This document shows positions 1 through 58,269 of a stretch of DNA of 58,269 nt, piece after piece. Origin of the DNA: a virus (lineage: Duplodnaviria > Caudoviricetes); the IMG/VR virus record IMGVR_UViG_3300027782_000098, positions 1 through 58,269 of that record. The stretch is one strand, 5' to 3'. Numbering within the stretch: position 1 is the first letter of the stretch; the number at the start of each line of letters is the position of its first letter. The notes below the pieces were generated by a model. The model was not told the origin of the DNA. It worked only from the letters and a program-made list of their open reading frames with translations, and did not search any database. Made by a program: the position numbers and the translations under genes.

Positions 1-140
1 GCTACGTTTTCTCTCATGTGACCTTTAAGACCTTCTAAAAAGCCTAATTTGTCCCATTTGTTGATTGTATCTTCTTTGATAACTTTAAGGTGTTTTAACC
101 CAATGTTACCAACAAGACCTGATTCTAATAATGCTCCCAT
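1..140 (-). CDS. Major capsid protein, N-terminal fragment (runs off window)
   Basis: Manual translation from ATG at 140: MGALLESGLVGNIGLKHLKVIKEDTINKWDKLGFLEGLKGHMRENVA. Directly follows the scaffold gene, as in the T4 gp21-gp22-gp23 order. Confidence 0.8.
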   Translation of the reverse strand, partial: MGALLESGLVGNIGLKHLKVIKEDTINKWDKLGFLEGLKGHMRENV

Positions 141-179
141 TTTAGTATTTGTTTTTGTTTTAATTTATTTTATTTTTTT

Positions 180-1826
180 TTACCCTAATTTACCCATCAA
201 ATCTTTCATTCTTAAGAACTGAGGATTTTCATAAGTTTTTGATTCAATTAGAGTAGTTGATGAACCTGTAGAAACTGTTTTATTTATTTTTGTTCCCACT
301 GATTCAGTTATTGATTTTGTTTCAACATTTCCTAATTCGTCTTTGATTGACTTATAAAGATTTTTTGATTCTTTTAAAGTTTCAACATCGTCAAATCTTC
401 TAAGGATGTTAATTTTTTCTTTTTTAGTAGTTGAATGTTCTGTAAACAATCTTGTAGCGTAAGCCAAGTTTGAATTGAAGATAGCAACTTCGTTAAGTTT
501 TTCTCTAAAAACATTTAACGCTTTTCTATATTCTTCATTTTTTTCTCTCAACATTCTAACTTCTTCTTGAGTAGATTCAACTTTAACACCACTATTACCG
601 TAATTGTAATTTCTGTTATTAGTGATACCTTTTCTTAATCCTCTACCTTCTTTGGAACCCATTCCGTATGTTCTAGCAGCTTCTTTGGTTTCTCTTTTTT
701 CAAAACCTGCGTCATCTCTACGAGCTTTAGTAGTTTTAAGGTCTTTTGATGCAATCTTACCATGCTTCATTGCTAACCTTTCATCTTCTTTGTCTTTATA
801 TCCTTGACCTTCTTTAGTTTCTGCTTTAACAACTTTGGATTTTCCTTCCATATTTGCACCTTTCTTGTAGTCAAATTTAGCTTTACCAGTACCCATTGTT
901 TTAGGACCTACTTTTTTGTCCTCTTTAAATCCTCCCGCAGCTTTATCTTTGTAAGAGAATTTTGGTCCTGAGCCAAGTCCGACACCTTTAGGTTTTGTTG
1001 TTTTTGAACTATAAGATTCGTTAGTCCATTCTTCGTCCATTTCTTCGTCCTGTTCGTCCATTTCTTCGTCCTGTTCGTCCATTTCTTCTTGTTCGTCCAT
1101 TTCTTCGTCCTGTTCGTCCATCATTTCGTCTTCTTCGTCAAATTCAATTTCATACATAACTTCTTCGTCGTCTTCTATATCAGAAGAATCAACTTTTGAT
1201 GTATCACCATTGTTTGAAAAGATTGCGTCAATAACGTCTTCGACTGATTCGTCCATTTCTTCGTCCATTTCTTCTTGCATTTCGTAGTCTTTATAGTGTC
1301 CGTTAACATCACCGATTTTATGACCATTACGTCTTTTAAATTCGTGTTTTTTGCTACCCCACTCTTCATCCACTTCTTCTTCAGACTCTCCAAGCTTAAC
1401 AAGATATTCTACATCAGCATCATCGTCAGTTAAATGAACATTCTCACCGTCTTTTTTAACAATGATTCCGTCATCTTCACCCATAGCTTTGAATACTTTT
1501 AAAATTTCTTCGTCAGAAGCGTCAGTTAAATCTATTGGACTTTCTTCTGAATCCATATCCATGTCTAAGTCCATATCCATGTCCTCTTCATCAGAGTCCA
1601 TATCAACATCCATGTCCATTTCAACTTCATCGTTATCAGCAGGCAAGTCAATGTCTGCATCTAATTCAACCTCGTCTTCATCTTGTTCAGTAAGAGATTC
1701 TTTTACTAATTGATTGATTTCTTCCTTCATAGTTGAAGCAAGTATTCCTTTTGCATTTTCGGCTATAGCTTCTTCAACTTGTTTCATTTGAATAAGAGCC
1801 TCTTGAACTAATTTGTTTTCTTTCAT
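180..1826 (-). CDS. Prohead core/scaffolding protein (gp22-like)
   Basis: Very acidic 548 aa protein with a C-terminal coiled coil (LNEVAIFNSNLAYATRLF), lying between protease and capsid genes. Confidence 0.75.
   Translation of the reverse strand: MKENKLVQEALIQMKQVEEAIAENAKGILASTMKEEINQLVKESLTEQDEDEVELDADIDLPADNDEVEMDMDVDMDSDEEDMDMDLDMDMDSEESPIDLTDASDEEILKVFKAMGEDDGIIVKKDGENVHLTDDDADVEYLVKLGESEEEVDEEWGSKKHEFKRRNGHKIGDVNGHYKDYEMQEEMDEEMDESVEDVIDAIFSNNGDTSKVDSSDIEDDEEVMYEIEFDEEDEMMDEQDEEMDEQEEMDEQDEEMDEQDEEMDEEWTNESYSSKTTKPKGVGLGSGPKFSYKDKAAGGFKEDKKVGPKTMGTGKAKFDYKKGANMEGKSKVVKAETKEGQGYKDKEDERLAMKHGKIASKDLKTTKARRDDAGFEKRETKEAARTYGMGSKEGRGLRKGITNNRNYNYGNSGVKVESTQEEVRMLREKNEEYRKALNVFREKLNEVAIFNSNLAYATRLFTEHSTTKKEKINILRRFDDVETLKESKNLYKSIKDELGNVETKSITESVGTKINKTVSTGSSTTLIESKTYENPQFLRMKDLMGKLG
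1027..1120 (-). repeat. Coding tandem repeat, about 21 nt (EQDEEMD units)
   Basis: Repeated ttcgtccatttcttcgtcctg units inside the scaffold gene. Confidence 0.8.
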
Positions 1827-1880
1827 GAAAATCTATTATTTTTAACTAATAAATAGTACCAAAATGAGAAAAATATCAAT

Positions 1881-2204
1881 TTAGATTAAGATATAAGTTC
1901 TTTTTTGGTAAGATAATGATGTTAATGACGAATCGGATTGTGATTCAATCCATGTCAGAGTGTTTTGATAGGTATCAAAAATTAAATAAAATTTATTAAT
2001 TTCAGTTACATTGTTAGATAATGAGACATAATAAGAATCTTTAATTTCACTATCATTAAGAATTAATTCAGCGTTGTAGATTGAAATTGTTTGTATCTCT
2101 TTACCAGTACCTTCGCAATATGCAACACATTGGGACCAAGAGTCCCCACTTATTGTGTAAGTATCAATAGTGGTATTACTTTTAAAATTTACGTTAAATA
2201 ACAT
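1881..2204 (-). CDS. Hypothetical protein
   Basis: ORF; ATG at 2204 preferred because it lies just downstream of a TATTTATA motif (2223-2230). Confidence 0.6.
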   Translation of the reverse strand: MLFNVNFKSNTTIDTYTISGDSWSQCVAYCEGTGKEIQTISIYNAELILNDSEIKDSYYVSLSNNVTEINKFYLIFDTYQNTLTWIESQSDSSLTSLSYQKRTYILI

Positions 2205-2240
2205 ATTTAATTTTTTCTTTCTTATAAATATGTTCAAAAC

Positions 2241-2268
2241 AAAAAAAGTGGTCGTTAGACCACTTTTT
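2241..2268. terminator. Intrinsic terminator (bidirectional-looking)
   Basis: aaaaaaagtggtc-gtta-gaccactttttt hairpin with A and T tracts. Confidence 0.75.
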
Positions 2269-2270
2269 AA

Positions 2271-2480
2271 TTATTCAATTACCTCATCAATTTTACTTTC
2301 GGATACCGAAGTGATTCTCCAATCATGAGTAAACCCTTCATACTTTCCTGTAACCTTTGCTTCCACATCTGTAACAGAATATCCTTTTACAAGTTTTTCT
2401 TCTCTGATTTTTTTGATTTTACCTGTATTTTCATCAGGTAAATCGTACTGAACTTTTGCGACAAAAAATTTTTCTTCCAT
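2271..2480 (-). CDS. DUF4494-like small protein
   Basis: Pattern F.AKV.Y...ENTGK.KK..E..LV...S.TD.EA resembles Bacteroidota DUF4494 proteins (from memory). Confidence 0.55.
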   Translation of the reverse strand: MEEKFFVAKVQYDLPDENTGKIKKIREEKLVKGYSVTDVEAKVTGKYEGFTHDWRITSVSESKIDEVIE

Positions 2481-2489
2481 AATTTAATT

Positions 2490-3212
2490 TTATTTTCCCA
2501 AATAATCGGTTAATTTTCTCATTAAGTCAACTCCTTTGGATTGGAATTCCGAATTTTCAGGAGATTTGTGTCTTTTTTCTTCTTCTAAATTTTCCTCATA
2601 CTTACTTCTATCATCAGGATTACTAAACAAATAAGCTCCTGGTGTAGATGGAGAAGATACTAAGTCAAAACAAATTAATTCAAAATCATCTTGTACTTCA
2701 TTTCTTTCACCCACTTTTTTAAGTGAACCAACACCTCTTGAAGAAACTCCCATTGTAACACCTTGTCTCATTAAGTTAGCGGCTTGGTCTCCTTTAGTAG
2801 AAACAATACCTCTTTCATGAAATCCTGGAGATGTTAACAATTTAAGTTTACCCATCAAAATATTTTTATCCCACCATATATCAGTAATGATGTGAGATAC
2901 TCTATCTAAATCAATTAAAGACGATTCAGGGTGGTTTAACTCCGATGTTGATAAACCTTTAGCTATTGCCTTTTTATAGTTATCTGCTTCCCTCTTTAAT
3001 ATTCTTTCAGGATAAAATCTTCCATTTCTGTTAGGTGTGTCATATTTCTGTAATACAGCGTAAAATTCAAAAGGATTTCTGTAATCTAAATTAGCAGCTT
3101 CTTTTAACATGTCAGCATTACGAATATCTTTTGGAGAAACCCAACCAGCATCCATTTCAATCAATATACCATGACCTACTTCACTAGCTTCTAATATTCT
3201 TAAATTTTTCAT
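2490..3212 (-). CDS. Prohead core protease (T4 gp21-like)
   Basis: Motifs NRNGRFYP, ELNHP, VSH, GVSSRGVGS, DLVSSPSTPGA. Confidence 0.92.
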   Translation of the reverse strand: MKNLRILEASEVGHGILIEMDAGWVSPKDIRNADMLKEAANLDYRNPFEFYAVLQKYDTPNRNGRFYPERILKREADNYKKAIAKGLSTSELNHPESSLIDLDRVSHIITDIWWDKNILMGKLKLLTSPGFHERGIVSTKGDQAANLMRQGVTMGVSSRGVGSLKKVGERNEVQDDFELICFDLVSSPSTPGAYLFSNPDDRSKYEENLEEEKRHKSPENSEFQSKGVDLMRKLTDYLGK

Positions 3213-3257
3213 TAATTCTTTTTAAGATAAATATACCGAACAAGTATCTTTTTAACT

Positions 3258-3689
3258 TTATTCATTTTTTGATAGTGAAAATTCAAAGTATTTGTTCTTA
3301 ATTACATTTTCTTTAAATATACTTTTTATTATTTGTTTCACCGAATCTTTAATTTCAGATGATTTAAAATCCATTTCTTGAGTTGTGTATAAATTTACTT
3401 CTAAATTAAAAAATGATTTTTTACCGTGGGATATTCCACTTGTTCGTAAATCTAAATCCACAATACTGTGTTCTTTAAATAAATCTAAATTAATTGAACT
3501 ATAAACTGAATGTTTTATTTCTCTGTTTAAATTACCTACGATTCTGTTCCAATTATCGTATTCTGTTTTTGGAGTTACCCATGATTGTATGTTTATGTAT
3601 AGTGATTTTAAATTTTTAGAATCAACTGTACCGTATACAGATTTTATTGGGCTGTATAGATTTAGCTTTACACTTTTTCCTTTTTTCAT
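3258..3689 (-). CDS. Hypothetical protein in head module
   Basis: 143 aa ORF co-oriented with the structural genes. Confidence 0.65.
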   Translation of the reverse strand: MKKGKSVKLNLYSPIKSVYGTVDSKNLKSLYINIQSWVTPKTEYDNWNRIVGNLNREIKHSVYSSINLDLFKEHSIVDLDLRTSGISHGKKSFFNLEVNLYTTQEMDFKSSEIKDSVKQIIKSIFKENVIKNKYFEFSLSKNE

Positions 3690-3785
3690 TAATCTTCATT
3701 TGTCAATGTTTATTTGTTTGTAAAAAAATAACGCAAATAAGTCCATTTGTCAAAATTTTTTAAATAATAAAGATATTTGTAATAT

Positions 3786-3974
3786 ATGTTAATAGTAGAA
3801 GTAAAAAAAGACGGTATTGAAAAGGCACTAAAAACTTTAAAATCTAAAGTAATTAAAACCAAACAGAATAAGATTCTATTTGATAAAAAAGAGTTTGTAA
3901 AAAAATCAGTGATTAAAAGGAATCAAAAACTAAAAGCCTCCTATATTCAAAAGAAAAATAGCGGATTAGATTGA
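3786..3974 (+). CDS. rpsU: 30S ribosomal protein bS21
   Basis: 62 aa basic protein MLIVEVKKDGIEKALKTLKSKV...KEFVKKSVIKR matches the bS21 pattern. Antisense within the head module, as known for bS21 phages. Confidence 0.88.
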   Translation: MLIVEVKKDGIEKALKTLKSKVIKTKQNKILFDKKEFVKKSVIKRNQKLKASYIQKKNSGLD

Positions 3975-4679
3975 TTCTTCTAAATTTTTTAATTTAAGGA
4001 AATTTAATTGGTCGAACTTTTCAACTTTTAACCTATCAATCGTTTCAGATAATTTTGTTTTTAGTTCAAACTCTTCTTCTTTTTCAAGAATAACTTTAAG
4101 TTTGCTTATAGCACTTTCTCGGATAGTCTCGAATTTATTTTCAAGAGATGTCGAATCTTCACTCATTATTTGAATAAATTCTTTTTTAGAGTTTTCATCA
4201 AGAGTTTCAATGTAATTACTTAAAGTTTGATTTGCAATTCTAACCATAGATTTTAAAGGAATATTAATAGATTCTTTAACAATTCCACTTGTTGACGTTA
4301 GAACCTTAGTAATGTTTTTCTTTGATTTTATTCTTTCTAATAAATCCAATTTGTTTGTATAAACAAGAGCGTCAATGTCAGAATATTTGTTTTCAACAGA
4401 TTCTGATAATGTAGATGGCGTTTTAATATTTGGAATTAATTTTTGAATTAAACTAATACCTTCTTCTAAAAAATCCTTTGCATCCGATTCATTTAATCCT
4501 TGAGGACTACTCAATTGGTCGTACAATGAGTAAAGTTTTGACATAGTTTTATTATTCAAAACATTGTGTTTGAATTCTTTTAAAGACTTTTTGAATTCCT
4601 TTTCATCTCTGTAGGATTCAATAAGATTGTTCTCAATTATGGATTTAATTTTTCCGAATGTCATTTTAGGTATTTTCAA
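3966..4679 (-). CDS. Hypothetical head-module protein
   Basis: 237 aa helical ORF downstream of portal; TATTTATA at 4680-4687. Confidence 0.7.
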   Translation of the reverse strand: MKIPKMTFGKIKSIIENNLIESYRDEKEFKKSLKEFKHNVLNNKTMSKLYSLYDQLSSPQGLNESDAKDFLEEGISLIQKLIPNIKTPSTLSESVENKYSDIDALVYTNKLDLLERIKSKKNITKVLTSTSGIVKESINIPLKSMVRIANQTLSNYIETLDENSKKEFIQIMSEDSTSLENKFETIRESAISKLKVILEKEEEFELKTKLSETIDRLKVEKFDQLNFLKLKNLEESI

Positions 4680-4687
4680 TATAAATA

Positions 4688-6544
4688 TTAGGAATTTAGT
4701 AACTTATCCAATTCTTTTGAAATTTCTCCTAAAGAATCTTGTCCTTGACCCAAATCTAAAAACGTAGACCCTTTGGTAAAGTTATTTTCTAATAAGATAT
4801 TCATATTCGCTCTCCTTGATTCAGGTGTCACTGCCGCCTCTTCTCCCCCTGCTGGTGGAGATGGTTCTCCCCCTGCTGGCGGTTCTCCACCACCTGATGG
4901 TTCAGGTGAACTAAACGCTCCAAGAGCTCCTCCACTTATTTCTTCTTCACCACCTTCTGTAGACGCAGTTGCGTTTGCCGTAACCCCTGATGGATTACCA
5001 TATAATTTGTCAATATTGTCAAATATACCCGTTTTAGTAATAACTGTAGGGGTTGCTTTAAGTTCTTCACCAACCGCTCTTTCAATTCTTTGTTGTTGTA
5101 AATCCAATCTAATTTCTTCATCAGAAAATCCAAAAATGTGTTTTTTAGCCCATGTTGAAGATACAGGTTGAATACCATTTCCTGGGTCTGCAACTAAATC
5201 TTTATATAGTAAAACTTTTTCTTTCCAAACATCAATCTTTAATAAATCCGCTTGTGTTGACGGATTTGTTAATCCTAATGTAAAATTTTGTAATTCATCT
5301 TCAAATCCTAATAAAAATAAGTGAACAATTGCAATTTTGTTCAATTCTGCAATCATACTTTTTTGGATTCTATTGATTGTACGAGCAAAACGTATGTCTT
5401 GTAATGATAAATTTTTACCATCACCCACAACTTCTTCAAAACCTAAAAATGCTTTAGGTACACGAAGAGCAGTTAATAATTTCTTTTGAATATACTCAAT
5501 ATCGGCAATCTCTGATAGGTTAGTTGCTCCAGGTAATGTTGTAATTGGGTCTGGTGCCGCAGGGTCACGAACAGGGATAAAGTAATCTTGGTCAACCGCC
5601 ATTTGGTTGAATCTCATGTCTACGTTACCTGTTTTAGAATCCACAACTTGTTCTCTTTTGAATTTGTTTGCAACACGATTTACATACGCTTCAACATCAT
5701 CGTCATTCATGTTTCCAACAAATACTTTGAACATTCTTCTTTCAGGTGCTCTTGATGTACGATAGATTAACATTGCGTCTTCAGATAACAATAGTTGTTT
5801 CCAAATACGTCTGGCTTTTTCCAACATAGAAGTACCATAAGGAAGTTTTCTATCATCACCTAATAATCTAAAGTGACCAATTTCCCATGACTGAAATTCC
5901 ATATTTCTATTCTTCCAAGTAAAATGAAGAGCCTTTTTATTTTCATCTTTTTCTTGAGTAATATCTACAGTAATTTTAGCGGCAACTCCAACCTCATGTC
6001 TTTCAATTTCAATTGTTGGTAATTGTTGACATCCAATAATACCTTTCTCAGGGTCTAATTTAAGATAAATAAAATTATCACCATACTTACAAGTGTTTCT
6101 TGTCCACATTGGTAAGTTGGTGTTAATATCTAAATTATTATTAAATAAATCTGCTAATACAGATTTAATTCTTTTTGATTCAGAATAGATTTGAAGAATA
6201 AAACCATCTTCATTAGTTGTTGTTGATTCTTCCGCATATATGTCTAACGCAGCTGAAATCTCAGGAGTATATTCCATTGATTCATAGTCGTATTGAGCAG
6301 ATAATCTTGATGGTTCATAGTAAATTGCCTGTGAGTACAAGTTATTTTCAACCTTAGCCCATTGATTTGTTAAATAATAGGTTTGCTGTGCTTGAAGTTT
6401 TTCTCTCTCATAATCATCACGATTTGGAGTACGCAGAAGTTCTTTTTTATCAAACTTAAAAGTTGGATAGTCCTGCTTCAGCAGTGAATTTGGGCCGAAT
6501 GTTTGGGATAGTCTCTGCCAGACCGTTAGATTATTATCACTCAT
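4688..6544 (-). CDS. Portal protein (T4 gp20-like)
   Basis: Motifs EDAMLIYRTSRAPERRMF, DYFIP, ITTLPGATNL, DIEYIQKKLLTALRVP. Confidence 0.95.
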   Translation of the reverse strand: MSDNNLTVWQRLSQTFGPNSLLKQDYPTFKFDKKELLRTPNRDDYEREKLQAQQTYYLTNQWAKVENNLYSQAIYYEPSRLSAQYDYESMEYTPEISAALDIYAEESTTTNEDGFILQIYSESKRIKSVLADLFNNNLDINTNLPMWTRNTCKYGDNFIYLKLDPEKGIIGCQQLPTIEIERHEVGVAAKITVDITQEKDENKKALHFTWKNRNMEFQSWEIGHFRLLGDDRKLPYGTSMLEKARRIWKQLLLSEDAMLIYRTSRAPERRMFKVFVGNMNDDDVEAYVNRVANKFKREQVVDSKTGNVDMRFNQMAVDQDYFIPVRDPAAPDPITTLPGATNLSEIADIEYIQKKLLTALRVPKAFLGFEEVVGDGKNLSLQDIRFARTINRIQKSMIAELNKIAIVHLFLLGFEDELQNFTLGLTNPSTQADLLKIDVWKEKVLLYKDLVADPGNGIQPVSSTWAKKHIFGFSDEEIRLDLQQQRIERAVGEELKATPTVITKTGIFDNIDKLYGNPSGVTANATASTEGGEEEISGGALGAFSSPEPSGGGEPPAGGEPSPPAGGEEAAVTPESRRANMNILLENNFTKGSTFLDLGQGQDSLGEISKELDKLLNS

Positions 6545-6584
6545 AATACAATTTTACTAATTACTTTGATAATATAAATACTTA

Positions 6585-8345
6585 TTACGCACCAAATAAC
6601 CATCCGTATTTTTGATAGTCGGACCTGGTTGCATCACCGTTATTACTTAAATTACCATTTCTACCCATTTGTGGTACCATTGGGTTAAAGAAGTCAGAAG
6701 AATTCTTATTTTCATTTACGTTAGTTGCCCATGAATTAATCATGGCTTTAGTATGATTGGTTACTTTTTCTAAAGATTGGAATGATTTTTCAGCAACATA
6801 TAACGCCATAGAAACCCCCATAATACAGTCATCATGGTGACCTTTTTGGTGGTCTGGTCTTCCGTTAATATAAATAAAAGTATTCATTTCGTTATATAGT
6901 CTGTTTGAATATACTTTAAATCCGTGTCTAACGTTTTCCTCAAATGCAGCAATAATTTGAACTCTTTTTGAGTTAAAATTAATGCCAGGTATTTTGTCAT
7001 TTATTTTTGGGTCCCACTTCCACTTATTACTTGTATCAACATTATCAACATACAAACCACCTTGGTAATTTAATTCTTGTAATTTTCTTGCAGTAGAAAT
7101 ACCCATACCTCCAGTAATATCAATAACGCAGTAAGCGTTATACATTGTTCCCCATTTGTAGGCAATTTCTGCTAACACATCAGGTGGTATTTTGGCAACA
7201 TATTCCAATACTTGTTCTCTTTCGTCAAAATCAATGATTTGGATACACGAGAAGTCCTCAGAATCCCCACGGGATACATCGACACCCATAACATATTTGT
7301 GACCGTTTACGGGTTCTTTAAATATCCATAGTGACCCTCCCATAAGTTTGGCTTGAGCATCTCGTAATGTATTTTTTGAAATGTTTTGCATTAATTCAGA
7401 TTCAAACACATTATCCCCTGAACCTAAGAAGTTACACTCCAACTCTTGGGCAACTTTTCTTCGGTCAAACTTTAATTTTTTAACCATACTTTCAAACCAT
7501 GCAGAACATGGTTTATATCCTTGGGAAATGTATTCGGTTACTACTGAGTGGTCTCTGTCGTATGGATTCTCCATAGACAAATTAATAATGTCTTTATCAG
7601 AATATTCTTCTCGGTTTAAAAAATAGTGTACTAAGTCATTAGTTTTAACCATATACAAATCTTTTGTATATCTTGGGTCACGATACCAAAACATTTCAGA
7701 TATTTTGAAATCGTTCATGTTTCTTAATGACTGGTCATAGATTTCATAATAGATTGGGTCATATCCGTTTGGAGTAGACACAACAATAACTTTACCTCCC
7801 GTAGATAGTGAAGCCATACAAGCAGACCAGAAATCTGAGTCCGCTTCAATAAACGCTGCCTCATCAAATACAAGAATTGTAGGTGTATAACCCCTCAAGG
7901 CATCTTTTGATGTTGCAACCGCCTTTACTTCACAATCGTTACTTAATTTGAAATGTCTTTGTGAATTTTTTTCTTTTGAAAACGTAACACCAACCCACGT
8001 AGGCCATTGTTCAGTAAAACCTCTTACTTTGTTAGCCATCTCCATTGATGTATCTAACTTGTTGGCAATAATAAGGATTTTTTCAGGTTTGTTCTTTTTA
8101 GCAAAAACTAATCGTTTTGATATCCAAGCCGCGGTTACGGTAGATACACCAGCCTGACGATACTTTAATGCAATGTTCTCATTATAAGTGTCGTAATCTT
8201 CTATTAAACTAACTTGGTCGGGGAATAAGTCCAAAGGGACATATTTGGATACAGTATTATCGTATGTTTGTAGATAAGTACGAAGCGCATAAGGAGTATT
8301 TCTCATGCACTTTGTAACTTCTATAATTAATTGTTCTCTATTCAC
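6585..8345 (-). CDS. Terminase large subunit (gp17-like)
   Basis: Walker A KYRQAGVST, Walker B ILVFDEAAF, VSTPNG, nuclease motifs GVDVSRG and HDDCIM. Confidence 0.95.
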   Translation of the reverse strand: MNREQLIIEVTKCMRNTPYALRTYLQTYDNTVSKYVPLDLFPDQVSLIEDYDTYNENIALKYRQAGVSTVTAAWISKRLVFAKKNKPEKILIIANKLDTSMEMANKVRGFTEQWPTWVGVTFSKEKNSQRHFKLSNDCEVKAVATSKDALRGYTPTILVFDEAAFIEADSDFWSACMASLSTGGKVIVVSTPNGYDPIYYEIYDQSLRNMNDFKISEMFWYRDPRYTKDLYMVKTNDLVHYFLNREEYSDKDIINLSMENPYDRDHSVVTEYISQGYKPCSAWFESMVKKLKFDRRKVAQELECNFLGSGDNVFESELMQNISKNTLRDAQAKLMGGSLWIFKEPVNGHKYVMGVDVSRGDSEDFSCIQIIDFDEREQVLEYVAKIPPDVLAEIAYKWGTMYNAYCVIDITGGMGISTARKLQELNYQGGLYVDNVDTSNKWKWDPKINDKIPGINFNSKRVQIIAAFEENVRHGFKVYSNRLYNEMNTFIYINGRPDHQKGHHDDCIMGVSMALYVAEKSFQSLEKVTNHTKAMINSWATNVNENKNSSDFFNPMVPQMGRNGNLSNNGDATRSDYQKYGWLFGA

Positions 8346-8351
8346 AGGTTA

Positions 8352-9638
8352 TTATTTAGGTCTTGAAATACCCAAACTACCTAAAAAGTCATCTAAACCG
8401 TCATCATCATCTTCGTCAGAGTCAATATCCTCTTCTTCTTTGTAATTCTCAAATTCGTCTTTCATTTGTTTTGCTTCTTTCATGATTTCTTCAAATCTTG
8501 AACTTGCCTTTTTATTTTTTGACGAATCCTCTGAAATGGCGTTTCCAATAATTTCTAAAAACTCTTGAGCTGGTATTTGGTATAACAAGATATGGAACCA
8601 ATTTATTAGTCCTTTATAGCTTGGGTCAAATATATCATCAGGTAATGCATATCTAATTTTTTCAACAATTTCAGGCCCAATTCTTAATTGCATTGGCTCA
8701 TTTGACAATACATCTGTTTGACCTAAAACTTTTTGACGAAGACCTGGTTCTTGAGGTAACCCATGTCTACCTTTAGCCTCTTCCAAACCTTTGATGATTT
8801 CATGGCATAGAATTGGAAAAATCATACCTGTTGCAATGATTTTAGTATCTGGTTGTTCTTCACCTTCTTCACCACCTTCATCTTCATCGGCATCACCTAA
8901 TTCAACCTTACCCGCAACACCTTGACCTGTTTGACTCATCATTTCAATCATTTGTTCCATACTAAAATATAGGAAATCATTGATTGCCATAATACCCAAA
9001 TAATCTCTATAAAGAGATGGGTCAATTGCATCTAATCTTGCTTTAACTTCAGGTTTTTGAAAAAGGTAATGACCTTTTTTTGCAGAACCCTGAATGATTG
9101 CATTTATAATATTTCTTTTATGTTTTTCTAATTCAAGAATTTCCTCATCTGTCAAATCTTCAATATCAAAAGATGGGATTTCTAATTTTTGTTCATCATC
9201 CTCTTCCTCTTCTTCATCATCTTCAGGCTCCATTCTAAAATTATCGGTATTTGGCATACCTAAATTGGCTTCTATTTGATACCAATCCGCAGGAACTTCA
9301 GCCTCATCAAGTGACGCTTCTTTTGCTAAATCAATTAACTCATCTTTGTGAGCTGATTCAATTCTCATAATGTTAGGAAGTTTTCTCATCATTTCTTGAT
9401 AAACCATTCCTTGAACTTGTTGTGAACTTAAATCTTGAATACCTGTAACTTCTCTTAATTTATCAGCAACTTTTTGAAATCTTTTACTAACCAATCTTTG
9501 TACATCAGCAACACCTTTTTTCATTGCGGGGTTCTGAGCATATAACCCTTCAGGACTAGCCAATTTTCTTTCCAAATTTGGGTCCATTCTTTCAGGAGTA
9601 TTCCCGTAATCTAATTGTTCTTTTAATTTCTTTGCCAT
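8352..9638 (-). CDS. Hypothetical protein (probable virion/head-associated)
   Basis: 428 aa acidic ORF in the structural cluster. Confidence 0.7.
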   Translation of the reverse strand: MAKKLKEQLDYGNTPERMDPNLERKLASPEGLYAQNPAMKKGVADVQRLVSKRFQKVADKLREVTGIQDLSSQQVQGMVYQEMMRKLPNIMRIESAHKDELIDLAKEASLDEAEVPADWYQIEANLGMPNTDNFRMEPEDDEEEEEDDEQKLEIPSFDIEDLTDEEILELEKHKRNIINAIIQGSAKKGHYLFQKPEVKARLDAIDPSLYRDYLGIMAINDFLYFSMEQMIEMMSQTGQGVAGKVELGDADEDEGGEEGEEQPDTKIIATGMIFPILCHEIIKGLEEAKGRHGLPQEPGLRQKVLGQTDVLSNEPMQLRIGPEIVEKIRYALPDDIFDPSYKGLINWFHILLYQIPAQEFLEIIGNAISEDSSKNKKASSRFEEIMKEAKQMKDEFENYKEEEDIDSDEDDDDGLDDFLGSLGISRPK

Positions 9639-9641
9639 AAA

Positions 9642-10409
9642 TTATTTTTCTAATAGTTGCATTATTACGTCAATGACTTTATCTTTAGCGTCTTCAGGAG
9701 AAACTTTTTTTGCCTTTGGAGCTGGGTTTTCACCAGGATTTGGATTTTTACCAGGGTGAGCTGGTCTTGGTTTTGTTCCAGGTTTTGTTCCAGGTTTTGT
9801 TGGTGCTGGTTTTGTTGTTGGTGCTGTTGCGGGGTTTTGTTCCGACAAGTATTTTACTAAATCACCTTTTGTAATTTTTGGAGGCATATGTTTTTCCACA
9901 ATTTTTTCTATTTGATTTTCTAAGAACAAAGATACGGAATTTTTTCCTTCCCCCAATTGTTTTTTTACTTCTCTAACACACCTTTCCCATTTTCTTGATT
10001 TTCTTGGACCTACTTGAGAATGGCAAATAGCCCACGGATTTGGTTTTCCTTCATACTCTTTTTCTTCTTCAAAAATTCCCATACCGTCATCTCCACCGCC
10101 AAATCCATCATCATTAGATGGACCGTTATCATTTCCAACACTATTACCCGCATAAGGGTCGTAACCACCTTCTTTTTCCGCAGAATCATCTAAATCAGCA
10201 TCCTCATCAATTTCTTTTTCATAAACTTGAAATGGTTTCTTTTCACTTTTTAATTTACTAATCATAGCAGTATCTGTTTTTGAAACATTAACTTGCTCAA
10301 CAAATAATTTTTTATGTAAAACTTCAATCTGAGATTCAGATAATTTACTAACTGTTTTAGAAGATAACCCCTTCTCAATTAGTTCTAATGCCTTTATATT
10401 AATTTTCAT
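9642..10409 (-). CDS. Hypothetical protein with Pro-rich segment
   Basis: 255 aa ORF; NPWAIC...KWERCV motif; TKPG repeats. Confidence 0.7.
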   Translation of the reverse strand: MKINIKALELIEKGLSSKTVSKLSESQIEVLHKKLFVEQVNVSKTDTAMISKLKSEKKPFQVYEKEIDEDADLDDSAEKEGGYDPYAGNSVGNDNGPSNDDGFGGGDDGMGIFEEEKEYEGKPNPWAICHSQVGPRKSRKWERCVREVKKQLGEGKNSVSLFLENQIEKIVEKHMPPKITKGDLVKYLSEQNPATAPTTKPAPTKPGTKPGTKPRPAHPGKNPNPGENPAPKAKKVSPEDAKDKVIDVIMQLLEK

Positions 10410-10794
10410 ATACTAATTTTTTTTCAAATTCTAAAATCAAATCTCTTTCGTAGAGTTTATCTTTTATTTCTTGTTCTGTACTTCCAAATCTAAAGACAAT
10501 TCTTTTTTGTCCTTCAGATTCTTCTGTTTCCCAGGCTAACGCAACAACATCATCTAATGCGTCTATCATACAAAAAAAATCGGAGTTCTGAATCAATTCT
10601 AATTTTAAATCAGTATTTCTCAGAACTCCCACTTTCTTAATGTATTTTAATTCAGGTGGAGTCGGATAACCATTGGAAGGTCTACTTTCCCATGATTCTC
10701 CCCAAACATCCAAACTATCTGAAAAAATGAATTCGTAAAGATTATCTCCCTTATAGTTAGGACCTAAGCCGTTCACATAAGTTAAATAACTCAT
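10399..10794 (-). CDS. Hypothetical protein
   Basis: 131 aa ORF overlapping both neighbours. Confidence 0.7.
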   Translation of the reverse strand: MSYLTYVNGLGPNYKGDNLYEFIFSDSLDVWGESWESRPSNGYPTPPELKYIKKVGVLRNTDLKLELIQNSDFFCMIDALDDVVALAWETEESEGQKRIVFRFGSTEQEIKDKLYERDLILEFEKKLVYEN

Positions 10795-12005
10795 ACCAAT
10801 AATCCATTAGGTGAAATTCTTACTTGTTCACCGTTGTTTTCAAATACTAAATTCTTTTTATTTGTGATACCAACAAATTTAGAACCTACGTTCTCTTCTA
10901 AGAATTTTTTAGCCGCTAATTCTTGTTCAATAGTTTCAGTCATTTTAATAACTGATTCCATAACTTTTTTAACTTCAGATTTTTTCTTTAAAGTTTGTTG
11001 TGTTTGTTTTTCTTTTTGTTCTCTAATTTCTTTTTTAGAAACTTCAAAATATTTTGATATAACTTTGTCTACTTTTGATTCTTTGAAAATACTGTCAAAT
11101 ATTGCTCCGTGACCTGATTCTTCCATTTCATAACCTTCAACTGGTATGTCCATATCAGCTTGGATATCTTCAACTTCAGTATCGTCGGTAAAATCCTCAC
11201 CATCCATATCATCTTCTTGACCAAATTCTTTAGTTTCATCTTCTTCAAATTTATTTAAAATATCTTCTTTATCTTCCTCAGATAAAGTACCTAAATCTAA
11301 TGATGATAAAACCATGTTAATAACATACTTAATATCTTCAGAAGTCATTCCTACTTCACCATCAAGAACTCTAATTTTTTGAGTTAATTTACCTGTAAGT
11401 TTTTGAATTGTTTTAAAAGTAACTTGTTCTTCGTTGTCATTTCCACCTTCTTCTTCAGTGTCAACATCAACATCTACGTCAATATCTTCAACATCGTCAG
11501 TTGGTTCCGCTCCCATGTCTTCTACACCCATGTCACCTACAGGTGATGGTGGTAATTCAGGGCTAGGAACTGCTGGTGGTGATGCAGGTACATCAGCAAT
11601 TGGTGATTCAACAGGTGTCGCAGGTTTTGGTGTTTTTAATGTGAATCTTTTTTGTTCACCATATAAAGAAACTCCTTCATCATTTTCATTGATTCTATTT
11701 AACTCCCCTGCAACAAGATTTAATCTTTTAAACGCCTGAGAATATGAAGAATAGTATTTTCTATTTTTCATAGGTTCAATATATTCAGTTTCTGACTCAG
11801 AAATAGTCTTCTTAATTATGTACCCTTGTCTTTCTCTAACAATTTGATAATTGTTTCCATCAGCAAGAGATACTGAATATTCGGACTTTGCAGTCTCATT
11901 TATAGTTTGAGGAATTGTCTCTTTAAAACGAGCAATTTCCATAATTCTATTTATCTTATCTTGGCCAGTTAATTTTTCACTACCAATTGGTTTTAAATCT
12001 GCCAT
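10791..12005 (-). CDS. Hypothetical acidic protein (probable head component)
   Basis: 404 aa ORF with acidic and Pro-rich linkers. Confidence 0.7.
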   Translation of the reverse strand: MADLKPIGSEKLTGQDKINRIMEIARFKETIPQTINETAKSEYSVSLADGNNYQIVRERQGYIIKKTISESETEYIEPMKNRKYYSSYSQAFKRLNLVAGELNRINENDEGVSLYGEQKRFTLKTPKPATPVESPIADVPASPPAVPSPELPPSPVGDMGVEDMGAEPTDDVEDIDVDVDVDTEEEGGNDNEEQVTFKTIQKLTGKLTQKIRVLDGEVGMTSEDIKYVINMVLSSLDLGTLSEEDKEDILNKFEEDETKEFGQEDDMDGEDFTDDTEVEDIQADMDIPVEGYEMEESGHGAIFDSIFKESKVDKVISKYFEVSKKEIREQKEKQTQQTLKKKSEVKKVMESVIKMTETIEQELAAKKFLEENVGSKFVGITNKKNLVFENNGEQVRISPNGLLV

Positions 12006-12023
12006 ATTTTTAGTTATTTATTT

Positions 12024-13388
12024 TTAGTTATTTAGTCCGTTAAAACCACCTAAGGCGATTCCGTTTAATTGTTGTATTGATACATTACCATTTTCATCTG
12101 TAAACACTGGATGTGGTGCAATTGCCCCATCAGGTGCTGTTCCACCACTAAATCCACCTAATATGTCTATAGTATACGCATATTGTTGGTCCGCAGAAAA
12201 TCCTGAAAAGAATTGTGTTGGACTTGGTGTTGGTGTAACTGCAGGTGTTCCTGTTTGTGTTGGTGTAACTGCAGGTGTTCCTGTTTGTGTTGGTGTTTTA
12301 GTTTGTGTTGGTGTAACTGCAGGTGTTCCTGTTTGTGTTGGTGTATTTGTTGGTGTTTTAGTATTTGTTGGTGTGTTGGTAGGTGTTTTAGTTACCGTAG
12401 CAGTATTTGTTGGTGTTTTAGTTTGCGTTGGTGTTTGCGTTGATGTTTTAGTTGGTGTTTGCGTTGATGTTTGAGTAGGTGTTCCTGTTTGAGTAGGTGT
12501 TCCTGTTTGAGTAGGTGTTCCTGTTTGAGTAGGTGTATTTGTTGGCGTTTTAGTTTGTGTTGTTGTATTTGTCGGTGTGTTGGTAGGAGTCTTAGTTGGT
12601 GTTGTAGTATTTGTTGGAGTAACACTTGAAGTAACTGATGGTGTTGGTGTTGGTAATGGACAAGAACCTATAGAAACATAAGAACCATCCCCTTGAACTA
12701 TAGTAACCTCAATAGAACAAACTACCAAAGTTTGATATGCTTGTATTTGTACTGTATTTAAAAATCCATCACAGTCTTTGTATATAAAAGTAGTGTTACC
12801 ACTACCACCATATAATTGATACGTTTTACACACTCCAGGAGTATTACTTGGTGTTACCGATATTGTTGGAGTATTACTTGGTGTTTGAGTTTGTGTTGCA
12901 GTATTACTTGGTGTTTGAGTTTGTGTTGCAGTATTACTTGGGGTTTGTGTTTTAGTCGGTGTTGTAGTGTTAGTAGGTGTATTTGTTGGTGTTGTAGTGT
13001 TAGTAGGTGTATTTGTTGGTGTTTTTGTTACGGTCGGAGTTGAAGTAACATTTGCAGTACCTGTCTGAGTAGGCGTGTTTGTTGGGGTCTTAGTTGGTGT
13101 TGGGGTCTTAGTTGGTGTTGCAGTATTAGTAGTTGTAACAGTAGGTGTTGGTGTTACAACAGCTTGGCAAGTTACACAATCACCATAATCAACTGACATA
13201 GTTAATACAGTATCAGTACCTGTGTTAGGTTCTGCATTATCAATGATATCGTAACATCCAGGTGTTGTTGCACCAACGAATGTTAAATAATAATTTCCAT
13301 TAACTGCAGGTAATGATGAACTATCAAAATCAATTAATTTTGCTGGTCCGCCACTACAAGCGCCTATAAGATATGTAACTAATGCCAT
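12024..13388 (-). CDS. Thr/Pro-rich mucin-like repeat protein with small Cys-containing domains
   Basis: Long TPT(N/Q/K)T repeat tracts separating three short globular segments; TATTTATA upstream. Confidence 0.8.
   Translation of the reverse strand: MALVTYLIGACSGGPAKLIDFDSSSLPAVNGNYYLTFVGATTPGCYDIIDNAEPNTGTDTVLTMSVDYGDCVTCQAVVTPTPTVTTTNTATPTKTPTPTKTPTNTPTQTGTANVTSTPTVTKTPTNTPTNTTTPTNTPTNTTTPTKTQTPSNTATQTQTPSNTATQTQTPSNTPTISVTPSNTPGVCKTYQLYGGSGNTTFIYKDCDGFLNTVQIQAYQTLVVCSIEVTIVQGDGSYVSIGSCPLPTPTPSVTSSVTPTNTTTPTKTPTNTPTNTTTQTKTPTNTPTQTGTPTQTGTPTQTGTPTQTSTQTPTKTSTQTPTQTKTPTNTATVTKTPTNTPTNTKTPTNTPTQTGTPAVTPTQTKTPTQTGTPAVTPTQTGTPAVTPTPSPTQFFSGFSADQQYAYTIDILGGFSGGTAPDGAIAPHPVFTDENGNVSIQQLNGIALGGFNGLNN
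12217..12600 (-). repeat. Coding tandem repeats (30 nt TPTQTGTPAV and 18 nt TPTQTG units)
   Basis: Repeats such as gttggtgtaactgcaggtgttcctgtttgt and gagtaggtgttcctgttt. Confidence 0.85.
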
Positions 13389-13432
13389 TTATTTTTTTCT
13401 TTATAAATATATGATTAATCCGAATTATTTAA

Positions 13433-14158
13433 TTAATCTTGAATAGTTCTTTCAACCGACAACTGTTTGTCAGTTTCTTTATTTGCAATATCAAATAATT
13501 TTTCAATATGACCTGACCTTCTTAAGAATTTAAAAACAAGATTTTCGTAGGATAATTCACCATCACTTTCCAATCCTGATTTTCGGTAATCTTTAAGTTT
13601 TTCTTTAATTGACTCCAAATCTTTACCTTCTTCTATTGCGGTGTCTATTTTTTCTGTCCAACATTTAATTTTTTTCTCAAGGACTTCTTTGTCAACATTA
13701 TTTTTAAACTCTTCAGGTTTACTAATCCATTCATCATTCATAACTGAGTAAACCCCTGAACTATAATGTGATTCCTCTGTGTCTTGGGCATAAAGTTCAA
13801 CATCATATCCAAATATTCTAATGTCGTGTTTATCGTTAAAAACTTGTTTCTTTAAATTGAACAACTCCTTGTATAATTCGGCTTGATTCTCATATTGTTG
13901 TAAATCAACTAAAACATGTAAATCAAAATCTGAAAATTCAGACCAATTAAAATTTGCTAACGAACCTGTTAGTACCACATCTTCAACAAATACATCTTCA
14001 CCCAAATAATTAATAAACTCATCCGCGATACGCATAAGAGCCTTCCTAACTTTAGGAACCATAGTCGCCTTATCAGGATTTTTAGGATTTTCCCAAATTT
14101 TTGGGTTTAAGGTTTCCTTTACAGAAAAACTATTAAGTATCTTTTGAAAATTATTCAT
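13433..14158 (-). CDS. Pol-beta superfamily nucleotidyltransferase
   Basis: Signature hG[S]x9-10DxDh: LTGSLANFNWSEFSDFDLHV, plus third acidic residue in VELY. Confidence 0.8.
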   Translation of the reverse strand: MNNFQKILNSFSVKETLNPKIWENPKNPDKATMVPKVRKALMRIADEFINYLGEDVFVEDVVLTGSLANFNWSEFSDFDLHVLVDLQQYENQAELYKELFNLKKQVFNDKHDIRIFGYDVELYAQDTEESHYSSGVYSVMNDEWISKPEEFKNNVDKEVLEKKIKCWTEKIDTAIEEGKDLESIKEKLKDYRKSGLESDGELSYENLVFKFLRRSGHIEKLFDIANKETDKQLSVERTIQD

Positions 14159-14179
14159 CTTTAATAAATAGTGATAATA

Positions 14180-14422
14180 TTATAGTTTCTTGTATTTGAA
14201 TTTTTTAGATATTTCAGTTACAAAAAATTTACCTTGTGATTCGGCTTTTCTGAATTGTGTATAGGTTTTATGAGGTACATCTTCATACTCATATTTAAAT
14301 CCATTTTTAAATTCAGCAACTAATTTTTTTGTTTCAGTATCGTATTCTGTTCTTGTGATGTTAGACGATTCAATCTCATTCAAAATCTTCGTCCCAACTA
14401 TCTGTTCTCTCTTTACTGCCAT
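14180..14422 (-). CDS. KTSC domain protein
   Basis: SSNI...YD.....L..EF.NG..YEY.DVP...Y..F..AESQGKFF is the KTSC pattern. Confidence 0.85.
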   Translation of the reverse strand: MAVKREQIVGTKILNEIESSNITRTEYDTETKKLVAEFKNGFKYEYEDVPHKTYTQFRKAESQGKFFVTEISKKFKYKKL

Positions 14423-14714
14423 TTTCTTTAAGTGGTGTTAAGTCGTTTATTTTTTCTAATAATGGTTGTAGGTATGTAACAAACTCATTAAAATCAATAT
14501 CAAAACCATAATCTTTAACTTGATTAAATAAAGCCTTTTGAACACCTTGAAACTTGTGAAACAGGTCCATCATTTTTTTAGTATACGTTGGCGGTTTTAT
14601 TAAATCACTTTCACTAAACCCCAATTCTTGAAAATGTTGTCTCAACTCAAGATAAATCTCAAGTAATTCTTTGGTACCTATTGTATCATTTAAGAATTTT
14701 TCAAATTGCTTCAT
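14376..14714 (-). CDS. Hypothetical protein
   Basis: 112 aa ORF preceded by TATTTATA. Confidence 0.65.
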   Translation of the reverse strand: MKQFEKFLNDTIGTKELLEIYLELRQHFQELGFSESDLIKPPTYTKKMMDLFHKFQGVQKALFNQVKDYGFDIDFNEFVTYLQPLLEKINDLTPLKENGSKERTDSWDEDFE

Positions 14715-14755
14715 GTATATAAATACAAAACCCCCACTAAATGTGAGGGTTTTAT

Positions 14756-15163
14756 TTAAGACTTTAGTTTTTTTAACTGGTCTCGGAGTTCAATTGCCAT
14801 TTCAAAGTTTTGTTCCTTAATCGCTTTCTTCAATTCAAGTTCAACTTTTTCAATCTCTTCTTGATTTGATTCCAAGTTTTTGATTTGGTCTCTCAACTTA
14901 ACTGCTGATTCAAAATCTTCAGTTTCAATAGCTCTTTGAAGTTTAATTTTAAGGTATTCTTCTTTACTCATTTCTTTTGAGTTGGGAGCGTCAAAGTCCG
15001 ATAAATCAAACACCTTAACATAACTTGTAAATTTATACGAACCATCTGGTGATTCATAACTTTTTTCCGTCCAATCCGTTTTACGGAAATCCTCCATCAT
15101 TTTTTCATAACGAGCCATTAACTCGTCAAAGTTTAAATTAAAGTTTCTTCTGTTTCCAAACAT
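14756..15163 (-). CDS. Protein with two UVR (UvrB/UvrC) motifs; candidate ClpC adaptor
   Basis: LQRAIETEDFESAVKLRDQIK and LKKAIKEQNFEMAIELRDQLK; divergent from clpC. Confidence 0.8.
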   Translation of the reverse strand: MFGNRRNFNLNFDELMARYEKMMEDFRKTDWTEKSYESPDGSYKFTSYVKVFDLSDFDAPNSKEMSKEEYLKIKLQRAIETEDFESAVKLRDQIKNLESNQEEIEKVELELKKAIKEQNFEMAIELRDQLKKLKS

Positions 15164-15260
15164 AATTTTTGTTTTTTTAAATTTATTGTTTATCTTTGTG
15201 GTATCAAATTTTGTTCCTTACATAAATATAAGACATTTTTTCGGATAAAACAAGTAGTAT

Positions 15261-15304
15261 ATGACATTATGTCATGTTAATAAATATAATCTGACAATAT
15301 GTCA
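15261..15304. promoter_or_regulatory. Two operator-like palindromes TGACA-N3-TGTCA, 30 bp apart
   Basis: tgacattatgtca (15262-15274) and tgacaatatgtca (15292-15304) in the divergent intergenic region. Confidence 0.6.
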
Positions 15305-15359
15305 AAATATTTGGTAGTGTACGAAATTTGATGGACCTTTGTAAAAACGATAATATAAT

Positions 15360-17375
15360 ATGAACGACTTAATGGACGATGACGACAAAATGATGAGTAA
15401 GAAACAAAAATCATCAACAGATTCAAACACACCTGTGTTAGACAATTTCAGTAGAGACTTAAACAGACTTGCTGAAGAAGGTAAACTTGACCCTGTTATT
15501 GGTCGTGACCGAGAAATCTTAAGGATTGCACAAATCCTTTCTCGTAGAAAGAAAAATAATCCAATTATTATTGGTGAACCTGGTTGTGGTAAAACGGCAC
15601 TTGTTGAAGGTTTAGCAATTAAAATTGTAAATGGGGAATGTCCTCGTAATTTGGTTGATAAACGTATTGTTAATCTTGATTTAACTTCAGTTGTTGCAGG
15701 TACCAAATACCGTGGACAATTTGAGGAAAGAATGAAAGTGATTATTGAAGAACTTCATGCTAACCCAAATATTATCGTATTCATTGATGAAATTCATACT
15801 TTGGTTGGGTCAGGTAATTCTTCAGGTTCTATGGATGGTTCAAACATCTTCAAACCAGCGCTTTCTCGTGGTGAATTACAATGTATTGGAGCTACTACAT
15901 TAGATGAGTTCCGTAAGAATATTGAAAAAGACGGGGCATTGGAACGTAGATTCCAAAAAGTAATTGTTGAACCTTCATCAGTTGAAGAAACAATTCAAAT
16001 CCTTAAGAATGTTCGTGACAAATACGAATCATTCCATAATGTAAACTATAGTGATGAAATAATTGAGACTTGTGTTAAACTTGCAGACCGTTATATCACA
16101 GACCGTGAGTTCCCTGACAAAGCCTTTGATATCTTGGACGAGGTTGGAGCGAGAATGCAAACTGACTTAAAAGTTCCTGAAGTTATTGAAGACCTTAAAA
16201 AGAAGGCTGCAGAAATCAAACAACAAAAGATTGATGTTGTTAAAAAACAAAATTACGAGCAAGCGGCAGAACTTCGTGATAAGGAAAAGAAAATTCTAAC
16301 CAAACTTGACCAAGAGAAACAAAAGTTTGAAGACCAATTATCAAAAGAAAAACAAACTATCTTATTAGAGAATGTTTATGATGTTGTTTCAAACATGACT
16401 AAGATTCCTGTAAGTAAAATGAGTGTTGATGATTCTAAAGCATTGTTAGATTTAGACAAAACTTTGATTGACAAAGTTATTGGTCAAAACGATGCGGTTG
16501 TTAAGATTGCAAAATCAATCAAAAGAAACCGTTTAGGTATTAAAGACCCTAACCGTCCAATTGGTTCATTTGTATTCTTAGGGTCAACTGGTGTTGGTAA
16601 AACATATTTAGCAAAACAATTGGCTAAAGAAATGTTTGGTTCAGAGGATTCACTTATTCGTGTGGATATGTCTGAATACCAAGAAAAACACACTGTATCT
16701 AAATTGGTAGGAGCTCCTCCAGGATATGTAGGTTATGAAGAAGGTGGATTATTGACTGAAAAAGTTAAAAACAAACCATATTCAGTTATTTTATTTGATG
16801 AAGTTGAGAAAGCCCACAAAGATGTTTTCACAATCTTACTTCAAATCTTAGATGATGGACATGTTACTGATAGTTTAGGTCGTAAGATTAACTTCAAGAA
16901 TACCTTGATTATCTTGACATCAAACTTAGGAGTTAAAAAATTACAAGACTTTGGTACAGGTATTGGATTTTCTTCTAACACTTACAGTAATGAAGAGGCT
17001 AAGAAACAAATCTTAATGAAAGAGATGAAAAATTTCTTTTCTCCTGAATTCATTAACCGTATTGATGATACAATTGTATTTAACTCTTTAAGTCCTGAAG
17101 ACATCAAGAAAATTACTGACATTGAGTTGAAAAAGTTGATGTCTCGTCTTTCAGATATGAAATACAAAATTAGTTATGATGAAACATTGGTTGAATACTT
17201 AGCTAAGATTGGATTTGACGAATTGTTTGGAGCTCGTCCATTGAAAAGAGCTATTCAAGATAAGGTTGAGGATTTATTATCTGAAGAAGTTCTAACAGGT
17301 AAGATGATTGAGGGTAAAACCTACCTCATTAAAGTTGTAGATGAGAATGTAGTTGTTCAAAAGAAAGGGCGATAA
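15360..17375 (+). CDS. clpC: ClpC-family AAA+ unfoldase lacking the N-terminal Clp-repeat domain
   Basis: Two NBDs (GEPGCGKT, GSTGVGKT), GTKYRG and GYVG pore loops, UVR middle domain (QNYEQAAELRD), ClpP-docking IGF loop. Confidence 0.93.
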   Translation: MNDLMDDDDKMMSKKQKSSTDSNTPVLDNFSRDLNRLAEEGKLDPVIGRDREILRIAQILSRRKKNNPIIIGEPGCGKTALVEGLAIKIVNGECPRNLVDKRIVNLDLTSVVAGTKYRGQFEERMKVIIEELHANPNIIVFIDEIHTLVGSGNSSGSMDGSNIFKPALSRGELQCIGATTLDEFRKNIEKDGALERRFQKVIVEPSSVEETIQILKNVRDKYESFHNVNYSDEIIETCVKLADRYITDREFPDKAFDILDEVGARMQTDLKVPEVIEDLKKKAAEIKQQKIDVVKKQNYEQAAELRDKEKKILTKLDQEKQKFEDQLSKEKQTILLENVYDVVSNMTKIPVSKMSVDDSKALLDLDKTLIDKVIGQNDAVVKIAKSIKRNRLGIKDPNRPIGSFVFLGSTGVGKTYLAKQLAKEMFGSEDSLIRVDMSEYQEKHTVSKLVGAPPGYVGYEEGGLLTEKVKNKPYSVILFDEVEKAHKDVFTILLQILDDGHVTDSLGRKINFKNTLIILTSNLGVKKLQDFGTGIGFSSNTYSNEEAKKQILMKEMKNFFSPEFINRIDDTIVFNSLSPEDIKKITDIELKKLMSRLSDMKYKISYDETLVEYLAKIGFDELFGARPLKRAIQDKVEDLLSEEVLTGKMIEGKTYLIKVVDENVVVQKKGR

Positions 17376-17377
17376 TT

Positions 17378-17406
17378 AAAAGGGGGATTTATTCCCCCTT
17401 TTTTTT
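17378..17406 (+). terminator. Intrinsic terminator after clpC
   Basis: aaaggggga-ttta-ttcccctt hairpin followed by T tract. Confidence 0.8.
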
Positions 17407-17419
17407 ATATTTATATTTG

Positions 17420-18169
17420 ATGAGAGACTTAATTAAGAAAGTTTTATTAGAGACCGTTAAAGATGGTAAAGTTATCTGCGATAATTGTGGATGGTCTTGG
17501 GATATTGCCGATGGTGGGGATGATTCATATGTATGTCATGAATGTGGTCATGATAACACACCAAAATCATCAAATTTTGACAGGTTAGTTAACCATTTTA
17601 AAAACTATTTTCCTGACGAACAAAAAAATAAAGTTTCTGAAATTAAAGATTTTGTCAAAGATTATATCCAAGAAAATAATTTCACTATTAAATTTTTAAA
17701 TGCATGTCCTGGTTATTCTGGTGTTAGAACAAGAGACCAAATCATTATTTGTGCACCTATGAATATGTTAACTATAGGAGATTTTCTATACACCATATTT
17801 CACGAAATAAGACATGAAGAACAAATGACTAAGTTCAAATTAGAAAACCCTTTATCAGGTGATTTAGAAGATTTTGAAACTTTGTATGAAAAATACTGGA
17901 ACTTAGAATTAGATGCGGATAGATTTGCAAAAGAAATGATTGCAAAATTAGTGATTAAACTTAATATACCTATTGAGTTTGCAAAACAACAATTTACGTT
18001 ATCTCAATATATTGAAAATTATCCGTTAATGTCAAAAATGGTTGAAATGTCTTTAAAGAACATTATTACTCAAATTAAACAAATGAAAAAATCGGGTGAG
18101 GAATATACTGATATTGCCGACCACCCGATGGTTAAAAAATATATAGATAAGTTAGAAAGTTTTATTTAA
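17420..18169 (+). CDS. Zn-ribbon plus HExxH (zincin-like) domain protein
   Basis: CDNC...CHEC ribbon; FHEIRH followed by ELDADRFA. Confidence 0.6.
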   Translation: MRDLIKKVLLETVKDGKVICDNCGWSWDIADGGDDSYVCHECGHDNTPKSSNFDRLVNHFKNYFPDEQKNKVSEIKDFVKDYIQENNFTIKFLNACPGYSGVRTRDQIIICAPMNMLTIGDFLYTIFHEIRHEEQMTKFKLENPLSGDLEDFETLYEKYWNLELDADRFAKEMIAKLVIKLNIPIEFAKQQFTLSQYIENYPLMSKMVEMSLKNIITQIKQMKKSGEEYTDIADHPMVKKYIDKLESFI

Positions 18170-19008
18170 AAAACACTTCTTGTTCTCCAATCGTATGGAG
18201 CGGATTTTTTAAAGTGTAATTTGTGACCAAGGTTTTCAATCATTTTTCTACCCATTTCAATTCCATTAAAAACATCTTCAACAACAACATATTCATTTTT
18301 TGAATGATATTGGTAATACCCAATTGAGAAATTAATACAAGAGAAATCAAATTTACCTCTTAACGCATAGACATCTGTATAAGGGTGAACCATATATCTC
18401 ATATGTTCGTTATTCATACCTTCAGTCAATACTTTATCGCAAGTTTCAAAAAACTCAGTGTCTCTGTCAAATAATACTTGGCCAAAACATCTTTCAGTAA
18501 TCATCCAGTTTTCAGGTGCGTCAAATTGAATTCCGTAACCAACATTTTTAAAGAAGTCGGGTTTTGCTTTCATAGAACCATGACAACCTGTTTCTTCAGA
18601 TACAAAGAAAGCTGCTTTCAAATAAGGTAATTCCTTTAACAAAGTTAAACATGCGAATACCCCACACTTATCATCACCACCAATACCTGTAGGGTTTCCT
18701 TCGTCATTATATGCCTTATAAGATAATTTTAATTCTTTCTGAGCATTTAATAACATCTCTTCACGAATATTAATTGTATCAATATTGTGTACAGTATCTG
18801 TGTGTGAAATTACACAAGGAAAATAAAAATCTTCAGGTATTAAAGGGGATTCTTGTTTTGTTGCATAAACATTATTATGTTCATCAACATAATGTTCAAT
18901 ATTGTTTTCGGTTAACCATTTAACCAAAAATGCTACCATTCTTTCTTCTTGATATGTGACGGTTGGGACACTTAAAACGTCCTTAAGTAATTCTGTATTT
19001 TTTATCAT
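18166..19008 (-). CDS. M20/M28-clan metallopeptidase-like protein
   Basis: SHTDTVH, GGDDKCG, SEETGC, QFD and C-terminal YHS..E metal-ligand motifs. Confidence 0.8.
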   Translation of the reverse strand: MIKNTELLKDVLSVPTVTYQEERMVAFLVKWLTENNIEHYVDEHNNVYATKQESPLIPEDFYFPCVISHTDTVHNIDTINIREEMLLNAQKELKLSYKAYNDEGNPTGIGGDDKCGVFACLTLLKELPYLKAAFFVSEETGCHGSMKAKPDFFKNVGYGIQFDAPENWMITERCFGQVLFDRDTEFFETCDKVLTEGMNNEHMRYMVHPYTDVYALRGKFDFSCINFSIGYYQYHSKNEYVVVEDVFNGIEMGRKMIENLGHKLHFKKSAPYDWRTRSVF

Positions 19009-19032
19009 AAGACAAATATACGAAATTAATTA

Positions 19033-20844
19033 TTATTCACCAAATTTAAACAACTCTGGTTGATATAATAAATTATAAAAATTGTCTTCACTTAGCTTAA
19101 CATTACGGTAACCTTTAAACTGTTCTTCAAGCCTAACAATAACTTTCATATTTTCTCGGTCAAACCCTTCGACTCTAAACGATACTTTTTTATCTTTAGG
19201 TAATTTATACCATTTTTGTAAGTCAAATTTACTTAAAATTCTATTTCTAAAATCTAAGAAATTTTTAATTGCATCTCCACCTAATTCTTCAGATTCTTCA
19301 ATCTTTTCAAGAATAGATTCTAATTGTTTTTCAGTATAATTGTTAAAACTATCACTATCAAAATTATCGGAATCTTGAAATTCATATGAATTTTCGGACC
19401 ATCCGCCCAAAGCACCATTTCCATTATAATCAACAATTTGTCTAAATAATGAAATTGCGTCGACTTTATGTAGATTTAATTTTGCAGACCACATTAATAG
19501 GTTTGCAACTGTTGTTGCGATTTCATCATAATCTCTATATACTTTAAATCCAATTGATTCAAAAAAATCGTTAAAATCTTTTGTAATGGATTCTCTGGCT
19601 GTTTTAGACATTTCATGTTCTTTTTCCGCATGATAGTCGCTAAGAATACTATCAATTTCTCTTTCAAACAAACTTAACAATGTCTTAGACAATTCAATTC
19701 TATATTCGTCATTATTTAAGTCAAATTTTTTCTGAGGTAGAATTAATTCTGCAATTTGTTTTAAAAGTTCAATATTAGTTTCATTAAGTTCACCATAGAT
19801 AGTATAACCTTCTTTAAAATCCTCCTCTACCTGGTATGAATCCATAAATTCATAATTGGTATAATGAGACGTTACCATTGGTAAAAACCATTGGTCATCT
19901 TCATTTAATTCTAATATTTTAAATAAATTTTCATCATTTTTAAAATCAATGATAACAATACTTTGACCTAATGGGTCTTTAACTTTGACATCAAGAATTG
20001 AATCATCCAATTTTTCTAATTCACTTGAATCTATTCTACCTCTTGAAAATTCTCTTAATCCTTTGACAAAATCTCCTGTACCAATCAAATCATCAATTAA
20101 ATCTACTTGATTAGGAAATTCTGTTCTAATCAAATCTATTGTAGCTCTATGGTCTTGAGCATCAAAAACTTCAACTTCTCTAGTATCGTCATTTTTAAAT
20201 AACGCTAGTTTAAGACCTGTTTTTTTATTTAAAAAATAATATAATTTACCTTCTCTAAAATATTTGTCAAAATAACCTGAATGTCCTTTAGTAGTTGTAC
20301 ACCATTTAGTATTGGCACCATAATAACAAGATGCGGAATGGGATTTTGGTCTAATTACCAAAACATCATCATCTTCATATATTTTATCTGCTTGAGATTT
20401 TGCCTCCCTTTCAATATCCCTGTCAGTTTTTTTACCATTAACGACATCCATTAATGCTCTAATAAATTGCGGATTTTCATATTGGGTAATATCTTTTGGG
20501 GAACGAACAATGCCTTCAATATTTGGTACCATTCCATGTTGGTCTCTGAAAATTGTTTCTGATTTCCATATGTCATCCTCAGTTATTCTATTAACATTAG
20601 AATGAAACCATGGTATAATAACACTAAATAAATCTTGTAGAGCTTGTCCTTGTTGTACATTTAGACCTCCGTTTGAACCTGCAAGCTCAGGTATAATTTT
20701 TTCAAGTTTTTTAGCGATGTATTCAACATATTTGTATCCTGTTGGGTCTACATTCAATATCCTATCAATAAAAGGACCATCGTACTCAAACCTTTGTTTG
20801 AGACGCTTTGCAACATCTTCTTTTTTACCTTCAATTATAACCAC
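19033..20844 (-). CDS. Hypothetical protein, paralog of 22207-23715
   Basis: Shared motif RP...ASC.YGA.T.WCTT; GTG start after TATTTAT. Confidence 0.7.
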   Translation of the reverse strand: MVIIEGKKEDVAKRLKQRFEYDGPFIDRILNVDPTGYKYVEYIAKKLEKIIPELAGSNGGLNVQQGQALQDLFSVIIPWFHSNVNRITEDDIWKSETIFRDQHGMVPNIEGIVRSPKDITQYENPQFIRALMDVVNGKKTDRDIEREAKSQADKIYEDDDVLVIRPKSHSASCYYGANTKWCTTTKGHSGYFDKYFREGKLYYFLNKKTGLKLALFKNDDTREVEVFDAQDHRATIDLIRTEFPNQVDLIDDLIGTGDFVKGLREFSRGRIDSSELEKLDDSILDVKVKDPLGQSIVIIDFKNDENLFKILELNEDDQWFLPMVTSHYTNYEFMDSYQVEEDFKEGYTIYGELNETNIELLKQIAELILPQKKFDLNNDEYRIELSKTLLSLFEREIDSILSDYHAEKEHEMSKTARESITKDFNDFFESIGFKVYRDYDEIATTVANLLMWSAKLNLHKVDAISLFRQIVDYNGNGALGGWSENSYEFQDSDNFDSDSFNNYTEKQLESILEKIEESEELGGDAIKNFLDFRNRILSKFDLQKWYKLPKDKKVSFRVEGFDRENMKVIVRLEEQFKGYRNVKLSEDNFYNLLYQPELFKFGE

Positions 20845-20897
20845 AGGATATTTTTACAATAAATACCAGTTTTGTTTGGAATTTCCATATTTATACT

Positions 20898-20905
20898 TAC
20901 CTTTG
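20898..20905 (+). promoter_or_regulatory. Bacteroidota-type -7 promoter element driving ncRNA + tmRNA
   Basis: TACCTTTG, with TTTG about 19-24 nt upstream. Confidence 0.75.
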
Positions 20906-20911
20906 TATAAC

Positions 20912-20992
20912 AAATCACGGGTGGCTCCCTTAATAGTTAAGGCTGACCTTAAGCATCTGACGTTATGTCTATACAGGGGGCGAAAGTGATTT
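20912..20992 (+). ncRNA. Candidate structured ncRNA upstream of tmRNA
   Basis: Nested pairings aaatcac/gtgattt and gctccct/agggggc, plus hairpin ttaagg-ctga-ccttaa; starts just after the promoter. Confidence 0.55.
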
Positions 20993-21011
20993 AAACGTTC
21001 TTTAAAAATAT

Positions 21012-21394
21012 GGGGGTGCATGGTATTGATTGGCGTTGTTGACAATACGTGGCACGTCGGAGCTGAATTAACTCCGTTATCAACTGGTTTAAAACAATTA
21101 ACAGGCAATACTTTTGCTAAGCTTGCTGCTCTTGGTCTAACAAGAGAAGAAGCTGTTGTTACTATCTAAGATAGGGGACAACAACGGGGTCGATGAACAT
21201 TAACCTAGCAACAGAAGTTCTTACAAAGGTGGAAAAATGACTGAACCCAAAATCGAGTCATCCATTGGTTGTTAGTTTACGATGGTGAAGAACAAACTGA
21301 CTATTTCGGAACATTAGAAAATGTTGAACTAAGCGTGTAGTCATTTATTGACAAAATGAACAAGACGAGGGTTCGAATCCCTCCACCTCCACCA
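21012..21394 (+). ncRNA. ssrA: tmRNA
   Basis: 5' GGGGGTG pairs with 3' CACCTCC-ACCA including G3-U70; T arm GAGGG-TTCGAAT-CCCTC; tag frame 21104-21169 (GNTFAKLAALGLTREEAVVTI*). Confidence 0.93.
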
Positions 21395-21399
21395 AAATC

Positions 21400-21425
21400 A
21401 AGGGTTCCAATCGGAACCCTTTTTT
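21400..21425 (+). terminator. Terminator after tmRNA
   Basis: aagggttcc-aatc-ggaaccctt followed by T tract. Confidence 0.85.
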
Positions 21426-21453
21426 ATTTAATATAATTCACTATATTTTCATT

Positions 21454-21837
21454 ATGGGAACAAATTGTAACATATGTAGTAATAATTGTTTTGGTAGAGA
21501 TGGTTACCACGGTAGTTGTTGTTCTATTGAAGATAGGGATTACATTATTGGTCCTCATTACGACACAGATGAGTTTATTAAAAATTTATCATCAAAATTA
21601 GGTAGAGAAATATATGAAGAAGATGTTTTTATTAATTATGAAGAAGGTAGTAAATTATTTCCAAGTAAATCTACTTGGCAAAACCCAAGCTCTTATCCCG
21701 CATTTAGAGTTGATTTTTTTAATCCTAAACTACCCTGTATTTTCTATAACACTAAACTAAAGTTCTGTACCATTTATGATGTCAGACCTCAAACTTGTAG
21801 AGAATATGAATGTGAGTATTTGGCAAAAAACACTTAA
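21454..21837 (+). CDS. YkgJ-like CxxCxxCC cysteine-cluster protein
   Basis: CNIC...CC and C.F.......C.IY..RP..CR.Y.C motifs. Confidence 0.75.
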   Translation: MGTNCNICSNNCFGRDGYHGSCCSIEDRDYIIGPHYDTDEFIKNLSSKLGREIYEEDVFINYEEGSKLFPSKSTWQNPSSYPAFRVDFFNPKLPCIFYNTKLKFCTIYDVRPQTCREYECEYLAKNT

Positions 21838-21840
21838 TTA

Positions 21841-22176
21841 ATGAGAATATTTTACGCATTACTGTTGGCAACAATAGCCCAAATTATTTCTTTTTTTCAA
21901 TTACAAGGTCAACTTGTTTGGAAATTCCCAAAAGAAAATCCATATGTTATGATGTTATTAGGATTGCCAATTTCATTAATATTCATTAAAACCACAAAAA
22001 TATTCAATCAACATTTTGACGCAAATTGGCCTGGAAGATTAATTGGATTTGGTCTTGGGATTATAATCTTTACAATAATGAGCTGGTTAGTGTTTAAAGA
22101 AGTACCAACCGCAAAAACAATAGTTTGTTTAGGATTGGCCTTTACAATTGTGTTATTACAAGTGTTTTGGAAGTAA
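21841..22176 (+). CDS. Small four-TM membrane protein (DMT-like)
   Basis: Four hydrophobic stretches in 111 aa. Confidence 0.65.
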   Translation: MRIFYALLLATIAQIISFFQLQGQLVWKFPKENPYVMMLLGLPISLIFIKTTKIFNQHFDANWPGRLIGFGLGIIIFTIMSWLVFKEVPTAKTIVCLGLAFTIVLLQVFWK

Positions 22177-22206
22177 CCATATTCTCTTTCCCATATATTT
22201 ATTTGT

Positions 22207-23715
22207 ATGAAGTTATTTTCAATCTTATTGAAAGAAAGTCGTAAAGAAGATTTACGAAAAAAATATTCAAATAAATTTAAAGAATATCCAGATACTTTAG
22301 ATTTTATTTTAGGTATTGCCGACTTGGCAGATACCAATTTCAAATATGCCGATTTTGTATTAAAAAATTTACATCCAAATTCTAGTACTGACGAAGTTGA
22401 AGAATCAATTGAACTTGTTAAAGATTTTGACAGATTTAAACAATCCTTGGAAATTAAAGACATTAATCAATACGATTTTAATGGATTAAAAAACGCAATT
22501 GAACAACACAAATCCAGTTCAAAATCATATAATAAAAGTATTGACATATCAGGTGCCAAAAAAATATTTGAAGATAAAAATATTTTAATTGTTAGACCTT
22601 TAACTTATGAAGCTTCTTGTAAATACGGTGCTGGAACTAGATGGTGTACAACAATGTCAAACGAACCATCTTATTTTATAAGTCATACTAGCGATGACCA
22701 AGCATTGTACTATATTATTCTTAAAAATTTTAGTAGAGATAACAAATTTTATAAAATTGCAATTCATAAGACACCAAATAATGAAACTTGGTATGACTCA
22801 ACAGACGAAAGAATGTCGGATAGAGAAAAAGAAGTTTTTAATTTAGGGGCACCAAAAGTTATTGAAACAATTCGAGAAGATTACACTGGATTTATTGAGG
22901 AGTATGGTCAGAAATTTTTCAAAAAACTATTTGATTTTCATAATTACAAATTTGAAAGTATTTCATCATTATTTAAGGGGACAGAAAATAAAATAGGAAT
23001 TGAGTTTCAAAAATCAGACCTTATTCCCGATATGCCAGGTCACGCAACCATAGAAATGAATATCTCTGTTGATGAGGAAAATATAGACCAATACTTAGTT
23101 ATGATAACTTATGGTGTTAATAATGATAGATTGGTTTTTAATATTGGATATTCTGGTGATAATTTTGAAATTGACCCTGAATTTGATTTTGGTATTGAAA
23201 ATGCTTCAACATGGTTCCAAATAAATTCACAATATATTACCAATTCAGATGAAAAAACAATTAAAACCATTTTTGATGAACTTTGTACTACAATAACAAA
23301 ACAAGTTGTTTATAAAATGAAATCAAATCCTGAATTTATGTCATCAATTCATGGAGGAAACGCTGTTTGGACACCAAATAGAAGTAGTTACGGTTATACA
23401 TTTAAAAGAAAAGATTCTGGTTTAATTAAAAAACTTGTTGATTACTTAGATTCGGATAATAAAGGAACAAAGTTAGATTTCTTGGTTGATATAGGTTCAT
23501 TACAGAAAAAAGATATTAACGGAAAACCATACTACTCACACTCAAGTCAAAATAATTGGCAAATCCCATCCGCATTTAGAGGACAGTTAAGTGGATTATT
23601 CAACTCAGCAAAATTGGCAGGAATATTAGATTACGAAAAAGACGGTCAAAAATTTATTTTAAAGAAAGGACCTAATTTTGAAAAATTTAAAGAAGGTGGA
23701 TTACAAGCGTTGTAA
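22207..23715 (+). CDS. Hypothetical protein, paralog of 19033-20844
   Basis: Motif RPLTYEASCKYGAGTRWCTT; N-terminal leader MKLFSILLKE. Confidence 0.7.
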   Translation: MKLFSILLKESRKEDLRKKYSNKFKEYPDTLDFILGIADLADTNFKYADFVLKNLHPNSSTDEVEESIELVKDFDRFKQSLEIKDINQYDFNGLKNAIEQHKSSSKSYNKSIDISGAKKIFEDKNILIVRPLTYEASCKYGAGTRWCTTMSNEPSYFISHTSDDQALYYIILKNFSRDNKFYKIAIHKTPNNETWYDSTDERMSDREKEVFNLGAPKVIETIREDYTGFIEEYGQKFFKKLFDFHNYKFESISSLFKGTENKIGIEFQKSDLIPDMPGHATIEMNISVDEENIDQYLVMITYGVNNDRLVFNIGYSGDNFEIDPEFDFGIENASTWFQINSQYITNSDEKTIKTIFDELCTTITKQVVYKMKSNPEFMSSIHGGNAVWTPNRSSYGYTFKRKDSGLIKKLVDYLDSDNKGTKLDFLVDIGSLQKKDINGKPYYSHSSQNNWQIPSAFRGQLSGLFNSAKLAGILDYEKDGQKFILKKGPNFEKFKEGGLQAL

Positions 23716-23937
23716 TTATTTTTTAGATAATTTTCTTAAGTATAAGTAGAATCCAAAAAAAACTCCCGCAATACAATACAAGACGAAGTTGGCTTTCCAT
23801 AAACTTCCTGTCCACAATATTAGACCATACTGAACGGCATCGAACCCAAAAGGATTGAAGAATAGTGCCAACATTAAAAATACTTGAGATAGATTGTCTT
23901 GAAACGTTCTTCTCCATGTTTTGTTTTTTACTGTCAT
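23716..23937 (-). CDS. Small membrane protein
   Basis: 73 aa with two hydrophobic helices. Confidence 0.55.
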   Translation of the reverse strand: MTVKNKTWRRTFQDNLSQVFLMLALFFNPFGFDAVQYGLILWTGSLWKANFVLYCIAGVFFGFYLYLRKLSKK

Positions 23938-24010
23938 CTTCCATATATAGGTATTAAAATTTTATAAGTCGGCGCTTTGTATTTTACTATAAATATACTA
24001 TCTTTGTTTT

Positions 24011-24586
24011 ATGAAAGTAATATTTTTAGACCACGATGGAGTGATATGTTTATCAACCGAGTGGGGAGGTCGGTTTAAGAAGCAAAAAGAATGGGGTGGT
24101 CGTAAATTATCTATGACTAATTCAGAAATGCCATTAGAATACCGTTTTGATAATTTCAATAAAAAGGCTATTAATGTACTTAATGAAATTATAGAAGAAA
24201 CAGGTGCTGAAATTGTTGTATCTTCAGATTGGAAACGATGGGCAAATGTTGAAGAAATGGGAGAATATTACGAATCACAAGGAATCAATAAAAAACCAAT
24301 CTCATTAACACCTAATTTAGGTCAATGTACTTGGTATAATGGTATGACGTGGATTTGGTCTCCAAGATGGGATTTAGAAATGACTCGTGTTATTGAGATT
24401 AAACAATATCTACATGACCATCCTGAAATTACTCATTGGGTTGCAATTGATGATTTAGATATGGGTAAAAATGGTGAGGATTGGAAAGATTGGGGACTTG
24501 ATAATTTTGTATTAACACCAAGAGGAGCTGAAGGTATTAAACAATCAGGGATAAAAGAAAAAGTATTAAAATTTTTAAATGATTAA
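24011..24586 (+). CDS. HAD-superfamily protein (Swiss Army Knife RNA-repair type)
   Basis: KVIFLDHDGV, IVVSSDW and VAIDD motifs. Confidence 0.8.
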   Translation: MKVIFLDHDGVICLSTEWGGRFKKQKEWGGRKLSMTNSEMPLEYRFDNFNKKAINVLNEIIEETGAEIVVSSDWKRWANVEEMGEYYESQGINKKPISLTPNLGQCTWYNGMTWIWSPRWDLEMTRVIEIKQYLHDHPEITHWVAIDDLDMGKNGEDWKDWGLDNFVLTPRGAEGIKQSGIKEKVLKFLND

Positions 24587-24770
24587 TTTTAAAGAAATTT
24601 TAGAAAAAGAAGGACCAATGTTAAAATTTGAGGGTTTGGCACCTGAAGGTTTTGTATTAGTTCATGAAAAAACTTTAGAGGACTTAAAAGAGTTTGAAAC
24701 TTGGAAAAGTTGGAAACACGACGAAATAACCATTAAAGAATTAAATAATAAGAACTTTGATATAAATTAA
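24579..24770 (+). CDS. Hypothetical protein
   Basis: 63 aa ORF overlapping the HAD stop codon. Confidence 0.55.
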   Translation: MINFKEILEKEGPMLKFEGLAPEGFVLVHEKTLEDLKEFETWKSWKHDEITIKELNNKNFDIN

Positions 24771-24807
24771 TTTTTTAGTATATTTAAAGAAAATACTAAC
24801 CGTTAAA

Positions 24808-24924
24808 ATGAGTCACACGAATATCTTTAAGGTAATTCTTAATTTAAATTATATTGACCCAAATGAACCTATTGAGGAGACTCAATCAGAATGGGACGAT
24901 TTCGGAGACATTATAAACTTTTAA
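24808..24924 (+). CDS. Small acidic-tail protein (38 aa, not in ORF track)
   Basis: MSHTNIFKVILNLNYIDPNEPIEETQSEWDDFGDIINF*. Confidence 0.45.
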   Translation: MSHTNIFKVILNLNYIDPNEPIEETQSEWDDFGDIINF

Positions 24925-24929
24925 CGCAC

Positions 24930-25010
24930 AATGGTCATGTTGGTGTAGCTGTCTGCAGCGGCGAACGAGTGCTAGCCTCTAGGTAAGAATCCCACCAACC
25001 TCTGACCATT
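24930..25010 (+). ncRNA. Candidate structured RNA
   Basis: GC-rich island closed by aatggtca/tgaccatt and gttggtg/caccaac, with inner hairpin gctg-tctg-cagc, then a T tract. Confidence 0.5.
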
Positions 25011-25026
25011 TTTTTATTTATAAATT

Positions 25027-25218
25027 ATGAAAAAACTATATAGAACTAACCCATCTGAATTTGCAGGTGTTTGTGGAGGACTTGGAAAATATTTCCAAAT
25101 TGATGACTCAATCATTAGAATTTTATTTATTGTTCTTGCCTTTACACCATTTCCAATTGTAATGTCCTATTTATTGTTATGGTTGGTCATACCAAAAGAA
25201 CCGAAAATATATGAGTAA
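25027..25218 (+). CDS. PspC domain membrane protein
   Basis: KKLYR....FAGVCGGLGKYF.ID..IIRILF...Y..LWLVIP is the PspC consensus. Confidence 0.9.
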   Translation: MKKLYRTNPSEFAGVCGGLGKYFQIDDSIIRILFIVLAFTPFPIVMSYLLLWLVIPKEPKIYE

Positions 25219-25540
25219 AGTATTAGTTAAACGACACATAGCAAAATCAATTTCCTATAGAATAGTAGGAACATTACAAACAGTAATATTAGGATATCTA
25301 TTTACAGGTAGTTTTAAAATAGCATCAACCATAGGGGCCATTGAATTAGGTATTAAACCATTGTTGTATTTTTTACATGAAAGAGTATGGTATAAATGGA
25401 TTAAGTTTGGTATTGTTGGGGACAAACCTAAAAAAGAGGTTGTAGAGACACCTTTAGTGGAATCAACATTATTAACTGGTTTACCTGAAGAAACCCAAAA
25501 TAAAATTAAAAGATTAAGTTATACTAAAAGAACCGACTAA
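25211..25540 (+). CDS. DUF2061 membrane protein
   Basis: RHIAKSISYR...T...K..LYFLHERVW motif. Confidence 0.8.
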   Translation: MSKVLVKRHIAKSISYRIVGTLQTVILGYLFTGSFKIASTIGAIELGIKPLLYFLHERVWYKWIKFGIVGDKPKKEVVETPLVESTLLTGLPEETQNKIKRLSYTKRTD

Positions 25541-25573
25541 CCGTCGGTTTTTTTTATTTAAAACAAAGTATTT

Positions 25574-26719
25574 ATGTTTATGAGTATAGTACGAAGAATA
25601 AACGAAACATATGATGTTATTTCTAATATAAACGAAGAATTTAAAAAAGACGTTATATTAGAAGCAGATGATGTTTACGATAATGTAGATTTTAAAGACA
25701 GAGTTGTAGGGTCTTCTACACCATCTAAAGATAATATCAATATAAGTTTATTACAAGATATTCAAACCGCAGCAAAAGAGGCTGGCGTTAAAGTAGACAT
25801 TACCACAGCGGTTAGTGGTCACGATAAAGGTACAAGACATGAATCAGGTAATGCCGTTGATATTGCAATTATAAATGGTAAGGCTGTTAGTTCTTCAAAT
25901 AGAACAGACGCCGAAAAACTTGTAAATGCATTAGTGTCTATGGGATACACTAAAAATGTTGAATCAGGTAATGAAAAGGCGGTTTTAACCTTTGGGTTTC
26001 CAGGTCACGATAACCATGTTCATGTATCAAATAAAGGTAATTCAACGTCAACACCTCAACAATCATCAACAAAAAGTACAACTACTAATAATTCTAGTGA
26101 CGAAGGAGAATCAACATCAGATTACGATAATAAAGGAGCGGTTGATTTTGCAAGACAAGTTGGGGGTGAGTTGTTAAAAGCTTACGGTATTAAAGAAGAA
26201 AGAATTTATTCTAGTTTTGGACATAACCCACAATCAAGACATGGTTCAATTGTAATTCCAAAAGAAAATAATTCAAAAATTAAAAGCCCTGTTGATGGTA
26301 TAATAAGCGGTACAATTTATAATTCAAGTTGTGACAATCAAATTGTAATTAAATTTGATAATGAAGGTGAAATTAGTTATTTAGAATATTGCGGAATAAG
26401 CTCACCTTATGTTAGAAACGGTGAACGTGTTAGTAAAGGAACAACTTTAGGTTCAACAGACTCAGATGTTCGAGTAAATCAATATAATTCAACTAGAGAT
26501 AGAGAACACATCAATACCGACAGAGAAAAAAAATTAAAAGAAAAATCTAAAAAAGATAAAGGTGGGGACAAAGACAAAAAACAAGATATGGATTTGTCAG
26601 GTAAAAATGAATATTCTAAACTTCTAATTAAAGGATACCGAGATTTTAAAAATTCATTTAAAAGAAAAGACCCAAAGAAAATAAAAGAAGATATTGATAG
26701 AATCAAAAAGTTATTATAA
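25574..26719 (+). CDS. Putative peptidoglycan hydrolase (M15-like LAS domain plus degenerate M23-like domain)
   Basis: RHESGNAVDI...HDNHVHV Zn motif; IKSPVDG...VRNGERVSKGTTLG. Confidence 0.65.
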   Translation: MFMSIVRRINETYDVISNINEEFKKDVILEADDVYDNVDFKDRVVGSSTPSKDNINISLLQDIQTAAKEAGVKVDITTAVSGHDKGTRHESGNAVDIAIINGKAVSSSNRTDAEKLVNALVSMGYTKNVESGNEKAVLTFGFPGHDNHVHVSNKGNSTSTPQQSSTKSTTTNNSSDEGESTSDYDNKGAVDFARQVGGELLKAYGIKEERIYSSFGHNPQSRHGSIVIPKENNSKIKSPVDGIISGTIYNSSCDNQIVIKFDNEGEISYLEYCGISSPYVRNGERVSKGTTLGSTDSDVRVNQYNSTRDREHINTDREKKLKEKSKKDKGGDKDKKQDMDLSGKNEYSKLLIKGYRDFKNSFKRKDPKKIKEDIDRIKKLL

Positions 26720-26768
26720 CAAAAAAACCCATCATAAGATGGGTTTTTTATTTTACAGGAAGTTATAA

Positions 26769-26945
26769 TTATTTAACTTCTTCAAGTTTAACTGTGTCCG
26801 CTGAGATTTTAGCAGTTGTTGAATCTGCTGATACTGCTGTTGAGTCGATTGATACTGCTGTTGAGTCTGTTTTAACTTCAGTTGAAGTTCCGTTTCCACA
26901 TGATGCTAATGCTACGATTGCAAATAATGCTACGATTTGTTTCAT
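26769..26945 (-). CDS. Small lipoprotein (58 aa, not in ORF track)
   Basis: MKQIVALFAIVALASC lipobox, then GNGTSTEVKTDSTAVSIDSTAVSADSTTAKISADTVKLEEVK*. Confidence 0.8.
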   Translation of the reverse strand: MKQIVALFAIVALASCGNGTSTEVKTDSTAVSIDSTAVSADSTTAKISADTVKLEEVK

Positions 26946-27042
26946 AATTGTTTTGTTTGTTTTTTTTATAAATTTAATTGTTAATTTCGGTGAATTATAA
27001 ATATAAGATACTTTTGTGTTTTGTCAAATTAATTTAAGGGAT

Positions 27043-27453
27043 TTATACCGTATGCTCAATTTGAACTCTGATACAATTTTGAGGTAAGTGATTGATGTGA
27101 CGGTAGTTATTAATGTACCCCATCATATTACCACTACCAATTGCATTTGCTGAGTGTACCACAACATCTACAACAGGTTGACCGTCCATCCATTGTTCTA
27201 CCAACCATTTAGTACAATCCATTCCTGTTTTTTCGGTAATGTTATCATAGTTCAATTCGTAGTTGTGGTAAACATTTTTATGCCATTCTTTCATGGCAGT
27301 ATCTCCCAAATCATGGTCTAAAGAAATCATATTAATGTTCTCTAACCCAATCTCGGTAATTTTTTCCACAAACTCATCGTAAGAACGAACAATAACCCAT
27401 TGGTCCTTTTCTACAGGAGTTCTTACGTCGTCTAAATATATTCTTTTTTTCAT
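27043..27453 (-). CDS. Cyclic-phosphate processing receiver (cREC)-like domain protein
   Basis: IYLDDVRTP, ISLDHDLG, TGMDCTKWL and VHSAN..G motifs. Confidence 0.75.
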   Translation of the reverse strand: MKKRIYLDDVRTPVEKDQWVIVRSYDEFVEKITEIGLENINMISLDHDLGDTAMKEWHKNVYHNYELNYDNITEKTGMDCTKWLVEQWMDGQPVVDVVVHSANAIGSGNMMGYINNYRHINHLPQNCIRVQIEHTV

Positions 27454-27499
27454 ACTATAATTCTTTTTACTAATTCTTTTCAAAACACAATTTTAATAA

Positions 27500-28000
27500 T
27501 TAATTACCAACTTTCCAAGCGAAGTTTAAAATCTTTCTTTTTTTAGTTGCATCTTCAGTGTTACCAATTACAACACCATCTTTAATTGTAAATGCATGTC
27601 TATTAACACACATTACATAAGTCCCTTTTGGGTATTTTTTAATAAAGGTACCTACAGTCATTTTACGATTAACTTTTTCACCTTTTACAGTAACCGTGTA
27701 ATCAAGGGTGTTAAAAGATGAGTATTCAACTGGTCTGCCCATTTGTTTACAACATTTACGACCAATACGAGTACGGTCTTTTGCAAATTTATTCATACCA
27801 GGGATGAATCCAAAAGTACCTTGTTTTGGTTTACGTCCAAATTTATCGGCAACAAATTTATGCGCTTTGTCATAATCAATCTCAAATGCCGATGCAATTG
27901 CACGAACAACACAATCATTAGTTTCACTTTTGGCAATCGCAGATTCACTATAACCTTTAATCGCCTCTGATGTCTTACAATATGGTAGTTGATTTTTCAT
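27500..28000 (-). CDS. Hypothetical protein with DCVVRAIA motif and downstream His (possible Cys-peptidase fold)
   Basis: NDCVVRAIA ... RHAFTIKDG; TATATTTG promoter 4 nt upstream of ATG. Confidence 0.6.
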   Translation of the reverse strand: MKNQLPYCKTSEAIKGYSESAIAKSETNDCVVRAIASAFEIDYDKAHKFVADKFGRKPKQGTFGFIPGMNKFAKDRTRIGRKCCKQMGRPVEYSSFNTLDYTVTVKGEKVNRKMTVGTFIKKYPKGTYVMCVNRHAFTIKDGVVIGNTEDATKKRKILNFAWKVGN

Positions 28001-28045
28001 AGAACAAATATACTGATAATATTTGAGTTGGCAAAATAAAATGTG

Positions 28046-28131
28046 CGGAAAGTGAGGGGCTCGAACCCTCGCGACTTTGACATCCTACCTGTTTAGCAAA
28101 CAGGCCCCTTCACCAACTTGGGTAACTTTCC
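28046..28131 (-). tRNA. tRNA-Ser(GCU)
   Basis: Cloverleaf; anticodon arm CCTGT-TTGCTAA-ACAGG; long variable arm. Confidence 0.9.
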
Positions 28132-28709
28132 TATTTTTTAAAATACCAGGTCGCAAACTTTTCTTCCGTGGTATTAATTTTATATCCTTTATTGTTTGCA
28201 AATTCAATAACTGCTGAATTTACACCATACTTTCCAAGATATAAATTTTCATAATAAACATCAACATTCTTATCATCATCAGGTTTAAAGTTATCTAACC
28301 AATCATGACCTGAGAATAGTCCTCCTTTTTTTAATTTTGACCACCAACATTCAAGGTCTTTTTTAACTTCAAGATATGAATGATTTCCGTCAATATATAT
28401 AAAATCAAAATGTTCGTCAGGAAAGAATTTTGATGCAATATCCGATTTATTTTTAACAACTAAAACTCTATCGTCAAATTCCTTAATATTTTCTTTAAAC
28501 ACTGAAAACACTTCATTGAAATTTTTAAAGTTACATGGTTCATTATAATTATGAATTTCTTGATTATCCCAATAATCAACACACACCAGTTTACCGTCCC
28601 AATTTTTTAAAATATTACAAGCGTTTTCGCCGTATTCTACTCCAATTTCAACACCAATATTATACCCATTAGTTTTTAAAAATAATGGTAATTCATTTCT
28701 GTGTTTCAT
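28131..28709 (-). CDS. Class I SAM methyltransferase (Methyltransf_24-like)
   Basis: VEIGVEYG, DFIYIDGNHSY, LKKGGLFSGHDW. Confidence 0.85.
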   Translation of the reverse strand: MKHRNELPLFLKTNGYNIGVEIGVEYGENACNILKNWDGKLVCVDYWDNQEIHNYNEPCNFKNFNEVFSVFKENIKEFDDRVLVVKNKSDIASKFFPDEHFDFIYIDGNHSYLEVKKDLECWWSKLKKGGLFSGHDWLDNFKPDDDKNVDVYYENLYLGKYGVNSAVIEFANNKGYKINTTEEKFATWYFKK

Positions 28710-29029
28710 TATAACATTTGTGATATCATATAAGATAATTTATATCCTGTAAACGCACCCAATGCAGATGGGATTGGGAATACAATTAACTTACCTAAAT
28801 GTGTAACATATTTTGGTCGGTTAACAATCCTACCCATAAATAAATAATATGTTATATAACCAAGTAATACACCAATATCAATACGAGTTGAAATAAAAAC
28901 TACAAGTATTGCACCCAAAAAACCAAAAATAAAATTATCTCGAACACCCTCCCAAATTTCAGAAGTTGTGGCATCTTTATACTCTTTAACAATTTTTTTA
29001 ATTGTAACCTTTTCATTTTTCATAATCAT
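28709..29029 (-). CDS. Membrane protein
   Basis: Three hydrophobic segments; start moved downstream of tRNA-Ile(UAU). Confidence 0.6.
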   Translation of the reverse strand: MIMKNEKVTIKKIVKEYKDATTSEIWEGVRDNFIFGFLGAILVVFISTRIDIGVLLGYITYYLFMGRIVNRPKYVTHLGKLIVFPIPSALGAFTGYKLSYMISQML

Positions 29030-29037
29030 TTTTTTTG

Positions 29038-29111
29038 TCGGAAAGGAAGGAATTGAACCTTCGACCTTTTGTGTATAAGACAACTGCTCTCACCACCTGA
29101 GCTACATTCCG
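29038..29111 (-). tRNA. tRNA-Ile(UAU)
   Basis: Cloverleaf; anticodon loop CTTATAC. Confidence 0.85.
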
Positions 29112-29120
29112 TTTAAATAT

Positions 29121-29157
29121 AAAAAAAATCCCCCTGATTTTCAACTCAGAGGGATTA
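29121..29157 (-). terminator. Terminator-like hairpin after ferritin-like gene
   Basis: Minus strand AATCCCTCTGA-GTTGAAAA-TCAGGGGGATT followed by T tract. Confidence 0.65.
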
Positions 29158-29179
29158 TTAATAATAATAAATTTTAATA

Positions 29180-29638
29180 TTATTTTAAGAACCTTAATTT
29201 ATATAACGTACTATAAATTAATTCTTGAATTGTGTCAATTTGATTTTGGATAAAAGATTCTTTAACTGCTTTTCTGTTTTTTTCAATATTATCATCTAAC
29301 CCTTTAAAGTAAGATATCAGTTGTTCTGTTGATTTATAATCAACCATTTTGATGGTTTTATAACCAGTCAATAAATCGTGTTTTCCTTGGAAACTTTCAA
29401 CGATTCCGTCTATCAATTCACCTATCTCTTCATAATATCCACCTAACGCCATATGCTCAGCAAATGATGATTGTGATTTTGTTTGCCAATGAAATACATG
29501 AACTTGACTTCTTGAGTGAAGTAAAGTTGAAATCATATCAACAATATCAGCTGTTTCGGTTGACCCTTTTTTCTCAGCTTCATTCAATTGTATTACTTTA
29601 AACAATTGTTCTTTTGTTAGCGTTACTCTTTTTTCCAT
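29180..29638 (-). CDS. Dps/ferritin-like protein (DUF5856-like)
   Basis: H.FHWQT....FAEH.ALG.YYE.I..LID..VE motif; ATG at 29638 after TATTTAT. Confidence 0.75.
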   Translation of the reverse strand: MEKRVTLTKEQLFKVIQLNEAEKKGSTETADIVDMISTLLHSRSQVHVFHWQTKSQSSFAEHMALGGYYEEIGELIDGIVESFQGKHDLLTGYKTIKMVDYKSTEQLISYFKGLDDNIEKNRKAVKESFIQNQIDTIQELIYSTLYKLRFLK

Positions 29639-29667
29639 GTCAATAAATATACAAGTATTTGGAAATG

Positions 29668-29739
29668 TTGTGATGGAAGGAATTGAACCTTCGACTTCTT
29701 GGATATGAATCAAGTGTTCTACCACTGAACTACATCACA
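29668..29739 (-). tRNA. tRNA-Met(CAU), elongator or Ile2 not resolved
   Basis: Cloverleaf; anticodon loop TTCATAT. Confidence 0.8.
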
Positions 29740-29744
29740 ATATG

Positions 29745-29816
29745 TGGTTTTGGAAGGATTCGAACCCTCACTCTGAAATCCGTAGTTTCATGTGCTGTCC
29801 ATTACACCACAAAACC
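29745..29816 (-). tRNA. tRNA-Arg(ACG)
   Basis: Anticodon arm TGAAA-CTACGGA-TTTCA. Confidence 0.9.
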
Positions 29817-29820
29817 ATTG

Positions 29821-29891
29821 TTGCCCCTCAAGGATTCGAACCTCAACCGTCTGGACCAAAACCAGATGTCCTGCCGTTAGACGAAAGGGCA
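29821..29891 (-). tRNA. tRNA-Gln(UUG)
   Basis: Anticodon arm TCTGG-TTTTGGT-CCAGA; U1-A72. Confidence 0.9.
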
Positions 29892-29897
29892 ATTTAG

Positions 29898-29978
29898 TGG
29901 GAGTAGTAGGACTCGAACCTACGAACTCTTAGAGGGCTGATTTACAGTCAGCTGCACTTGCCGCTATGCGATACTCCC
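29898..29978 (-). tRNA. tRNA-Tyr(GUA)
   Basis: Anticodon arm GCTGA-CTGTAAA-TCAGC; long variable arm. Confidence 0.9.
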
Positions 29979-30109
29979 AAATAAGGAAAAGAGAAGATGG
30001 TTCAGTGGACATCTCTTTTTACAATTAGCGTTACTCTGACAGTTAAAACTCCCCCATAACTACGAACTACTGACACGTTAACGTTACGGACTTCCCTAAT
30101 CAACCTTAG

Positions 30110-30182
30110 CACGCCTGAGAGGACTCGAACCTCTGACTCCTAGTTTTGGAGACTAGAGCTCTACCAACTGAGCTACAGACGT
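30110..30182 (-). tRNA. tRNA-Trp(CCA)
   Basis: Anticodon arm CTAGT-CTCCAAA-ACTAG. Confidence 0.9.
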
Positions 30183-30191
30183 GTATTATTG

Positions 30192-30263
30192 AGGTCGGTA
30201 TAGGAATTGAACCTATGTTGATAGTTTTGCAGACTATCGCCTAAACCACTCGGCCAACCGACC
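30192..30263 (-). tRNA. tRNA-Cys(GCA)
   Basis: Anticodon arm ATAGT-CTGCAAA-ACTAT; U73. Confidence 0.9.
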
Positions 30264-30269
30264 TTTTAG

Positions 30270-30344
30270 TGTCCCCGATGGGTCTCGAACCCATGACCCC
30301 TAAATTAAAAGTTTAGTGCTCTAAACCAACTGAGCTACGAAGAC
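30270..30344 (-). tRNA. tRNA-Lys(UUU)
   Basis: Anticodon arm CTAAA-CTTTTAA-TTTAG. Confidence 0.9.
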
Positions 30345-30350
30345 ATTAAG

Positions 30351-30424
30351 TTGTCACAGATGGACTCGAACCATCGACCTTCTCGGTATCAGCGAGATGC
30401 TCTAACCAACTGAGCTATGAGACA
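30351..30424 (-). tRNA. tRNA-Ile(GAU)
   Basis: Anticodon arm TCTCG-CTGATAC-CGAGA. Confidence 0.9.
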
Positions 30425-30495
30425 ATAAAAAGTAAAGTATGACGTATGCTCGTCCTGTAGTTGTTTCCATCCGCGGACTCACGGTTCTCTTTACT

Positions 30496-30586
30496 TGGCG
30501 GTGAGAGTAGGATTCGAACCCACGGTACCCTTTCAGGTACTTCGGTTTTCAAGACCGACGCAATCGACCAACTCTGCCATCTCACC
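30496..30586 (-). tRNA. tRNA-Ser(UGA)
   Basis: Anticodon arm TCGGT-CTTGAAA-ACCGA; long variable arm; encoded CCA. Confidence 0.92.
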
Positions 30587-30720
30587 ATAATATAGTGTTT
30601 TGGTCAACCACTCGCATCCCACCAATTTATTGTATCAAACTTTCTGTAGTGCAAACGATTAACTCTCCTACTACTCATTTTCAACTCACTTGCCTAAGCC
30701 TTGTCCGTTGTAAACACTTT

Positions 30721-30796
30721 TGGGTAACTAACGGGAATCGAACCCGTGACACCTTGAACCACAATCAAGTGCTCTGCCAACTGAGCTATAGCTACC
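30721..30796 (-). tRNA. tRNA-His(GUG)
   Basis: Anticodon arm CTTGA-TTGTGGT-TCAAG; G-1:C73; encoded CCA. Confidence 0.92.
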
Positions 30797-31012
30797 ATGT
30801 TGTCGTCCAATCATTTCTGACTGTCCCCAATACCGAATTTCAGCGGCAACTCACCAATTTCGTGAGGGGTTAGAACTCGTGTGTTAACTTGCTCCTGTTA
30901 CTGGTACACTAACCAACCGACTTAGACTCAAGTAATCGGCTCAGGTCCCCATGGTTGTAAAACCACTTCTCATCGTTCGGGAGCAAACTAGTCGTATACT
31001 ACTCGACTCGTG

Positions 31013-31145
31013 TAGTCAAGGTCGGACTCGAACCGAATACCGTTCAAGACGGATTAGACAACCTTACAACTTCTCGCGTCCAAATGATTATGGACCGTGG
31101 CGTCTTGGGGACTTGGGTACCATCCCGCATTACGTCCACTTGACT
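31013..31145 (-). ncRNA. tRNA-like RNA with acceptor and T arms but an expanded central region
   Basis: AGTCAAG/CTTGACT-A acceptor stem and TCGG-TTCGAGT-CCGA T arm around about 100 nt with no canonical anticodon arm. Confidence 0.6.
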
Positions 31146-31220
31146 ATTTACCCCACTTCACCAGCTTAATGGACTGGCTGCCATATGGGAGTGGGGGTTT
31201 CCTGTTATTTCAGGACTCCG

Positions 31221-31293
31221 TGGAACGGGGCGGAATTGAACCGCCGACACCTTGAGCTTCAATCAAGTGCTCTACCTACTGAGCTACCGTTCC
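31221..31293 (-). tRNA. tRNA-Phe(GAA), copy 2
   Basis: Anticodon arm CTTGA-TTGAAGC-TCAAG. Confidence 0.9.
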
Positions 31294-31713
31294 TTATTCT
31301 TTCCAGTTTCCCTCCTTGTAATGGATTTCTCTATGACAATTCGCACAAACTGGTATACATTTTTCCAATTCTTCTTTTAATAACCTCAAAGAACCTCTTT
31401 TTACTAAAGTTGAAATACGCTCTCTTTTATCTCTAATATGGTGAAAATCTAACACATACCAACGTTCATCACCACAAATAGAACATTTACACTTTTTTTT
31501 ATAATCAAATAAGAACTCTTTAACTTCTTTATTTGTTTTTAGTGCGGTTTTTCTAATCTTTGTTTTTCTGTCGTTTTTATTTTGAGAGTAACTATCTCTA
31601 TCTAACTGTCTTTTACATTCTTTACACATACTGTGTAAAATATTTTTTTCTTTATTCTTAAAGAAAAACTCACTTTCATCTTTTTCAATTAAACATCTTC
31701 CACATTTTTTCAT
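31294..31713 (-). CDS. HNH-like endonuclease
   Basis: CxxC...CxxC N-terminus; CSICG...LDFHH...KC.PVCANCHREIH. Confidence 0.85.
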   Translation of the reverse strand: MKKCGRCLIEKDESEFFFKNKEKNILHSMCKECKRQLDRDSYSQNKNDRKTKIRKTALKTNKEVKEFLFDYKKKCKCSICGDERWYVLDFHHIRDKRERISTLVKRGSLRLLKEELEKCIPVCANCHREIHYKEGNWKE

Positions 31714-31776
31714 AATAATCTTTTATTATAAATATCTCAAAAGGACTGAAAAGTTAAAAAAGTTTTCAGTTTTTTG

Positions 31777-31849
31777 TGGTGAGAGCAAGAATCGAACTTG
31801 CGGCACGTAGGGCTTCAACCTACTGCTCTACCTACTGAGCTATCACACC
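31777..31849 (-). tRNA. tRNA-Phe(GAA), copy 1
   Basis: Anticodon arm GTAGG-TTGAAGC-CCTAC. Confidence 0.9.
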
Positions 31850-31852
31850 AAA

Positions 31853-31962
31853 TTTGAGATTGAGAACCTCTGTGTTGTTAGGTAAGACCCAATTAGTCAT
31901 CATTTCTGATGGGTTATCAATTATCCTACTTATGGTTAATTCCTTTCTCACAGGAACAACAC
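31853..31962 (-). ncRNA. Structured RNA, tandem copy B (conserved scaffold, variable insert)
   Basis: GTGTTGTTCCTGTGAGAAAGGAAT-[60 nt]-ACAACACAGAGGTTCTCAATCTCAAA. Confidence 0.65.
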
Positions 31963-31965
31963 GGC

Positions 31966-32067
31966 TTTGAGGTTGAGAACCTCTGTGTTGTGCAAATGTG
32001 AATATACCCCATTATAAAGTTTATATTCACATCTGACTATTTCATTCCTTTCTCACGGGAACAACAC
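31966..32067 (-). ncRNA. Structured RNA, tandem copy A (conserved scaffold, variable insert)
   Basis: GTGTTGTTCCCGTGAGAAAGGAAT-[52 nt]-ACAACACAGAGGTTCTCAACCTCAAA. Confidence 0.65.
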
Positions 32068-32074
32068 AATATTG

Positions 32075-32212
32075 TTGATAATGATGGAGTACCCGTCTCG
32101 CTCCAATCTTAACAGCTTTCCTGAGTTTTATGAGGCCTCGGCTGAAAGGGTGATGAATTCCGATTCCATTCTGGATTGTCGACATCCGTTGAGTGGGGAA
32201 AACCATTATCAA
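32075..32212 (-). ncRNA. Candidate structured RNA
   Basis: GC-rich spacer closed by a 9-bp stem ttgataatg/cattatcaa. Confidence 0.5.
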
Positions 32213-32269
32213 TTTCTTTATTGACGGGGAGTAAGTCACCAACCACTAATACTTACTCCCCACCTTCTG

Positions 32270-32341
32270 TAGTCCGTACGGGAATCGAACCCGTCTTTTA
32301 TCCGTGAAAGGGATATGTCCTAACCGATAGACGAACGGACC
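32270..32341 (-). tRNA. tRNA-Glu(UUC)
   Basis: Anticodon arm TATCC-CTTTCAC-GGATA. Confidence 0.9.
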
Positions 32342-32346
32342 AAATT

Positions 32347-32403
32347 GGTAGTTTTACTCGGACTATTACACCATCGCGGTCTTTACTCCGACTATTATCT
32401 ACC
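32347..32403 (-). ncRNA. Candidate two-fold symmetric hairpin RNA
   Basis: GGTAG-ATAATAG-TCGGA-GTAAAG-ACC-GCGAT-GGT-GTAATAG-TCCGA-GTAAAA-CTACC. Confidence 0.5.
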
Positions 32404-32406
32404 TTG

Positions 32407-32478
32407 TAGTCCCTGTAGGATTCGAACCTACGACTTCTTGCATGTAAGGCAAGAGCTCTACCACTGAGCTAAAGGACT
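32407..32478 (-). tRNA. tRNA-Val(UAC)
   Basis: Anticodon arm CTTGC-CTTACAT-GCAAG. Confidence 0.9.
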
Positions 32479-32529
32479 GTATTTTTTTACCAACATGTCA
32501 AAGACCTCTTTTTGTTTCTTTCAACAGTA

Positions 32530-32560
32530 CAAAGATACTACTTTTTTTTGAACCGCCAAA
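32530..32560 (-). promoter_or_regulatory. Bacteroidota sigma-A type promoter for tRNA array 1
   Basis: TTTG-N19-TATCTTTG; boxA-like GGTCTTTGACA at about 32496-32506. Confidence 0.8.
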
Positions 32561-32563
32561 CCT

Positions 32564-32605
32564 AAAAACAAAAAACCCCAAACTTTTCTACAAAGTTCGG
32601 GGTTT
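32564..32605 (-). terminator. Attenuator terminator of leader 1
   Basis: AAACCCCGAACTTT-GTAGA-AAAGTTTGGGGTTT followed by TTTGTTTTT. Confidence 0.85.
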
Positions 32606-32632
32606 AAATATTCTGTTACTACTAACTTACTA

Positions 32633-32734
32633 TTAACCTAAATCTAATTCCGAACCACAATTTTGCCCATGACGATACCAGCTACAAATCTCTTGTTGCT
32701 TAAACGACGATATATGGACCATTGTTGTTCTCAT
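32633..32734 (-). CDS. Leader peptide 1 (33 aa), putative attenuator of tRNA array 1
   Basis: MRTTMVHISSFKQQEICSWYRHGQNCGSELDLG*. Codons 5-22 correspond to the tRNAs at 28046-32478. Confidence 0.85.
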   Translation of the reverse strand: MRTTMVHISSFKQQEICSWYRHGQNCGSELDLG

Positions 32735-32807
32735 TGTTTATAATTATACACAATATACTAAAAGTTTTAGTTTTGTCAAATAAATTTTTTAAAGTATTTA
32801 TAAAAAG

Positions 32808-33230
32808 ATGAAAACATTAAGACAAATTATTAAAGAAGAGTTATTAGTTGAGAAAAGAATTGCCCAAATAGGAGCTTCTTTAGAAGTTTTATTTTCATTT
32901 GATGTTAATAGAACATCTCACGCATTTGATAGAGCGGTTAGAGATGATATTATAGGTTATAATACAAGACCAATTGTAAATGCTGAAATCAAAGAGATTA
33001 TTAGTATGGCAAAAAATGAAATCGCACAAAAAATAGTTAGCCAAGAAATTAAAACAGAAGAACCATTTGTAGTTAAATCTTTAAAATGGGAATTGGCAAT
33101 GGCAATTACTCCTGTTCATATATCAGGGACTTATTGGGAATTAATTATTAAAACTGTGTTTAGAGAATCTAAATATGACCCGTTTAGAGTTGGTAAAGAC
33201 CAATTAGTTATTACTTTACAAGACGTATAA
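32808..33230 (+). CDS. Hypothetical protein
   Basis: 140 aa; TATTTATA upstream; leader MKTLRQIIKEELLVE. Confidence 0.7.
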   Translation: MKTLRQIIKEELLVEKRIAQIGASLEVLFSFDVNRTSHAFDRAVRDDIIGYNTRPIVNAEIKEIISMAKNEIAQKIVSQEIKTEEPFVVKSLKWELAMAITPVHISGTYWELIIKTVFRESKYDPFRVGKDQLVITLQDV

Positions 33231-33318
33231 AAAAAAGGGTAACACTAGTATCTGAATCGTTCCCGTGTCACCCATTTTGTAATTGAGCTTGTGTATCTAA
33301 ATCGTGCTCCTCAATCAC
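33229..33318 (-). ncRNA. Small RNA with two hairpins carrying the same loop ACGATTYAGATAC
   Basis: Own promoter TATCTTTG (33330-33323); hairpins GTGATTGAG/CTCAATTAC and GGGTGACAC/GTGTTACCC; ends in a U tract. Confidence 0.7.
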
Positions 33319-33359
33319 AGTACAAAGATAAGCAAAAATTTTAATTCACAAAATTATTT

Positions 33360-33935
33360 TTAATAATTTATTTGATGGTCCTGTTTAATAGTCATACTCT
33401 GGCCAACAATAACATTTCTTTTACCTTTTGTCACTGAGTTAACATAATGAGGATGGGTTAACCCACCTGGAAATATAACAATATCTCCTTCGTTTAGACG
33501 ATATTGTACATTTTGTCTTGGGAATACCAACTCACCACCTTCATAATCATTATCCAATCCTCCAACCATTGTTATATTACTAAAATCCCAATGAACTGAT
33601 TGTGAACCTCCCGCATATGTTTCAGGAGAATAGTATAACATATATAAATCTCTCCATATTGTTTTAACATATTCTTTTAAAGATTTGATGGTTTCATAAT
33701 TAACATTAAACCCAACATTATTTTCAACATCATAGATTTTAAAGTATTCTTCAAGATAATTGTTTTCAATTTTTAAAAACCAAAAATCATTTATTTTGTG
33801 AAATAAACTCATATCTAACTTATCAATATCAATCCTTATTTGAGTGTCATTACCTCTAAGTTTTAATAATTCAGAAATAATGTCTTTAGGTATGATTCTT
33901 TCAAAAACAAAAATATCAGTATCTATTTTAATCAT
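33360..33935 (-). CDS. 2OG-Fe(II) oxygenase
   Basis: HWD, YEGGEL.F, G..VIFP, H.V..VT.G.R. Confidence 0.85.
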   Translation of the reverse strand: MIKIDTDIFVFERIIPKDIISELLKLRGNDTQIRIDIDKLDMSLFHKINDFWFLKIENNYLEEYFKIYDVENNVGFNVNYETIKSLKEYVKTIWRDLYMLYYSPETYAGGSQSVHWDFSNITMVGGLDNDYEGGELVFPRQNVQYRLNEGDIVIFPGGLTHPHYVNSVTKGKRNVIVGQSMTIKQDHQINY

Positions 33936-34648
33936 ATACTGTCTTGAATATTAAAATTAATTACACATCTATGACTTTTACCATAAAATGGTTTAACTGA
34001 ATGTACAATATCGTATGGCCAAATAATCAACATACCTTTTTTTGGTCTAAGAAAATGTGACATACCTCTAACATGGAATGTAAATACACCACTATATGGA
34101 TGGTCAGCAATTGGTTCACCGTCAGACAAATAATATCCTCCAACAAAATTTAAAGGAGTTTCTTCGTCAGGAGACCAACGACAATGATTATGTTGATTAT
34201 GACCTCGACCTTCAGTTGGGTTATAATATTGAATCCAACTTTCTGTTATATTTGGATTATTGTTGTTTTTTAGTCCTAATGAATTAATTAACTCCAAATA
34301 ACCGTCCTCACACCTTTTCTTAATTGTTTTAACACATTGTTCATCTCTATTAAGAAAGTCGTTTGGCGGTGTCCAAAAACGACTACCAATTGGGTTATAC
34401 TCTGTAGGCTCAACCCACATGTCCCTTCTGTCGTAGTTTACAAAATAATTTGATTGTCTTTCCAAATCGTATTGCTCAGGTAATTCCTGACCCATTAATT
34501 TTTGTTGAGTACTTAAAGTATTGAATCCCAAATTAAAAACCTCATCATGTAATTCATGGTCATCAAAAATCTTCATGTATACAGGAATTGGAGCAAGGTG
34601 AAATATATTGCTCTGATTTGTTGAAACTAAAGGTGACTGTACATACAT
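33932..34648 (-). CDS. 2OG-Fe(II) oxygenase-like protein
   Basis: SW..Y, HNH, GYY, P..G.LIIWP....HSV.P......R..I.FN; start corrected to ATG 34648. Confidence 0.75.
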   Translation of the reverse strand: MYVQSPLVSTNQSNIFHLAPIPVYMKIFDDHELHDEVFNLGFNTLSTQQKLMGQELPEQYDLERQSNYFVNYDRRDMWVEPTEYNPIGSRFWTPPNDFLNRDEQCVKTIKKRCEDGYLELINSLGLKNNNNPNITESWIQYYNPTEGRGHNQHNHCRWSPDEETPLNFVGGYYLSDGEPIADHPYSGVFTFHVRGMSHFLRPKKGMLIIWPYDIVHSVKPFYGKSHRCVINFNIQDSI

Positions 34649-34663
34649 ATTTACATTTTTTTG

Positions 34664-34744
34664 TACCCCAAGTCGGACTCGAACCGACACGTCATAAGAC
34701 AAATGCTCCTAAGGCATTCGCGGCTACCATTACGCCATCGGGGT
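34664..34744 (-). tRNA. tRNA-Leu(UAG)
   Basis: Anticodon arm AATGC-CTTAGGA-GCATT; variable arm. Confidence 0.9.
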
Positions 34745-34746
34745 AT

Positions 34747-34844
34747 ATATCATTATCGCTTCAGCCACATCGAGGAACACGCCTCCCCCGCGTTGTTTAA
34801 GTGTATAACTTGCGCCGTATCTCACTGAGGTACGATAATGATAT
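34747..34844 (-). ncRNA. Candidate structured RNA between tRNA-Arg and tRNA-Leu
   Basis: Perfect 12-bp closing stem atatcattatcg/cgataatgatat around a GC-rich core. Confidence 0.55.
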
Positions 34845-34846
34845 TG

Positions 34847-34920
34847 TATCCCCGACAGGATTCGAACCTGTGACCTACTGCTTAGAAGGCAGTTGCTCTA
34901 TCCAGCTGAGCTACGGAGAC
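34847..34920 (-). tRNA. tRNA-Arg(UCU)
   Basis: Anticodon arm ACTGC-CTTCTAA-GCAGT. Confidence 0.92.
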
Positions 34921-34931
34921 ATTTTATTTTG

Positions 34932-35017
34932 TACCTGGGGCGGGAATCGAACCCGCACGGACATTACTGTCCACAAGATTTTAAGTCTTGCGTGGCTACC
35001 GATTACACCACCCAGGC
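34932..35017 (-). tRNA. tRNA-Leu(UAA)
   Basis: Anticodon arm CAAGA-CTTAAAA-TCTTG; variable arm. Confidence 0.92.
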
Positions 35018-35072
35018 GAATACATTTAAGAACTATGGTACAAATATAATAGATAAAATTGATTGCTACAAG

Positions 35073-35795
35073 CTATAGTGCAAAACTTTCTTCATATAAT
35101 GTATCCATCGCATCTTCTTCAACATTTATTGTGTGGTATAATGTGACAGTTCCATCATTGAAATTAAAAATGAATTTACCGTCAGAGCCCTCATTGATTT
35201 CCCATCCGCCAAAATTACTTTCAAGTACTCTATAACACCAATCCTCAATATGAGCAGGTACTGCGTCTCCTGTTGGTTCAAAAGAACTTTCAATATAACC
35301 TGAGTCACCACCACCATTATATGGTAATTCTAAAATACCGTCGTTTGGTACCTCAACATCAGAAAATAACCCCTCATCATCCCATTCTTTAAATCTTTCT
35401 TTATCATCTGTAGAGTCAAATTCAATTACGTTTTCACCTCCTCTATCATAATAACCCCAATAATGTGAAATTGAAATTTCTTTATCGTCAACATCAATAT
35501 TGATTTCAAGTTTTTGATAATTCATCATATCAATATCAGGGACAGTAAAAAGATTATCCTCATCAACGTGATTGATTAATTTTTTCAAAATAGGTATTAA
35601 TCCGTCAGGGATGTCTGCAGAATAATTGTTCGCAAAATGTGTGATGTATTTCCATTGAACCTCCTGAGCACTAAAATCATATGCTTCACTCTCAAGTTCA
35701 AATTCAATTAAACCATCTTTCATACCCAAAGAACCCAAGTAATTACAAACTCGGTTTAAGTATTTTTTTTCGTCTGTTGTTAAAATATTTTTCAT
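35073..35795 (-). CDS. DUF6878-like acidic protein
   Basis: YNGGGDSGYIE and GGWEINEGSDG motifs (family recalled from memory). Confidence 0.6.
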   Translation of the reverse strand: MKNILTTDEKKYLNRVCNYLGSLGMKDGLIEFELESEAYDFSAQEVQWKYITHFANNYSADIPDGLIPILKKLINHVDEDNLFTVPDIDMMNYQKLEINIDVDDKEISISHYWGYYDRGGENVIEFDSTDDKERFKEWDDEGLFSDVEVPNDGILELPYNGGGDSGYIESSFEPTGDAVPAHIEDWCYRVLESNFGGWEINEGSDGKFIFNFNDGTVTLYHTINVEEDAMDTLYEESFAL

Positions 35796-35806
35796 ATCAA
35801 TAAATA

Positions 35807-36154
35807 TCAATCTTCAATTTTAAGGGTCCTCAACATCCATTGAGGTCGTTTATTTTCTGAAATATTAGTCACCCATTCTTTTGCAGATGGGATATAATTA
35901 TTACAATCTTCTTTAACATGTTGTTCTCCAACATATCTTGTGTATACTATCTTACCATCACTATTTAAAAATTCAGGACCAAACCTTTTTTCCATTTCAA
36001 AAATACCTTCACTATGATGTCTAAACATTCTATGTAAAGAATCTCCAAACCATCCTTTAGTTTCATCCATCCATTCGTGTAAATGAATATAATCTTCTGG
36101 TTTTCCACCAAACTTTTTGGCGGATGATTTTGCGTGTAAATTAGGGTGTGCCAT
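35807..36154 (-). CDS. DUF6915-like His-rich protein
   Basis: MAHP..HA.SSAKKFGGKPEDY..LH.W.D, HR..RHHSEGIF, GEQHV.ED. Confidence 0.7.
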   Translation of the reverse strand: MAHPNLHAKSSAKKFGGKPEDYIHLHEWMDETKGWFGDSLHRMFRHHSEGIFEMEKRFGPEFLNSDGKIVYTRYVGEQHVKEDCNNYIPSAKEWVTNISENKRPQWMLRTLKIED

Positions 36155-36740
36155 CTTTCCAATAATCTTTATTATAATTATATTTTTTAAATTGACTTTC
36201 AGTCCTTGAATAAACAAAATCAGCTAACTCTTGACTGTAAAATGATTGCCAAGGAATTTCAATACCATGTTCAAATTTAAATGAATTTTTTCTTATTTTG
36301 TTTTCAAAACAATCTTCAAGTAATTCCATATTATTTTTAATGAACCACATATTTTTTAAATCTGATTCTAAAAATTCTGTCCTAAGATAAGCGTCAGGTT
36401 CTTTTGGTATTTCACTTAACGAATGGTCTAAATAAACTGTATAGTAATTTAAATGTTCATTTTGTTTATCTAACGCGCTTTTAATCCATGATGGAAAAAC
36501 TTCAATATCAAAACTGATTTGTTTATGAATACAAAATAATTTAAATAAAGAAACTAATCTAGGATATGGGTGTCTAATATTTACCACTAAAAAGTAATTC
36601 TCTTTATCCTTTCTAACAATTAACCCATGGTTATCATTTAAATTTGAAAATTTTAATAATTTTTGGATTTCACCACATGACCTAGATGCAGTTCTCATTG
36701 GATTTAACCAAACAACTTTTAATTCGTCATTATATCTCAT
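36141..36740 (-). CDS. Sulfotransferase-family protein
   Basis: 5'-PSB-like PMRTASRS and 3'-PB-like IRHPYPRLVS; start corrected to ATG 36740. Confidence 0.65.
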   Translation of the reverse strand: MRYNDELKVVWLNPMRTASRSCGEIQKLLKFSNLNDNHGLIVRKDKENYFLVVNIRHPYPRLVSLFKLFCIHKQISFDIEVFPSWIKSALDKQNEHLNYYTVYLDHSLSEIPKEPDAYLRTEFLESDLKNMWFIKNNMELLEDCFENKIRKNSFKFEHGIEIPWQSFYSQELADFVYSRTESQFKKYNYNKDYWKDGTP

Positions 36741-36742
36741 AG

Positions 36743-36817
36743 TGGAGCTAGTGAGAATCGAACTCACCTCAGAAACATTGCAAGTGTTTCTCGCCAAGCC
36801 TTGGTACATGTAACCCC
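36743..36817 (-). tRNA. tRNA-Ala(UGC), atypical D arm
   Basis: G3-U70 acceptor; anticodon arm AAACA-CTTGCAA-TGTTT. Confidence 0.8.
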
Positions 36818-36823
36818 TTGTTG

Positions 36824-36896
36824 AGCCTCCTGTCGGAATCGAACCAACGACCTACTGATTACAAATCAGTTGCTCTACCAGCTGAGCTAAGGAGGC
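36824..36896 (-). tRNA. tRNA-Thr(UGU)
   Basis: Anticodon arm ACTGA-TTTGTAA-TCAGT. Confidence 0.92.
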
Positions 36897-36952
36897 ATTG
36901 TAGTGGACGCAAGCTCATCACTTGCTCATGGGCTTCCACCGAGCCCCTTTTG

Positions 36953-37024
36953 CGGTCCCACGGAGAATCGAACTCCGAACTCAGCCGTGACAGGGCTGCA
37001 TTATAGCCGTTTAACTATGAGACC
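36953..37024 (-). tRNA. tRNA-Asp(GUC)
   Basis: Anticodon arm CAGCC-CTGTCAC-GGCTG. Confidence 0.9.
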
Positions 37025-37295
37025 AATTGTCCCCACCTGAGATTATAGTGAGTAGATTTTAACGGTTTTTTCGTCTTGAAAAAACATATCCCCTATTATC
37101 GTGTACAACCCCAAATAGGTTAACCGTAAGATAGGTCTTTTTCATTAGTGTCTTACCACATAAAAAAAGTCAAACATACTCGGTGGGTTTGTTAAGTCCA
37201 TTCTCCGAGAACCCCCTCTATAAAGTCGTGGAAGGCTACAACTATACCATTCTTAAGTAACGGTACCAAAACTATTGGGTATCTCTTACCCTTTG

Positions 37296-37367
37296 AGCGA
37301 ATGAGAGGAATCGAACCTCCGTCTCCTACTTGGAAGGAAGGAGTAATGACCATTATACGACATTCGC
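37296..37367 (-). tRNA. tRNA-Gly(UCC)
   Basis: Anticodon loop CTTCCAA; G1-C72, C2-G71, U73. Confidence 0.9.
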
Positions 37368-37372
37368 AATTG

Positions 37373-37444
37373 CGTCCCCTCAAGGATTCGAACCTTGGAC
37401 CTATTCGTTAACAGCGAATTGCTCTACCGCTGAGCTAAAAAGAC
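37373..37444 (-). tRNA. tRNA-Asn(GUU)
   Basis: Anticodon arm ATTCG-CTGTTAA-CGAAT; G73. Confidence 0.88.
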
Positions 37445-37449
37445 GATTG

Positions 37450-37523
37450 TCGGGGTGGCAGGATTTGAACCTACGACCTCTTGGTCCCAAACCAAGCGCG
37501 ATACCGAGCTACGCTACACCCCG
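37450..37523 (-). tRNA. tRNA-Pro(UGG)
   Basis: Anticodon arm CTTGG-TTTGGGA-CCAAG; C1-G72. Confidence 0.92.
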
Positions 37524-37558
37524 TCTATTTTTATTTTCCCATAAACCAAAGAACACTA

Positions 37559-37589
37559 CAAAGGTAATCAAAAAACCTTATAAAACAAA
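37559..37589 (-). promoter_or_regulatory. Bacteroidota sigma-A type promoter for tRNA array 2
   Basis: TTTG-N19-TACCTTTG, followed by boxA-like GTTCTTTG. Confidence 0.8.
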
Positions 37590-37620
37590 AAACCCTGAAC
37601 TTTATGTGTTCAGGGTTTTT
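37582..37620 (-). terminator. Attenuator terminator of leader 2
   Basis: AAAAACCCTGAAC-ACATAAA-GTTCAGGGTTTTT followed by TGTTTT. Confidence 0.85.
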
Positions 37621-37642
37621 AAATTTGGCTTCATTACTACCA

Positions 37643-37732
37643 TTATTTAACATCTGAACACGAGCATAGATTCCCTGTACCGTCGTTTGTCGGTGCTAAA
37701 GCTAATCTATTAAGCGTGTTTAATGTTGTCAT
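37643..37732 (-). CDS. Leader peptide 2 (29 aa), putative attenuator of tRNA array 2
   Basis: MTTLNTLNRLALAPTNDGTGNLCSCSDVK*. Codons 2-22 use only amino acids of the tRNAs at 34664-37523. Confidence 0.85.
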   Translation of the reverse strand: MTTLNTLNRLALAPTNDGTGNLCSCSDVK

Positions 37733-37737
37733 AATGT

Positions 37738-37745
37738 TATAAATA
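37738..37745 (-). promoter_or_regulatory. Putative phage late promoter TATTTATA upstream of leader 2
   Basis: Same motif precedes most structural genes in the window. Confidence 0.65.
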
Positions 37746-37770
37746 GTAATAAAAATTAAAAAATCAAACC

Positions 37771-38031
37771 CTAAAGGTATTTTTTAAACAAATCTTGTAA
37801 AATTTTATCATCTTCTTGAGATATACGATAATAAGATTCACTTAATTTATTCATTTTTTCAAGGAATTCTTCCTCTAAATTTCCTCGACGAACTTCAGTC
37901 GTATTACGAACTGTTTGAGGTAGATGTCCCGCATCAATTAACTCATCAATAAGTTCTTTAATTTCGTTTTTGCTGCATTCTGAGACAAACTCATAAGGTT
38001 CAACCTCAACATAACTGGTAAAATCTGGCAT
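37771..38031 (-). CDS. Hypothetical protein
   Basis: 86 aa ORF. Confidence 0.6.
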   Translation of the reverse strand: MPDFTSYVEVEPYEFVSECSKNEIKELIDELIDAGHLPQTVRNTTEVRRGNLEEEFLEKMNKLSESYYRISQEDDKILQDLFKKYL

Positions 38032-38069
38032 AGTTTATTTATTTAAAATGTTAAAAATTTTTCTTTGAG

Positions 38070-38285
38070 TTATTCGTTGTCGTAATCTTCCTCATAACTT
38101 TCAATTTTGTCCTCAACGTATTTACGAATTTTTCTCATGTTATCCAATAATTCCAATCTTAGTTTATGGAACTCTTCATCTTTGATTTCCTCAAATGAGC
38201 TGTAATGTTCAAAACAATAATCCATACCTTCATCTCTCATTCGGTAATCTACCGCTCGCCAATTTTCTAATTCTTCTTCTGTCAT
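38070..38285 (-). CDS. Hypothetical protein
   Basis: 71 aa ORF overlapping the mgsA stop codon. Confidence 0.6.
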   Translation of the reverse strand: MTEEELENWRAVDYRMRDEGMDYCFEHYSSFEEIKDEEFHKLRLELLDNMRKIRKYVEDKIESYEEDYDNE

Positions 38286-38677
38286 AAATTTTCTTTTTCT
38301 AATTTTCTTTCTAAACCTGAAATAATATAAGACGCTGTCATGTAATTTGTTGCAAGTGGTGTATTATACACATTACAAATTCTTAATAACATATTAACAT
38401 CCACTTGGTGGGGATGAACCTCCAACGGGTCGATAAAAAACACAACACCTGAAATTTCACCATCAGCAATCATTGACGCAATTTGAGCATCACCACCAAG
38501 TGGACCCGATTTCATACATTGAACATCTAATCCAGCATGTTCAATATGTCTTCCTGTTGTTCCTGTCGCAATAACGTCAACTTTTTTAAAGAAGTCCAAT
38601 CTTTTCATAATGAAAGCAACCATATCGGCTTTCTTACCATCATGAGCAATAACAGCAATTTTCATTTTTTTATTCAT
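38282..38677 (-). CDS. mgsA: Methylglyoxal synthase
   Basis: IAVIAHDGKK, ATGTTG, SGPLGGDAQI, FFIDPL..HPH..DV..L.R.C.V...PLATN. Confidence 0.93.
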   Translation of the reverse strand: MNKKMKIAVIAHDGKKADMVAFIMKRLDFFKKVDVIATGTTGRHIEHAGLDVQCMKSGPLGGDAQIASMIADGEISGVVFFIDPLEVHPHQVDVNMLLRICNVYNTPLATNYMTASYIISGLERKLEKENL

Positions 38678-38680
38678 TTG

Positions 38681-38754
38681 TGGACCAGCCTGGGCTCGAA
38701 CCAGGGACCTACGCATTATGAGTGCGGTGCTCTAACCAACTGAGCTACAAGTCC
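38681..38754 (-). tRNA. tRNA with CAU anticodon (Ile2-like or Met)
   Basis: Cloverleaf; anticodon loop CTCATAA. Confidence 0.85.
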
Positions 38755-38763
38755 GATTTTATT

Positions 38764-38922
38764 TTAAAACAATATTAAGTCTCCCAAATTATTGTCATAT
38801 TCATCATCCCAATTACAAGATAATTCATTATCTAATCCATCCATTAAAGTTACATCAAACTCTTTTATATCTTCCAACTCTTCAGTTGTGTACGTAAATT
38901 TTTCTTTAGGGTCATTTTTCAT
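38764..38922 (-). CDS. Small acidic protein (52 aa)
   Basis: MKNDPKEKF...WDDEYDNNLGDLILF; TATATTTG 4 nt upstream of ATG 38922. Confidence 0.55.
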   Translation of the reverse strand: MKNDPKEKFTYTTEELEDIKEFDVTLMDGLDNELSCNWDDEYDNNLGDLILF

Positions 38923-39164
38923 AGCACAAATATAGTAAGAATTTTTAGTTTTCAAAAGTTTTTTAAGATATTTATAAGAGACGATAATAGACAAAATAAA
39001 ATTGTGTCTTTTGGAAATTGAGAACAACGGTGTGATGAGAAGTGGAAAATCTCGAACCATAAACAACAACTAAATCAAGGTATATTTAAAAAGGGGTGAA
39101 ATAATTTCGTCCCTTTTTTTTGTTTTATACTCAAAATAACCTATTCTTGTGAAAAGAGGTAAAT

Positions 39165-39653
39165 ATGAATAATGTATTAGTATTAAATTACGATTATACC
39201 CCGTTAAATGTAACGAGCACAAGAAGAGGGTTTATATTGGTTGATAAGGGAAAGGCTGAAATTGTAAAATCAGATGAAAATCCAATATATGCAGGTTATA
39301 CCACCTATATAAGACCACTTATTATTAGATTGTTAAGTTACATCAAATTCAATAGAAAATCAACAAGGGTTAACAGAGCAAGGATTTATAAAAGGGATAA
39401 CTACGAGTGTGTTTATTGTGAATCAAAAAAACAATTAACATTAGACCATGTAATTCCAAAATCCAGAGGTGGAGGTAATGAGTGGACTAATCTTGTAACC
39501 TCATGTTTTAAATGTAACCTTAGAAAAGGTAATAGAACTCCTGAAGAAGCAAATATGGTAATGAAGAAAAAACCATACGTACCATCAATGATGAATGAAA
39601 ATGTTGCGTTAAATAAAGCGTGGGATGATTATCAAAAATCATTTGTTTCTTAA
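39165..39653 (+). CDS. HNH endonuclease (McrA-like)
   Basis: VLVLN..Y.PL, RD...[16 protein letters not shown]...W.NLV.SC..CN..KG. Confidence 0.9.
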
Positions 39654-39676
39654 AAAAAATTATTAGATTTTATTAA

Positions 39677-39958
39677 ATGAATTTTATGAAAAGAGAAACA
39701 AAATTAGAAATTGGATTGATATTAACAATCTTATTATGTATTTCTTTAGGTGTTCAATATGGTAATGAGGGGAACAAAAGAATTAAACTTGAAAATTCCG
39801 TGATTGAAAACCGAATTATTATTGATAGTTTGAACGATGAGTTATTTAACACAAGTGTTGAATTATCAAGACATGAATTGACTTTGGATACAATTCTAAA
39901 AAAATATCCAAAAATAAACAAAGAATACGAAGAGTATTATAATCACGAAACAGAATAA
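39677..39958 (+). CDS. Membrane-anchored hypothetical protein
   Basis: N-terminal hydrophobic helix followed by coiled coil. Confidence 0.55.
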   Translation: MNFMKRETKLEIGLILTILLCISLGVQYGNEGNKRIKLENSVIENRIIIDSLNDELFNTSVELSRHELTLDTILKKYPKINKEYEEYYNHETE

Positions 39959-39959
39959 A

Positions 39960-40259
39960 ATGGAAGAAAATCATTTAAACCCAAACGAAGAAGGTTATCA
40001 AGATAACCCACAAGACTTACTTAACTCATCAATGTTATTTGCAAGAGCTTTAGGATTAATTTTTAAAGAAAATGAAGGTATCGTTGTTGACGTTAAAGGT
40101 GATGTTATGTTAGCGGATGATGTTAAAAAAGTAATCATCTTTAAACAAAACAATCAAATCCACATTTTTAAATGTGAAGAAGATGTTGAAGAAGGAATGG
40201 CGGTTAATTTAGGTCCAAACACCGAAGAAACTCAAGAACCTGAAATAACACAAGAATAA
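39960..40259 (+). CDS. Hypothetical protein
   Basis: 99 aa ORF. Confidence 0.55.
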   Translation: MEENHLNPNEEGYQDNPQDLLNSSMLFARALGLIFKENEGIVVDVKGDVMLADDVKKVIIFKQNNQIHIFKCEEDVEEGMAVNLGPNTEETQEPEITQE

Positions 40260-40280
40260 ATTTTAAATTAATATTATTGA

Positions 40281-41948
40281 ATGAGGACATTAGGATTTTC
40301 TGTTGGACACGATAAAGGTGCCGTTATTATTGAAAACGGTAAAGTCGTTGTTGGTATAACACAAGAACGATTATCAAGGATAAAACATGACGGTGCATAT
40401 CAAGGAGGAAAACTTCCTTATGAATCAATCATTTATTGTTTAAATTATTTGGGTATTACTATAAAAGATATTGATTCTTTTGTTTATAGTACTACAGAGC
40501 TTAAAGATGATGTTGAGGAACAGTTTAAAATTTATTTTGGTGATAGACCTTTTAATCTTAAATTTATTCCTCACCATTTAGCTCACGCCTATTCAAGCTT
40601 TTTTAGTTCAGGATTTGAAGATGCTGCGGTTATAGTTGCAGACGCATCAGGTAGTATTTTAAATCATTTAAATAAATTACCTAATTGGTATCCTGATTTT
40701 GAGACTAAAAATTTGGACCTAAATGAAGATTGGACAGAGGGGATATCAATTTATCATCTAACCAAAAAAACATTTAAAGAAGTTTATAAAAAATGGATAA
40801 AATATCCAGTTCCATTAGAAACTGATGATGATGTTTCTGTCGGTACATTATATTCCGAAGGTTCATTACAATTAATATACGAACCAAATGAACATACTTG
40901 GCCTGCAGGTAAACTAATGGGATTAGCGTCTTACGCTAATCAAGATATTGTAAATGAGGCACCTCACTATATTGTTGAAAAAGATGGTGATATTTTTATT
41001 CCAAATAGAAGAATTTACCCTAAAGTAACATATAATTCCGATTTTTATTCAAAAGCTTGTGTTGCTGGGATTTACCAACGAGAACAAGAAAGAGTTTCTT
41101 TAATGTTAGGAAAAAAAGCGAAAGAGTTGACTAAATCAAAAAATGTTTGTGTTGCTGGAGGTTCATTTTTAAATTGTAATTCAAATGAACAAATATTAAA
41201 TTCAGGTCTTTTTGATAATTCATATTTTGTACCTCCTGCCGATGATAGTGGAATTCCTTTAGGGTGTGCTTGGTTTGCATACCAAGAATTAATGGATATC
41301 AAAGAAACTGAAATGTTTAGTCCGTATATCGGTAAACCATATTCAAGAATTGAAGTTATTGAAGCCCTAAACAAACACAATATTTTAAACTATAAAGAAT
41401 ATAATGACATACATGAATTAATTGATGGTATTACTGATGAATTATCTCAAAATAGAGTTATTGGGTGGTTTCAAGGAGGTTCAGAAATAGGTCCAAGAGC
41501 GTTAGGTAATCGTTCAATATTAGCATCACCAATCAATTCTTGGATGACAGGACATATAAATGCTGATATTAAGAAAAGAGAGTGGTATAGACCATTCGCG
41601 CCTGCAGTGTTATTTGACCATCAAAAAGATATTTTTGTATCGGATGTATATTCACCTTATATGATGGTAACAACAACTGTAAAGGAAGATTGGAGAACTA
41701 AAATACCAGCGGTAACTCACATTGATTATTCTGCAAGACATCAATCTGTAACTGAAGCAAGTAATTATAATTTCTATAAATTAATTGAAAGTTTTTATAT
41801 TAAAACTGGTGTTCCTGTTTTACTTAACACAAGTTTTAACGGTCCAAAAGAACCTATTGTTGAAAGTCCTTATGATGCAATAAACACATTTCTAAATTGC
41901 GGTTTAGATTTTTTAGTAATAAATAATTTTGTAATAAGTAAAAATTAA
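40281..41948 (+). CDS. Carbamoyltransferase (NodU/CmcH/TobZ family) 1
   Basis: GHD, ERLSRIKH, HHLAHA, GKLMGLA, GPRALGNRSIL, RPFAP, LLNTSFN. Confidence 0.92.
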   Translation: MRTLGFSVGHDKGAVIIENGKVVVGITQERLSRIKHDGAYQGGKLPYESIIYCLNYLGITIKDIDSFVYSTTELKDDVEEQFKIYFGDRPFNLKFIPHHLAHAYSSFFSSGFEDAAVIVADASGSILNHLNKLPNWYPDFETKNLDLNEDWTEGISIYHLTKKTFKEVYKKWIKYPVPLETDDDVSVGTLYSEGSLQLIYEPNEHTWPAGKLMGLASYANQDIVNEAPHYIVEKDGDIFIPNRRIYPKVTYNSDFYSKACVAGIYQREQERVSLMLGKKAKELTKSKNVCVAGGSFLNCNSNEQILNSGLFDNSYFVPPADDSGIPLGCAWFAYQELMDIKETEMFSPYIGKPYSRIEVIEALNKHNILNYKEYNDIHELIDGITDELSQNRVIGWFQGGSEIGPRALGNRSILASPINSWMTGHINADIKKREWYRPFAPAVLFDHQKDIFVSDVYSPYMMVTTTVKEDWRTKIPAVTHIDYSARHQSVTEASNYNFYKLIESFYIKTGVPVLLNTSFNGPKEPIVESPYDAINTFLNCGLDFLVINNFVISKN

Positions 41949-41950
41949 CT

Positions 41951-43540
41951 ATGAGTTCCATTTATGGTTTTTTTGCAGGCTCACATAGTCCAGTTGTCTC
42001 ATTAGTAAAAGACGGGGAAATAGTGTCTTGTATAGAAGAAGAAAGAATGACACGAATAAAGTCAGGAGATAATTATGACGCTTACCCCGAATTATCCTCA
42101 GATATAATCCAAAAATTTACGAAATTAAATATTGAAGATTCTGACTTTAAAGTTTTTGCCCAACCGACACCAGATAAATTTGCAAGTAGAATAACAGGTG
42201 GTGATTATGAAAAAGTAAGTCACCATGATTCTCATTGTTACGGAGTTTATTACACAAGTGGTATGGAAGGAAAAGTTATGACCATATCATATGATGGTGG
42301 TGGTGACTTTTCTGTTATGAAAATTTATTTGTGTGAGGACGGTAAAATGACTTTATTAAAGGATGATAGAATATCGGAATTTGGTAGTCTATCTCATTTA
42401 TGGGGATTTAGTACTTCAGGTATTATGGGTTATGACAAATACGATGAAGGTGTTTGGAAAATGTGTAAGGACGAAGGTAAACTAATGGGTATGGCTCCAA
42501 ATGGTCGTTTTGACAAAGACATTTATAATATGTTAAATTCTTGTATTGATTATGAAAATTTAAGATTTTTTCCATCTGGTACCGCAACAAAAACTAAATT
42601 TTTAATTGATTCAATGTACCGAAAAGGGTACTTCAACACTCAAGAAAAAAGAGAGATTTTTTCATATAACTTACAAAAGTTAACTGAGGATTTATTTTTA
42701 AAATTCTTAAATGATTTACACCAAATCTACCCTGACTATAAACAATTATGTTTTGCAGGGGGATTATTTGCAAATGTTAAATTAAACCAAAAAATAAACG
42801 AACTTGATTGGGTAGATGAAATGTTTGTATTTCCTGCAATGGGAGATGAAGGATTATCATTAGGTGCATGTATCTATAAATCAGTACAGTTAGGTGAATG
42901 GACAAAACCTAAACGACTTGAAAACTCTTATTTAGGGTTAAAATATACTAACTTGGATGTTGAGAGGGTTTCTGAACATTATTCATTTAATAAAAAACTT
43001 TACGTACCAAGTGAAATTGCTCACGATTTGAATGATGGTAAAATAATTGGATGGTTTAAAGATGGTTTTGAATATGGTCCTAGAGCTTTAGGAGCTAGAA
43101 GTATATTAGTAAGACCAACTGATGTTGGAGCTCATTCGGTTTTAAATAAAAGATTAAAACGAAACGATGTGATGCCATTTGCACCTATTATAATGGATGA
43201 ACATTTTGAAAATGTTTTTGAATATTCTAAATCAAAATATTCTGCAGAATTTATGACAATTTGTTACCCAACTAAAGAATCTTGGATTAATAAAATACCT
43301 GCTGTAATTCAAAAATCAGATAAAACCGCAAGACCTCAAGTTGTTAGAAAAGATAAATTACCTAAGTTTTGGGAAATACTTAATGAGTATTATAAAATAT
43401 CAGGAATTCCTTTGTTATTAAACACATCGTTTAATTCTCACAATGAACCGATTATTGATAACCCAATTCATGCGTTTGAAAAATTAAAAGAAGGTATAAT
43501 TGATAAATTAGTAATTGAAGATTATGTATATTACAATTAA
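41951..43540 (+). CDS. Carbamoyltransferase (NodU/CmcH/TobZ family) 2
   Basis: EEERMTRIK, HHDSH, EGKLMGMA, GPRALGARSIL, LLNTSFN. Confidence 0.92.
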   Translation: MSSIYGFFAGSHSPVVSLVKDGEIVSCIEEERMTRIKSGDNYDAYPELSSDIIQKFTKLNIEDSDFKVFAQPTPDKFASRITGGDYEKVSHHDSHCYGVYYTSGMEGKVMTISYDGGGDFSVMKIYLCEDGKMTLLKDDRISEFGSLSHLWGFSTSGIMGYDKYDEGVWKMCKDEGKLMGMAPNGRFDKDIYNMLNSCIDYENLRFFPSGTATKTKFLIDSMYRKGYFNTQEKREIFSYNLQKLTEDLFLKFLNDLHQIYPDYKQLCFAGGLFANVKLNQKINELDWVDEMFVFPAMGDEGLSLGACIYKSVQLGEWTKPKRLENSYLGLKYTNLDVERVSEHYSFNKKLYVPSEIAHDLNDGKIIGWFKDGFEYGPRALGARSILVRPTDVGAHSVLNKRLKRNDVMPFAPIIMDEHFENVFEYSKSKYSAEFMTICYPTKESWINKIPAVIQKSDKTARPQVVRKDKLPKFWEILNEYYKISGIPLLLNTSFNSHNEPIIDNPIHAFEKLKEGIIDKLVIEDYVYYN

Positions 43541-44168
43541 CGAAGAAAAAATATCAATAGATTTTAATCCAAGTATTCATGTTACGGTTTCAGGACCTGA
43601 TGACTATTATTACATTGAATTAAGAGAGTTTAAAAAAAACGAAGATAAATCTTTATATGTTGAAGGTTTTAGTATTACCGATAAAGAACATATAAGTGGT
43701 AGAAAATTTTTTAATTGTCCTATTGATTTTTACTATGATTTTGAGGTAACAATTTATAAATATGTTGATAAAATAGGGTTAGTTAAAATCTATTCTCATC
43801 GTTTTAATGATAACGGTAAATTAGTGTTATTCAACCTTGATACTTTAGATTATGATGAGTGTTTATTATGGATAGACCGTATTAAAGAGTATCAATTTAA
43901 ACATGGTTGTAAAATCGCGATAAACTCTCACTTTAACCATATAAATAAAAGGTTTGACACTTTTTATTATACAAACAATATAGATTACTACAAAACATAC
44001 AATATTGGTAGGTTTCCAAAGGCTAGTCGTGATTGGAGAACTATTGACCCAAGAAAAGAAGGTCTTATTTGGTTTGGTAATTGGAAAACTTTTTGGTCTT
44101 ACCAACATCCAAAACCTTTTAAAGAATTATCAAGTCAGGAAATTATTGACGATATTTTGGGACTTTAA
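43524..44168 (+). CDS. Hypothetical protein
   Basis: ORF overlapping the end of carbamoyltransferase 2. Confidence 0.6.
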   Translation: MYITINEEKISIDFNPSIHVTVSGPDDYYYIELREFKKNEDKSLYVEGFSITDKEHISGRKFFNCPIDFYYDFEVTIYKYVDKIGLVKIYSHRFNDNGKLVLFNLDTLDYDECLLWIDRIKEYQFKHGCKIAINSHFNHINKRFDTFYYTNNIDYYKTYNIGRFPKASRDWRTIDPRKEGLIWFGNWKTFWSYQHPKPFKELSSQEIIDDILGL

Positions 44169-44205
44169 AATATTTTACCTACATTTGTATCAAATAAAAA
44201 TCAAT

Positions 44206-44886
44206 ATGAATATAGGACAAGAATTCCAAGACTATTATGTTAAACATTTAGGTAAAAGCTCGTTAGATTTACACTACGCAGCAAACCAAATTGAATCGTC
44301 AATGACCCCATACATTTTGGAGGAAAGAGAAATGAGGGTAACTCAAATGGACATCTTTTCAAGATTAATGAGAGACCGTTTGTTATGGGTTGCAGGTCCT
44401 GTTAATGACCACATGTCAACAATCGTACAGGCTCAATTAATGTTCTTAGATTCAACAGATAAAGCCGATATTACAATGCACATTGATTCACCTGGTGGAA
44501 GTGTTAAATCAGGGTTATCTATGGTTGATGTTATGGAATATATTTCTTGTGACATTAGGACAGTAAACACAGGTATGGCGGCTTCAATGGGTTCAGTTTT
44601 GTTAGGTGCGGGAACAAAAGGTAAACGTTCATCATTACGTTTCTCTAAGACAATGTTACACCAATCATCAGGAGGAGCTTATGGTAATATCCAAGACGCT
44701 CGTATTAATATGATTGAGTGGGAAAAAACTAATAAAATTCTTTTTGATTTGTTGGGGTCTTATTGTGGTAAAACTGCGGAACAAGTTACTTTAGATGCGA
44801 CTCGTGATTTATGGTTAAGCGCTGATGAAGCTCTTGAGTATGGTATTATTGACGAGATTGTTAAAACAAAAAAGAAGGGTAATTAA
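44206..44886 (+). CDS. clpP: ATP-dependent Clp protease proteolytic subunit
   Basis: MDIFSRL, IDSPGG, GMAASMG (catalytic Ser), MLHQ, RDLW; ATG 44206 after promoter TACATTTG. Confidence 0.95.
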   Translation: MNIGQEFQDYYVKHLGKSSLDLHYAANQIESSMTPYILEEREMRVTQMDIFSRLMRDRLLWVAGPVNDHMSTIVQAQLMFLDSTDKADITMHIDSPGGSVKSGLSMVDVMEYISCDIRTVNTGMAASMGSVLLGAGTKGKRSSLRFSKTMLHQSSGGAYGNIQDARINMIEWEKTNKILFDLLGSYCGKTAEQVTLDATRDLWLSADEALEYGIIDEIVKTKKKGN

Positions 44887-44974
44887 CCCTTCTTTTTTTG
44901 AGATTTTGGAACACCCCCTTTTGTTTTAGTTCTCATTTATATTCAGGAACCTTCACTCCATGAATTCCTTTAAC

Positions 44975-45622
44975 CTATGCGGTTTTTAGTTTCTCCTTAA
45001 CCTTTTCGGCGTTATCGGTAAATTTACCAAATAGTCCGCAAACAGTACTTTCCAATCCTTCTTCTATTTTTTGAATGAAGCTACTACTTTTTAAGGCTCC
45101 ACCTAATGTATTTCTAATTAAACTATATCCTGCCCCTGTATAACCCTTTTCGGTTTGCATTGACATAACCATTGCTTCAACTACAGATTCCGCAACTAAT
45201 TTTGTCATTAATTTACAATCACTGAAAGCTTTTATTACATCTGATGGTCTTGATGTTAAATACGAAACTATAAAATTTGAAATAAATCCTTCACCAAAAA
45301 GAGGTTTTACAATTTTGTGAATCATTGGTTCAAACATTGTTTGAGTTGCATTCCCAAAAAATCCACCAAATATTGATTTTAAAACTCCACTTAAATCTTG
45401 TTCTGAAATCAAACCACTTTCTTGTAAGTAAGAAAGTTCTTGTAATAAATTAAAACTTAATTTAAGTTTCTTATCCTCAGATAAGTTATTAAAATCTTCT
45501 TCAGTCTTAATGTTTTCAACTATCATAGAAAGTCTACTCTTGATTATTTTTTGTTCAATCAATTGTTTTTCTTTTTTTTCTTTAGTTTCAATTAAAGACT
45601 TTTTAATTTGTTTTTCTAACAT
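44975..45622 (-). CDS. Hypothetical protein (putative virion/internal)
   Basis: 215 aa; several L/I-x-E sites in the N-terminal part. Confidence 0.6.
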   Translation of the reverse strand: MLEKQIKKSLIETKEKKEKQLIEQKIIKSRLSMIVENIKTEEDFNNLSEDKKLKLSFNLLQELSYLQESGLISEQDLSGVLKSIFGGFFGNATQTMFEPMIHKIVKPLFGEGFISNFIVSYLTSRPSDVIKAFSDCKLMTKLVAESVVEAMVMSMQTEKGYTGAGYSLIRNTLGGALKSSSFIQKIEEGLESTVCGLFGKFTDNAEKVKEKLKTA

Positions 45623-45631
45623 AAATGTAAA

Positions 45632-46669
45632 TTATTTTAATCTCCATTGAGCGTCATCACCATAAGACGATGGACCACCTGGTTTAACTCCTCTAAGAAT
45701 ATTTACATAATCATCAACTTTACTAAAAACTCCTCCCCATTGACCTTCAAATTGATTTGAACATGCTTGAACTTTTTCTTTCATAGCATTTAATGTGTTT
45801 GGTTCAATTTTCTTTTTAGTTTTAAATGCCATGTAATAAGCTTCAACCGCTGTTTTACAATCTGCCTTACTTTGTGGTGTTTGGTCAGTAACTGCGTCTT
45901 TAAATGCCGCTGTAATGTCAGCGTTATTAACTGTGTTTGGTGGGAAATACATATAAAAATCTTCAGAGAATAAACCTTCAGATTTTGGACTAACTAATTT
46001 TCTTGTCCAAGTTTTTGCTTGTTCTGCATCAACTTCACCTTCTAATTTAGCACCTTGAGCTTTCCATTTTTCAACAACTTTTTGTTGTCTCTCATCTAAC
46101 GCTCCCGCAATACCTGCTCCTGAAATTCTTCTGTAAAGTGTAACGCCATTCACAACTTGTTTTTGATACATTTGCGGATTGTTAACATTTGCATCAGTAT
46201 CGGTAATATCTTCTCTTTTTTTCCATCCACCCTCTTTTTGAGTTAAGTCAATGTTAGTTTGTGCGGTTTGTTGAGCTTGTGCTTGATTTGCTTGAGCCTG
46301 TGCCGCTTGTGATTGATTTGCTGCAATATTTGTCTGATTACATTCCCATTTGTTAGTTGCAGTTTGGAATGTTCCATCAGCACCAACAGTACCGTATGTA
46401 AAATCAACAAAGAAATATCTAAATTTTCCAGGATTTTTTGTGCTCTCCTGTTTAATTGCAAATTGTTTGTTTGGATTTTTTGAATTCATACGAACAACCA
46501 CACCATTTTTAACACAACCACCATCAACAAACTCTTGTAATTTTTCTTGAGTTGTTTTAGGTTTTGGTGGTGCTGGTGTTCCCGCAGCGGGAGGATTAAC
46601 CTGCTCTTTCAACGCTTGGTGCATTGAAAGTATTCTATTTGCTTCGTTTTCTTCTATTATAAATTTCAT
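45632..46669 (-). CDS. Hypothetical protein (putative virion/internal)
   Basis: Leader MKFIIEENEANRILSMHQALKE; Q/A-rich linker. Confidence 0.65.
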   Translation of the reverse strand: MKFIIEENEANRILSMHQALKEQVNPPAAGTPAPPKPKTTQEKLQEFVDGGCVKNGVVVRMNSKNPNKQFAIKQESTKNPGKFRYFFVDFTYGTVGADGTFQTATNKWECNQTNIAANQSQAAQAQANQAQAQQTAQTNIDLTQKEGGWKKREDITDTDANVNNPQMYQKQVVNGVTLYRRISGAGIAGALDERQQKVVEKWKAQGAKLEGEVDAEQAKTWTRKLVSPKSEGLFSEDFYMYFPPNTVNNADITAAFKDAVTDQTPQSKADCKTAVEAYYMAFKTKKKIEPNTLNAMKEKVQACSNQFEGQWGGVFSKVDDYVNILRGVKPGGPSSYGDDAQWRLK

Positions 46670-46679
46670 ATTTTAAATT

Positions 46680-47768
46680 TTAAAAGTCTGTACTTGATGG
46701 GTCTGTAACTACAACTTCTCCACTAATTTCAGGTTTAGCCTTTTCACATATCGCATCAACATCAGCATCTTTGAATGTGGTATAACCTAATTCTTTAAGT
46801 TTTGTGTTGGTTGCTTTACCCCAAGCTCCGTCATCAGTAAGTCCAAGACACGCTTGTACTTTTTTAATCATTGGTGATTTACAGTATAACTTATATGTTC
46901 CACTACAATCGGTATAAGTCACTTTAGGTTTAGGTTTCGGGTTTGGCGTTGGTGTATTACCACCACCTCCTCCGCCAGTATTACCTCCAGTTAGCGAACT
47001 ATCATCAAATTGTTCAGTTAACTTTTTTTTTTGAATTGACTCAGCAACTAAAGTTACTTTAGACCCATTACAAGATACTTTTTGACCTGTTGAAGTTCCG
47101 TCTGCCTTTTTAACTCTACCATCAGAATATACTTGATATTGACTACCTGAAGTACCTTTAATTAAAATGTACACATAATTATTTGCATTTTTATTAACTA
47201 CTTGATTAACATTAGAGTCAGAATCAAAAATACATGGAAATGATTTTTTAAACCAATTGATATTATATTGTTCTGTACTAGCAACCGCCAATTTAGTTTG
47301 TTTTTTAGTTCTATATTGCATTGCCGCAAACGTTTCCATTAATTCTGCTAATTCTTCGTCATCTAAATCGTCAACTAACGCTTGTGCAAAATCACCATAA
47401 CCTAAATCTTCAAACTCTTTTTTGATATTACATAAGTCATCAAAATTACCCGCATTCATTGTTGCTGCTTGTTTTCTCCATAATGAATCGTCAGTTCCAC
47501 CCATGAATCCCAATGTTTGATAATTAAATGCTCTGTTAAACGCCGATGCAATTGCTGCGGCATCTAAAGTACCTTCCGCTTCTGGTCGACCACTACAAGC
47601 TTTTAATATTTTACTGATTGATTGTTCAGTTGCAGTATCAATAGAATCTTCTTTAATTAAAGATTTTAATCTTTCTTGATTTTCCGTTAATGTTGTTGAA
47701 GGGTCATATCCCATCATTAGTTTTGCTCTTTTTAAAGCTTCCTTTGGGCTATAATTAGGTTGTATCAT
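46680..47768 (-). CDS. Putative virion protein with C-terminal peptidoglycan-binding-like domain
   Basis: IKKVQACLGLTDDGAWGKAT resembles PG_binding_1. Confidence 0.55.
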   Translation of the reverse strand: MIQPNYSPKEALKRAKLMMGYDPSTTLTENQERLKSLIKEDSIDTATEQSISKILKACSGRPEAEGTLDAAAIASAFNRAFNYQTLGFMGGTDDSLWRKQAATMNAGNFDDLCNIKKEFEDLGYGDFAQALVDDLDDEELAELMETFAAMQYRTKKQTKLAVASTEQYNINWFKKSFPCIFDSDSNVNQVVNKNANNYVYILIKGTSGSQYQVYSDGRVKKADGTSTGQKVSCNGSKVTLVAESIQKKKLTEQFDDSSLTGGNTGGGGGGNTPTPNPKPKPKVTYTDCSGTYKLYCKSPMIKKVQACLGLTDDGAWGKATNTKLKELGYTTFKDADVDAICEKAKPEISGEVVVTDPSSTDF

Positions 47769-47818
47769 AATCTTTTTTTTATTATAAATATATTGTTCTT
47801 AACAATAAATATCATTTA

Positions 47819-48076
47819 TTACCAAATTTGATTTGCGGCTCCTCTGGTAAGTCCTGTTTCCCATTTCTCACCTGATTTGGTTAATGGATTTGCTTTACCT
47901 CTTTTTAATGGATAAGAGTCCGCCCATTTTGGAACACTTCCTCCACCTCCACCTGATGATGGTGCGGGTGATGAAGCGGCTGGTGCGGCATCTTGTTCTC
48001 CCATTTCTTCTTTTGAATCATCCATAGATGAGTACTTATTAAAGAAGTCTATTAAAAAATCTACATCTAAATTCAT
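47819..48076 (-). CDS. Hypothetical protein
   Basis: 85 aa with repeated W....L.RG.AN motif. Confidence 0.6.
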   Translation of the reverse strand: MNLDVDFLIDFFNKYSSMDDSKEEMGEQDAAPAASSPAPSSGGGGGSVPKWADSYPLKRGKANPLTKSGEKWETGLTRGAANQIW

Positions 48077-48123
48077 ATGAATAAATATTTTGTAATTAGA
48101 AAAAACATAATTATATTTGTCCC

Positions 48124-48660
48124 ATGAGAAGATTATATTTTATTTTAGTGTTATTGTTCGCATTATCATCATGTGAAAAGTATGTTACAGAAATTAGTGA
48201 CATTACTTTAAGTGGAAAATACGTTGTTTCAAAATTAGAAATCACAAGTGTCGACCAAAACACTAGTCACGATTCATTATATACTATCGGTAGCGTATAT
48301 GTTAATAATGCATTACCTGACCCTTTTGATTCAATACCAATAAACCATTTTTATTTACACATGGACTATTCAACTATTAGATTAAATCAAATAGGTGTAA
48401 CTCCTACAGGTAATGATATTTGGCAGTATGGTGTTTCTCCAAATGAAATATTTTATAGAGTGTTAGGTAATCATTCATATAATAATGGATTTATTCAGTT
48501 TGATTATGTGACCAATGACGGTTCATCAAGAACAATTACATTTTTAATTGAGGATGATGGATTTGAGTCATTACAACTTAAAAGTGAGGGTGCGTGGTTT
48601 CACGGCAAATATGGTGAAAAACAAGTAATGACTTTAGGTCTTACAAGAGTTGGACCTTAA
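48124..48660 (+). CDS. Lipoprotein
   Basis: Signal peptide with lipobox LSSC. Confidence 0.75.
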   Translation: MRRLYFILVLLFALSSCEKYVTEISDITLSGKYVVSKLEITSVDQNTSHDSLYTIGSVYVNNALPDPFDSIPINHFYLHMDYSTIRLNQIGVTPTGNDIWQYGVSPNEIFYRVLGNHSYNNGFIQFDYVTNDGSSRTITFLIEDDGFESLQLKSEGAWFHGKYGEKQVMTLGLTRVGP

Positions 48661-48962
48661 TAAAATTCAGGTTTTGGGAGTGATTTTGGATTTATTTCAT
48701 AATACTCATTTAAAAACGAAATAAGTTCATCTTCGTCCAGTTCAATTTTAGGTTCTTCATAAATGTCAACTTCATCTTCAAATTCTTCATCAAAGAATCC
48801 AAATTCATCCGCCTCAAGAATAAAACCATAATCTTGTGATACTGAATAATCAATATTGTCAATTCTGAGAACATCATCACTATCATCAATAGTTCTGAAA
48901 GAAACTTCTAATATGTTTGACTCTACATTTAAGAAGTATGATATAATTTCTTTAATTTCCAT
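48657..48962 (-). CDS. Hypothetical acidic protein
   Basis: 101 aa ORF. Confidence 0.6.
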   Translation of the reverse strand: MEIKEIISYFLNVESNILEVSFRTIDDSDDVLRIDNIDYSVSQDYGFILEADEFGFFDEEFEDEVDIYEEPKIELDEDELISFLNEYYEINPKSLPKPEFY

Positions 48963-49082
48963 AGTTAATTCAATTTATAATGAAATATTAGAAAGTAGAG
49001 CAAAAGACATAATTTATTTTAAATAATAACCATTTTTTTTCAAAGATTAATTTCTATATTTTAAGTATTAATACAACATTAC

Positions 49083-49664
49083 ATGAGATTTAATTCTTTA
49101 ACCATTGACAATTTTTACTCTAACCCATTAGAAGTTAGAGAGTTTGCTCTTAAACAAGAGTTTAAAGTTAGAGGTAACTACCCAGGTCAACGAACTGTAT
49201 CATTTTTAAATGACTCGATTAAAAATAAAATGAGAGACATTCTTTATCCATTTGCAGGAGAGATTACTTGGTGGGGAGGTGAATATACAGGCTCATTTCA
49301 ATATACTACCGCCTCGGATAGGTCTTGGATTCACTCCGATTCAACTACTGATTGGGCTGCAGTATGTTATTTAACTCCAGACGCTCCTGTAACAGCAGGA
49401 ACAGGTATTTTTAGACATAAAAAAACAGGTTGGATGAATTATGACTATAAACGAGAAAATGAACCAGGGTATGTTGAGCAAGCGCCGCCAGGACATGATA
49501 TGCAAGATTATACCAAGTGGGAGATGGTTGATAGGGTTGGGAATGTATTTAATAGATTGATTATGTACAGAGCTGATAACTATCATGTGTCTTTAGATTA
49601 TTTTGGTAAGGACATGCATGATGGAAGACTATTTCAAGTATTCTTTTTTAATACTGAACGATAA
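49083..49664 (+). CDS. DUF6445-like 2OG-Fe(II) oxygenase-fold protein
   Basis: IDNFY.NP..VR.FAL, YPG.R, IHSD, A.V.YL, GT, FNRL..Y....H, RL.Q.FF. Confidence 0.7.
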   Translation: MRFNSLTIDNFYSNPLEVREFALKQEFKVRGNYPGQRTVSFLNDSIKNKMRDILYPFAGEITWWGGEYTGSFQYTTASDRSWIHSDSTTDWAAVCYLTPDAPVTAGTGIFRHKKTGWMNYDYKRENEPGYVEQAPPGHDMQDYTKWEMVDRVGNVFNRLIMYRADNYHVSLDYFGKDMHDGRLFQVFFFNTER

Positions 49665-49694
49665 AACAAAACCCCGAATATTCGGGGTTTTTTG

Positions 49695-50111
49695 TTAATC
49701 TAATTTGGCGTTTAATACAATTTCAGGATTTAATTTAAATAATAAATCTGTAATACCTTCAGGACACATACAATATCCGTCAAGTGTTGAAGTAACTAAT
49801 CTTTTTCTTTTAAATGCTAAAATGAAAGGTTTAAATTCTTTAACTTCTTTCATCCATAGTGATTGTAGTGGGATTCCAATCATATCTAAAAAATCTATAC
49901 TATCTTTAATTTCTGATTCATAGTAAGGTACGTCATAAATGTCTAATATAGACCTCATCATATGACCTTCTCTACCATATTCATCATCTCTAAATATTGA
50001 AAAGATTGCCGCAATACCTGTTGTATCTGACATAGTAAAATGCCAAATATAGTATTCGTTTTCTTTACTAATTCGTTCGTAATCTTTTGTAGTAATCTTT
50101 TCCCTAATCAT
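49695..50111 (-). CDS. Hypothetical protein
   Basis: 138 aa ORF. Confidence 0.55.
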   Translation of the reverse strand: MIREKITTKDYERISKENEYYIWHFTMSDTTGIAAIFSIFRDDEYGREGHMMRSILDIYDVPYYESEIKDSIDFLDMIGIPLQSLWMKEVKEFKPFILAFKRKRLVTSTLDGYCMCPEGITDLLFKLNPEIVLNAKLD

Positions 50112-50112
50112 G

Positions 50113-50706
50113 TTACCTTAAATTTGCCCCGCAAAGCCAAGTAACTAAAGATGTTCTAACACCTGAAGTTAATGGTGTTACTCTATGTAATAAAAATGAT
50201 GGGAAAAAACAAACTAACCCAAGTTGTTTGGGTACACTAACAATGTTAGACCCAAGGTTCATTTGTAATTCTCCTCCTTCATATTCTTCAGGGTCAGAAA
50301 GTTGTAGAACAACTGATAATTTTCTATTTGAAAGTCCTGGTCCTAAATCAGCATGCCAATCATAGTGACCACCATCTCCATAATAAGTGGTATATTGTAG
50401 TAAATCTTGATACCCCCAGATATCAAAGCCCCACATTTCTTTATTTGCGATTCTTGCGTAATTTGAAAGTTTTTCATATATCCATGAGGTTTCTTCATTT
50501 TCTTCAAGCCAAGCAATATCACTAATTCTATATTCACTGACAGTACTGTCGTCATCCGAACCTGTTGCGGCAGCTTGTTTTGGGTATTTATCCCCAATTT
50601 CTCTAATTTTTATAATTTCACTTGGAGTGAATGCTGATGCGAAATAATAGTAATTAAAATGATTTACATTATTTCTTTGTTCTGAGATGAAATGATTTGA
50701 TGACAT
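50113..50706 (-). CDS. 2OG-Fe(II) oxygenase (prolyl-hydroxylase-like)
   Basis: YDWHAD, RKLS..LQLS.P..YEGGEL, FPSF..HRVTP.T.G.R.SLV.W. Confidence 0.9.
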   Translation of the reverse strand: MSSNHFISEQRNNVNHFNYYYFASAFTPSEIIKIREIGDKYPKQAAATGSDDDSTVSEYRISDIAWLEENEETSWIYEKLSNYARIANKEMWGFDIWGYQDLLQYTTYYGDGGHYDWHADLGPGLSNRKLSVVLQLSDPEEYEGGELQMNLGSNIVSVPKQLGLVCFFPSFLLHRVTPLTSGVRTSLVTWLCGANLR

Positions 50707-50773
50707 TTTTTTAAATTTTATTATTATAATTATAGTGTATGATTCCTGTCAATTCAATATTAAAAATATTTTT

Positions 50774-51784
50774 ATGAAAAAAAACTCAAGAACTTTTGAC
50801 GCATTCATCTTTAGAGGTGAATTAGATTTATTAAAATTTAGATTAACAGAGTTAGACCCGTTTGTTGATTTTTTTATTATAGCAGAACTTGATTCAGATA
50901 AGAAAAACTCAATTTATTTAAATAATATTGATATGTTTAAAAAATGGAAGAAGAAAATATCACATATTTTTATTAACGATGTTAATATCACTTATTCAAA
51001 TAAAATAGTTGTTGAGTTTGTTAATTTTAGTCCTGAGTTTGAGGACATTTTGGTAATATCTGAAATAAATGAAATTCCTGATTATACAAAAAAAGATGAA
51101 ATTTACGAATTGTTAAAATATCATCCAGTAATTTTAGAACATCAAAACTTTGTGTGTAATATTGACCATACTGATAATAAATGGGTTAACGGTTCTGTTG
51201 TTTTTACATTCAGCTCAATTTTAGTTAAAAAAGAGATTATAAATGAAACTTATATTAAAAAATTAAATTTATTTGGGTTTCATACCGAAAAATTAAAATG
51301 TGGGTGGAAATTTACAAATTTTGATGGATTATCAAATTCAGAGTTTAACCTTGAAAATAAAACATCTTTAATTGATTTTAACCCTGTGACAACATATCCA
51401 TTATTTGAACGTAATAGTAACGTTATATTACCCAAAAACATTGATTTGTTACCTTATAATAAAATTGGTAGAGAAACAACAAAGAAACATTTATTTATAT
51501 GTGAATCCAAAATTGAGTCTATTGAAAAATTAGAAAATGTTTATGATACAGTATCAATCATAGAATTTAGTGAAAATTTAAATGAAGTTATTTGTGAAAA
51601 AATAACAGATAAGGTTACAAAAAGTGTATTGTACTTACCAAACAAAGTTTTATACGGTAGTTACGATTTATCAAAATTCTACACACAATATAAGTTAAAT
51701 GAGATAAACAGAATGATGTGTACCGTATTCCCACAAAAACAAGACTTGATAAAAATAATCTTTAATGATTCAATCCTTTTATAA
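50774..51784 (+). CDS. Degenerate GT17 (N-acetylglucosaminyltransferase)-like protein
   Basis: N-terminus FDAF.F..ELDLL..RL.EL...VD.F.I.E matches GT17, but the DxDE motif reads EINE. Confidence 0.5.
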   Translation: MKKNSRTFDAFIFRGELDLLKFRLTELDPFVDFFIIAELDSDKKNSIYLNNIDMFKKWKKKISHIFINDVNITYSNKIVVEFVNFSPEFEDILVISEINEIPDYTKKDEIYELLKYHPVILEHQNFVCNIDHTDNKWVNGSVVFTFSSILVKKEIINETYIKKLNLFGFHTEKLKCGWKFTNFDGLSNSEFNLENKTSLIDFNPVTTYPLFERNSNVILPKNIDLLPYNKIGRETTKKHLFICESKIESIEKLENVYDTVSIIEFSENLNEVICEKITDKVTKSVLYLPNKVLYGSYDLSKFYTQYKLNEINRMMCTVFPQKQDLIKIIFNDSILL

Positions 51785-51815
51785 AAAAACCCCTCTTTTT
51801 GGAGGGGTTCTTATT

Positions 51816-53036
51816 TTAATTAAATCTATTCATTCTATTAAACATTTCTGTTATTTTGTTTTTCTGAGTTAAGAAAGATTCTTTTAAATCCTCATCAACT
51901 TCTTCAAACTCTTCTTCTCTTTTTGGAGAATGTTTTGAACCCCCGCCCCAACTTGAATGTTGGTATGGTCCTGCAATTCCAGGTCCATTACTGTCAAAAT
52001 CATATGGTCTTTCCATATCACCATAAACACCCTGAACACCAGACACGTCTTGTTCTTCCATCTCTCTTTGTTTTTTAATGTTTGAATATACTCCAATTAC
52101 TTTAGAGTCTCTACCATCAAAGTCGTCCCTATCGTCATCAGCCCATGCAGATTCCATTGCTTCATATTCATACATTTTTTCAGGGTCATATCCGTACATA
52201 TCATCTTCCTCTAACTCATTAACAGGATACCCATCAATTGGTCCATTTGATTCAAAATCATAAGCTGATTCAACATCTGATACATCCATATCACCAACAT
52301 TTCCACCTTGTTCTTCAATTTCATCTGTAACTTCAGACGCATTAATATCTTCGTACCCATCGTCTTCGTTATCAGGGTCATCAACGCCATCTTGAGTGTA
52401 AGATGATTCATAATCTTGAAAATCGTCATCGTCTTCGTATAATTTTTTATGCATTCCCTCAAAAGTATCAACATCATTTGATGGACCTTCAATATAATCA
52501 AACCCTGCTGTTGGGTCTAAATCTTCTTCATCGTAGATATCATCCAAATGACCTGTCTCTTCTTCCATGTATCCTGAACCACATTCATTACAAACACCTT
52601 CATACATTTCTCCACCACATTCACACATTTCAGTATCATCTTCATTTTCTTGTTCTAACGCCATTAATATTTCTGGATTTGACAATACAAAATCTTTTGC
52701 TTTGTCAATAAAACTTGAACCTTCAGAATCATCTTCTTCCATATGGCCATAATTACATTCACAAACGCCATCCATAATCATGGAACCGCACTCATCGCAA
52801 ACTTCTTTAGTTTCAACTTGTTCGTTGATTCCCATATTTGTGTATTTTTTAACTTCACCCTTATTATTAACAACTAATCCTTCTTTGTCTCCCGCAAAAT
52901 CATATACGGTTAAAGGCTGAGTATTGGATACTTGCGGTTGCATTGTTTGGTATCCATTGTATAAACTTTTATGTTGGTTTAAAATATCTGACTTTTCAGC
53001 CGCAGATAATTGACCTAATCCAAAATATCCTCTCAT
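51816..53036 (-). CDS. Highly acidic protein with two small Zn-ribbon repeats (putative internal head protein)
   Basis: CDECG..MDGVCEC and CECGG.MYEGVCNECG; repeated YDF.SNGP; TATTTATA upstream. Confidence 0.7.
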   Translation of the reverse strand: MRGYFGLGQLSAAEKSDILNQHKSLYNGYQTMQPQVSNTQPLTVYDFAGDKEGLVVNNKGEVKKYTNMGINEQVETKEVCDECGSMIMDGVCECNYGHMEEDDSEGSSFIDKAKDFVLSNPEILMALEQENEDDTEMCECGGEMYEGVCNECGSGYMEEETGHLDDIYDEEDLDPTAGFDYIEGPSNDVDTFEGMHKKLYEDDDDFQDYESSYTQDGVDDPDNEDDGYEDINASEVTDEIEEQGGNVGDMDVSDVESAYDFESNGPIDGYPVNELEEDDMYGYDPEKMYEYEAMESAWADDDRDDFDGRDSKVIGVYSNIKKQREMEEQDVSGVQGVYGDMERPYDFDSNGPGIAGPYQHSSWGGGSKHSPKREEEFEEVDEDLKESFLTQKNKITEMFNRMNRFN

Positions 53037-53112
53037 AATTTTTTTATTTATAAATAGTTGTAAAACTTTGTTTTTATTTGACATAGAGAAAAATAGTATT
53101 TATGTTTATACC

Positions 53113-53364
53113 ATGAATAAAAATTTTAATATTGACGAGCAAGCCGAAGGGGCAATTATTCTTGACGGATTTGACGACGCTATTGTTGGAATTGTTGAGG
53201 AATTTGGTAATAGTCCAAGAATCTTATATTCAAAAAACAAGATTATATACACTTTACAAGATAGAGATGGTATGAGTTGGTCAGAAGCTGAAGAGTTTTA
53301 TGACTTTAATATTTTAGGTCTTTATGCTGGAGAACAAAATCCAGTTTTTTTAATTACAGAATAA
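53113..53364 (+). CDS. Conserved-looking phage hypothetical protein
   Basis: DGFDDAIVG...EA.EFY.FNI.G.Y.GE.NP.F motif. Confidence 0.65.
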   Translation: MNKNFNIDEQAEGAIILDGFDDAIVGIVEEFGNSPRILYSKNKIIYTLQDRDGMSWSEAEEFYDFNILGLYAGEQNPVFLITE

Positions 53365-53380
53365 TTCGTACATTTGTCGT

Positions 53381-53878
53381 ATGAATATATTTTTCCTAGA
53401 TTATGATGTAAAAAAGTGTGCTCAATATCATGTTGACAAACATGTTGTTAAAATGATATTGGAAACCGCACAACTTTTATGTGGTGTTCATCATGTAACC
53501 GCACATGATACCGCACATGTACCGTACAAGTTATCACACAAAAATCACCCATGTTCTATTTGGTGTCGTGAGTCATTGTCAAATTATTTGTATTTGTGTG
53601 AGTTAGGATTGGAATTGTGTAATGAATACACTTACCGATACGGTAAACGACACAAATCACAAGATGTGATTGAATGGTGTTTAATTAATAAACCAAACAT
53701 TGCTGACATTGGATTTACTGAACCTGCAAAGGCAATGCCTGACGAGTTTAAAGTAAAATCAGTGGTTCAATCATATAGAAACTACTATATGGGGGCAAAA
53801 TCAGGGTTTGCAGTATGGAAAAATAGAGAGAAACCTTTTTGGTTTGAAAAAAAAGTATTAGATTTGTGTTATGATTAA
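53381..53878 (+). CDS. Pyrimidine-dimer DNA glycosylase / DenV-like protein
   Basis: MNIF.LD......AQYH.DKHVVKM.LE.AQLL, NHPC..W, AMPD, V.SYR.YY. Confidence 0.75.
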   Translation: MNIFFLDYDVKKCAQYHVDKHVVKMILETAQLLCGVHHVTAHDTAHVPYKLSHKNHPCSIWCRESLSNYLYLCELGLELCNEYTYRYGKRHKSQDVIEWCLINKPNIADIGFTEPAKAMPDEFKVKSVVQSYRNYYMGAKSGFAVWKNREKPFWFEKKVLDLCYD

Positions 53879-54533
53879 GATTGATAAAGATTTCAAAGGT
53901 GATGTGTGGATTTTTTCTGACCCACACTACAACCACAAAAATATATGTCGTGGTACGACAAACTGGCGATTGCCAGATGGTTCCGTTCCGATTTCGCAAA
54001 CTCGTGATTTCCAAACATTGGAAAAAATGAATGCAACAATCGTCAATAATATAAATGAGAATGTAATGCAAGACGACATTTTAATTTGTCTTGGAGATTG
54101 GAGTTTTGGTGGGTTTGAATCTATCAAAGAATTTTGGGACCGAATTGTTTGTAAAAACATTTACCTTGTTCTTGGTAATCACGACCACCATATTGAGAAC
54201 AACAGACAGGGATGTCAAGGTTATTTCAAAAGTGTTACACATTACAACACTTTAAAGATTGACGAACACACATTCCGTTTGATGCACTACCCAATCAGTT
54301 CTTGGGATGGACTTAACAAAGGGGTTATGCACCTTCACGGTCACTGCCACCTTCCAACCAATTTAAGGTTTGGTAAAGGTCAAAGAATGGATGTTGGAAT
54401 GGATGGTCACCCTGAATTCCGACCATACAATATTAGACGTGAAGTTGTACCTTTGTTAAGAAACAGACCAAAAGTATCTGAAATGGATAATGACCACCAC
54501 ACTGACGAAATTATAAATAAAGACCAAGGATGA
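53871..54533 (+). CDS. Calcineurin-like metallophosphoesterase
   Basis: SDPH, LGD, GNHD, HYP, HGHCH, DVG.D motifs. Confidence 0.88.
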   Translation: MIKIDKDFKGDVWIFSDPHYNHKNICRGTTNWRLPDGSVPISQTRDFQTLEKMNATIVNNINENVMQDDILICLGDWSFGGFESIKEFWDRIVCKNIYLVLGNHDHHIENNRQGCQGYFKSVTHYNTLKIDEHTFRLMHYPISSWDGLNKGVMHLHGHCHLPTNLRFGKGQRMDVGMDGHPEFRPYNIRREVVPLLRNRPKVSEMDNDHHTDEIINKDQG

Positions 54534-54877
54534 TTGACATTGAATATTATTACAAACAACCAAAACAAGAATATTTTGACGAGTTAAAATCGGCTTGTAT
54601 CAAATTTTGGAGGGTATTTGATGACCAATTTGGATACGCAACTGAAAAGATTAATCGTATCAAGGATTTAGAGAATAATCCAACCAATTATATGATGATT
54701 GTTAAAATGTTTCATCAATTAAATTGGGAAGTTCTCGCAGAATTACTATCTTTGGAAGTAAGAAACGATATCAGCATTCGGTTGAATGCTGGTGTTGAAT
54801 CGGTAGAGACAGATTTTTTTAATATTTGGGGAACTAATAAAGCAAAAGAACAATATGGAAGCGATTTTAAAATTTAA
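54530..54877 (+). CDS. Hypothetical protein
   Basis: Coupled ORF in operon. Confidence 0.6.
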   Translation: MIDIEYYYKQPKQEYFDELKSACIKFWRVFDDQFGYATEKINRIKDLENNPTNYMMIVKMFHQLNWEVLAELLSLEVRNDISIRLNAGVESVETDFFNIWGTNKAKEQYGSDFKI

Positions 54878-55082
54878 TTTACCAGAAGAAAACCCTGAAT
54901 TTAGATTAGCGGTTAACGCGTCTAAATGGTACTCAGTTGTTTGGGACATAGACCAACACTTGAGAAGTGAAACAAAATACGCACCTGATAGTATGCCTGA
55001 GGAAGTATACGAAGCGCTAATTAAAACACGAGAAAAATTACGTGAAATTATGAGTGACAATTCTGTAGATTTTAATGACTAA
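54855..55082 (+). CDS. Hypothetical protein
   Basis: MEAILKFNLPE ORF in operon. Confidence 0.6.
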   Translation: MEAILKFNLPEENPEFRLAVNASKWYSVVWDIDQHLRSETKYAPDSMPEEVYEALIKTREKLREIMSDNSVDFND

Positions 55083-55302
55083 TAAAACTTGTAAAGAATG
55101 CCCTTGGGTAATAAGGAATAAACATAATGATATGATTGTGGGGTTCTCCAAAAGAACGGATAAACCCCACAACTGTCATATGAAAAATGGAGGGAAAGAC
55201 CTCTGGAATATAAAAGAAGAAACTAAGTGTAATGGGAGAAAAGAATACGAGAAGAACCGTGGTTCACGAGGAACTAAACAAGAAACAACAACAAATGTAT
55301 GA
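55075..55302 (+). CDS. Small Cys/His-containing protein
   Basis: CKECPW...CH...C.G motif. Confidence 0.55.
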   Translation: MTNKTCKECPWVIRNKHNDMIVGFSKRTDKPHNCHMKNGGKDLWNIKEETKCNGRKEYEKNRGSRGTKQETTTNV

Positions 55303-55450
55303 TGAGTGGTTGTCACACATTAAAGCAATTTATGGTGAGTACGGATTATTCACTTGGAAAATAACACCAAATGGAATTGGTAGTGGGATTGTGGTTTATA
55401 GTCACAAAACAAAAACAGAATTAGATTTAACAGATATTGATAGTTGGTAA
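55232..55450 (+). CDS. Hypothetical protein
   Basis: TPNGIG...DLTDIDSW ORF in operon. Confidence 0.55.
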   Translation: MGEKNTRRTVVHEELNKKQQQMYDEWLSHIKAIYGEYGLFTWKITPNGIGSGIVVYSHKTKTELDLTDIDSW

Positions 55451-55451
55451 T

Positions 55452-55865
55452 ATGGAAAAAAATTTATACATAGTTAGAGGTTTACCTGGGTCAGGTAAAT
55501 CAACATTCGCAAAATCAATTGCAAAGTCATATCAAATATTTGAAGCCGACCAATACTTCATGAAAGGTGGAAAATATAAATTTGACCCGACAAAATTGAA
55601 GGATGCCCATAACTCTTGTAAACAAAGGGTTGCAAATAGAATGAAAGAAAGTTTGATTAATTCAATCTTTTTTCGTAATATTGTAGTGTCAAACACATTT
55701 ACTCAAGATTGGGAAATGAAATTTTACCGTAGTGTTGGAAAAAAATACGGTTATAAAGTTCATACCATTATTGTTGAAAATAGACACAACAGTACTAATG
55801 TTCATGGAGTACCTGAAGATAAAGTAGAAATCATGAAAGACAGATTTGAAATAAAATTAAAATAA
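55452..55865 (+). CDS. P-loop kinase (AAA_33 / polynucleotide-kinase-like)
   Basis: RGLPGSGKST, EADQYF, VSNTF, HGVP......M..RF. Confidence 0.85.
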   Translation: MEKNLYIVRGLPGSGKSTFAKSIAKSYQIFEADQYFMKGGKYKFDPTKLKDAHNSCKQRVANRMKESLINSIFFRNIVVSNTFTQDWEMKFYRSVGKKYGYKVHTIIVENRHNSTNVHGVPEDKVEIMKDRFEIKLK

Positions 55866-55870
55866 AACAT

Positions 55871-56092
55871 ATGCAAACACTTACATTCAACACAACAACA
55901 AAACAAGTTAAATTGTTAAACGGGTCAAGAGGAGAGTCAACATTAGTTGAACAATTTGATAACGTATCAACCGTAAAATGTTCCGAATTAGGATTTTACG
56001 AGGTGATGCAAAAAACAGATGAAAATTCTAATTCATCAATTCCAGTTATGAGACTTCCAATCTCTAATACGAATATGATAATCACAAAATAA
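55871..56092 (+). CDS. Hypothetical protein
   Basis: 73 aa ORF. Confidence 0.6.
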   Translation: MQTLTFNTTTKQVKLLNGSRGESTLVEQFDNVSTVKCSELGFYEVMQKTDENSNSSIPVMRLPISNTNMIITK

Positions 56093-56170
56093 TCAAAATA
56101 AACCTATGAAAAATCCTCATCTTTTTAAGGTGGGGATTTTTTTTATGAAAAAAATTACTATCTTTGTTTC

Positions 56171-57226
56171 ATGAATAAATTCCTTTACACCTTAGAACAA
56201 TATAGTAGGACTGGTCAACTGTTTAAACAGGACCACCGTACACTACCATTGTCTATATGGAACTACACTCCTGAAGTTCAATATGGTCAATTATGGGATG
56301 AGGTTACTTTACTGTGTAGAGGATTGGTCACCGATAAAGAAGGTAATGTAGTTTCGTATCCATTCAAGAAATTTTTCAACATAGAAGAAAACAAACATAC
56401 ACCAACTGAAAACTTTGAGGTTTACGAAAAGATGGACGGTTCTTTGGGTATCTTGTTTTTTTATGAAGGACAATGGGTTGTTGCAACCAGAGGTTCATTT
56501 ACTTCAACTCAAGCAATTAAAGCGAGGGAAATGTTGGATACCAAATATAATTTGGAGTCAATACCAAAAGGTTATACTACTTTATTTGAAATCATATACC
56601 CTGAAAACCGTATTGTAGTTGATTACGGTGATGAAGAAAAATTGGTTGTGTTAGGAATGACTAATCGTTTCAACGGTAAAGAATTGGATTACGAATCTGT
56701 TGTTAACATGCACAGCGAATCAGGTATACCTGTTGTAAAAAGATATGATGGAGTTCGGAACTATTCTGAATTAAAATCTAAAGTTCAACAAAACGCTGAA
56801 GGGTTTGTGGTTAAATTCTCTAACGGTGACCGAATGAAAATCAAAGGTGAAGAATACCTACGACTTCACAAGATAATGACTAACATATCAACTACTGGTA
56901 TATGGGAAATGTTATCTTCAGGTGGCGATGTAAACGAACTTTTAAAAGATGTTCCTGACGAATTTTATAAAAAAGTTAAGGAATATGCCGATACATTAAA
57001 ATATGGTTATTACCAAGTTTTAGAACATTGTGGAAAAGCATATGATTACTTCCGTTATGGAAAATATGGAGACCGTGAGGTAGAACCAACTAAAAAAGAA
57101 TATGCAGAACATGTGATGAAAAATTCACACCCACCGTATCGTTCTGTTATGTTTGCAATATGGGATGGAAAACCATACGATAAACTAATATGGAATATAT
57201 TAAAACCTGAATTTAAAAAACTTTAA
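56171..57226 (+). CDS. RNA ligase (T4 Rnl1-like)
   Basis: CRGLV, KFFN, EKMDGSLG (motif I), FEII, EGFV, KIK..EY...H. Confidence 0.9.
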   Translation: MNKFLYTLEQYSRTGQLFKQDHRTLPLSIWNYTPEVQYGQLWDEVTLLCRGLVTDKEGNVVSYPFKKFFNIEENKHTPTENFEVYEKMDGSLGILFFYEGQWVVATRGSFTSTQAIKAREMLDTKYNLESIPKGYTTLFEIIYPENRIVVDYGDEEKLVVLGMTNRFNGKELDYESVVNMHSESGIPVVKRYDGVRNYSELKSKVQQNAEGFVVKFSNGDRMKIKGEEYLRLHKIMTNISTTGIWEMLSSGGDVNELLKDVPDEFYKKVKEYADTLKYGYYQVLEHCGKAYDYFRYGKYGDREVEPTKKEYAEHVMKNSHPPYRSVMFAIWDGKPYDKLIWNILKPEFKKL

Positions 57227-57228
57227 CT

Positions 57229-57474
57229 ATGGAACAGAGATTAAAAGAAATCTATGAAAACACTATACCTCATAACATGATTCTTGAAAAAGAATCTGTT
57301 ATGAGTTGTATGGAACAATCTTATAATATTGGGAAAAACGATACTCAAGAAAAATACCAACAACTTAAAGATGCGTTTGAGGAGTTGTTAAATCTTTGGG
57401 GTGATTTTGGAAAATATAACGCATCCCGAAACCATATGGAAGAAGATTGGAGAAAGGAGGCAGGTTTACTATGA
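57229..57474 (+). CDS. Hypothetical protein
   Basis: 81 aa ORF. Confidence 0.55.
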   Translation: MEQRLKEIYENTIPHNMILEKESVMSCMEQSYNIGKNDTQEKYQQLKDAFEELLNLWGDFGKYNASRNHMEEDWRKEAGLL

Positions 57475-57677
57475 CAAATGAAGAAAGAGTAGAGGAGCGT
57501 TTATTGGATGCTCATAAACGAGGTTATTACGATAAAGTTATGTCTCGTATAAAGGAAATGGAAATAAAACACCCAAAGATTAACAGATATGAATTATACG
57601 ATATTGTTTGCGATGAGGTTAAATCAGAATGGTTAAAAAAAACAAATGATGGAATTACTGAATACACACCCAATTAA
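57471..57677 (+). CDS. Hypothetical protein
   Basis: ATGA overlap with the previous gene. Confidence 0.55.
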   Translation: MTNEERVEERLLDAHKRGYYDKVMSRIKEMEIKHPKINRYELYDIVCDEVKSEWLKKTNDGITEYTPN

Positions 57678-58065
57678 AAAATCAGACTTAGGTTTCCACG
57701 GAAACTTATTTGGAGGAAAATTACTCGCATGGATTGATGCTGCGGCTGCAGGGTACTCAATGCAATTATGTGATAGTCCAAGAATGGTAACCGTGTCTAT
57801 TGATAAATGTTATTTTGAAAAACCAGCAAAAGAAGGACAGTTATTAAAAATTTACGGCTCACCAAGTAAACTTGGACACACTTCAATTACCTTATATATG
57901 GAGGCAAGAGCACATAATGTTTACACAGGTAATCAAGTTGTTGTATTGAAAACTAACATAAGATTTGTTAGAATTGACGAGGAAGGAAACCCAATTCCAA
58001 TTGGAGAAAAAGGTAGAACCAGAATTACAAAATTAATTGAAAGTACAAATTTAAATAATGAATAG
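57646..58065 (+). CDS. Acyl-CoA thioesterase (HotDog fold)
   Basis: DL..HGNLFGG.LL.WID, VTVS.D...F..P, FV.IDE.G.P. Confidence 0.88.
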
Positions 58066-58269
58066 CATAGACAAACAATACCAAAAGTTACTTCAAGATA
58101 TCTTGGATAACGGTATAGAGAAAAAAGACAGAACAGGCACAGGAACCATTTCGGTATTCGGTAGACAAATCCGTCATAAAATGAGTGAAGGGTTTCCATT
58201 ACTTACAACCAAGAAGATGGCTTGGAAAACAATGGTAACAGAATTACTATGGTTTTTACAAGGTAGTAC
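58058..58269 (+). CDS. thyA: Thymidylate synthase, N-terminal fragment
   Basis: Manual translation [33 protein letters not shown]....[10 protein letters not shown]......TELLWFL.G. Confidence 0.92.

What the first reader, a model, noticed from the sequence alone, without database searches (positions are those of the whole stretch)
31853..32067. Tandem pair of RNAs with near-identical pseudoknotted scaffold and unrelated central inserts
Seen: two adjacent units share 24-nt and 26-nt flanks (one mismatch each) around unrelated 52- and 60-nt inserts. On the transcribed strand, GTGTTGT pairs with ACAACAC; hairpin TTCC-yGTGAGAAA-GGAA exposes TGAGAA; the 3' hairpin GAGG-TTCTCAA-yCTC exposes TTCTCA, its exact complement (kissing loop). 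Each insert can form its own hairpin; in copy A a 14-bp stem presents AACTTTATAATGGGG. Inference: a conserved scaffold carrying a variable payload, as in guide or decoy RNAs. An HNH gene lies about 140 nt downstream on the same strand, but nothing in the sequence links them directly.
Basis: partly seen in the sequence, partly recalled or inferred. Interest (0 to 1): 0.72.

Follow-up and report, generated by a model that had tools for sequence, protein, structure and literature searches.

The report
Phage scaffold RNA with variable hairpin
Two neighbouring small RNAs inside a phage's tRNA gene cluster belong to a large, apparently undescribed family of phage RNAs that keep an almost invariant knotted frame around a hairpin that differs from copy to copy; what they do is still unknown.

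Summary
Two tandem units on the minus strand (32067-31966 and 31962-31853) share a 5' flank and a 3' flank around unrelated inserts.

They are not a local oddity. The same flanks occur in several hundred loci fetched from viral and metagenome contigs, carrying 188 distinct inserts. No Rfam 15 family matches them.

The fold is a 6-bp P1, a 4-bp P2 hairpin, a variable hairpin and a 3' hairpin P3. The P2 loop is complementary to the P3 loop. P2, P3, the insert stems and, in one lineage, the loop-loop pairing show compensatory changes.

A longer form (type 2, about 250-300 nt) replaces P3 with a second domain. One copy is in the cultured crAss-like Cellulophaga phage phi14:2. It lies in an intergenic region reported as very highly transcribed and of unknown function.

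Carriers include T4-like and non-T4-like phages. None of 22 near-complete carrier genomes has a reverse transcriptase. The HNH gene is a separate homing-type endonuclease.

Function is unknown. My best guess is a stable RNA co-processed with tRNAs that displays a variable hairpin.

The parts
31966..32067 (-). Unit B (type 1), 102 nt. P1 is 32062-32067 with 31985-31990. P2 is 32058-32061 with 32045-32048, loop 32049-32057. The variable insert with its 14-bp hairpin is 31991-32044. P3 is 31980-31983 with 31969-31972, loop UUCUCAA 31973-31979. The tail AAA is 31966-31968.
   Evidence: CM R1 gives 61.7 bits, E 3.4e-10. Fold. The insert allele is shared with L001 and L265, with a conserved loop and one compensatory pair.
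31853..31962 (-). Unit A (type 1), 110 nt. P1 is 31957-31962 with 31872-31877. P2 is 31953-31956 with 31940-31943, loop 31944-31952. The variable insert is 31878-31939. P3 is 31867-31870 with 31856-31859 (one G-U pair), loop 31860-31866. The tail is 31853-31855.
   Evidence: CM R1 gives 50.3 bits, E 6.4e-8. The insert is identical to that of the single unit in L029.
31963..31965 (-). 3-nt spacer (GCC on the RNA strand) between the tandem units. The same AAAGCC junction joins tandem units in L002, L006 and L007.
32068..32212 (-). Companion structured RNA of about 145 nt, ending directly at the first base of unit B. It may be one transcript or domain with the units.
   Evidence: It is conserved directly upstream of a type-1 unit in 10 distinct sequences. 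RNAalifold gives 38 pairs, 7 with compensatory changes. There is no Rfam match.
32269..32341 (-). tRNA-Glu(UUC), the upstream neighbour in the array.
31776..31849 (-). tRNA-Phe(GAA). It starts 3 nt after the AAA tail of unit A.
31294..31713 (-). HNH homing-type endonuclease gene between two tRNA-Phe copies. It is not part of the RNA element.
   Evidence: phrog_2255 at E 1.5e-29. tRNA-Phe copies at 31220-31293 and 31776-31849.

Best explanation
SHOWN: the two units are members of a large phage-borne family of small structured RNAs. They are encoded on the tRNA strand inside tRNA/tmRNA gene clusters and are packed 1-4 nt from neighbouring tRNAs. Each has a nearly invariant frame. P1 is GUGUUG/CAACAC. 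P2 is UUCC-CUUGAGAAA-GGAA and abuts P1. P3 is a 3' hairpin, GAGG-UUCUCAA-CCUC, or in the longer 'type 2' form a single-stranded UUCUCA followed by a second domain. The P2 loop is complementary to the UUCUCA(A) segment, giving a pseudoknot or kissing loop. A hairpin of 17 to more than 100 nt, different from copy to copy, emerges from the P1/P2 junction. INFERRED: the units are co-transcribed with the tRNAs. They are released by the tRNA-processing enzymes, with RNase P cutting at the 5' end of the downstream tRNA. They accumulate as stable RNAs because both ends are locked into the knotted frame. The frame serves as a folding and stability platform, and probably as a protein handle. The variable hairpin is the working part. 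It would be a decoy, aptamer or regulator used in phage-host or phage-phage conflict, exchanged between phages by recombination at the invariant flanks.
For: Family and frame: anchoring only on the 17-nt P2 motif gave 115 distinct matches in viral contigs. Of these, 107 have exact GUGUUG immediately upstream (114 with at most 1 mismatch), and 103 have CAACAC plus a CUCA-type segment downstream. CM R1 finds 93 matches at E <= 0.001 in 85 sources.

Structure: on 91 units, 95.5% of cells are paired against 39-52% when partners are slid, and 0 of 500 shuffles reach any of the five measures. P2 and P3 each have two pairs changed on both sides. phi14:2 has P2 = UCAC/GUGG and L028 has ACC/GGU. RNAalifold finds P1 and P3 on its own.

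Pseudoknot: loop CUUUGGAAA goes with 3' UUCCAAG in L473, L488/L494 and L491. That is an A-U to G-C change and a G-C to U-A change.

Strand: the single-sided changes that keep a pair are G-U (14 cells in P1, 5 in P2, 9 in P3). These would be A-C mismatches on the other strand.

Packing: ARAGORN finds a tRNA within 60 nt downstream of 22 of 78 units, with gaps of -2 to 9 nt, and upstream of 6 of 78, with gaps of 3-4 nt.

Payload: there are 188 distinct inserts in 159 clusters. Within alleles the stems covary: 3 compensatory pairs in an allele shared by type 1 and type 2 and 1 in the window's unit B allele. The window and L029 differ by presence or absence of exactly one unit.

Expression: the phi14:2 copy lies in the g004-g005 intergenic region. 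Drobysheva et al. report that region as transcribed rightward above most genes from the earliest time point (passages read).
Against: No function is shown. The inserts of the window's units have no complementary match elsewhere in the 58-kb window above shuffled controls.

P1 shows no double-sided change, only G-U wobbles and 6 mismatched cells. Its sequence may therefore be conserved for another reason.

The pseudoknot covariation comes from one variant, possibly a single evolutionary event. There are counter-examples: L271/L496 combine the canonical loop with UUCCAAG; L464 and L478 have one mismatch; L474 and L480 have no visible partner.

Relatives were found with exact-match patterns, so diversity of the flanks is under-sampled. 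Transcription of type-1 units has not been seen. Assigning the phi14:2 copy to the published region rests on my reading of gene numbers. With only 1 nt between P1 and P3, an intramolecular 7-bp loop-loop helix looks strained (my inference), so the pairing may be intermolecular or alternative.
Confidence: 0.4

Rival explanations
1. The invariant frame itself is the functional unit. It would bind a conserved host or phage factor or ligand, or mimic one of their natural RNA partners. The insert would be only a tolerated, fast-drifting peripheral hairpin that must merely fold.
For: The flanks are nearly identical across unrelated phage types: T4-type portal in 8 of 22 near-complete carriers and absent in 14; crAss-like phi14:2. 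P1 is conserved in sequence, not just in pairing. The inserts are hypervariable, with 139 of 159 clusters being singletons and lengths of 17-107 nt. The frame occurs as a module in three contexts: alone, fused behind the 150-nt companion RNA, and as the 5' domain of type 2.
Against: Particular insert alleles are kept across contigs with conserved loops and compensatory stem changes. Genomes often carry 2-4 units with different inserts. That would be odd if only the frame mattered.
Confidence: 0.27
2. A processing element for multi-RNA transcripts. It would be either a new self-cleaving ribozyme or a tRNA-minihelix-like signal, with P1 stacked on P2, that directs RNase P or RNase Z cuts between neighbouring stable RNAs.
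For: Units sit exactly at junctions. There is a 0-nt gap after the companion RNA, 3-4 nt after upstream tRNAs and 1-3 nt before downstream tRNAs, and they occur in tandem with a fixed AAAGCC junction. A pseudoknotted core with an optional variable hairpin is typical of small ribozymes (recalled). The window encodes cyclic-phosphate-processing and RNA-ligase proteins: cREC_REC, HAD_SAK_2 and Rnl1.
Against: No known ribozyme family matches, even at E <= 10. Few conserved unpaired nucleotides are left outside the helices. Type 2 copies have their own upstream promoter-like TATAAATA and are followed by unrelated ORFs, where no processing role is evident. Insert alleles are conserved.
Confidence: 0.13
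3. Template or guide RNAs of a reverse-transcriptase system, like the UG27 variable ncRNA arrays, retrons or DRT ncRNAs.
For: The concept is similar to UG27 arrays described in a 2026 preprint: arrays of structurally conserved, sequence-diverse units with a basal hairpin and a pseudoknot, in phages of Bacteroidota, with gain and loss of single units (section 9 read).
Against: RVT_1 (PF00078) is found in 0 of 23 records carrying the RNA, 22 of them at least 90% complete, while the control genomes ring. UG27 units are about 135-167 nt with little primary-sequence conservation and sit beside the RT genes. These units are 75-155 nt with invariant flanks and sit among tRNAs.
Confidence: 0.02
4. A degenerate or unconventional tRNA, for example the missing tRNA-Ala, or a tRNA decoy for anticodon nucleases.
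For: The location is a tRNA array. The RNA has four helices of tRNA-like sizes with a loop-loop contact. The array has no tRNA-Ala.
Against: ARAGORN and the Rfam tRNA model do not call the units. The order of helices differs, since P3 lies outside P1. There is no G3-U70 and no T-loop or CCA-type end (tRNA features recalled). The insert loops are 9-16 nt or are complex hairpins.
Confidence: 0.04
5. A DNA-level element such as a recombination site, a cassette boundary or a miniature mobile element, and not an RNA.
For: Short inverted repeats (GTGTTGT/ACAACAC) flank variable DNA. There is unit-level gain and loss, and inserts are shared between contexts.
Against: The G-U-only single-sided changes and the folding asymmetry favour one strand. 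The two flanks are asymmetric. There are compensatory changes in hairpins. The phi14:2 region is highly transcribed.
Confidence: 0.04

Closest known systems
Phage T4 small stable RNAs RNAD (species 2) and RNAC (species 1) of the tRNA cluster
   Same: They are non-tRNA stable RNAs in the tRNA cluster of a T4-type phage, on the tRNA strand, directly after a tRNA. T-even RNAD also has conserved 5' and 3' parts around a variable centre. T4 RNAD carries UGAUGGUUCCCUGAGUAAGGAAU and CAUCACAG, which resemble this frame. RNAD is followed by RNAC, which has a T arm. In the same way, many type-1 units are followed by a tRNA-like RNA with a variable centre. Their function is unknown (Uzan & Miller 2010, passage read). 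A convergent SNP in rnaD arose in a T4-like phage adapting to a semi-permissive host (PMC12685909, passages read).
   Different: Homology is not supported. CM R1 scores T4 rnaD at 10.8 bits, E 0.43, and gives no comparable hit in six other T-even rnaD loci. T-even RNAD has an extra 5' hairpin and a longer outer stem, and no partner for the P2-like loop.
UG27 reverse-transcriptase-associated variable ncRNA arrays (bioRxiv 10.64898/2026.09.22.753630)
   Same: They are phage-borne arrays of units with a conserved architecture, diverse sequence, a basal hairpin and a pseudoknot. Single units are gained and lost, and the phages often infect Bacteroidota.
   Different: No RT is present in 0 of 23 carrier records. 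Here the flanks are invariant in sequence and the context is tRNA genes, not an RT operon.
GOLLD / ROOL large ornate RNAs
   Same: They are phage-associated RNAs of unknown function. By recall, they are often found next to tRNA genes and in lake metagenomes. They form homo-oligomers (Nature 2025; search listing and start of abstract only).
   Different: They are many times larger. No Rfam GOLLD or ROOL match was found in the window or in 26 related loci. Oligomerisation of the present RNA is only a possibility raised by the loop-loop complementarity.
Type III toxin-antitoxin RNAs (ToxI-like pseudoknot repeats) and phage pseudo-ToxI
   Same: They are tandem pseudoknotted RNA units that phages can carry as mimics (listing and abstracts).
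   Different: By recall, those repeats are short, near-identical copies next to an endoRNase toxin gene. Here the units differ in their centre, are 75-155 nt long, and the neighbours are tRNAs and an HNH gene.
tRNA (as a natural scaffold) in the same arrays
   Same: The genomic niche, size class and close packing are the same, and the maturation machinery is probably the same. One conserved frame occurs in several copies that differ in one arm.
   Different: The helix order differs, the loop-loop contact is Watson-Crick, and the tRNA models give no match.

Membership tests
Any Rfam 15 family (4227 models) | Covariance-model match at or near the gathering score | tested here: not met
   There is no match on the units at gathering score. 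At E <= 10 only noise overlaps them: SNORD69 at 18 bits, SPRY4-IT1_2 at 12 bits and sR3 at 11.7 bits. Units in 26 related loci also give no match.
tRNA | Cloverleaf recognised by ARAGORN or RF00005 | tested here: not met
   25 tRNAs are called in the window, none on the units.
T4 RNAD (species 2 RNA) | Location in the tRNA cluster of a T4-type phage, same strand, next to a tRNA | tested here: met
   Window: T4-type portal, terminase and prohead protease, and units between tRNA-Glu and tRNA-Phe. T4: rnaD next to tRNA-Arg.
T4 RNAD (species 2 RNA) | Detectable sequence and structure similarity | tested here: not met
   R1 against the T4 tRNA region gives rnaD as the best hit, but at 10.8 bits, E 0.43. 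No comparable hit appears in the other T-even rnaD loci.
RT-templated ncRNA (UG27 arrays, retron msr-msd, DRT ncRNA) | Reverse transcriptase gene in the same element | tested here: not met
   PF00078 is found in 0 of 23 records (22 at least 90% complete), with a positive control in 3 reference genomes. No RVT hit appears among 44 window ORFs.
Small self-cleaving ribozymes (hammerhead, twister, twister-sister, pistol, hatchet, HDV-like) | Match to the family model | tested here: not met
   No hits at E <= 10, E <= 5 or E <= 1.
Small self-cleaving ribozymes (any, including a new class) | Site-specific self-cleavage | not testable with these tools
   This needs an in-vitro transcript assay.
HNH-associated RNAs (HEARO / IscB omega RNA) | RNA model match and an adjacent large IscB-type HNH/RuvC protein | tested here: not met
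   There is no RF02033 hit. The HNH ORF is 139 aa, of homing-endonuclease type, and a tRNA separates it from the units.
CRISPR repeat-spacer units or RNA anti-CRISPR repeats | The same repeat on both sides of the variable part | tested here: not met
   The 5' and 3' flanks are different sequences. The repeat families D2 and D3 are distinct.
Type III TA antitoxin RNA | Near-identical short tandem repeats beside an endoRNase toxin gene | tested here: not met
   The units share only their flanks. Pfam hits of 44 window ORFs include no such toxin family. The criterion itself is recalled.
The new family defined here (model R1) | P1 + P2 + P3 frame with an insert at the P1/P2 junction | tested here: met
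   61.7 and 50.3 bits. They are the only two hits below E 0.01 in the window.

The most novel reading that the evidence does not exclude
Phages of at least two unrelated lineages share a horizontally exchanged RNA 'display platform'. It is an invariant pseudoknotted clamp that is matured like a tRNA and presents a hypervariable hairpin. Each genome holds a small repertoire of such RNAs, 1-4 per genome, with cassettes swapped by recombination at the flanks. The repertoire would act as decoys or inhibitors of host defence or RNA-targeting factors. The complementary P2 and P3 loops may pair between molecules and build dimers or rings. The T4 RNAD/RNAC pair, unexplained for 50 years, would be the enterobacterial counterpart.
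Probability: 0.2. Interest if true: 0.9.

Novelty: categorically new. Interest (0 to 1): 0.74.

Why it matters
This is a widespread phage RNA with a frame that is nearly invariant across unrelated phage lineages, which points to a conserved interaction that nobody has named.

It gives a sequence-defined handle, a covariance model and a cultured phage-host pair (Cellulophaga baltica / phi14:2). These can be used to study the 'highly transcribed non-coding RNA of unknown function' reported for that crAss-like phage. They may also help with the long-unexplained small stable RNAs of T4-type tRNA clusters.

If the variable hairpins are effectors, this would be a new kind of diversified RNA repertoire in phage-host conflict. 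If the frame is the effector, it is a new RNA ligand or mimic of a core cellular machine. The frame may also be useful as a natural RNA expression scaffold.

Tried and rejected
1. Known RNA family. The Rfam gathering scan and E-value scans of the window and of 26 related loci found nothing on the units.

2. Similar DNA in cultured phages. For the 801-nt region only the tRNAs matched. With a short unit as query, only phi14:2 was real. Pseudoalteromonas phage HM1 (20-nt identity, 28 bits) lacks a 3' partner and lies in what reads like coding sequence, so I rejected it.

3. Homology to T4 rnaD. Not significant.

4. Type 2 as a cis-regulator of one gene. Downstream ORFs are unrelated; the largest cluster is 4 of 79.

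5. Antisense target of the window's inserts within the window. The best hits of 22-24 bits are below the shuffle means of 24-25 bits.

6. Host gene or prophage in bacteria. There were only 8 hits among genomes of 185,579 species. All are in MAG contigs of inconsistent phyla, so they are probably binned phage DNA.

7. RT association. None.

8. tmRNA association. 12 of 80 type-2 loci have a tmRNA gene downstream on the same strand, and 8 of 23 carrier records have a tmRNA over the cut-off. It is frequent but not obligatory.

9. Divergent paralogues in 47 carrier records. The weaker CM hits I inspected, in two loci, were pieces of long-insert units.

10. Earlier scan notes. None exist for this sequence or genome.

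11. Fremin et al. 2023 catalogue of 8,495 IMG/VR candidate RNAs. Six sample numbers taken from carrier contig names gave no occurrence in the six supplementary files that could be searched. Two large files could not be read and one was left unsearched. The motif may therefore be listed there without a name.

12. ARAGORN intron mode on the downstream tRNA-like RNAs. It gave inconsistent anticodons and intron positions, so I rejected reading them as intron-bearing tRNAs.

Full report
**Observation**

They are 31853-31878 / 31966-31991 (26 nt, 96%) and 31936-31962 / 32041-32067 (27 nt, 93%). Each flank occurs twice in the window and never in 100 shuffles.

Read on the minus strand, both units begin GUGUUGUUCCyGUGAGAAAGGAA and end ACAACACAGAGGUUCUCAAyCUCAAA. 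The minus strand folds better than the plus strand, with z -4.56 and -1.86 against -2.92 and -0.29.

The window is an IMG/VR virus record estimated at 19% complete. It has a T4-type portal, large terminase and prohead protease, and about 32% G+C.

It carries 25 tRNA genes, all on the minus strand between 28045 and 38754, and a tmRNA at 21012-21394. It also encodes RNA-repair-type proteins: HAD_SAK_2, cREC_REC and T4 RNA ligase 1.

The units lie between tRNA-Glu (32269-32341) and tRNA-Phe (31776-31849). tRNA-Phe begins 3 nt after the unit's AAA tail.

The 'HNH gene' (31294-31713) is real: phrog_2255 at E 1.5e-29, with Pfam HNH at only E 0.16. It lies beyond that tRNA and between two tRNA-Phe copies. 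It looks like an ordinary homing endonuclease in a tRNA cluster, as segB is in T4.

**A large family**

Exact-pattern scans of viral contigs with either flank returned 8 and 21 loci.

Of its 115 distinct matches:
- 107 have GUGUUG immediately upstream (114 with at most 1 mismatch);
- 103 have CAACAC plus a CUCA-type segment downstream.

The parts therefore travel together, and this is not a result of how they were searched.

I built a covariance model (R1) from 30 short units that I picked for diversity. It finds only the two units in the window, at 61.7 and 50.3 bits; the next hit scores 20.5 bits at E 0.05. It finds 93 matches at E <= 0.001 in 85 sources.

No Rfam 15 family matches the units in the window or in 26 related loci.

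**Two architectures**

Type 1, as in the window, ends CAACAC-A-GAGG(n)-UUCUCA(n)-CCUC-AAA.

Type 2 has these features:
- A small 5' hairpin precedes it.
- It reads CAACAC-AAAUGAG-UUCUCA-GC and continues into a second domain. This is an optional hairpin, then ACCCUACUCUUAUA...UAUAAGAnAGAGGGUGCUAA.
- The whole RNA is about 250-300 nt.
- Some copies have TATAAATA about 30 nt upstream. As I recall, that is the T4 late-promoter consensus.

A scan for the type-2 junction gave 117 loci. Of the 80 loci with 2-kb flanks, 12 have a tmRNA gene downstream on the same strand. The first downstream ORFs are unrelated, the largest cluster being 4 of 79. Type 2 is therefore not the leader of one gene.

**Fold**

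On a MAFFT alignment of 91 units, I named a structure with P1 of 6 bp, P2 of 4 bp, P3 of 4 bp and a 7-bp loop-loop helix. The counts are as follows:
- 95.5% of cells form standard pairs, against 39-52% when partners are slid.
- 0 of 500 column shuffles reach any of the five measures.
- P2 and P3 each have two pairs changed on both sides.
- P1 has none. It has only G-U wobbles (14 cells) and 6 mismatched cells.

More divergent copies add P2 = UCAC/GUGG (phi14:2), UUCA/UGAA (L010, L014) and ACC/GGU (L028). RNAalifold finds P1 and P3 unaided. The wobble pairs fix the transcribed strand as that of the tRNAs.

For the loop-loop pairing, the sampled sequences hardly vary. I therefore scanned metagenomes for units whose P2 loop lacks the central G. 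By my reading, 8 of the 34 distinct matches belong to the family:
- L473, L488 and L491 have loop CUUUGGAAA together with 3' UUCCAAG. These are two compensatory changes that keep all seven pairs. L494 is a viral-contig copy with the same insert as L488.
- L464 and L478 have one uncompensated mismatch.
- L474 and L480 run straight into a tRNA with no visible partner.
- L476 also has loop CUUUAGAAA but lacks the usual 3' tail.

Against the pairing, L271 keeps the canonical loop with UUCCAAG. L496, which has the same 3' segment, may be the same locus; I did not compare them.

The pseudoknot is thus supported, but by what may be a single evolutionary event.

In type 2 the geometry is that of a classical hairpin-type pseudoknot. 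In type 1 only one nucleotide links P1 to P3. By my own reasoning, a full intramolecular kiss would then be strained and pairing between molecules is conceivable. Nothing here tests that.

**Inserts**

Across the fetched loci there are 188 distinct inserts.

They are not junk:
- Two identical inserts and several clusters are shared between type-1 and type-2 frames.
- One allele, shared between type 1 (L207, L018) and type 2 (L240), shows three compensatory pairs in its basal stem.
- The window's unit B allele recurs in L001 and L265, with a conserved loop AAACUUUAyAAUGGG and one compensatory pair.
- The window's unit A insert is identical to the single unit of L029, which lacks unit B altogether. 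Whole units are therefore gained or lost.

Carrier records hold 1-4 units: 45 of 47 records were hit, including 22 of 22 that are at least 90% complete. L265/L442 holds four units in 2 kb.

**Distribution**

Among 22 near-complete carrier genomes of 87-373 kb, 8 have a T4-type portal and 14 do not. One of the 14 is the cultured crAss-like Cellulophaga phage phi14:2, where R1 scores 45.7 bits at 3132-3227.

Genomes of 185,579 bacterial and archaeal species gave only 8 hits, all in MAG contigs of inconsistent phyla. The RNA is therefore phage-borne. No reverse transcriptase is present in any of the 23 records tested.

ARAGORN places a tRNA within 60 nt downstream of 22 of 78 unique type-1 units, with gaps of -2 to 9 nt. 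It places one upstream of 6 of 78, with gaps of 3-4 nt.

**Expression**

[quoted passage not shown] Transcription starts at the earliest time point and does not decline, and the functions 'remain to be determined'.

RefSeq places g004 at 2194-2904 and g006 at 4602-4901. The type-2 RNA on the + strand, from 3132 to about 3360, falls in the first region. The tmRNA (4031-4502) falls in the second.

This mapping of gene numbers is my inference.

**Comparison with known systems**

- **T4 RNAD and RNAC.** These are the nearest precedent: stable RNAs of the tRNA cluster with 'biological roles unknown'. T-even RNAD also has conserved ends and a variable centre, and T4's copy has a UUCC-CUGAGUAA-GGAA hairpin. 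But R1 scores it at only 10.8 bits, E 0.43, and does not find the other T-even copies. I treat it as an analogue, not a demonstrated homologue.
- **UG27 arrays.** They are similar in concept but are excluded by the absence of an RT.
- **tRNA, known ribozymes, HEARO/omega RNA, CRISPR-type repeats and type III antitoxin repeats.** Each fails a defining feature; see the membership table.

**Mechanism**

What is shown:
- a conserved, strand-specific, structured RNA module in phage stable-RNA gene clusters;
- a hypervariable hairpin that is nonetheless structurally constrained.

What I infer:
- The units are co-transcribed with the tRNAs and released by tRNA-processing enzymes.
- They are stabilised by a frame that locks both ends.
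- They act through the displayed hairpin (confidence about 0.4).

The main rival is that the frame itself is the effector and the hairpin merely decorates it (about 0.27). A processing or ribozyme role comes third (about 0.13).

**Caveats**

- Relatives were ascertained by exact patterns.
- The alignments used for counting were chosen from those hits.
- E-values of R1 are rough.
- Host identity of the window's phage is unknown.
- Type-1 transcripts have not been observed.

Noticed in passing
window 32068-32212 (-): A second apparently undescribed structured RNA of about 145 nt ends exactly where unit B begins. It is conserved directly upstream of a type-1 unit in 10 distinct sequences. RNAalifold gives 38 pairs, 7 with compensatory changes. 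There is no Rfam match.
   Followed up: partly
L191, L238, L182, L293, L256, L266 and others, just 3' of type-1 units (not in the window): 35 of 78 type-1 units are followed within about 20 nt by a tRNA-like RNA. Its acceptor stem, D arm and T arm are conserved (AGUCAGGUGGCGGAAUUGGUAGACGC ... ACAGGUUCGAAUCCUGUCCUGACUAC). Its centre is variable, with the T arm starting 43-120 nt beyond the unit. ARAGORN intron mode gives inconsistent anticodons. It looks like a second 'conserved scaffold, variable centre' RNA, parallel to T4 RNAC after RNAD.
   Followed up: partly
window 31220-31293 and 31776-31849 (-), flanking ORF 31294-31713: Two tRNA-Phe(GAA) genes flank the HNH endonuclease gene. This suggests a homing-endonuclease insertion with duplication of its target tRNA.
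   Followed up: no
window 28045-38754 (-): The 25-tRNA array covers 19 amino acids and has no tRNA-Ala. The record is only about 19% of the genome.
   Followed up: no
window 32573-32779 (-): A promoter-like site (TTGACA-16-TATATT, 11 of 12) is followed by a strong terminator-like hairpin at 32605-32573. This may be a small RNA of about 170 nt. It has only weak similarity to Bacteroides sRNA BTnc060, at 23.5 bits against a 228.9-bit gathering score.
   Followed up: no
window 32226-32261 (-): A perfect 11-bp hairpin (GGGGAGUAAGU/ACUUACUCCCC, 14-nt loop) lies between tRNA-Glu and the companion RNA.
   Followed up: no
L014 490-599, L010 303-408, L009 630-742, L017 393-512: The Rfam tRNA model matches stretches of 106-120 nt. 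These are tRNA genes or tRNA-like genes with insertions of about 30-45 nt, next to the units.
   Followed up: no
L008 878-939: A freshwater-1 RNA (RF02979, 82.2 bits) lies in the same tRNA cluster as a type-1 unit. It is another orphan RNA motif in this niche.
   Followed up: no
window 24011-24586, 27043-27483, 56171-57226, 15360-17375, 44005-44886: The phage fragment encodes RNA-repair-type proteins (HAD_SAK_2, cREC_REC, T4 RNA ligase 1). It also encodes ClpB-like and ClpP proteins and its own tmRNA.
   Followed up: no
L213, L233, L247, L271 (downstream of type-2 RNAs): A conserved small hairpin (GUGyCCUCACAUGAGGrA) sits just before the 5' end of tRNA or tmRNA genes in L213, L233 and L247, and begins near the printed end of L271. 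It may be a leader or processing signal.
   Followed up: no

Follow-up and report, generated by a model that had tools for sequence, protein, structure and literature searches.

How is transcription into the tRNA arrays of an uncultured T4-like phage of Bacteroidota controlled? The window, meaning the whole 58,269-nt stretch of DNA that was analysed, carries these tRNA genes:

37523-36823, minus: proximal block of array 2 (Pro, Asn, Gly, Asp, Thr)
36817-36740, minus: aberrant tRNA-Ala-like gene with UGC anticodon loop, G3:U70 and odd D arm
35017-34663, minus: sub-array Leu-UAA, Arg-UCU, Leu-UAG
32478-29667, minus: array 1 (Val, Glu, Phe, Phe, His, Ser-UGA, Ile-GAU, Lys, Cys, Trp, Tyr, Gln, Arg-ACG, Met), enclosing an HNH ORF
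29111-28045, minus: distal tRNA-Ile(UAU) and tRNA-Ser(GCU); leader 1 contains their codons, ATA and AGC

The tRNA-Ala-like gene aligns with the tRNA-Ala of relatives; it was missed by ARAGORN and gave only a 22.7-bit match to the tmRNA model. Both arrays are headed by the same series of parts: upstream motif, leader ORF, intrinsic terminator, TTTG-N19-TAnnTTTG, boxA-like word and tRNAs. The first-pass annotation had described this layout, and all the elements it named were found in place on the minus strand. Because related contigs repeat the same order of head parts, the layout is not due to chance. Its interpretation as a two-tier control stands in part: there are two entries per array in the window, but the upstream promoters do not form one class. 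We consider it probable (roughly 0.6) that each tRNA block has two transcriptional inputs, the upstream one passing through a ribosome-mediated attenuator. This proposal builds on the observed anatomy, codon match, conservation and potential pairings, from which we infer promoter activity, stalling-dependent read-through and timing. A literature search for leader-attenuator control of tRNA genes found none.

The leaders are codon inventories of their own arrays.

32734-32633, minus: leader 1 ORF, 33 codons/33 aa; every one of the 15 array-1 tRNA species has one or more codons within codons 5-22
37732-37643, minus: leader 2 ORF, 29 codons/29 aa; codons 2-22 are all readable by the Pro, Asn, Gly, Asp, Thr, Ala-like, Leu-UAA, Arg-UCU and Leu-UAG tRNAs

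Under relaxed wobble, an 18-codon run in leader 1 covers 15/15 array-1 tRNAs and a 21-codon run in leader 2 covers 9/9 array-2 tRNAs; for either leader, run and coverage were jointly matched by 0/200,000 random draws, and by none of the real ORF windows (0/12,885 for leader 1, 0/13,093 for leader 2). Strict wobble leaves leader 1 with a run of 16 and a coverage of 14/15 (both reached in 0/200,000 draws), and leader 2 with a run of 6 and a coverage of 9/9 (35/200,000 draws). The own-array codon fractions are 0.69 and 0.79 for leaders 1 and 2, respectively, and the cross-array fractions 0.31 and 0.21. A third leader, MRTTLLNTLLLDRQGLLRRLMP, precedes Leu-UAA, Arg-UCU and Leu-UAG in the L004 and L018 types, with TTA, CTN or AGA making up 12 of its 21 codons.

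Comparison with relatives points the same way. Leader 1 has 33 codons both in the window and in L004, with 13 identical positions; within codons 5-24, 15 positions differ, and 12 of the residues at these positions recur in another order. Leader-2 variants carry six synonymous third-position changes and one non-synonymous change, and the Ala codon tracks the gene, being GCG in relatives with tRNA-Ala and GGG in those without it. In relatives the match is imperfect: L006-type leaders contain two internal Met codons, yet their array 1 has no tRNA-Met, and a Lys codon and the Ser codons TCA/TCG persist in L012-type leaders, although genes for tRNA-Lys and tRNA-Ser(UGA) were not found in that type. 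The window itself retains two Ala codons, but its tRNA-Ala gene looks degenerate.

Each leader is followed by an intrinsic terminator with which it could pair.

32605-32573, minus: intrinsic terminator 1, 14 pairs and T-run, -19.4 kcal/mol
37620-37588, minus: intrinsic terminator 2, 13 pairs and T-run, -17.6 kcal/mol
29156-29127, minus: terminator-like hairpin before tRNA-Ile(UAU), 11 pairs and T-run, -16.9 kcal/mol
32656-32650, minus: region 2 of attenuator 1 (GGTTCGG), pairing with CCGAACU of the terminator 5' arm or with codons 2-5 (region 1)
37661-37654, minus: region 2 of attenuator 2 (GTGTTCAG), complementary to terminator 2 5' arm and loop

Terminator-like sites number 13 in the scanned 12 kb, compared to 6.1 +/- 2.7 in shuffles. 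The hairpin at 29156-29127, which the first-pass annotation had flagged as lying before distal genes that leader 1 nonetheless encodes, is indeed there, and so are ATA and AGC in the leader; its T-run ends 10 nt from tRNA-Ile(UAU), and the gap contains no promoter motif. A GTTCRG word in each leader could pair with the terminator 5' arm, and the best duplex between leader and arm includes this word, near the leader 3' end, in 17 of 18 sequences. Across 11 leader-1 sequences, region 2 of attenuator 1 is paired with the terminator arm in 77/77 cells, and this 2:3 helix shows 0 double-sided changes; the 1:2 helix of leader 1 is 84.5% paired, with three compensatory pairs. The region 2 duplex of attenuator 2 (-12.9 kcal/mol) was equalled in 5/300 shuffles, and the pairing appears in the nascent-transcript fold. 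More generally, before region 4 exists the nascent fold contains the antiterminator in the window and most relatives. The antiterminator helices are short (6-10 bp, -7.9 to -15.1 kcal/mol, versus -12.3 to -20.0 kcal/mol for the terminators), and the antiterminator duplex is equalled by 0 to 61 of 300 shuffles, depending on the sequence. Equilibrium folds with a masked "stalled ribosome" retained the terminator in most cases, so the switch would have to be kinetic.

Between terminator and tRNAs lie the downstream promoter motifs and the boxA-like words.

32560-32530, minus: array-1 downstream promoter TTTG-N19-TATCTTTG, motif match
37589-37559, minus: array-2 downstream promoter TTTG-N19-TACCTTTG, motif match, kept in L043; the terminator T-run ends in its -33 TTTG
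35048-35041, minus: -7 box TATATTTG ahead of the Leu-UAA/Arg-UCU/Leu-UAG sub-array, with TATCTTTG or TATATTTG at the equivalent place in relatives
32506-32498, minus: boxA-like word GGTCTTTGA, conserved in all lineages, but preceding the -7 box in those of group B
37554-37546, minus: boxA-like word GTTCTTTGG, conserved in L043

TTTG-N19-TAnnTTTG occurs 18 times in the window against 4.42 +/- 2.19 expected (0/100 shuffles reach 18). The downstream entry had been assigned to a host-type promoter, and this assignment is supported, the type being that of Bacteroidota: TA..TTTGT is the sole invariant block between T-run and tRNAs in 10/10 array-1 heads, while its flanks and two free positions vary. 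The array-2 counterpart is found only in the window and L043 and is absent from 9/9 group-B loci. In eight of these nine, 5 nt separate the T-run from the start of tRNA-Pro, so that read-through would be obligatory there; the ninth, L010, has 42 nt without TAnnTTTG. Judged by its predicted promoters, the two-entry scheme is thus not general (0/9 group-B loci with an array-2 downstream promoter). The support for the boxA-like word is its conservation in relatives, and the pattern has no window-wide enrichment (9 matches vs 9.48 +/- 2.87). In group B the word falls within the promoter spacer, and input-A transcripts would therefore lack it.

The upstream entries are more heterogeneous.

37745-37738, minus: TATTTATA, phage-type promoter-like motif, 5 nt before leader-2 ATG
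37768-37765, minus: TTTG, possible -33 element before leader 2, 19 nt upstream of TATTTATA, read from sequence
38956-38927, minus: host-type promoter upstream of leader 2
32780-32750, minus: leader-1 upstream promoter TTTG-N19-TATATTGT, host-type architecture with weak -7 box
32746-32739, minus: TAATTATA, variant motif of the first-pass annotation, 4 nt before leader-1 ATG; candidate promoter or start-site context
32795-32802, plus: TATTTATA, 5 nt before a divergent 140-aa ORF (32808-33230, plus), invariant in 10/10 lineages
31734-31727, minus: array-1 internal copy of TATTTATA, 13 nt ahead of the HNH ORF, possible third entry

The claim of a distinct upstream class is borne out before leader 2: TATTTAT is the sole invariant block in 8/8 leader-2/leader-3 upstream regions, and the TTTG at 37768-37765 is not conserved upstream of leader 3. 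Leader 1 departs from it. The site at 32780-32750 scored 11/12 as TTGACA-N16-TATATT in a sigma-70 scan and is better placed than TAATTATA; its -33 TTTG is invariant, and a perfect TTTG-N19-TATCTTTG is present in 6/10 lineages. TAATTATA is no more than a conserved TA..TAT word, invariant across 10 lineages and adjoining the leader-1 start codon, and may serve as a promoter or as start-site context. In the window, TAWTTATA occurs 35 times (20.4 +/- 4.8 expected; 0/100 shuffles reach 35), and among oriented 8-mers ahead of ORFs TATTTATA ranks first, with 11/22 copies at most 45 nt upstream of an ORF start compared to 8.9% for other same-letter permutations. The two entries per array are thus accompanied by further candidates, the one inside array 1 and that at 38956-38927, from which leader 2 can be reached, as the interval contains no predicted terminator.

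In the mechanism we propose, input A would be a sigma-A-type promoter of Bacteroidota (-33 TTTG, -7 TAnnTTTG) between terminator and first tRNA, providing an unconditional tRNA supply. Input B would start upstream and have to cross the attenuator, in which a short leader ORF listing the tRNA species of the block is followed by GTTCRG (region 2), the stop codon and the intrinsic terminator. When every listed codon is decoded quickly, the ribosome would arrive at the leader 3' end and cover region 2, the terminator would form and transcription would end before the tRNAs. If a listed codon is slow, its tRNA being scarce, damaged or uncharged, the ribosome would stall upstream, region 2 would pair with the terminator 5' arm, and transcription would enter the array. 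Stalling is unable to separate tRNA shortage from amino-acid starvation. Input B would use the phage motif TATTTAT(A/T), similar in form to T4-type late promoters, before leaders 2 and 3, and a host-type -33/-7 promoter plus the TA..TAT word at the start codon before leader 1. Input A would be an optional module, fixed in array 1 of every lineage and in array 2 restricted to the lineage of the window, which would leave the attenuator as sole route in group B.

The first-pass annotation went further and proposed, for both arrays, an early, unattenuated downstream host-type promoter and a late, phage-type upstream promoter feeding the attenuator. We find this full version unlikely, although several observations speak for it. 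TATTTAT does not vary ahead of leaders 2 and 3; TATTTATA stands in front of the portal gene and further genes of the head module, in most cases with no -33 TTTG; TAnnTTTG promoters are found ahead of the genes for the RNA ligase, the DNA-binding protein and the phosphoesterase; the portal is gp20-like (38% identity to Flavobacterium phage immuto) and marks the phage as T4-like, and T4 late promoters are single 8-bp AT words; and an invariant TA..TAT word adjoins the leader-1 start codon. However, the host-type promoter of leader 1 means that array 1 would be attenuated early too, transcripts from the one at 38956-38927 can extend into leader 2, group-B array 2 lacks a downstream promoter, and neither a sigma-like nor a gp55-like gene was found in this fragment (19%). 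Early/late timing of the two inputs is plausible in itself, but a temporal split between them falls somewhat short of an even chance.

The leader and terminator might instead be independent, the peptide having its own function or none and the hairpin only ending or stabilising upstream transcripts, with the arrays running on downstream promoters and leak. The leader peptides are kept as ORFs, and leaderless terminator-promoter punctuation is seen ahead of the Leu sub-array in L006, L010, L011 and L012 and also elsewhere in the window. Yet three different leaders each match the codons of the array behind them, residue order is permuted while composition is kept, the Ala codon follows the presence of the tRNA-Ala gene, every copy of GTTCRG mimics the terminator 3' arm, and group-B tRNA-Pro begins 5 nt past the T-run; such independence is improbable. 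Just as hard to credit is an attenuator acting alone, with the post-terminator TAnnTTTG words as relics or chance matches that start no transcription: group-B array 2 does work without them, chance would account for about 4 of the window's 18 matches, and the -33 TTTG derives partly from the terminator T-run and is not conserved in L004, L018 and L042, but TA..TTTGT persists in all ten lineages between varying flanks, and this box also comes after the terminator at the head of the Leu/Arg/Leu sub-array in relatives lacking a leader at that position.

The attenuated two-input scheme shares features with several known systems. T-box riboswitches bind uncharged tRNA directly, and translation is not needed. 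As is proposed for the phage element, they respond to the state of a tRNA species and control a terminator ahead of genes of the translation apparatus; unlike them, the phage element has an ORF, lacks T-box features and had no Rfam T-box match. T4-type late promoters have the sequence TATAAATA, read by gp55. The phage word is likewise a single 8-bp A/T word near the start, usually without a -35/-33 partner, and precedes head genes of a T4-like phage. It differs in that the putative word is TATTTATA in gene orientation, TATAAATA in that orientation preceding only 2/81 starts.

rrn operons combine tandem promoters with boxA/Nus antitermination, the published boxA consensus being AUGAUCUUUGAAA for B. 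subtilis and UGCUCUUUAACA for E. coli (PMC13753749, PMC5179076). The likeness lies in a stable-RNA operon with more than one promoter and a (G/U)NUCUUUGA-type word in the leader. The putative boxA words of the phage (GGUUCUUUGAAA, GGUCUUUGACA, GUUCUUUGG) are unlike rrn boxA in not being enriched and, in group B, in preceding the -7 box. They could equally be operators for a DNA-binding regulator.

Attenuated operons with an unattenuated internal promoter include E. coli trp, and also his and ilv. These share the two tiers, an attenuated upstream input and a low constitutive promoter downstream. In the phage, the second promoter is instead placed directly between terminator and first gene, partly overlapping the T-run, and would therefore serve the whole array and not distal genes alone; it has also been gained or lost between close lineages.

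Multivalent leader-peptide attenuators control the enterobacterial amino-acid operons ilvGMEDA and thr; leader-peptide attenuation is also found in trp, his, leu and pheA. The phage elements resemble them in having a translated short leader with regulatory codons followed by an intrinsic terminator, a mutually exclusive antiterminator, a 1:2 helix and a stop codon close to region 2. The Rfam Thr_leader model scored 28.4 bits against a threshold of 55, and the phage leader thus does not belong to that family. In contrast to the enterobacterial attenuators, which control enzymes and list one to three amino acids in tandem, the phage element would control tRNA genes, its leader names as many as 15 different tRNA species, each once or twice, and it is carried by a phage whose host phylum is Bacteroidota.

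The architecture at the heads of the two minus-strand tRNA blocks, array 1 and array 2, is real and conserved. Every element that the first-pass annotation had named there was recovered in place:

37745-37738, minus strand: upstream motif of array 2, TATTTATA
37732-37643, minus strand: leader ORF of array 2 (leader 2)
37620-37588, minus strand: terminator of array 2
37589-37559, minus strand: downstream promoter of array 2, TTTG-N19-TACCTTTG
37554-37546, minus strand: boxA-like word of array 2
from 37523, minus strand: tRNA-Pro, first tRNA of array 2
32746-32739, minus strand: upstream motif of array 1, TAATTATA
32734-32633, minus strand: leader ORF of array 1 (leader 1)
32605-32573, minus strand: terminator of array 1
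32560-32530, minus strand: downstream promoter of array 1, TTTG-N19-TATCTTTG
32506-32498, minus strand: boxA-like word of array 1
from 32478, minus strand: tRNA-Val, first tRNA of array 1

The intrinsic terminators between leader and tRNAs (-17.6 kcal/mol in array 2 and -19.4 kcal/mol in array 1, with runs of 6 T) are kept in all relatives, and both arrays are retained in all close relatives (72-81% identity). The hairpin that had been noticed ahead of tRNA-Ile(UAU) is real and terminator-like (29156-29127, -16.9 kcal/mol), and it ends a Dps-like ORF. In this stretch (29111-29156, minus strand) no promoter motif was found between the T-run of the hairpin and tRNA-Ile(UAU) 10 nt on, and this tRNA must, judging from the predicted signals, be made by read-through or processing.

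We take the source to be a T4-like phage with a Bacteroidota host, because the window encodes a gp20-like portal and is enriched in the Bacteroidota promoter pattern. The best cultured matches of the portal are from Microcystis phage Mel-JY01 and Flavobacterium phage immuto (each ~38% identity), and a terminase, a prohead protease and an RnlA-like RNA ligase are also encoded. Copies of TTTG-N17-21-TAnnTTTG number 18 in the window, compared with 4.42 +/- 2.19 in shuffles; the Bacteroidota sigma-A promoter consensus, as set out in PMC2483708, is -33 TTTG and -7 TAnnTTTG. The window is the entire viral-contig record (58,269 bases, 32% G+C, estimated completeness 19), a fragment of ~19% of the phage genome. 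ARAGORN and Rfam agree on the same 25 tRNA genes, every one of them minus-strand. Auxiliary genes in the window include a tandem pair of Nol-like carbamoyltransferases, three 2OG-Fe(II) oxygenase-like ORFs (two lie within the tRNA region) and an FtsH-like ATP-dependent protease of 671 aa, which together occupy:

40281-43540, plus strand
33360-34648, minus strand
50113-50706, minus strand
15360-17375, plus strand

Megablast of the region against a phage collection gave tRNA-sized matches only, with none covering >=80%. Flavobacterium phage immuto, the nearest cultured relative by portal, was tried as a model for the module and set aside: its three tRNA genes lie behind a 54-codon ORF, and no T-run terminator was seen. 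Relatives were gathered through the divergent 140-aa ORF (32808-33230, plus strand), in sets of 12 loci, 27 loci and 14 metagenome loci. The close ones comprise a window-like set (L042, L043 and L052), group B (L003, L004, L018, L006, L010, L011, L012 and copies) and L049 as a further type. Fourteen of the 27 loci, with distant homologues of the 140-aa ORF (L027-L039 and L041; 44-54% identity), have no tRNA genes nearby and were uninformative, and the 86-aa ORF upstream of leader 2 has no relatives among viral contigs.

The downstream promoters are predicted promoters with both boxes, a spacing of ~19 nt and a position upstream of a gene. From the T-run to the first tRNA, TA..TTTGT is the only invariant block in 10 of 10 array-1 heads, while its two free positions and both flanks vary, as would be expected if the -7 box were functional. 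The -33 TTTG varies more between lineages. Array 2 has its downstream promoter in the window and in L043. In eight of nine group-B loci tRNA-Pro starts 5 nt past the T-run, and in the remaining locus, L010, the intervening 42 nt hold no TAnnTTTG, so that group-B array 2 would be transcribable only through the terminator. An attenuator is expected to have no promoter between terminator and genes; both arrays of the window have one there, and array 2 has none in 9 of 9 group-B loci. The group-B layout is the strongest single argument for a terminator that would be passable and regulated. Since the array-2 promoter is present in some lineages and absent in others, this bypass promoter appears to be an optional module. 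The idea that terminators are weaker where the bypass is absent did not survive: leader 2 of group B has the weakest (-12.3 kcal/mol), but leader 3, an extra leader of some relatives, is followed by one of -12.9 kcal/mol and has a -7 box.

The boxA-like word adjoins the first tRNA in all lineages and is conserved, although it shows no enrichment across the window. Its core UCUUUGA fits the B. subtilis boxA consensus AUGAUCUUUGAAA as it appears in PMC13753749. In the window the word lies downstream of both inputs and thus on either predicted transcript; in group B it lies within the spacer of the downstream promoter, and therefore only read-through transcripts would carry it. It may be a Nus-type site or an operator.

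The upstream motif had been called phage-type for both leaders, a description that is supported before leader 2 but fits leader 1 less well. TATTTATA is the top oriented 8-mer before ORFs in the window: half of its 22 copies (11) are found no more than 45 nt ahead of one of 81 starts, compared with 8.9% for same-letter permutations, and 2 of 22 copies of the reverse word are so placed. It stands ahead of the portal and further head-module ORFs, usually with no -33 TTTG, and in form we liken it to T4-type late promoters. TATTTAT is the only invariant block upstream of leaders 2 and 3 (8/8 sequences, 4 to 17 nt ahead of the start codon), where neither a -33 nor a -7 box is conserved. Upstream of leader 1 the -33 TTTG is invariant, and 6 of 10 lineages have a perfect TATCTTTG as -7 box, where the window has a weak TATATTGT. 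The TAATTATA variant is part of an invariant TA..TAT word beside the leader-1 start codon, which may be a second promoter or start-site context. A further predicted input is the host-type promoter at 38956-38927: the operon behind it continues into leader 2, and no terminator was predicted on the way. At least five genes (starts 19008, 24011, 28000, 48124 and 53871) have a -7 box TAnnTTTG whose end lies exactly 4 nt ahead of the ATG, which suggests leaderless or near-leaderless mRNAs; TATTTATA has the same kind of spacing, 3-5 nt before the start, in five cases.

Both leaders are short ORFs rich in product-linked codons, as an attenuator calls for. The codon match was scored with relaxed wobble, under which one U34 tRNA may serve all four codons of a box. 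In leader 1, codons 5-22 form an unbroken run of 18 codons readable by array-1 tRNAs, with 15 of 15 species present, and codons 2-22 of leader 2 form a run of 21 codons that takes in all nine species of array 2, including its distal Leu/Arg/Leu part. For either leader, run and coverage were jointly matched in 0 of 200,000 draws from phage codon usage, and no real ORF window equalled them (0/12,885 and 0/13,093). With strict wobble leader 2 is weaker, its run falling to 6 and 35 of 200,000 draws reaching both values. The ninth array-2 species is an aberrant tRNA-Ala-like gene (36817-36740, minus strand) with a UGC anticodon loop, G3:U70, an aberrant D arm and a 7-bp anticodon stem, which ARAGORN and the Rfam tRNA model leave undetected; by alignment, relatives have a normal tRNA-Ala there.

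Codon counts for the leaders of relatives were read by eye. Leader 1 has 33 codons both in the window and in L004, with 13 positions identical, and within codons 5-24, 12 of the 15 differing residues recur elsewhere, the order being permuted and the composition kept. Leader 3, MRTTLLNTLLLDRQGLLRRLMP, is found in the L004 and L018 types, has TTA, CTN or AGA at 12 of 21 codons, and precedes Leu-UAA, Arg-UCU and Leu-UAG with its own GTTCAG word and terminator:

L004 8204-8400, minus strand: leader 3-terminator module, Leu/Arg-rich, 22 codons
L018 5187-5383, minus strand: leader 3-terminator module, Leu/Arg-rich, 22 codons

Before this Leu/Arg/Leu sub-array other relatives have only a terminator and a -7 box, and the window only a -7 box. 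The window lacks leader 3 and carries the Leu and Arg codons in its leader 2 instead, which covers what leaders 2 and 3 of L004 cover separately. Leader 2 reads GAT GCG GGC in the L004 and L006 types, which have a tRNA-Ala gene, and GAT GGG GGC in the L010 and L012 types, where none was found; this co-variation is probably a single evolutionary event. Group-B variants of leader 2 differ by six synonymous third-position changes versus one non-synonymous change, and 10 of 11 leader-1 sequences have coding-part indels whose lengths are divisible by three. The permuted order, the third leader, the tracking of Ala and the synonymous change speak for translation of the leaders and selection on their codon content. 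The correspondence is incomplete: the L006-type leaders have internal Met codons with no tRNA-Met in array 1, and in the L012-type leaders a Lys codon and TCA/TCG Ser codons persist for which matching tRNA genes were not found.

The tRNA region holds further features. A candidate small RNA (33229-33352, minus strand) has a promoter, TTTG-N18-TATCTTTG (33352-33323), and behind it ~90 nt that contain two hairpins, of which the second, at 33273-33237 with a T-run, is a terminator. The candidate has a fold z-score of -3.19, is 86-95% identical in 11 relatives, above the adjoining 140-aa ORF, and has no Rfam match. Conserved non-tRNA spacers lie within the arrays at:

30587-30721, minus strand
34745-34845, minus strand
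31850-32268, minus strand
37025-37294, minus strand
29979-30108, minus strand

Identity in relatives is 95% for the His-Ser spacer and 90-94% for Arg-Leu; the Glu-Phe spacer is 89% identical in L042 and has internal repeats. These spacers match no Rfam family and look like structured RNAs or tRNA remnants. An HNH endonuclease ORF (31713-31294, minus strand), preceded by TATTTATA at 31734-31727 inside array 1, a possible further transcriptional input, lies between two tRNA-Phe(GAA) genes (31220-31849) and resembles an inserted homing endonuclease whose target was duplicated.

A candidate RNA switch centres on the word GTTCRG (region 2), located a few codons before or just after the leader stop codon; its pairing with the terminator 5' arm would exclude the terminator and be exposed by a stalled ribosome. 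The best duplex between leader and terminator 5' arm includes it in 17 of 18 leader copies. Although the helices formed with the arm are short, the 7-bp helix is paired in 77 of 77 cells across 11 leader-1 sequences, with one-sided changes only; between paralogous leaders both sides have changed, from GTTCGG/CCGAAC in leader 1 to GTTCAG/CTGAAC in leaders 2 and 3. Codons 2-5 offer this word a second partner, in a 1:2 helix (84.5% paired, three compensatory pairs, equalled by 17 of 500 shuffles), and formation of this helix by codons 2-5 would explain why leader 1 starts with Thr codons of array 2. Folds of the nascent RNA, in which the terminator 3' arm is absent, give the antiterminator in the window and most relatives, whereas full-length equilibrium folds retain the terminator; the switch would therefore need to be kinetic. 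Equilibrium folds with a stalled ribosome (30-nt mask) leave the terminator intact in most cases, a result that neither shows nor excludes a switch. The Rfam Thr_leader model (RF00506) scored below its gathering threshold over leader 2 (37584-37752; 28.4 versus 55 bits, E 0.062), and Rfam gave no other leader-like match.

Taken together, the sequences are best read as a two-input design, in which an unconditional host-type promoter would be joined by an upstream input under the control of a codon-matched leader attenuator. The proposed division into early host-type and late phage-type transcription is plausible for arrays 2 and 3 and doubtful for array 1. More tentatively, at perhaps one chance in three, the modules may form a re-writable demand sensor, each block having a leader that lists exactly its tRNAs and is re-spelled, split or merged as blocks rearrange, with the bypass promoter gained or dropped per block. 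Its addition or loss would set the unconditional share of tRNA supply, and blocks without it would stay silent unless decoding falters. Such blocks would thus be specialised for coping with host tRNA cleavage or depletion, as well as with the late-phase peak of translation.

It has long been asked why phages carry tRNA genes and what sets their expression. We found no published description of attenuation or leader-peptide control of tRNA genes; codon-matched leader attenuators in front of them would make tRNA supply a feedback loop on decoding speed. The two-entry layout suggests a design rule that can be tested, in which one part of the supply is fixed and another follows demand, and natural variants without the fixed part, such as group-B array 2, should make the contribution of each input measurable by comparing natural sequences. 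Candidate early and late promoter words are also gained for an uncultured T4-like phage of Bacteroidota. As for the gate itself, the switch of classical attenuators is kinetic, and that of the phage leaders would have to be likewise.

What the first reader, a model, noticed from the sequence alone, without database searches (positions are those of the whole stretch)
32564..32734. Leader peptide whose codons list every tRNA of array 1, coupled to an attenuator
Seen: minus-strand ORF 32734-32633 reads ATG AGA ACA ACA [ATG GTC CAT ATA TCG TCG TTT AAG CAA CAA GAG ATT TGT AGC TGG TAT CGT CAT] GGG CAA AAT TGT GGT TCG GAA TTA GAT TTA GGT TAA. The 18 bracketed codons all belong to families served by the downstream array. 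Together they cover all 15 anticodons in it: Met-CAU, Val-UAC, His-GUG, Ile-UAU (ATA), Ser-UGA (TCG), Phe-GAA, Lys-UUU, Gln-UUG, Glu-UUC, Ile-GAU (ATT), Cys-GCA, Ser-GCU (AGC), Trp-CCA, Tyr-GUA, Arg-ACG (CGT). No array-2 amino acid (L, A, P, T, N, D, G) occurs in that block. The distal leader contains GGTTCGG, complementary to CCGAACT in the 5' arm of the terminator at 32605-32564 (TTAGAT/ATTTAA may extend it). Established: this is the layout of trp/his/ilv-type ribosome-mediated attenuators. Inference: a ribosome stalled on any sensor codon leaves the antiterminator free and the tRNA array is transcribed, so the phage monitors 15 tRNA pools at once, e.g. after anticodon-nuclease cleavage or starvation. 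I know of no described multi-codon attenuator controlling tRNA genes.
Basis: partly seen in the sequence, partly recalled or inferred. Interest (0 to 1): 0.97.

Follow-up and report, generated by a model that had tools for sequence, protein, structure and literature searches.

The report
Codon-catalogue attenuators before phage tRNA arrays
A short gene in front of each block of this phage's tRNA genes spells out, codon by codon, the very tRNAs that follow it and overlaps a transcription stop signal, so the phage probably makes more tRNAs whenever any one of them runs short.

Summary
ORF 32734..32633(-) is as written. Its codons 5-22 use only codons read by the downstream array and cover all 15 anticodons, the top hit of 28,408 such runs in the window (about 4e-10 per position by simulation). 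A second leader (37732..37643) does the same for array 2. In 106 related uncultured phage contigs I found 60 distinct leader+terminator units in three classes. Leaders cover 546 of 606 own-array anticodons. Arg codons match the array's isoacceptor (AGA versus CGY). In independent sister pairs of the finding's class, tRNA gain or loss and leader codons change together 30 times against 2. Own-array codons fill codons 5 to about 22 and stop 3-5 codons before a segment that pairs with the terminator's 5' arm. That helix shows compensatory changes. Rare synonymous codons are preferred. Best reading, confidence about 0.78: a multi-input, isoacceptor-specific ribosome-mediated attenuator acting as a tRNA homeostat. 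Main caveats: a Bacteroidota-type promoter lies between terminator and array in most cases, including here, and nothing is shown experimentally. The mechanism is classical; the target and logic appear undescribed.

The parts
32752..32779 (-). Promoter-like site P1 of leader 1 (TTGACA-16-TATATT; also TTTG-N19-TATATTGT, an imperfect Bacteroidota -7 box)
   Evidence: Best-scoring sigma-70-like site of the 12 kb scanned (11 of 12 matches). The TTTGACA element is conserved upstream of class B leaders in relatives.
32633..32734 (-). Leader-1 ORF, 33 codons plus stop
   Evidence: Homologous ORFs stand at the same place in 12 of 12 loci and 13 of 14 loci. The fourteenth, L016, is cut by its contig end.
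32669..32722 (-). Sensor block: codons 5-22, all cognate to array 1, covering its 15 anticodons
   Evidence: Six of the 18 codons are rare (RSCU below 0.35): GTC, TCG twice, AAG, GAG, AGC.
32640..32656 (-). Antiterminator 5' strand (GGTTCGG 32656..32650 plus TTAGATTT 32647..32640), inside codons 27-32
   Evidence: It pairs with 32600..32594 and 32613..32604 in the MFE of the transcript cut before the terminator 3' arm. The pairing is kept with a ribosome A site at codons 3-23 and lost from codons 24-25.
32564..32605 (-). Intrinsic terminator (14-pair stem, 5-nt loop, T tract)
   Evidence: It is always the MFE of the full-length leader.
32530..32560 (-). Second promoter P2 (TTTG-N19-TATCTTTG) between terminator and tRNA-Val
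   Evidence: 13 full matches in the window against 2.75 expected. A -7 box in this spacer is present in 33 of 33 class B leaders.
28045..32478 (-). tRNA array 1: Val, Glu, Phe x2, His, Ser-tga, Ile-gat, Lys, Cys, Trp, Tyr, Gln, Arg-acg, Met, Ile-tat, Ser-gct, with interspersed ORFs
37643..37732 (-). Leader-2 ORF MTTLNTLNRLALAPTNDGTGNLCSCSDVK*. Codons 2-22 (37729..37667) are all cognate to array 2.
   Evidence: It is the best of 26,658 runs, covering 9 of 9 anticodons with the Ala-like element counted, and 8 of 8 of those ARAGORN calls.
37654..37661 (-). Leader-2 antiterminator strand GTGTTCAG, pairing with CTGAACAC at 37613..37606
   Evidence: Covariation in class A: 97% of 168 cells paired, and 3 of 8 pairs show changes on both sides.
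37580..37620 (-). Leader-2 intrinsic terminator (13 pairs) and T tract
37559..37589 (-). Promoter P2 of array 2 (TTTG-N19-TACCTTTG)
34663..37523 (-). tRNA array 2: Pro, Asn, Gly, Asp, Thr, Ala-like (36817..36743), three ORFs, Leu-taa, Arg-tct, Leu-tag

Best explanation
Each tRNA array of this uncultured, probably Bacteroidota-infecting phage is preceded by a small unit: promoter, short ORF, intrinsic terminator. It most likely works as a ribosome-mediated transcription attenuator.

Shown by sequence: codons 5 to about 22 of the ORF form a catalogue of the tRNAs encoded downstream. There is one or a few codons per isoacceptor, often the rarest synonymous codon.

Shown by folding and covariation: a segment starting at codons 24-29 pairs with the 5' arm and loop of the terminator, which excludes the terminator hairpin.

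Inferred: if any catalogued tRNA is scarce, the ribosome pauses inside the block. The antiterminator stays free and forms before the terminator's 3' arm is made, so RNA polymerase reads through into the array. If all are plentiful, the ribosome runs on over the antiterminator to the stop codon, the terminator forms, and the transcript ends.

Because the products are the sensed tRNAs, each unit would be a negative-feedback homeostat. It acts as an OR gate over 3-15 tRNA species and adds to a basal promoter that sits just behind the terminator.
For: (1) The codon catalogue is far beyond chance. In the window the best array-1 run and the best array-2 run of all six frames are the two leaders, each directly upstream of its own array. 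Simulation gives 4.4e-10 and 6.7e-9 per position.

(2) It is conserved. 149 leader-array pairs with 60 distinct peptides occur in the window plus 106 loci. Leaders hold a cognate codon for 546 of 606 own-array anticodons.

(3) It covaries with the arrays.
- Agreement over 25 anticodon types in 46 complete pairs is 924 of 1150, against a permutation mean of 590 (0 of 20,000 permutations reach it).
- Within class B it is 484 of 600 against 428.7, with a permutation maximum of 464.
- In 12 independent sister pairs of class B the changes are 30 concordant, 2 discordant and 25 ties (p = 1.2e-7).
- Relatives that carry a third leader, MRTTLLNTLLLDRQGLLRRLMP, before the Leu-taa/Arg-tct/Leu-tag sub-array have a leader 2 without Arg and with one Leu. 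The window has no third leader, and its leader 2 holds 5 Leu codons and AGA.

(4) It is isoacceptor-specific. Arg in the sensor blocks is AGA 20 of 20 in class A (arrays with Arg-tct) and CGY 18 of 18 in class B (arrays with Arg-acg).

(5) Synonymous codon choice is inverted: TCG 26 against TCA 2 and TCT 0 (genes 29/291/213), and CCG 22 against CCA 1 (genes 19/215). Rare codons are 196 of 1080 in the blocks against 723 of 11,050 in genes.

(6) The geometry fits. The own-array fraction is 0.75-0.97 from 20 to 5 codons before the antiterminator core, falls to 0.62-0.68 at 4 and 3 codons before it, and is 0.11-0.52 from 2 codons before it onward (40 pairs). The core starts at codons 24-29 in the 53 of the 54 located leaders whose ORF was called at its likely start (L036's over-long call puts it at codon 41). 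The stop codon meanwhile ranges from 12 nt before the core's end to 29 nt after it.

(7) The antiterminator helix shows compensatory changes. In class A 97% of cells pair, 3 of 8 pairs change on both sides (13 cells), 0 of 500 shuffles reach this, and slid controls pair at most 47%. Two of the covarying positions lie in the terminator loop.

(8) In 6 of 23 class A leaders tRNA-Pro starts 12-19 nt after the T tract with no -7 box, so its expression needs read-through.
Against: - A Bacteroidota-type -7 box, often a full promoter, lies between terminator and first tRNA in 33 of 33 class B, 4 of 4 class C and 16 of 23 class A units, including both in the window. The arrays can therefore be transcribed without the leader.
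- The antiterminator core is only 6-8 bp. The full-length MFE is always the terminator.
- In only 38 of 60 leaders does the MFE of the naked truncated transcript pair the terminator 5' arm with upstream RNA.
- Class A shows no fine covariation: 3 concordant, 4 discordant, 15 ties; permutation 771 of 20,000.
- Leaders keep some codons whose tRNA is not in the array. 349 of 1260 codons in the first 21 after Met are foreign, mostly codons 2-4.
- Some arrays are not fully listed. The L061-type leader 2 covers 7 of 9 anticodons.
- Translation of the ORF, termination at the T tract and read-through are not shown. The RNA-library contigs are inconclusive.
- Arrays were called with ARAGORN only, which misses odd tRNAs.
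Confidence: 0.78

Rival explanations
1. The leader is translated and senses tRNA supply, but the output is not hairpin-switch read-through into the array. The terminated leader RNA or the stalled complex might act otherwise: on the overlapping P2 promoter (occlusion or interference), on RNA processing, or in trans as a small RNA, as described for rnTrpL.
For: P2 lies directly behind, and in some class A units inside, the terminator. Leader units have their own promoter and terminator, so they are complete transcription units. The abstract of PMC6614838, seen in the listing, says an attenuator RNA can act in trans.
Against: The covariation-supported helix competes specifically with the terminator 5' arm. 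The sensor block ends where a ribosome would begin to cover that helix. Six class A units have no promoter between terminator and tRNA-Pro.
Confidence: 0.1
2. Reverse polarity: smooth translation is needed for read-through, for example by shielding RNA from Rho or by opening a structure, and stalling causes termination.
For: Polarity cannot be read from sequence alone. Untranslated tRNA transcripts are potential Rho targets (general knowledge, recalled).
Against: The terminator-competing strand lies inside or just after the distal ORF, so a ribosome that reaches the end must melt the antiterminator, not the terminator. Making less tRNA when tRNA is short would be a destabilising loop.
Confidence: 0.05
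3. The ORFs encode functional micropeptides, or the units are small non-coding RNAs, and the match to the arrays is a by-product of shared ancestry or of phage-wide codon adaptation.
For: Parts of the peptides are conserved in order, for example QQE-CWYE and TPTTPNGD.
Against: Phage-wide adaptation cannot give array-specific partition within one genome. It also cannot explain the AGA versus CGY split, the preference for the rarest synonymous codons, or the 30:2 concordant changes in sister pairs. Between the window and L002 the same 33-codon frame keeps its composition while permuting the order.
Confidence: 0.04
4. Chance ORF in an AT-rich intergenic region next to an ordinary terminator.
For: Short ORFs are abundant: 98 ORFs of at least 25 aa in 9 kb.
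Confidence: 0.01

Closest known systems
Multivalent leader-peptide attenuators of enterobacterial amino-acid operons (ilvGMEDA/ilvBN for Ile, Val, Leu; thr for Thr, Ile; also trp, his, leu, pheA). Recalled from textbook knowledge, not from a call.
   Same: A short ORF with regulatory codons, an intrinsic terminator, a competing antiterminator whose fate depends on where the ribosome sits, and more than one amino acid sensed in one leader. Preference for rare codons is recalled for the leu leader (CUA).
   Different: The regulated genes here are tRNA genes, not biosynthetic enzymes. Up to 15 different isoacceptors are listed once or twice each, instead of runs of one to three amino acids. Codon families are split by isoacceptor (AGA versus CGY, TCN versus AGY). 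The element is viral. A second promoter follows the terminator. The Rfam Thr_leader model scores 28.4 bits against a gathering score of 55.
pheST (pheM leader) attenuation in E. coli (recalled)
   Same: Ribosome-mediated attenuation controls a component of the translation apparatus that handles the sensed tRNA.
   Different: It senses one amino acid and controls a synthetase, in a cellular genome.
T-box riboswitches
   Same: A terminator/antiterminator switch that reads the state of a specific tRNA.
   Different: A T-box binds the uncharged tRNA directly, needs no ORF or ribosome, and reads one tRNA per element. No T-box match was found in 27500..39500 at E up to 1.
Leaderless polycysteine short ORFs acting as Cys-responsive attenuators in mycobacteria (bioRxiv 10.1101/834739; only the search listing and the start of the abstract were seen)
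   Same: Short ORFs on very short or absent 5' UTRs that sense the supply of a decoding substrate.
   Different: They sense a single amino acid, control operonic protein genes, and are not viral.
Phage tRNA arrays as such, including the bS21-encoding freshwater phages of 293-331 kb and 31-33.7% GC (PMC9723584; passages seen through a term search)
   Same: Probably the same kind of phage. The window has a weak bS21-like ORF, 30-37% GC and 25 tRNA genes.
   Different: In that paper the words leader, attenuat-, terminator and promoter occur 0 times. Regulation of the arrays is not treated there.

Membership tests
Ribosome-mediated (leader-peptide) transcription attenuator | Short ORF in the transcript upstream of the regulated genes, conserved as an ORF | tested here: met
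   The ORF is present in the window and in 60 distinct variants among 149 units. The frame is kept while the sequence diverges. Translation itself was not tested.
Ribosome-mediated (leader-peptide) transcription attenuator | Regulatory codons that correspond to what the regulated genes supply | tested here: met
   15 of 15 and 9 of 9 anticodons in the window. 546 of 606 across the family. Isoacceptor-level Arg split. Covariation. The supply here is tRNA rather than amino acid.
Ribosome-mediated (leader-peptide) transcription attenuator | Intrinsic terminator between the ORF and the regulated genes | tested here: met
   Stems of 13-14 pairs plus T tracts at 32605..32573 and 37620..37588. A terminator was required by my finder, so its presence in relatives is by construction.
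Ribosome-mediated (leader-peptide) transcription attenuator | Antiterminator mutually exclusive with the terminator and placed so that ribosome position decides which forms | tested here: met
   Compensatory changes. The core was located in 54 of 60 leaders and starts at codons 24-29 in 53 of those 54. The positional profile fits and so does the window fold. Caveat: the antiterminator is the MFE in only 38 of 60 truncated transcripts.
Ribosome-mediated (leader-peptide) transcription attenuator | Read-through rises when the sensed codons are translated slowly (experimental) | not testable with these tools
   No culture, Ribo-seq or Term-seq was available. The RNA contigs cannot show transcript ends.
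Ribosome-mediated (leader-peptide) transcription attenuator | Typical but not defining: the attenuated promoter is the main route into the operon | tested here: not met
   Full promoter motifs lie behind both terminators in the window. A -7 box is present in 53 of 60 units.
T-box riboswitch (Rfam RF00230; accession recalled) | Specifier loop and T-box sequence, detectable by the covariance model | tested here: not met
   No such match was found among 41 matches at E up to 1 in 27500..39500.
Rfam Thr_leader RF00506 | Score at or above the gathering threshold | tested here: not met
   37584..37752(-) scores 28.4 bits against 55, E = 0.062. This is resemblance of layout only.

The most novel reading that the evidence does not exclude
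A clade of large freshwater phages, probably infecting Bacteroidota, carries a previously undescribed regulatory device: leader ORFs that are literal codon catalogues of the tRNA genes behind them. They work as multi-input, isoacceptor-resolved ribosomal sensors that switch tRNA-array transcription on when any listed tRNA becomes limiting. Such shortage could follow host tRNA cleavage by anticodon nucleases, host shut-off or codon-usage mismatch. This would be the first attenuator known to control tRNA genes, and a natural sensor of the whole decoding pool.
Probability: 0.7. Interest if true: 0.92.

Novelty: new variant of a known kind. Interest (0 to 1): 0.88.

Why it matters
If right, phage tRNA genes are feedback-controlled by the very act of decoding, not just constitutive cargo. 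That bears on why phages carry tRNA arrays (codon supply versus counter-defence). It would be the first case of leader-peptide attenuation acting on tRNA genes, and of one leader listing up to 15 isoacceptors. It would show attenuation at work in SD-less Bacteroidota-type translation. It would also offer a compact natural part that reports the charged-tRNA pool codon by codon. The leader text predicts which tRNAs belong to one regulatory unit, which is directly testable.

Tried and rejected
- Nucleotide search of 31800..34000 against cultured phages found only tRNA matches. The large terminase subunit (TerL) is at most 27% identical to anything there (an uncultured phage record); the nearest cultured phage is Flavobacterium phage immuto at 25%. 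No cultured model is therefore at hand.
- Rfam at E up to 1 gave no family for the leaders beyond a sub-threshold Thr_leader hit.
- Equilibrium folding of the full leaders, with or without ribosome masks, always gives the terminator. It is therefore uninformative about the switch. Only truncated transcripts show the antiterminator, and across the family only in 38 of 60.
- My first leader finder used perfect stems and loops of at most 9 nt. It missed class B leaders with 12-nt loops and was replaced.
- From the 73 peptides I removed 13 as C-terminal pieces of genes or unrelated short ORFs. They start with MII, MILI, MIQL, MIRY, MITL, MKIL, MKLMM, MKVLMV, MLKN, MLTV or MLWL.
- For some searches I dropped 14 of the 60 leaders. 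Ten had arrays cut by a contig end (less than 1500 nt after the last tRNA and no next leader). Four had a next leader my finder missed or an over-long ORF call.
- Class A alone gave no convincing fine covariation.
- RNA libraries: five lake or freshwater metatranscriptome runs hold small shares of the words (0.05-0.12). Four were laid. One 151-nt contig equals 32635..32785. One 210-nt contig with 5 other letters and 1 gap spans 32506..32716, across terminator 1. Contigs cannot show ends or strand, and DNA may be present in these libraries, so I draw no conclusion on transcription, termination or read-through. Parts without cover mean nothing.
- Five literature searches and a term search in PMC9723584 found no description of leader-peptide control of tRNA genes. 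Supplements were closed and not seen. The library lacks most subscription journals.

Full report
**What is there**

The window is a 58-kb fragment of an uncultured phage with portal, terminase and 30-37% GC. It carries 25 tRNA genes on the minus strand. Sixteen of them, with 15 anticodons, lie at 32478..28045 (array 1). Eight lie at 37523..34663 (array 2), and one tRNA-Met lies at 38754..38680.

It is preceded by the best sigma-70-like site of the region (32779..32752). It is followed by a 14-pair terminator (32605..32573) with a T tract.

**Is it more than chance?**

I classed every codon by which array's tRNAs can read it, using wobble rules with U34 reading four-fold boxes. Codons 5-22 are all array-1 codons and cover 15 of 15 anticodons.

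- Among 28,408 array-1-only runs in all six frames this run ranks first. The next has 12.
- With the codon usage of the window's long ORFs, 56% of codons are array-1 codons. The chance of such a run is about 4.4e-10 per position, over about 116,538 positions.

**A second leader**

Directly upstream of array 2 lies a second unit that the finding did not include. Its ORF is 37732..37643, MTTLNTLNRLALAPTNDGTGNLCSCSDVK*, followed by the terminator 37620..37588.

- Its codons 2-22 are all array-2 codons and cover all array-2 anticodons. This is the best of 26,658 runs, at 6.7e-9 per position.
- The Ala codons match a non-canonical tRNA-Ala(UGC)-like element at 36817..36743. It has a G3:U70 pair and a 7-bp anticodon stem. 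ARAGORN and the Rfam tRNA model miss it.

The two leaders thus partition the code exactly as the two arrays do.

**Relatives**

- The divergent 140-aa gene next to leader 1 brought 12 IMG/VR loci and 14 metagenome loci at 72-81% identity.
- An alignment of the DUF6878 protein inside array 2 brought 80 more of 206 matches, at 39-62% identity, on contigs up to 326 kb.
- The leader-1 ORF is present in 12 of 12 and 13 of 14 of the first two sets. L016 is cut by its contig end.
- A finder for ORF plus hairpin plus T run within 175 nt upstream of a tRNA gave 167 units in 93 of 107 sequences.
- After I removed 13 unrelated peptides, 149 leader-array pairs with 60 distinct peptides remained. There are 23 of class A (before Pro-Asn...), 33 of class B (before Glu/Val..., the finding's class) and 4 of class C.
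- Class C (MRTTLLNTLLLDRQGLLRRLMP; 8 Leu and 4 AGA in 22 codons) stands before a Leu-taa/Arg-tct/Leu-tag sub-array.

**Do leader codons track array content?**

Yes, for the finding's class.

- Leaders hold a cognate codon for 546 of 606 own-array anticodons. Many of the misses are cases where my finder missed the next leader.
- In 46 complete pairs, agreement between "tRNA in array" and "cognate codon in the first 21 codons" is 924 of 1150. The permutation mean is 590 with sd 45 (0 of 20,000 permutations reach it).
- Within class B agreement is 484 of 600 against 428.7, with a permutation maximum of 464. Within class A it is only 406 of 500 against 397.8 (771 of 20,000).
- In class B, "tRNA present but no codon" is nearly absent. 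For example, Ser-tga gives 11/0/1/12 and Arg-acg gives 13/0/3/8. The four counts are array+leader+, array+leader-, array-leader+, array-leader-.
- Related sequences inflate permutation tests, so I also used independent nearest-neighbour pairs. Class B gives 30 concordant, 2 discordant and 25 ties (p = 1.2e-7). Class A gives 3, 4 and 15.

Examples:
- L095 has Asn and Pro in this array and N and P codons in the leader.
- L099 has Tyr and three Y codons.
- L039 lacks Val, Lys and Arg-acg, and differs from L034 by V to S, K to H and R to Q.
- Lineages with a class C leader have a leader 2 without Arg. The window has none, and its leader 2 holds AGA and five Leu codons.

**Codon-level signals**

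A functional peptide cannot explain these.

- Arg in the blocks is AGA 20 of 20 in class A and CGY 18 of 18 in class B. This matches Arg-tct and Arg-acg.
- The blocks prefer the rarest synonyms: TCG 26 against TCA 2 and TCT 0, CCG 22 against CCA 1, GTC 16 against GTT 4.
- Rare codons are 18.1% in the blocks against 6.5% in genes. These counts are not corrected for relatedness.
- The window and L002 share a 33-codon frame with anchors, but the residues between them are permuted.

**The switch**

In the window, the transcript cut before the terminator's 3' arm folds so that GGUUCGG (codons 27-29, 32656..32650) and UUAGAUUU pair with the terminator's 5' arm.

- With a ribosome mask from -15 to +12 nt around the A site, this pairing survives for A sites at codons 3-23 and is lost from codons 24-25. 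In leader 2 it is kept to codon 20 and lost by codon 22.
- A core GTTC(A/G)G: C(T/C)GAAC was located in 54 of 60 leaders. It starts at codons 24-29 in 53 of these (L036's over-long ORF call puts it at codon 41). The stop codon lies anywhere from 12 nt before the core's end to 29 nt after it.
- In class A the helix is 97% paired over 168 cells. Three of 8 pairs change on both sides (AU/GC, UA/GC, GC/AU). No shuffle of 500 reaches this, and slid partners pair at most 47%. Two of these pairs involve terminator-loop bases.
- Aligned on the core, the own-array fraction is 0.75-0.97 from -20 to -5 codons, 0.62-0.68 at -4 and -3, and 0.11-0.52 from -2 on. It is also low at codons 2-4.

The catalogue therefore ends where a paused ribosome would begin to cover the antiterminator. 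This is what the attenuation model predicts.

**Against the model**

- The motif TTTG-N19-21-TAnnTTTG occurs 13 times in the window against 2.75 expected, mostly before genes. Two of the 13 lie between each leader terminator and its first tRNA (32560..32530 and 37589..37559).
- A -7 box stands in that spacer in 33 of 33 class B, 4 of 4 class C and 16 of 23 class A units. Only six class A units lack one (L083, L061, L047, L041, L092, L034). In those, tRNA-Pro starts 12-19 nt after the T tract, so it must be reached by read-through.
- Read-through from the leader promoter is therefore probably an added, conditional input on top of a basal promoter.
- The full-length MFE is always the terminator. 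The antiterminator is the MFE of the truncated naked RNA in only 38 of 60 leaders.
- RNA-library contigs match the region, including one that bridges terminator 1. They cannot show ends or strand, and DNA may be present.

**Host and context**

- The promoter motif and the lack of SD sequences fit Bacteroidota. That assignment of the motif is recalled knowledge.
- The nearest cultured TerL is from a Flavobacterium phage, at 25% identity.
- A weak bS21-like ORF lies at 3795..3944 (26.7 bits, cut-off 27).
- A paper on bS21-encoding freshwater phages of 293-331 kb with 5-25 tRNAs does not use the words leader, attenuat-, terminator or promoter.
- Five literature searches found no report of leader-peptide control of tRNA genes. 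Supplements were not available.

**Verdict**

The attenuator interpretation is supported by independent lines of comparative evidence, but it remains untested at the bench. It uses a classical mechanism with a new target (tRNA genes), a new logic (a catalogue of up to 15 isoacceptors) and a new setting (phage, probably with a Bacteroidota host).

Noticed in passing
window 36743..36817 (-): A non-canonical tRNA-Ala(UGC)-like gene lies right after tRNA-Thr. It has a G3:U70 pair, a 7-bp anticodon stem and an odd D arm. ARAGORN and the Rfam tRNA model miss it; there is only a weak tmRNA hit (22.7 bits). Relatives such as L002 have a canonical tRNA-Ala at the same place. L008, L009 and L010 have none there.
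   Followed up: partly
window 37030..37194 (between tRNA-Gly and tRNA-Asp): This 270-nt spacer has no ORF or Rfam match but is covered by RNA-library contigs at the highest depths of the region (for example 73.6 in X5). A similar element (CCGAGTATGTTTGAC...GGTAAGAC) recurs before tRNA-Arg in L044 and L051. The fold z-score is only -1.7. It may be an unknown small RNA or a processed spacer.
   Followed up: partly
window 15168..15198, 19013..19044, 23976..24006, 28005..28035, 48089..48119 and others: Bacteroidota-type promoter motifs (TTTG-N19-21-TAnnTTTG) occur 13 times against 2.75 expected. In several the ATG lies only 4-5 nt after the -7 box (24011, 48124, 28000, 19008), which suggests leaderless or near-leaderless mRNAs.
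   Followed up: partly
L002 12339..12271 (-), also L003, L015, L024, L041, L045, L048, L049, L057, L083: A third leader class, MRTTLLNTLLLDRQGLLRRLMP, stands with its own terminator before the Leu-taa/Arg-tct/Leu-tag sub-array. It is absent from the window, where leader 2 carries the Leu and Arg codons instead.
   Followed up: yes
window 3795..3944 (+): A 63-aa open frame matches ribosomal protein S21 (PF01165) at E = 2.8e-7 and 26.7 bits, just under the cut-off of 27.
   Followed up: partly
window 28131..29725, 31294..31713, 33360..36809, 38282..38716: Protein genes are interspersed in the tRNA arrays: a methyltransferase, DUF5856, two 2OG-Fe(II) oxygenase-like proteins, DUF6878, DUF6915, a sulfotransferase-like protein and an MGS-like domain protein. 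tRNA-Phe(gaa) is duplicated around an unassigned 139-aa ORF.
   Followed up: no
window 29127..29156 (-): A third strong terminator lies 16 nt before tRNA-Ile(tat). It ends the DUF5856 gene and has no leader ORF, so the last two tRNAs of array 1 lie behind an unregulated terminator. The same layout occurs in relatives before Ile-gat.
   Followed up: partly
all leaders, codons 2-4: Nearly all leaders of all three classes begin M-(R/K/N)-T-(T/M/S) (ATG AGA/AAA ACA ACA), whatever the array. This may be an initiation or early-elongation signal, or a trace of common origin by duplication.
   Followed up: no
window 40281..43540 (+) and 15360..17375 (+): Two tandem Nol-like carbamoyltransferase genes and a 671-aa ATP-dependent protease homologue (phrog_4871, E = 2.5e-241).
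   Followed up: no
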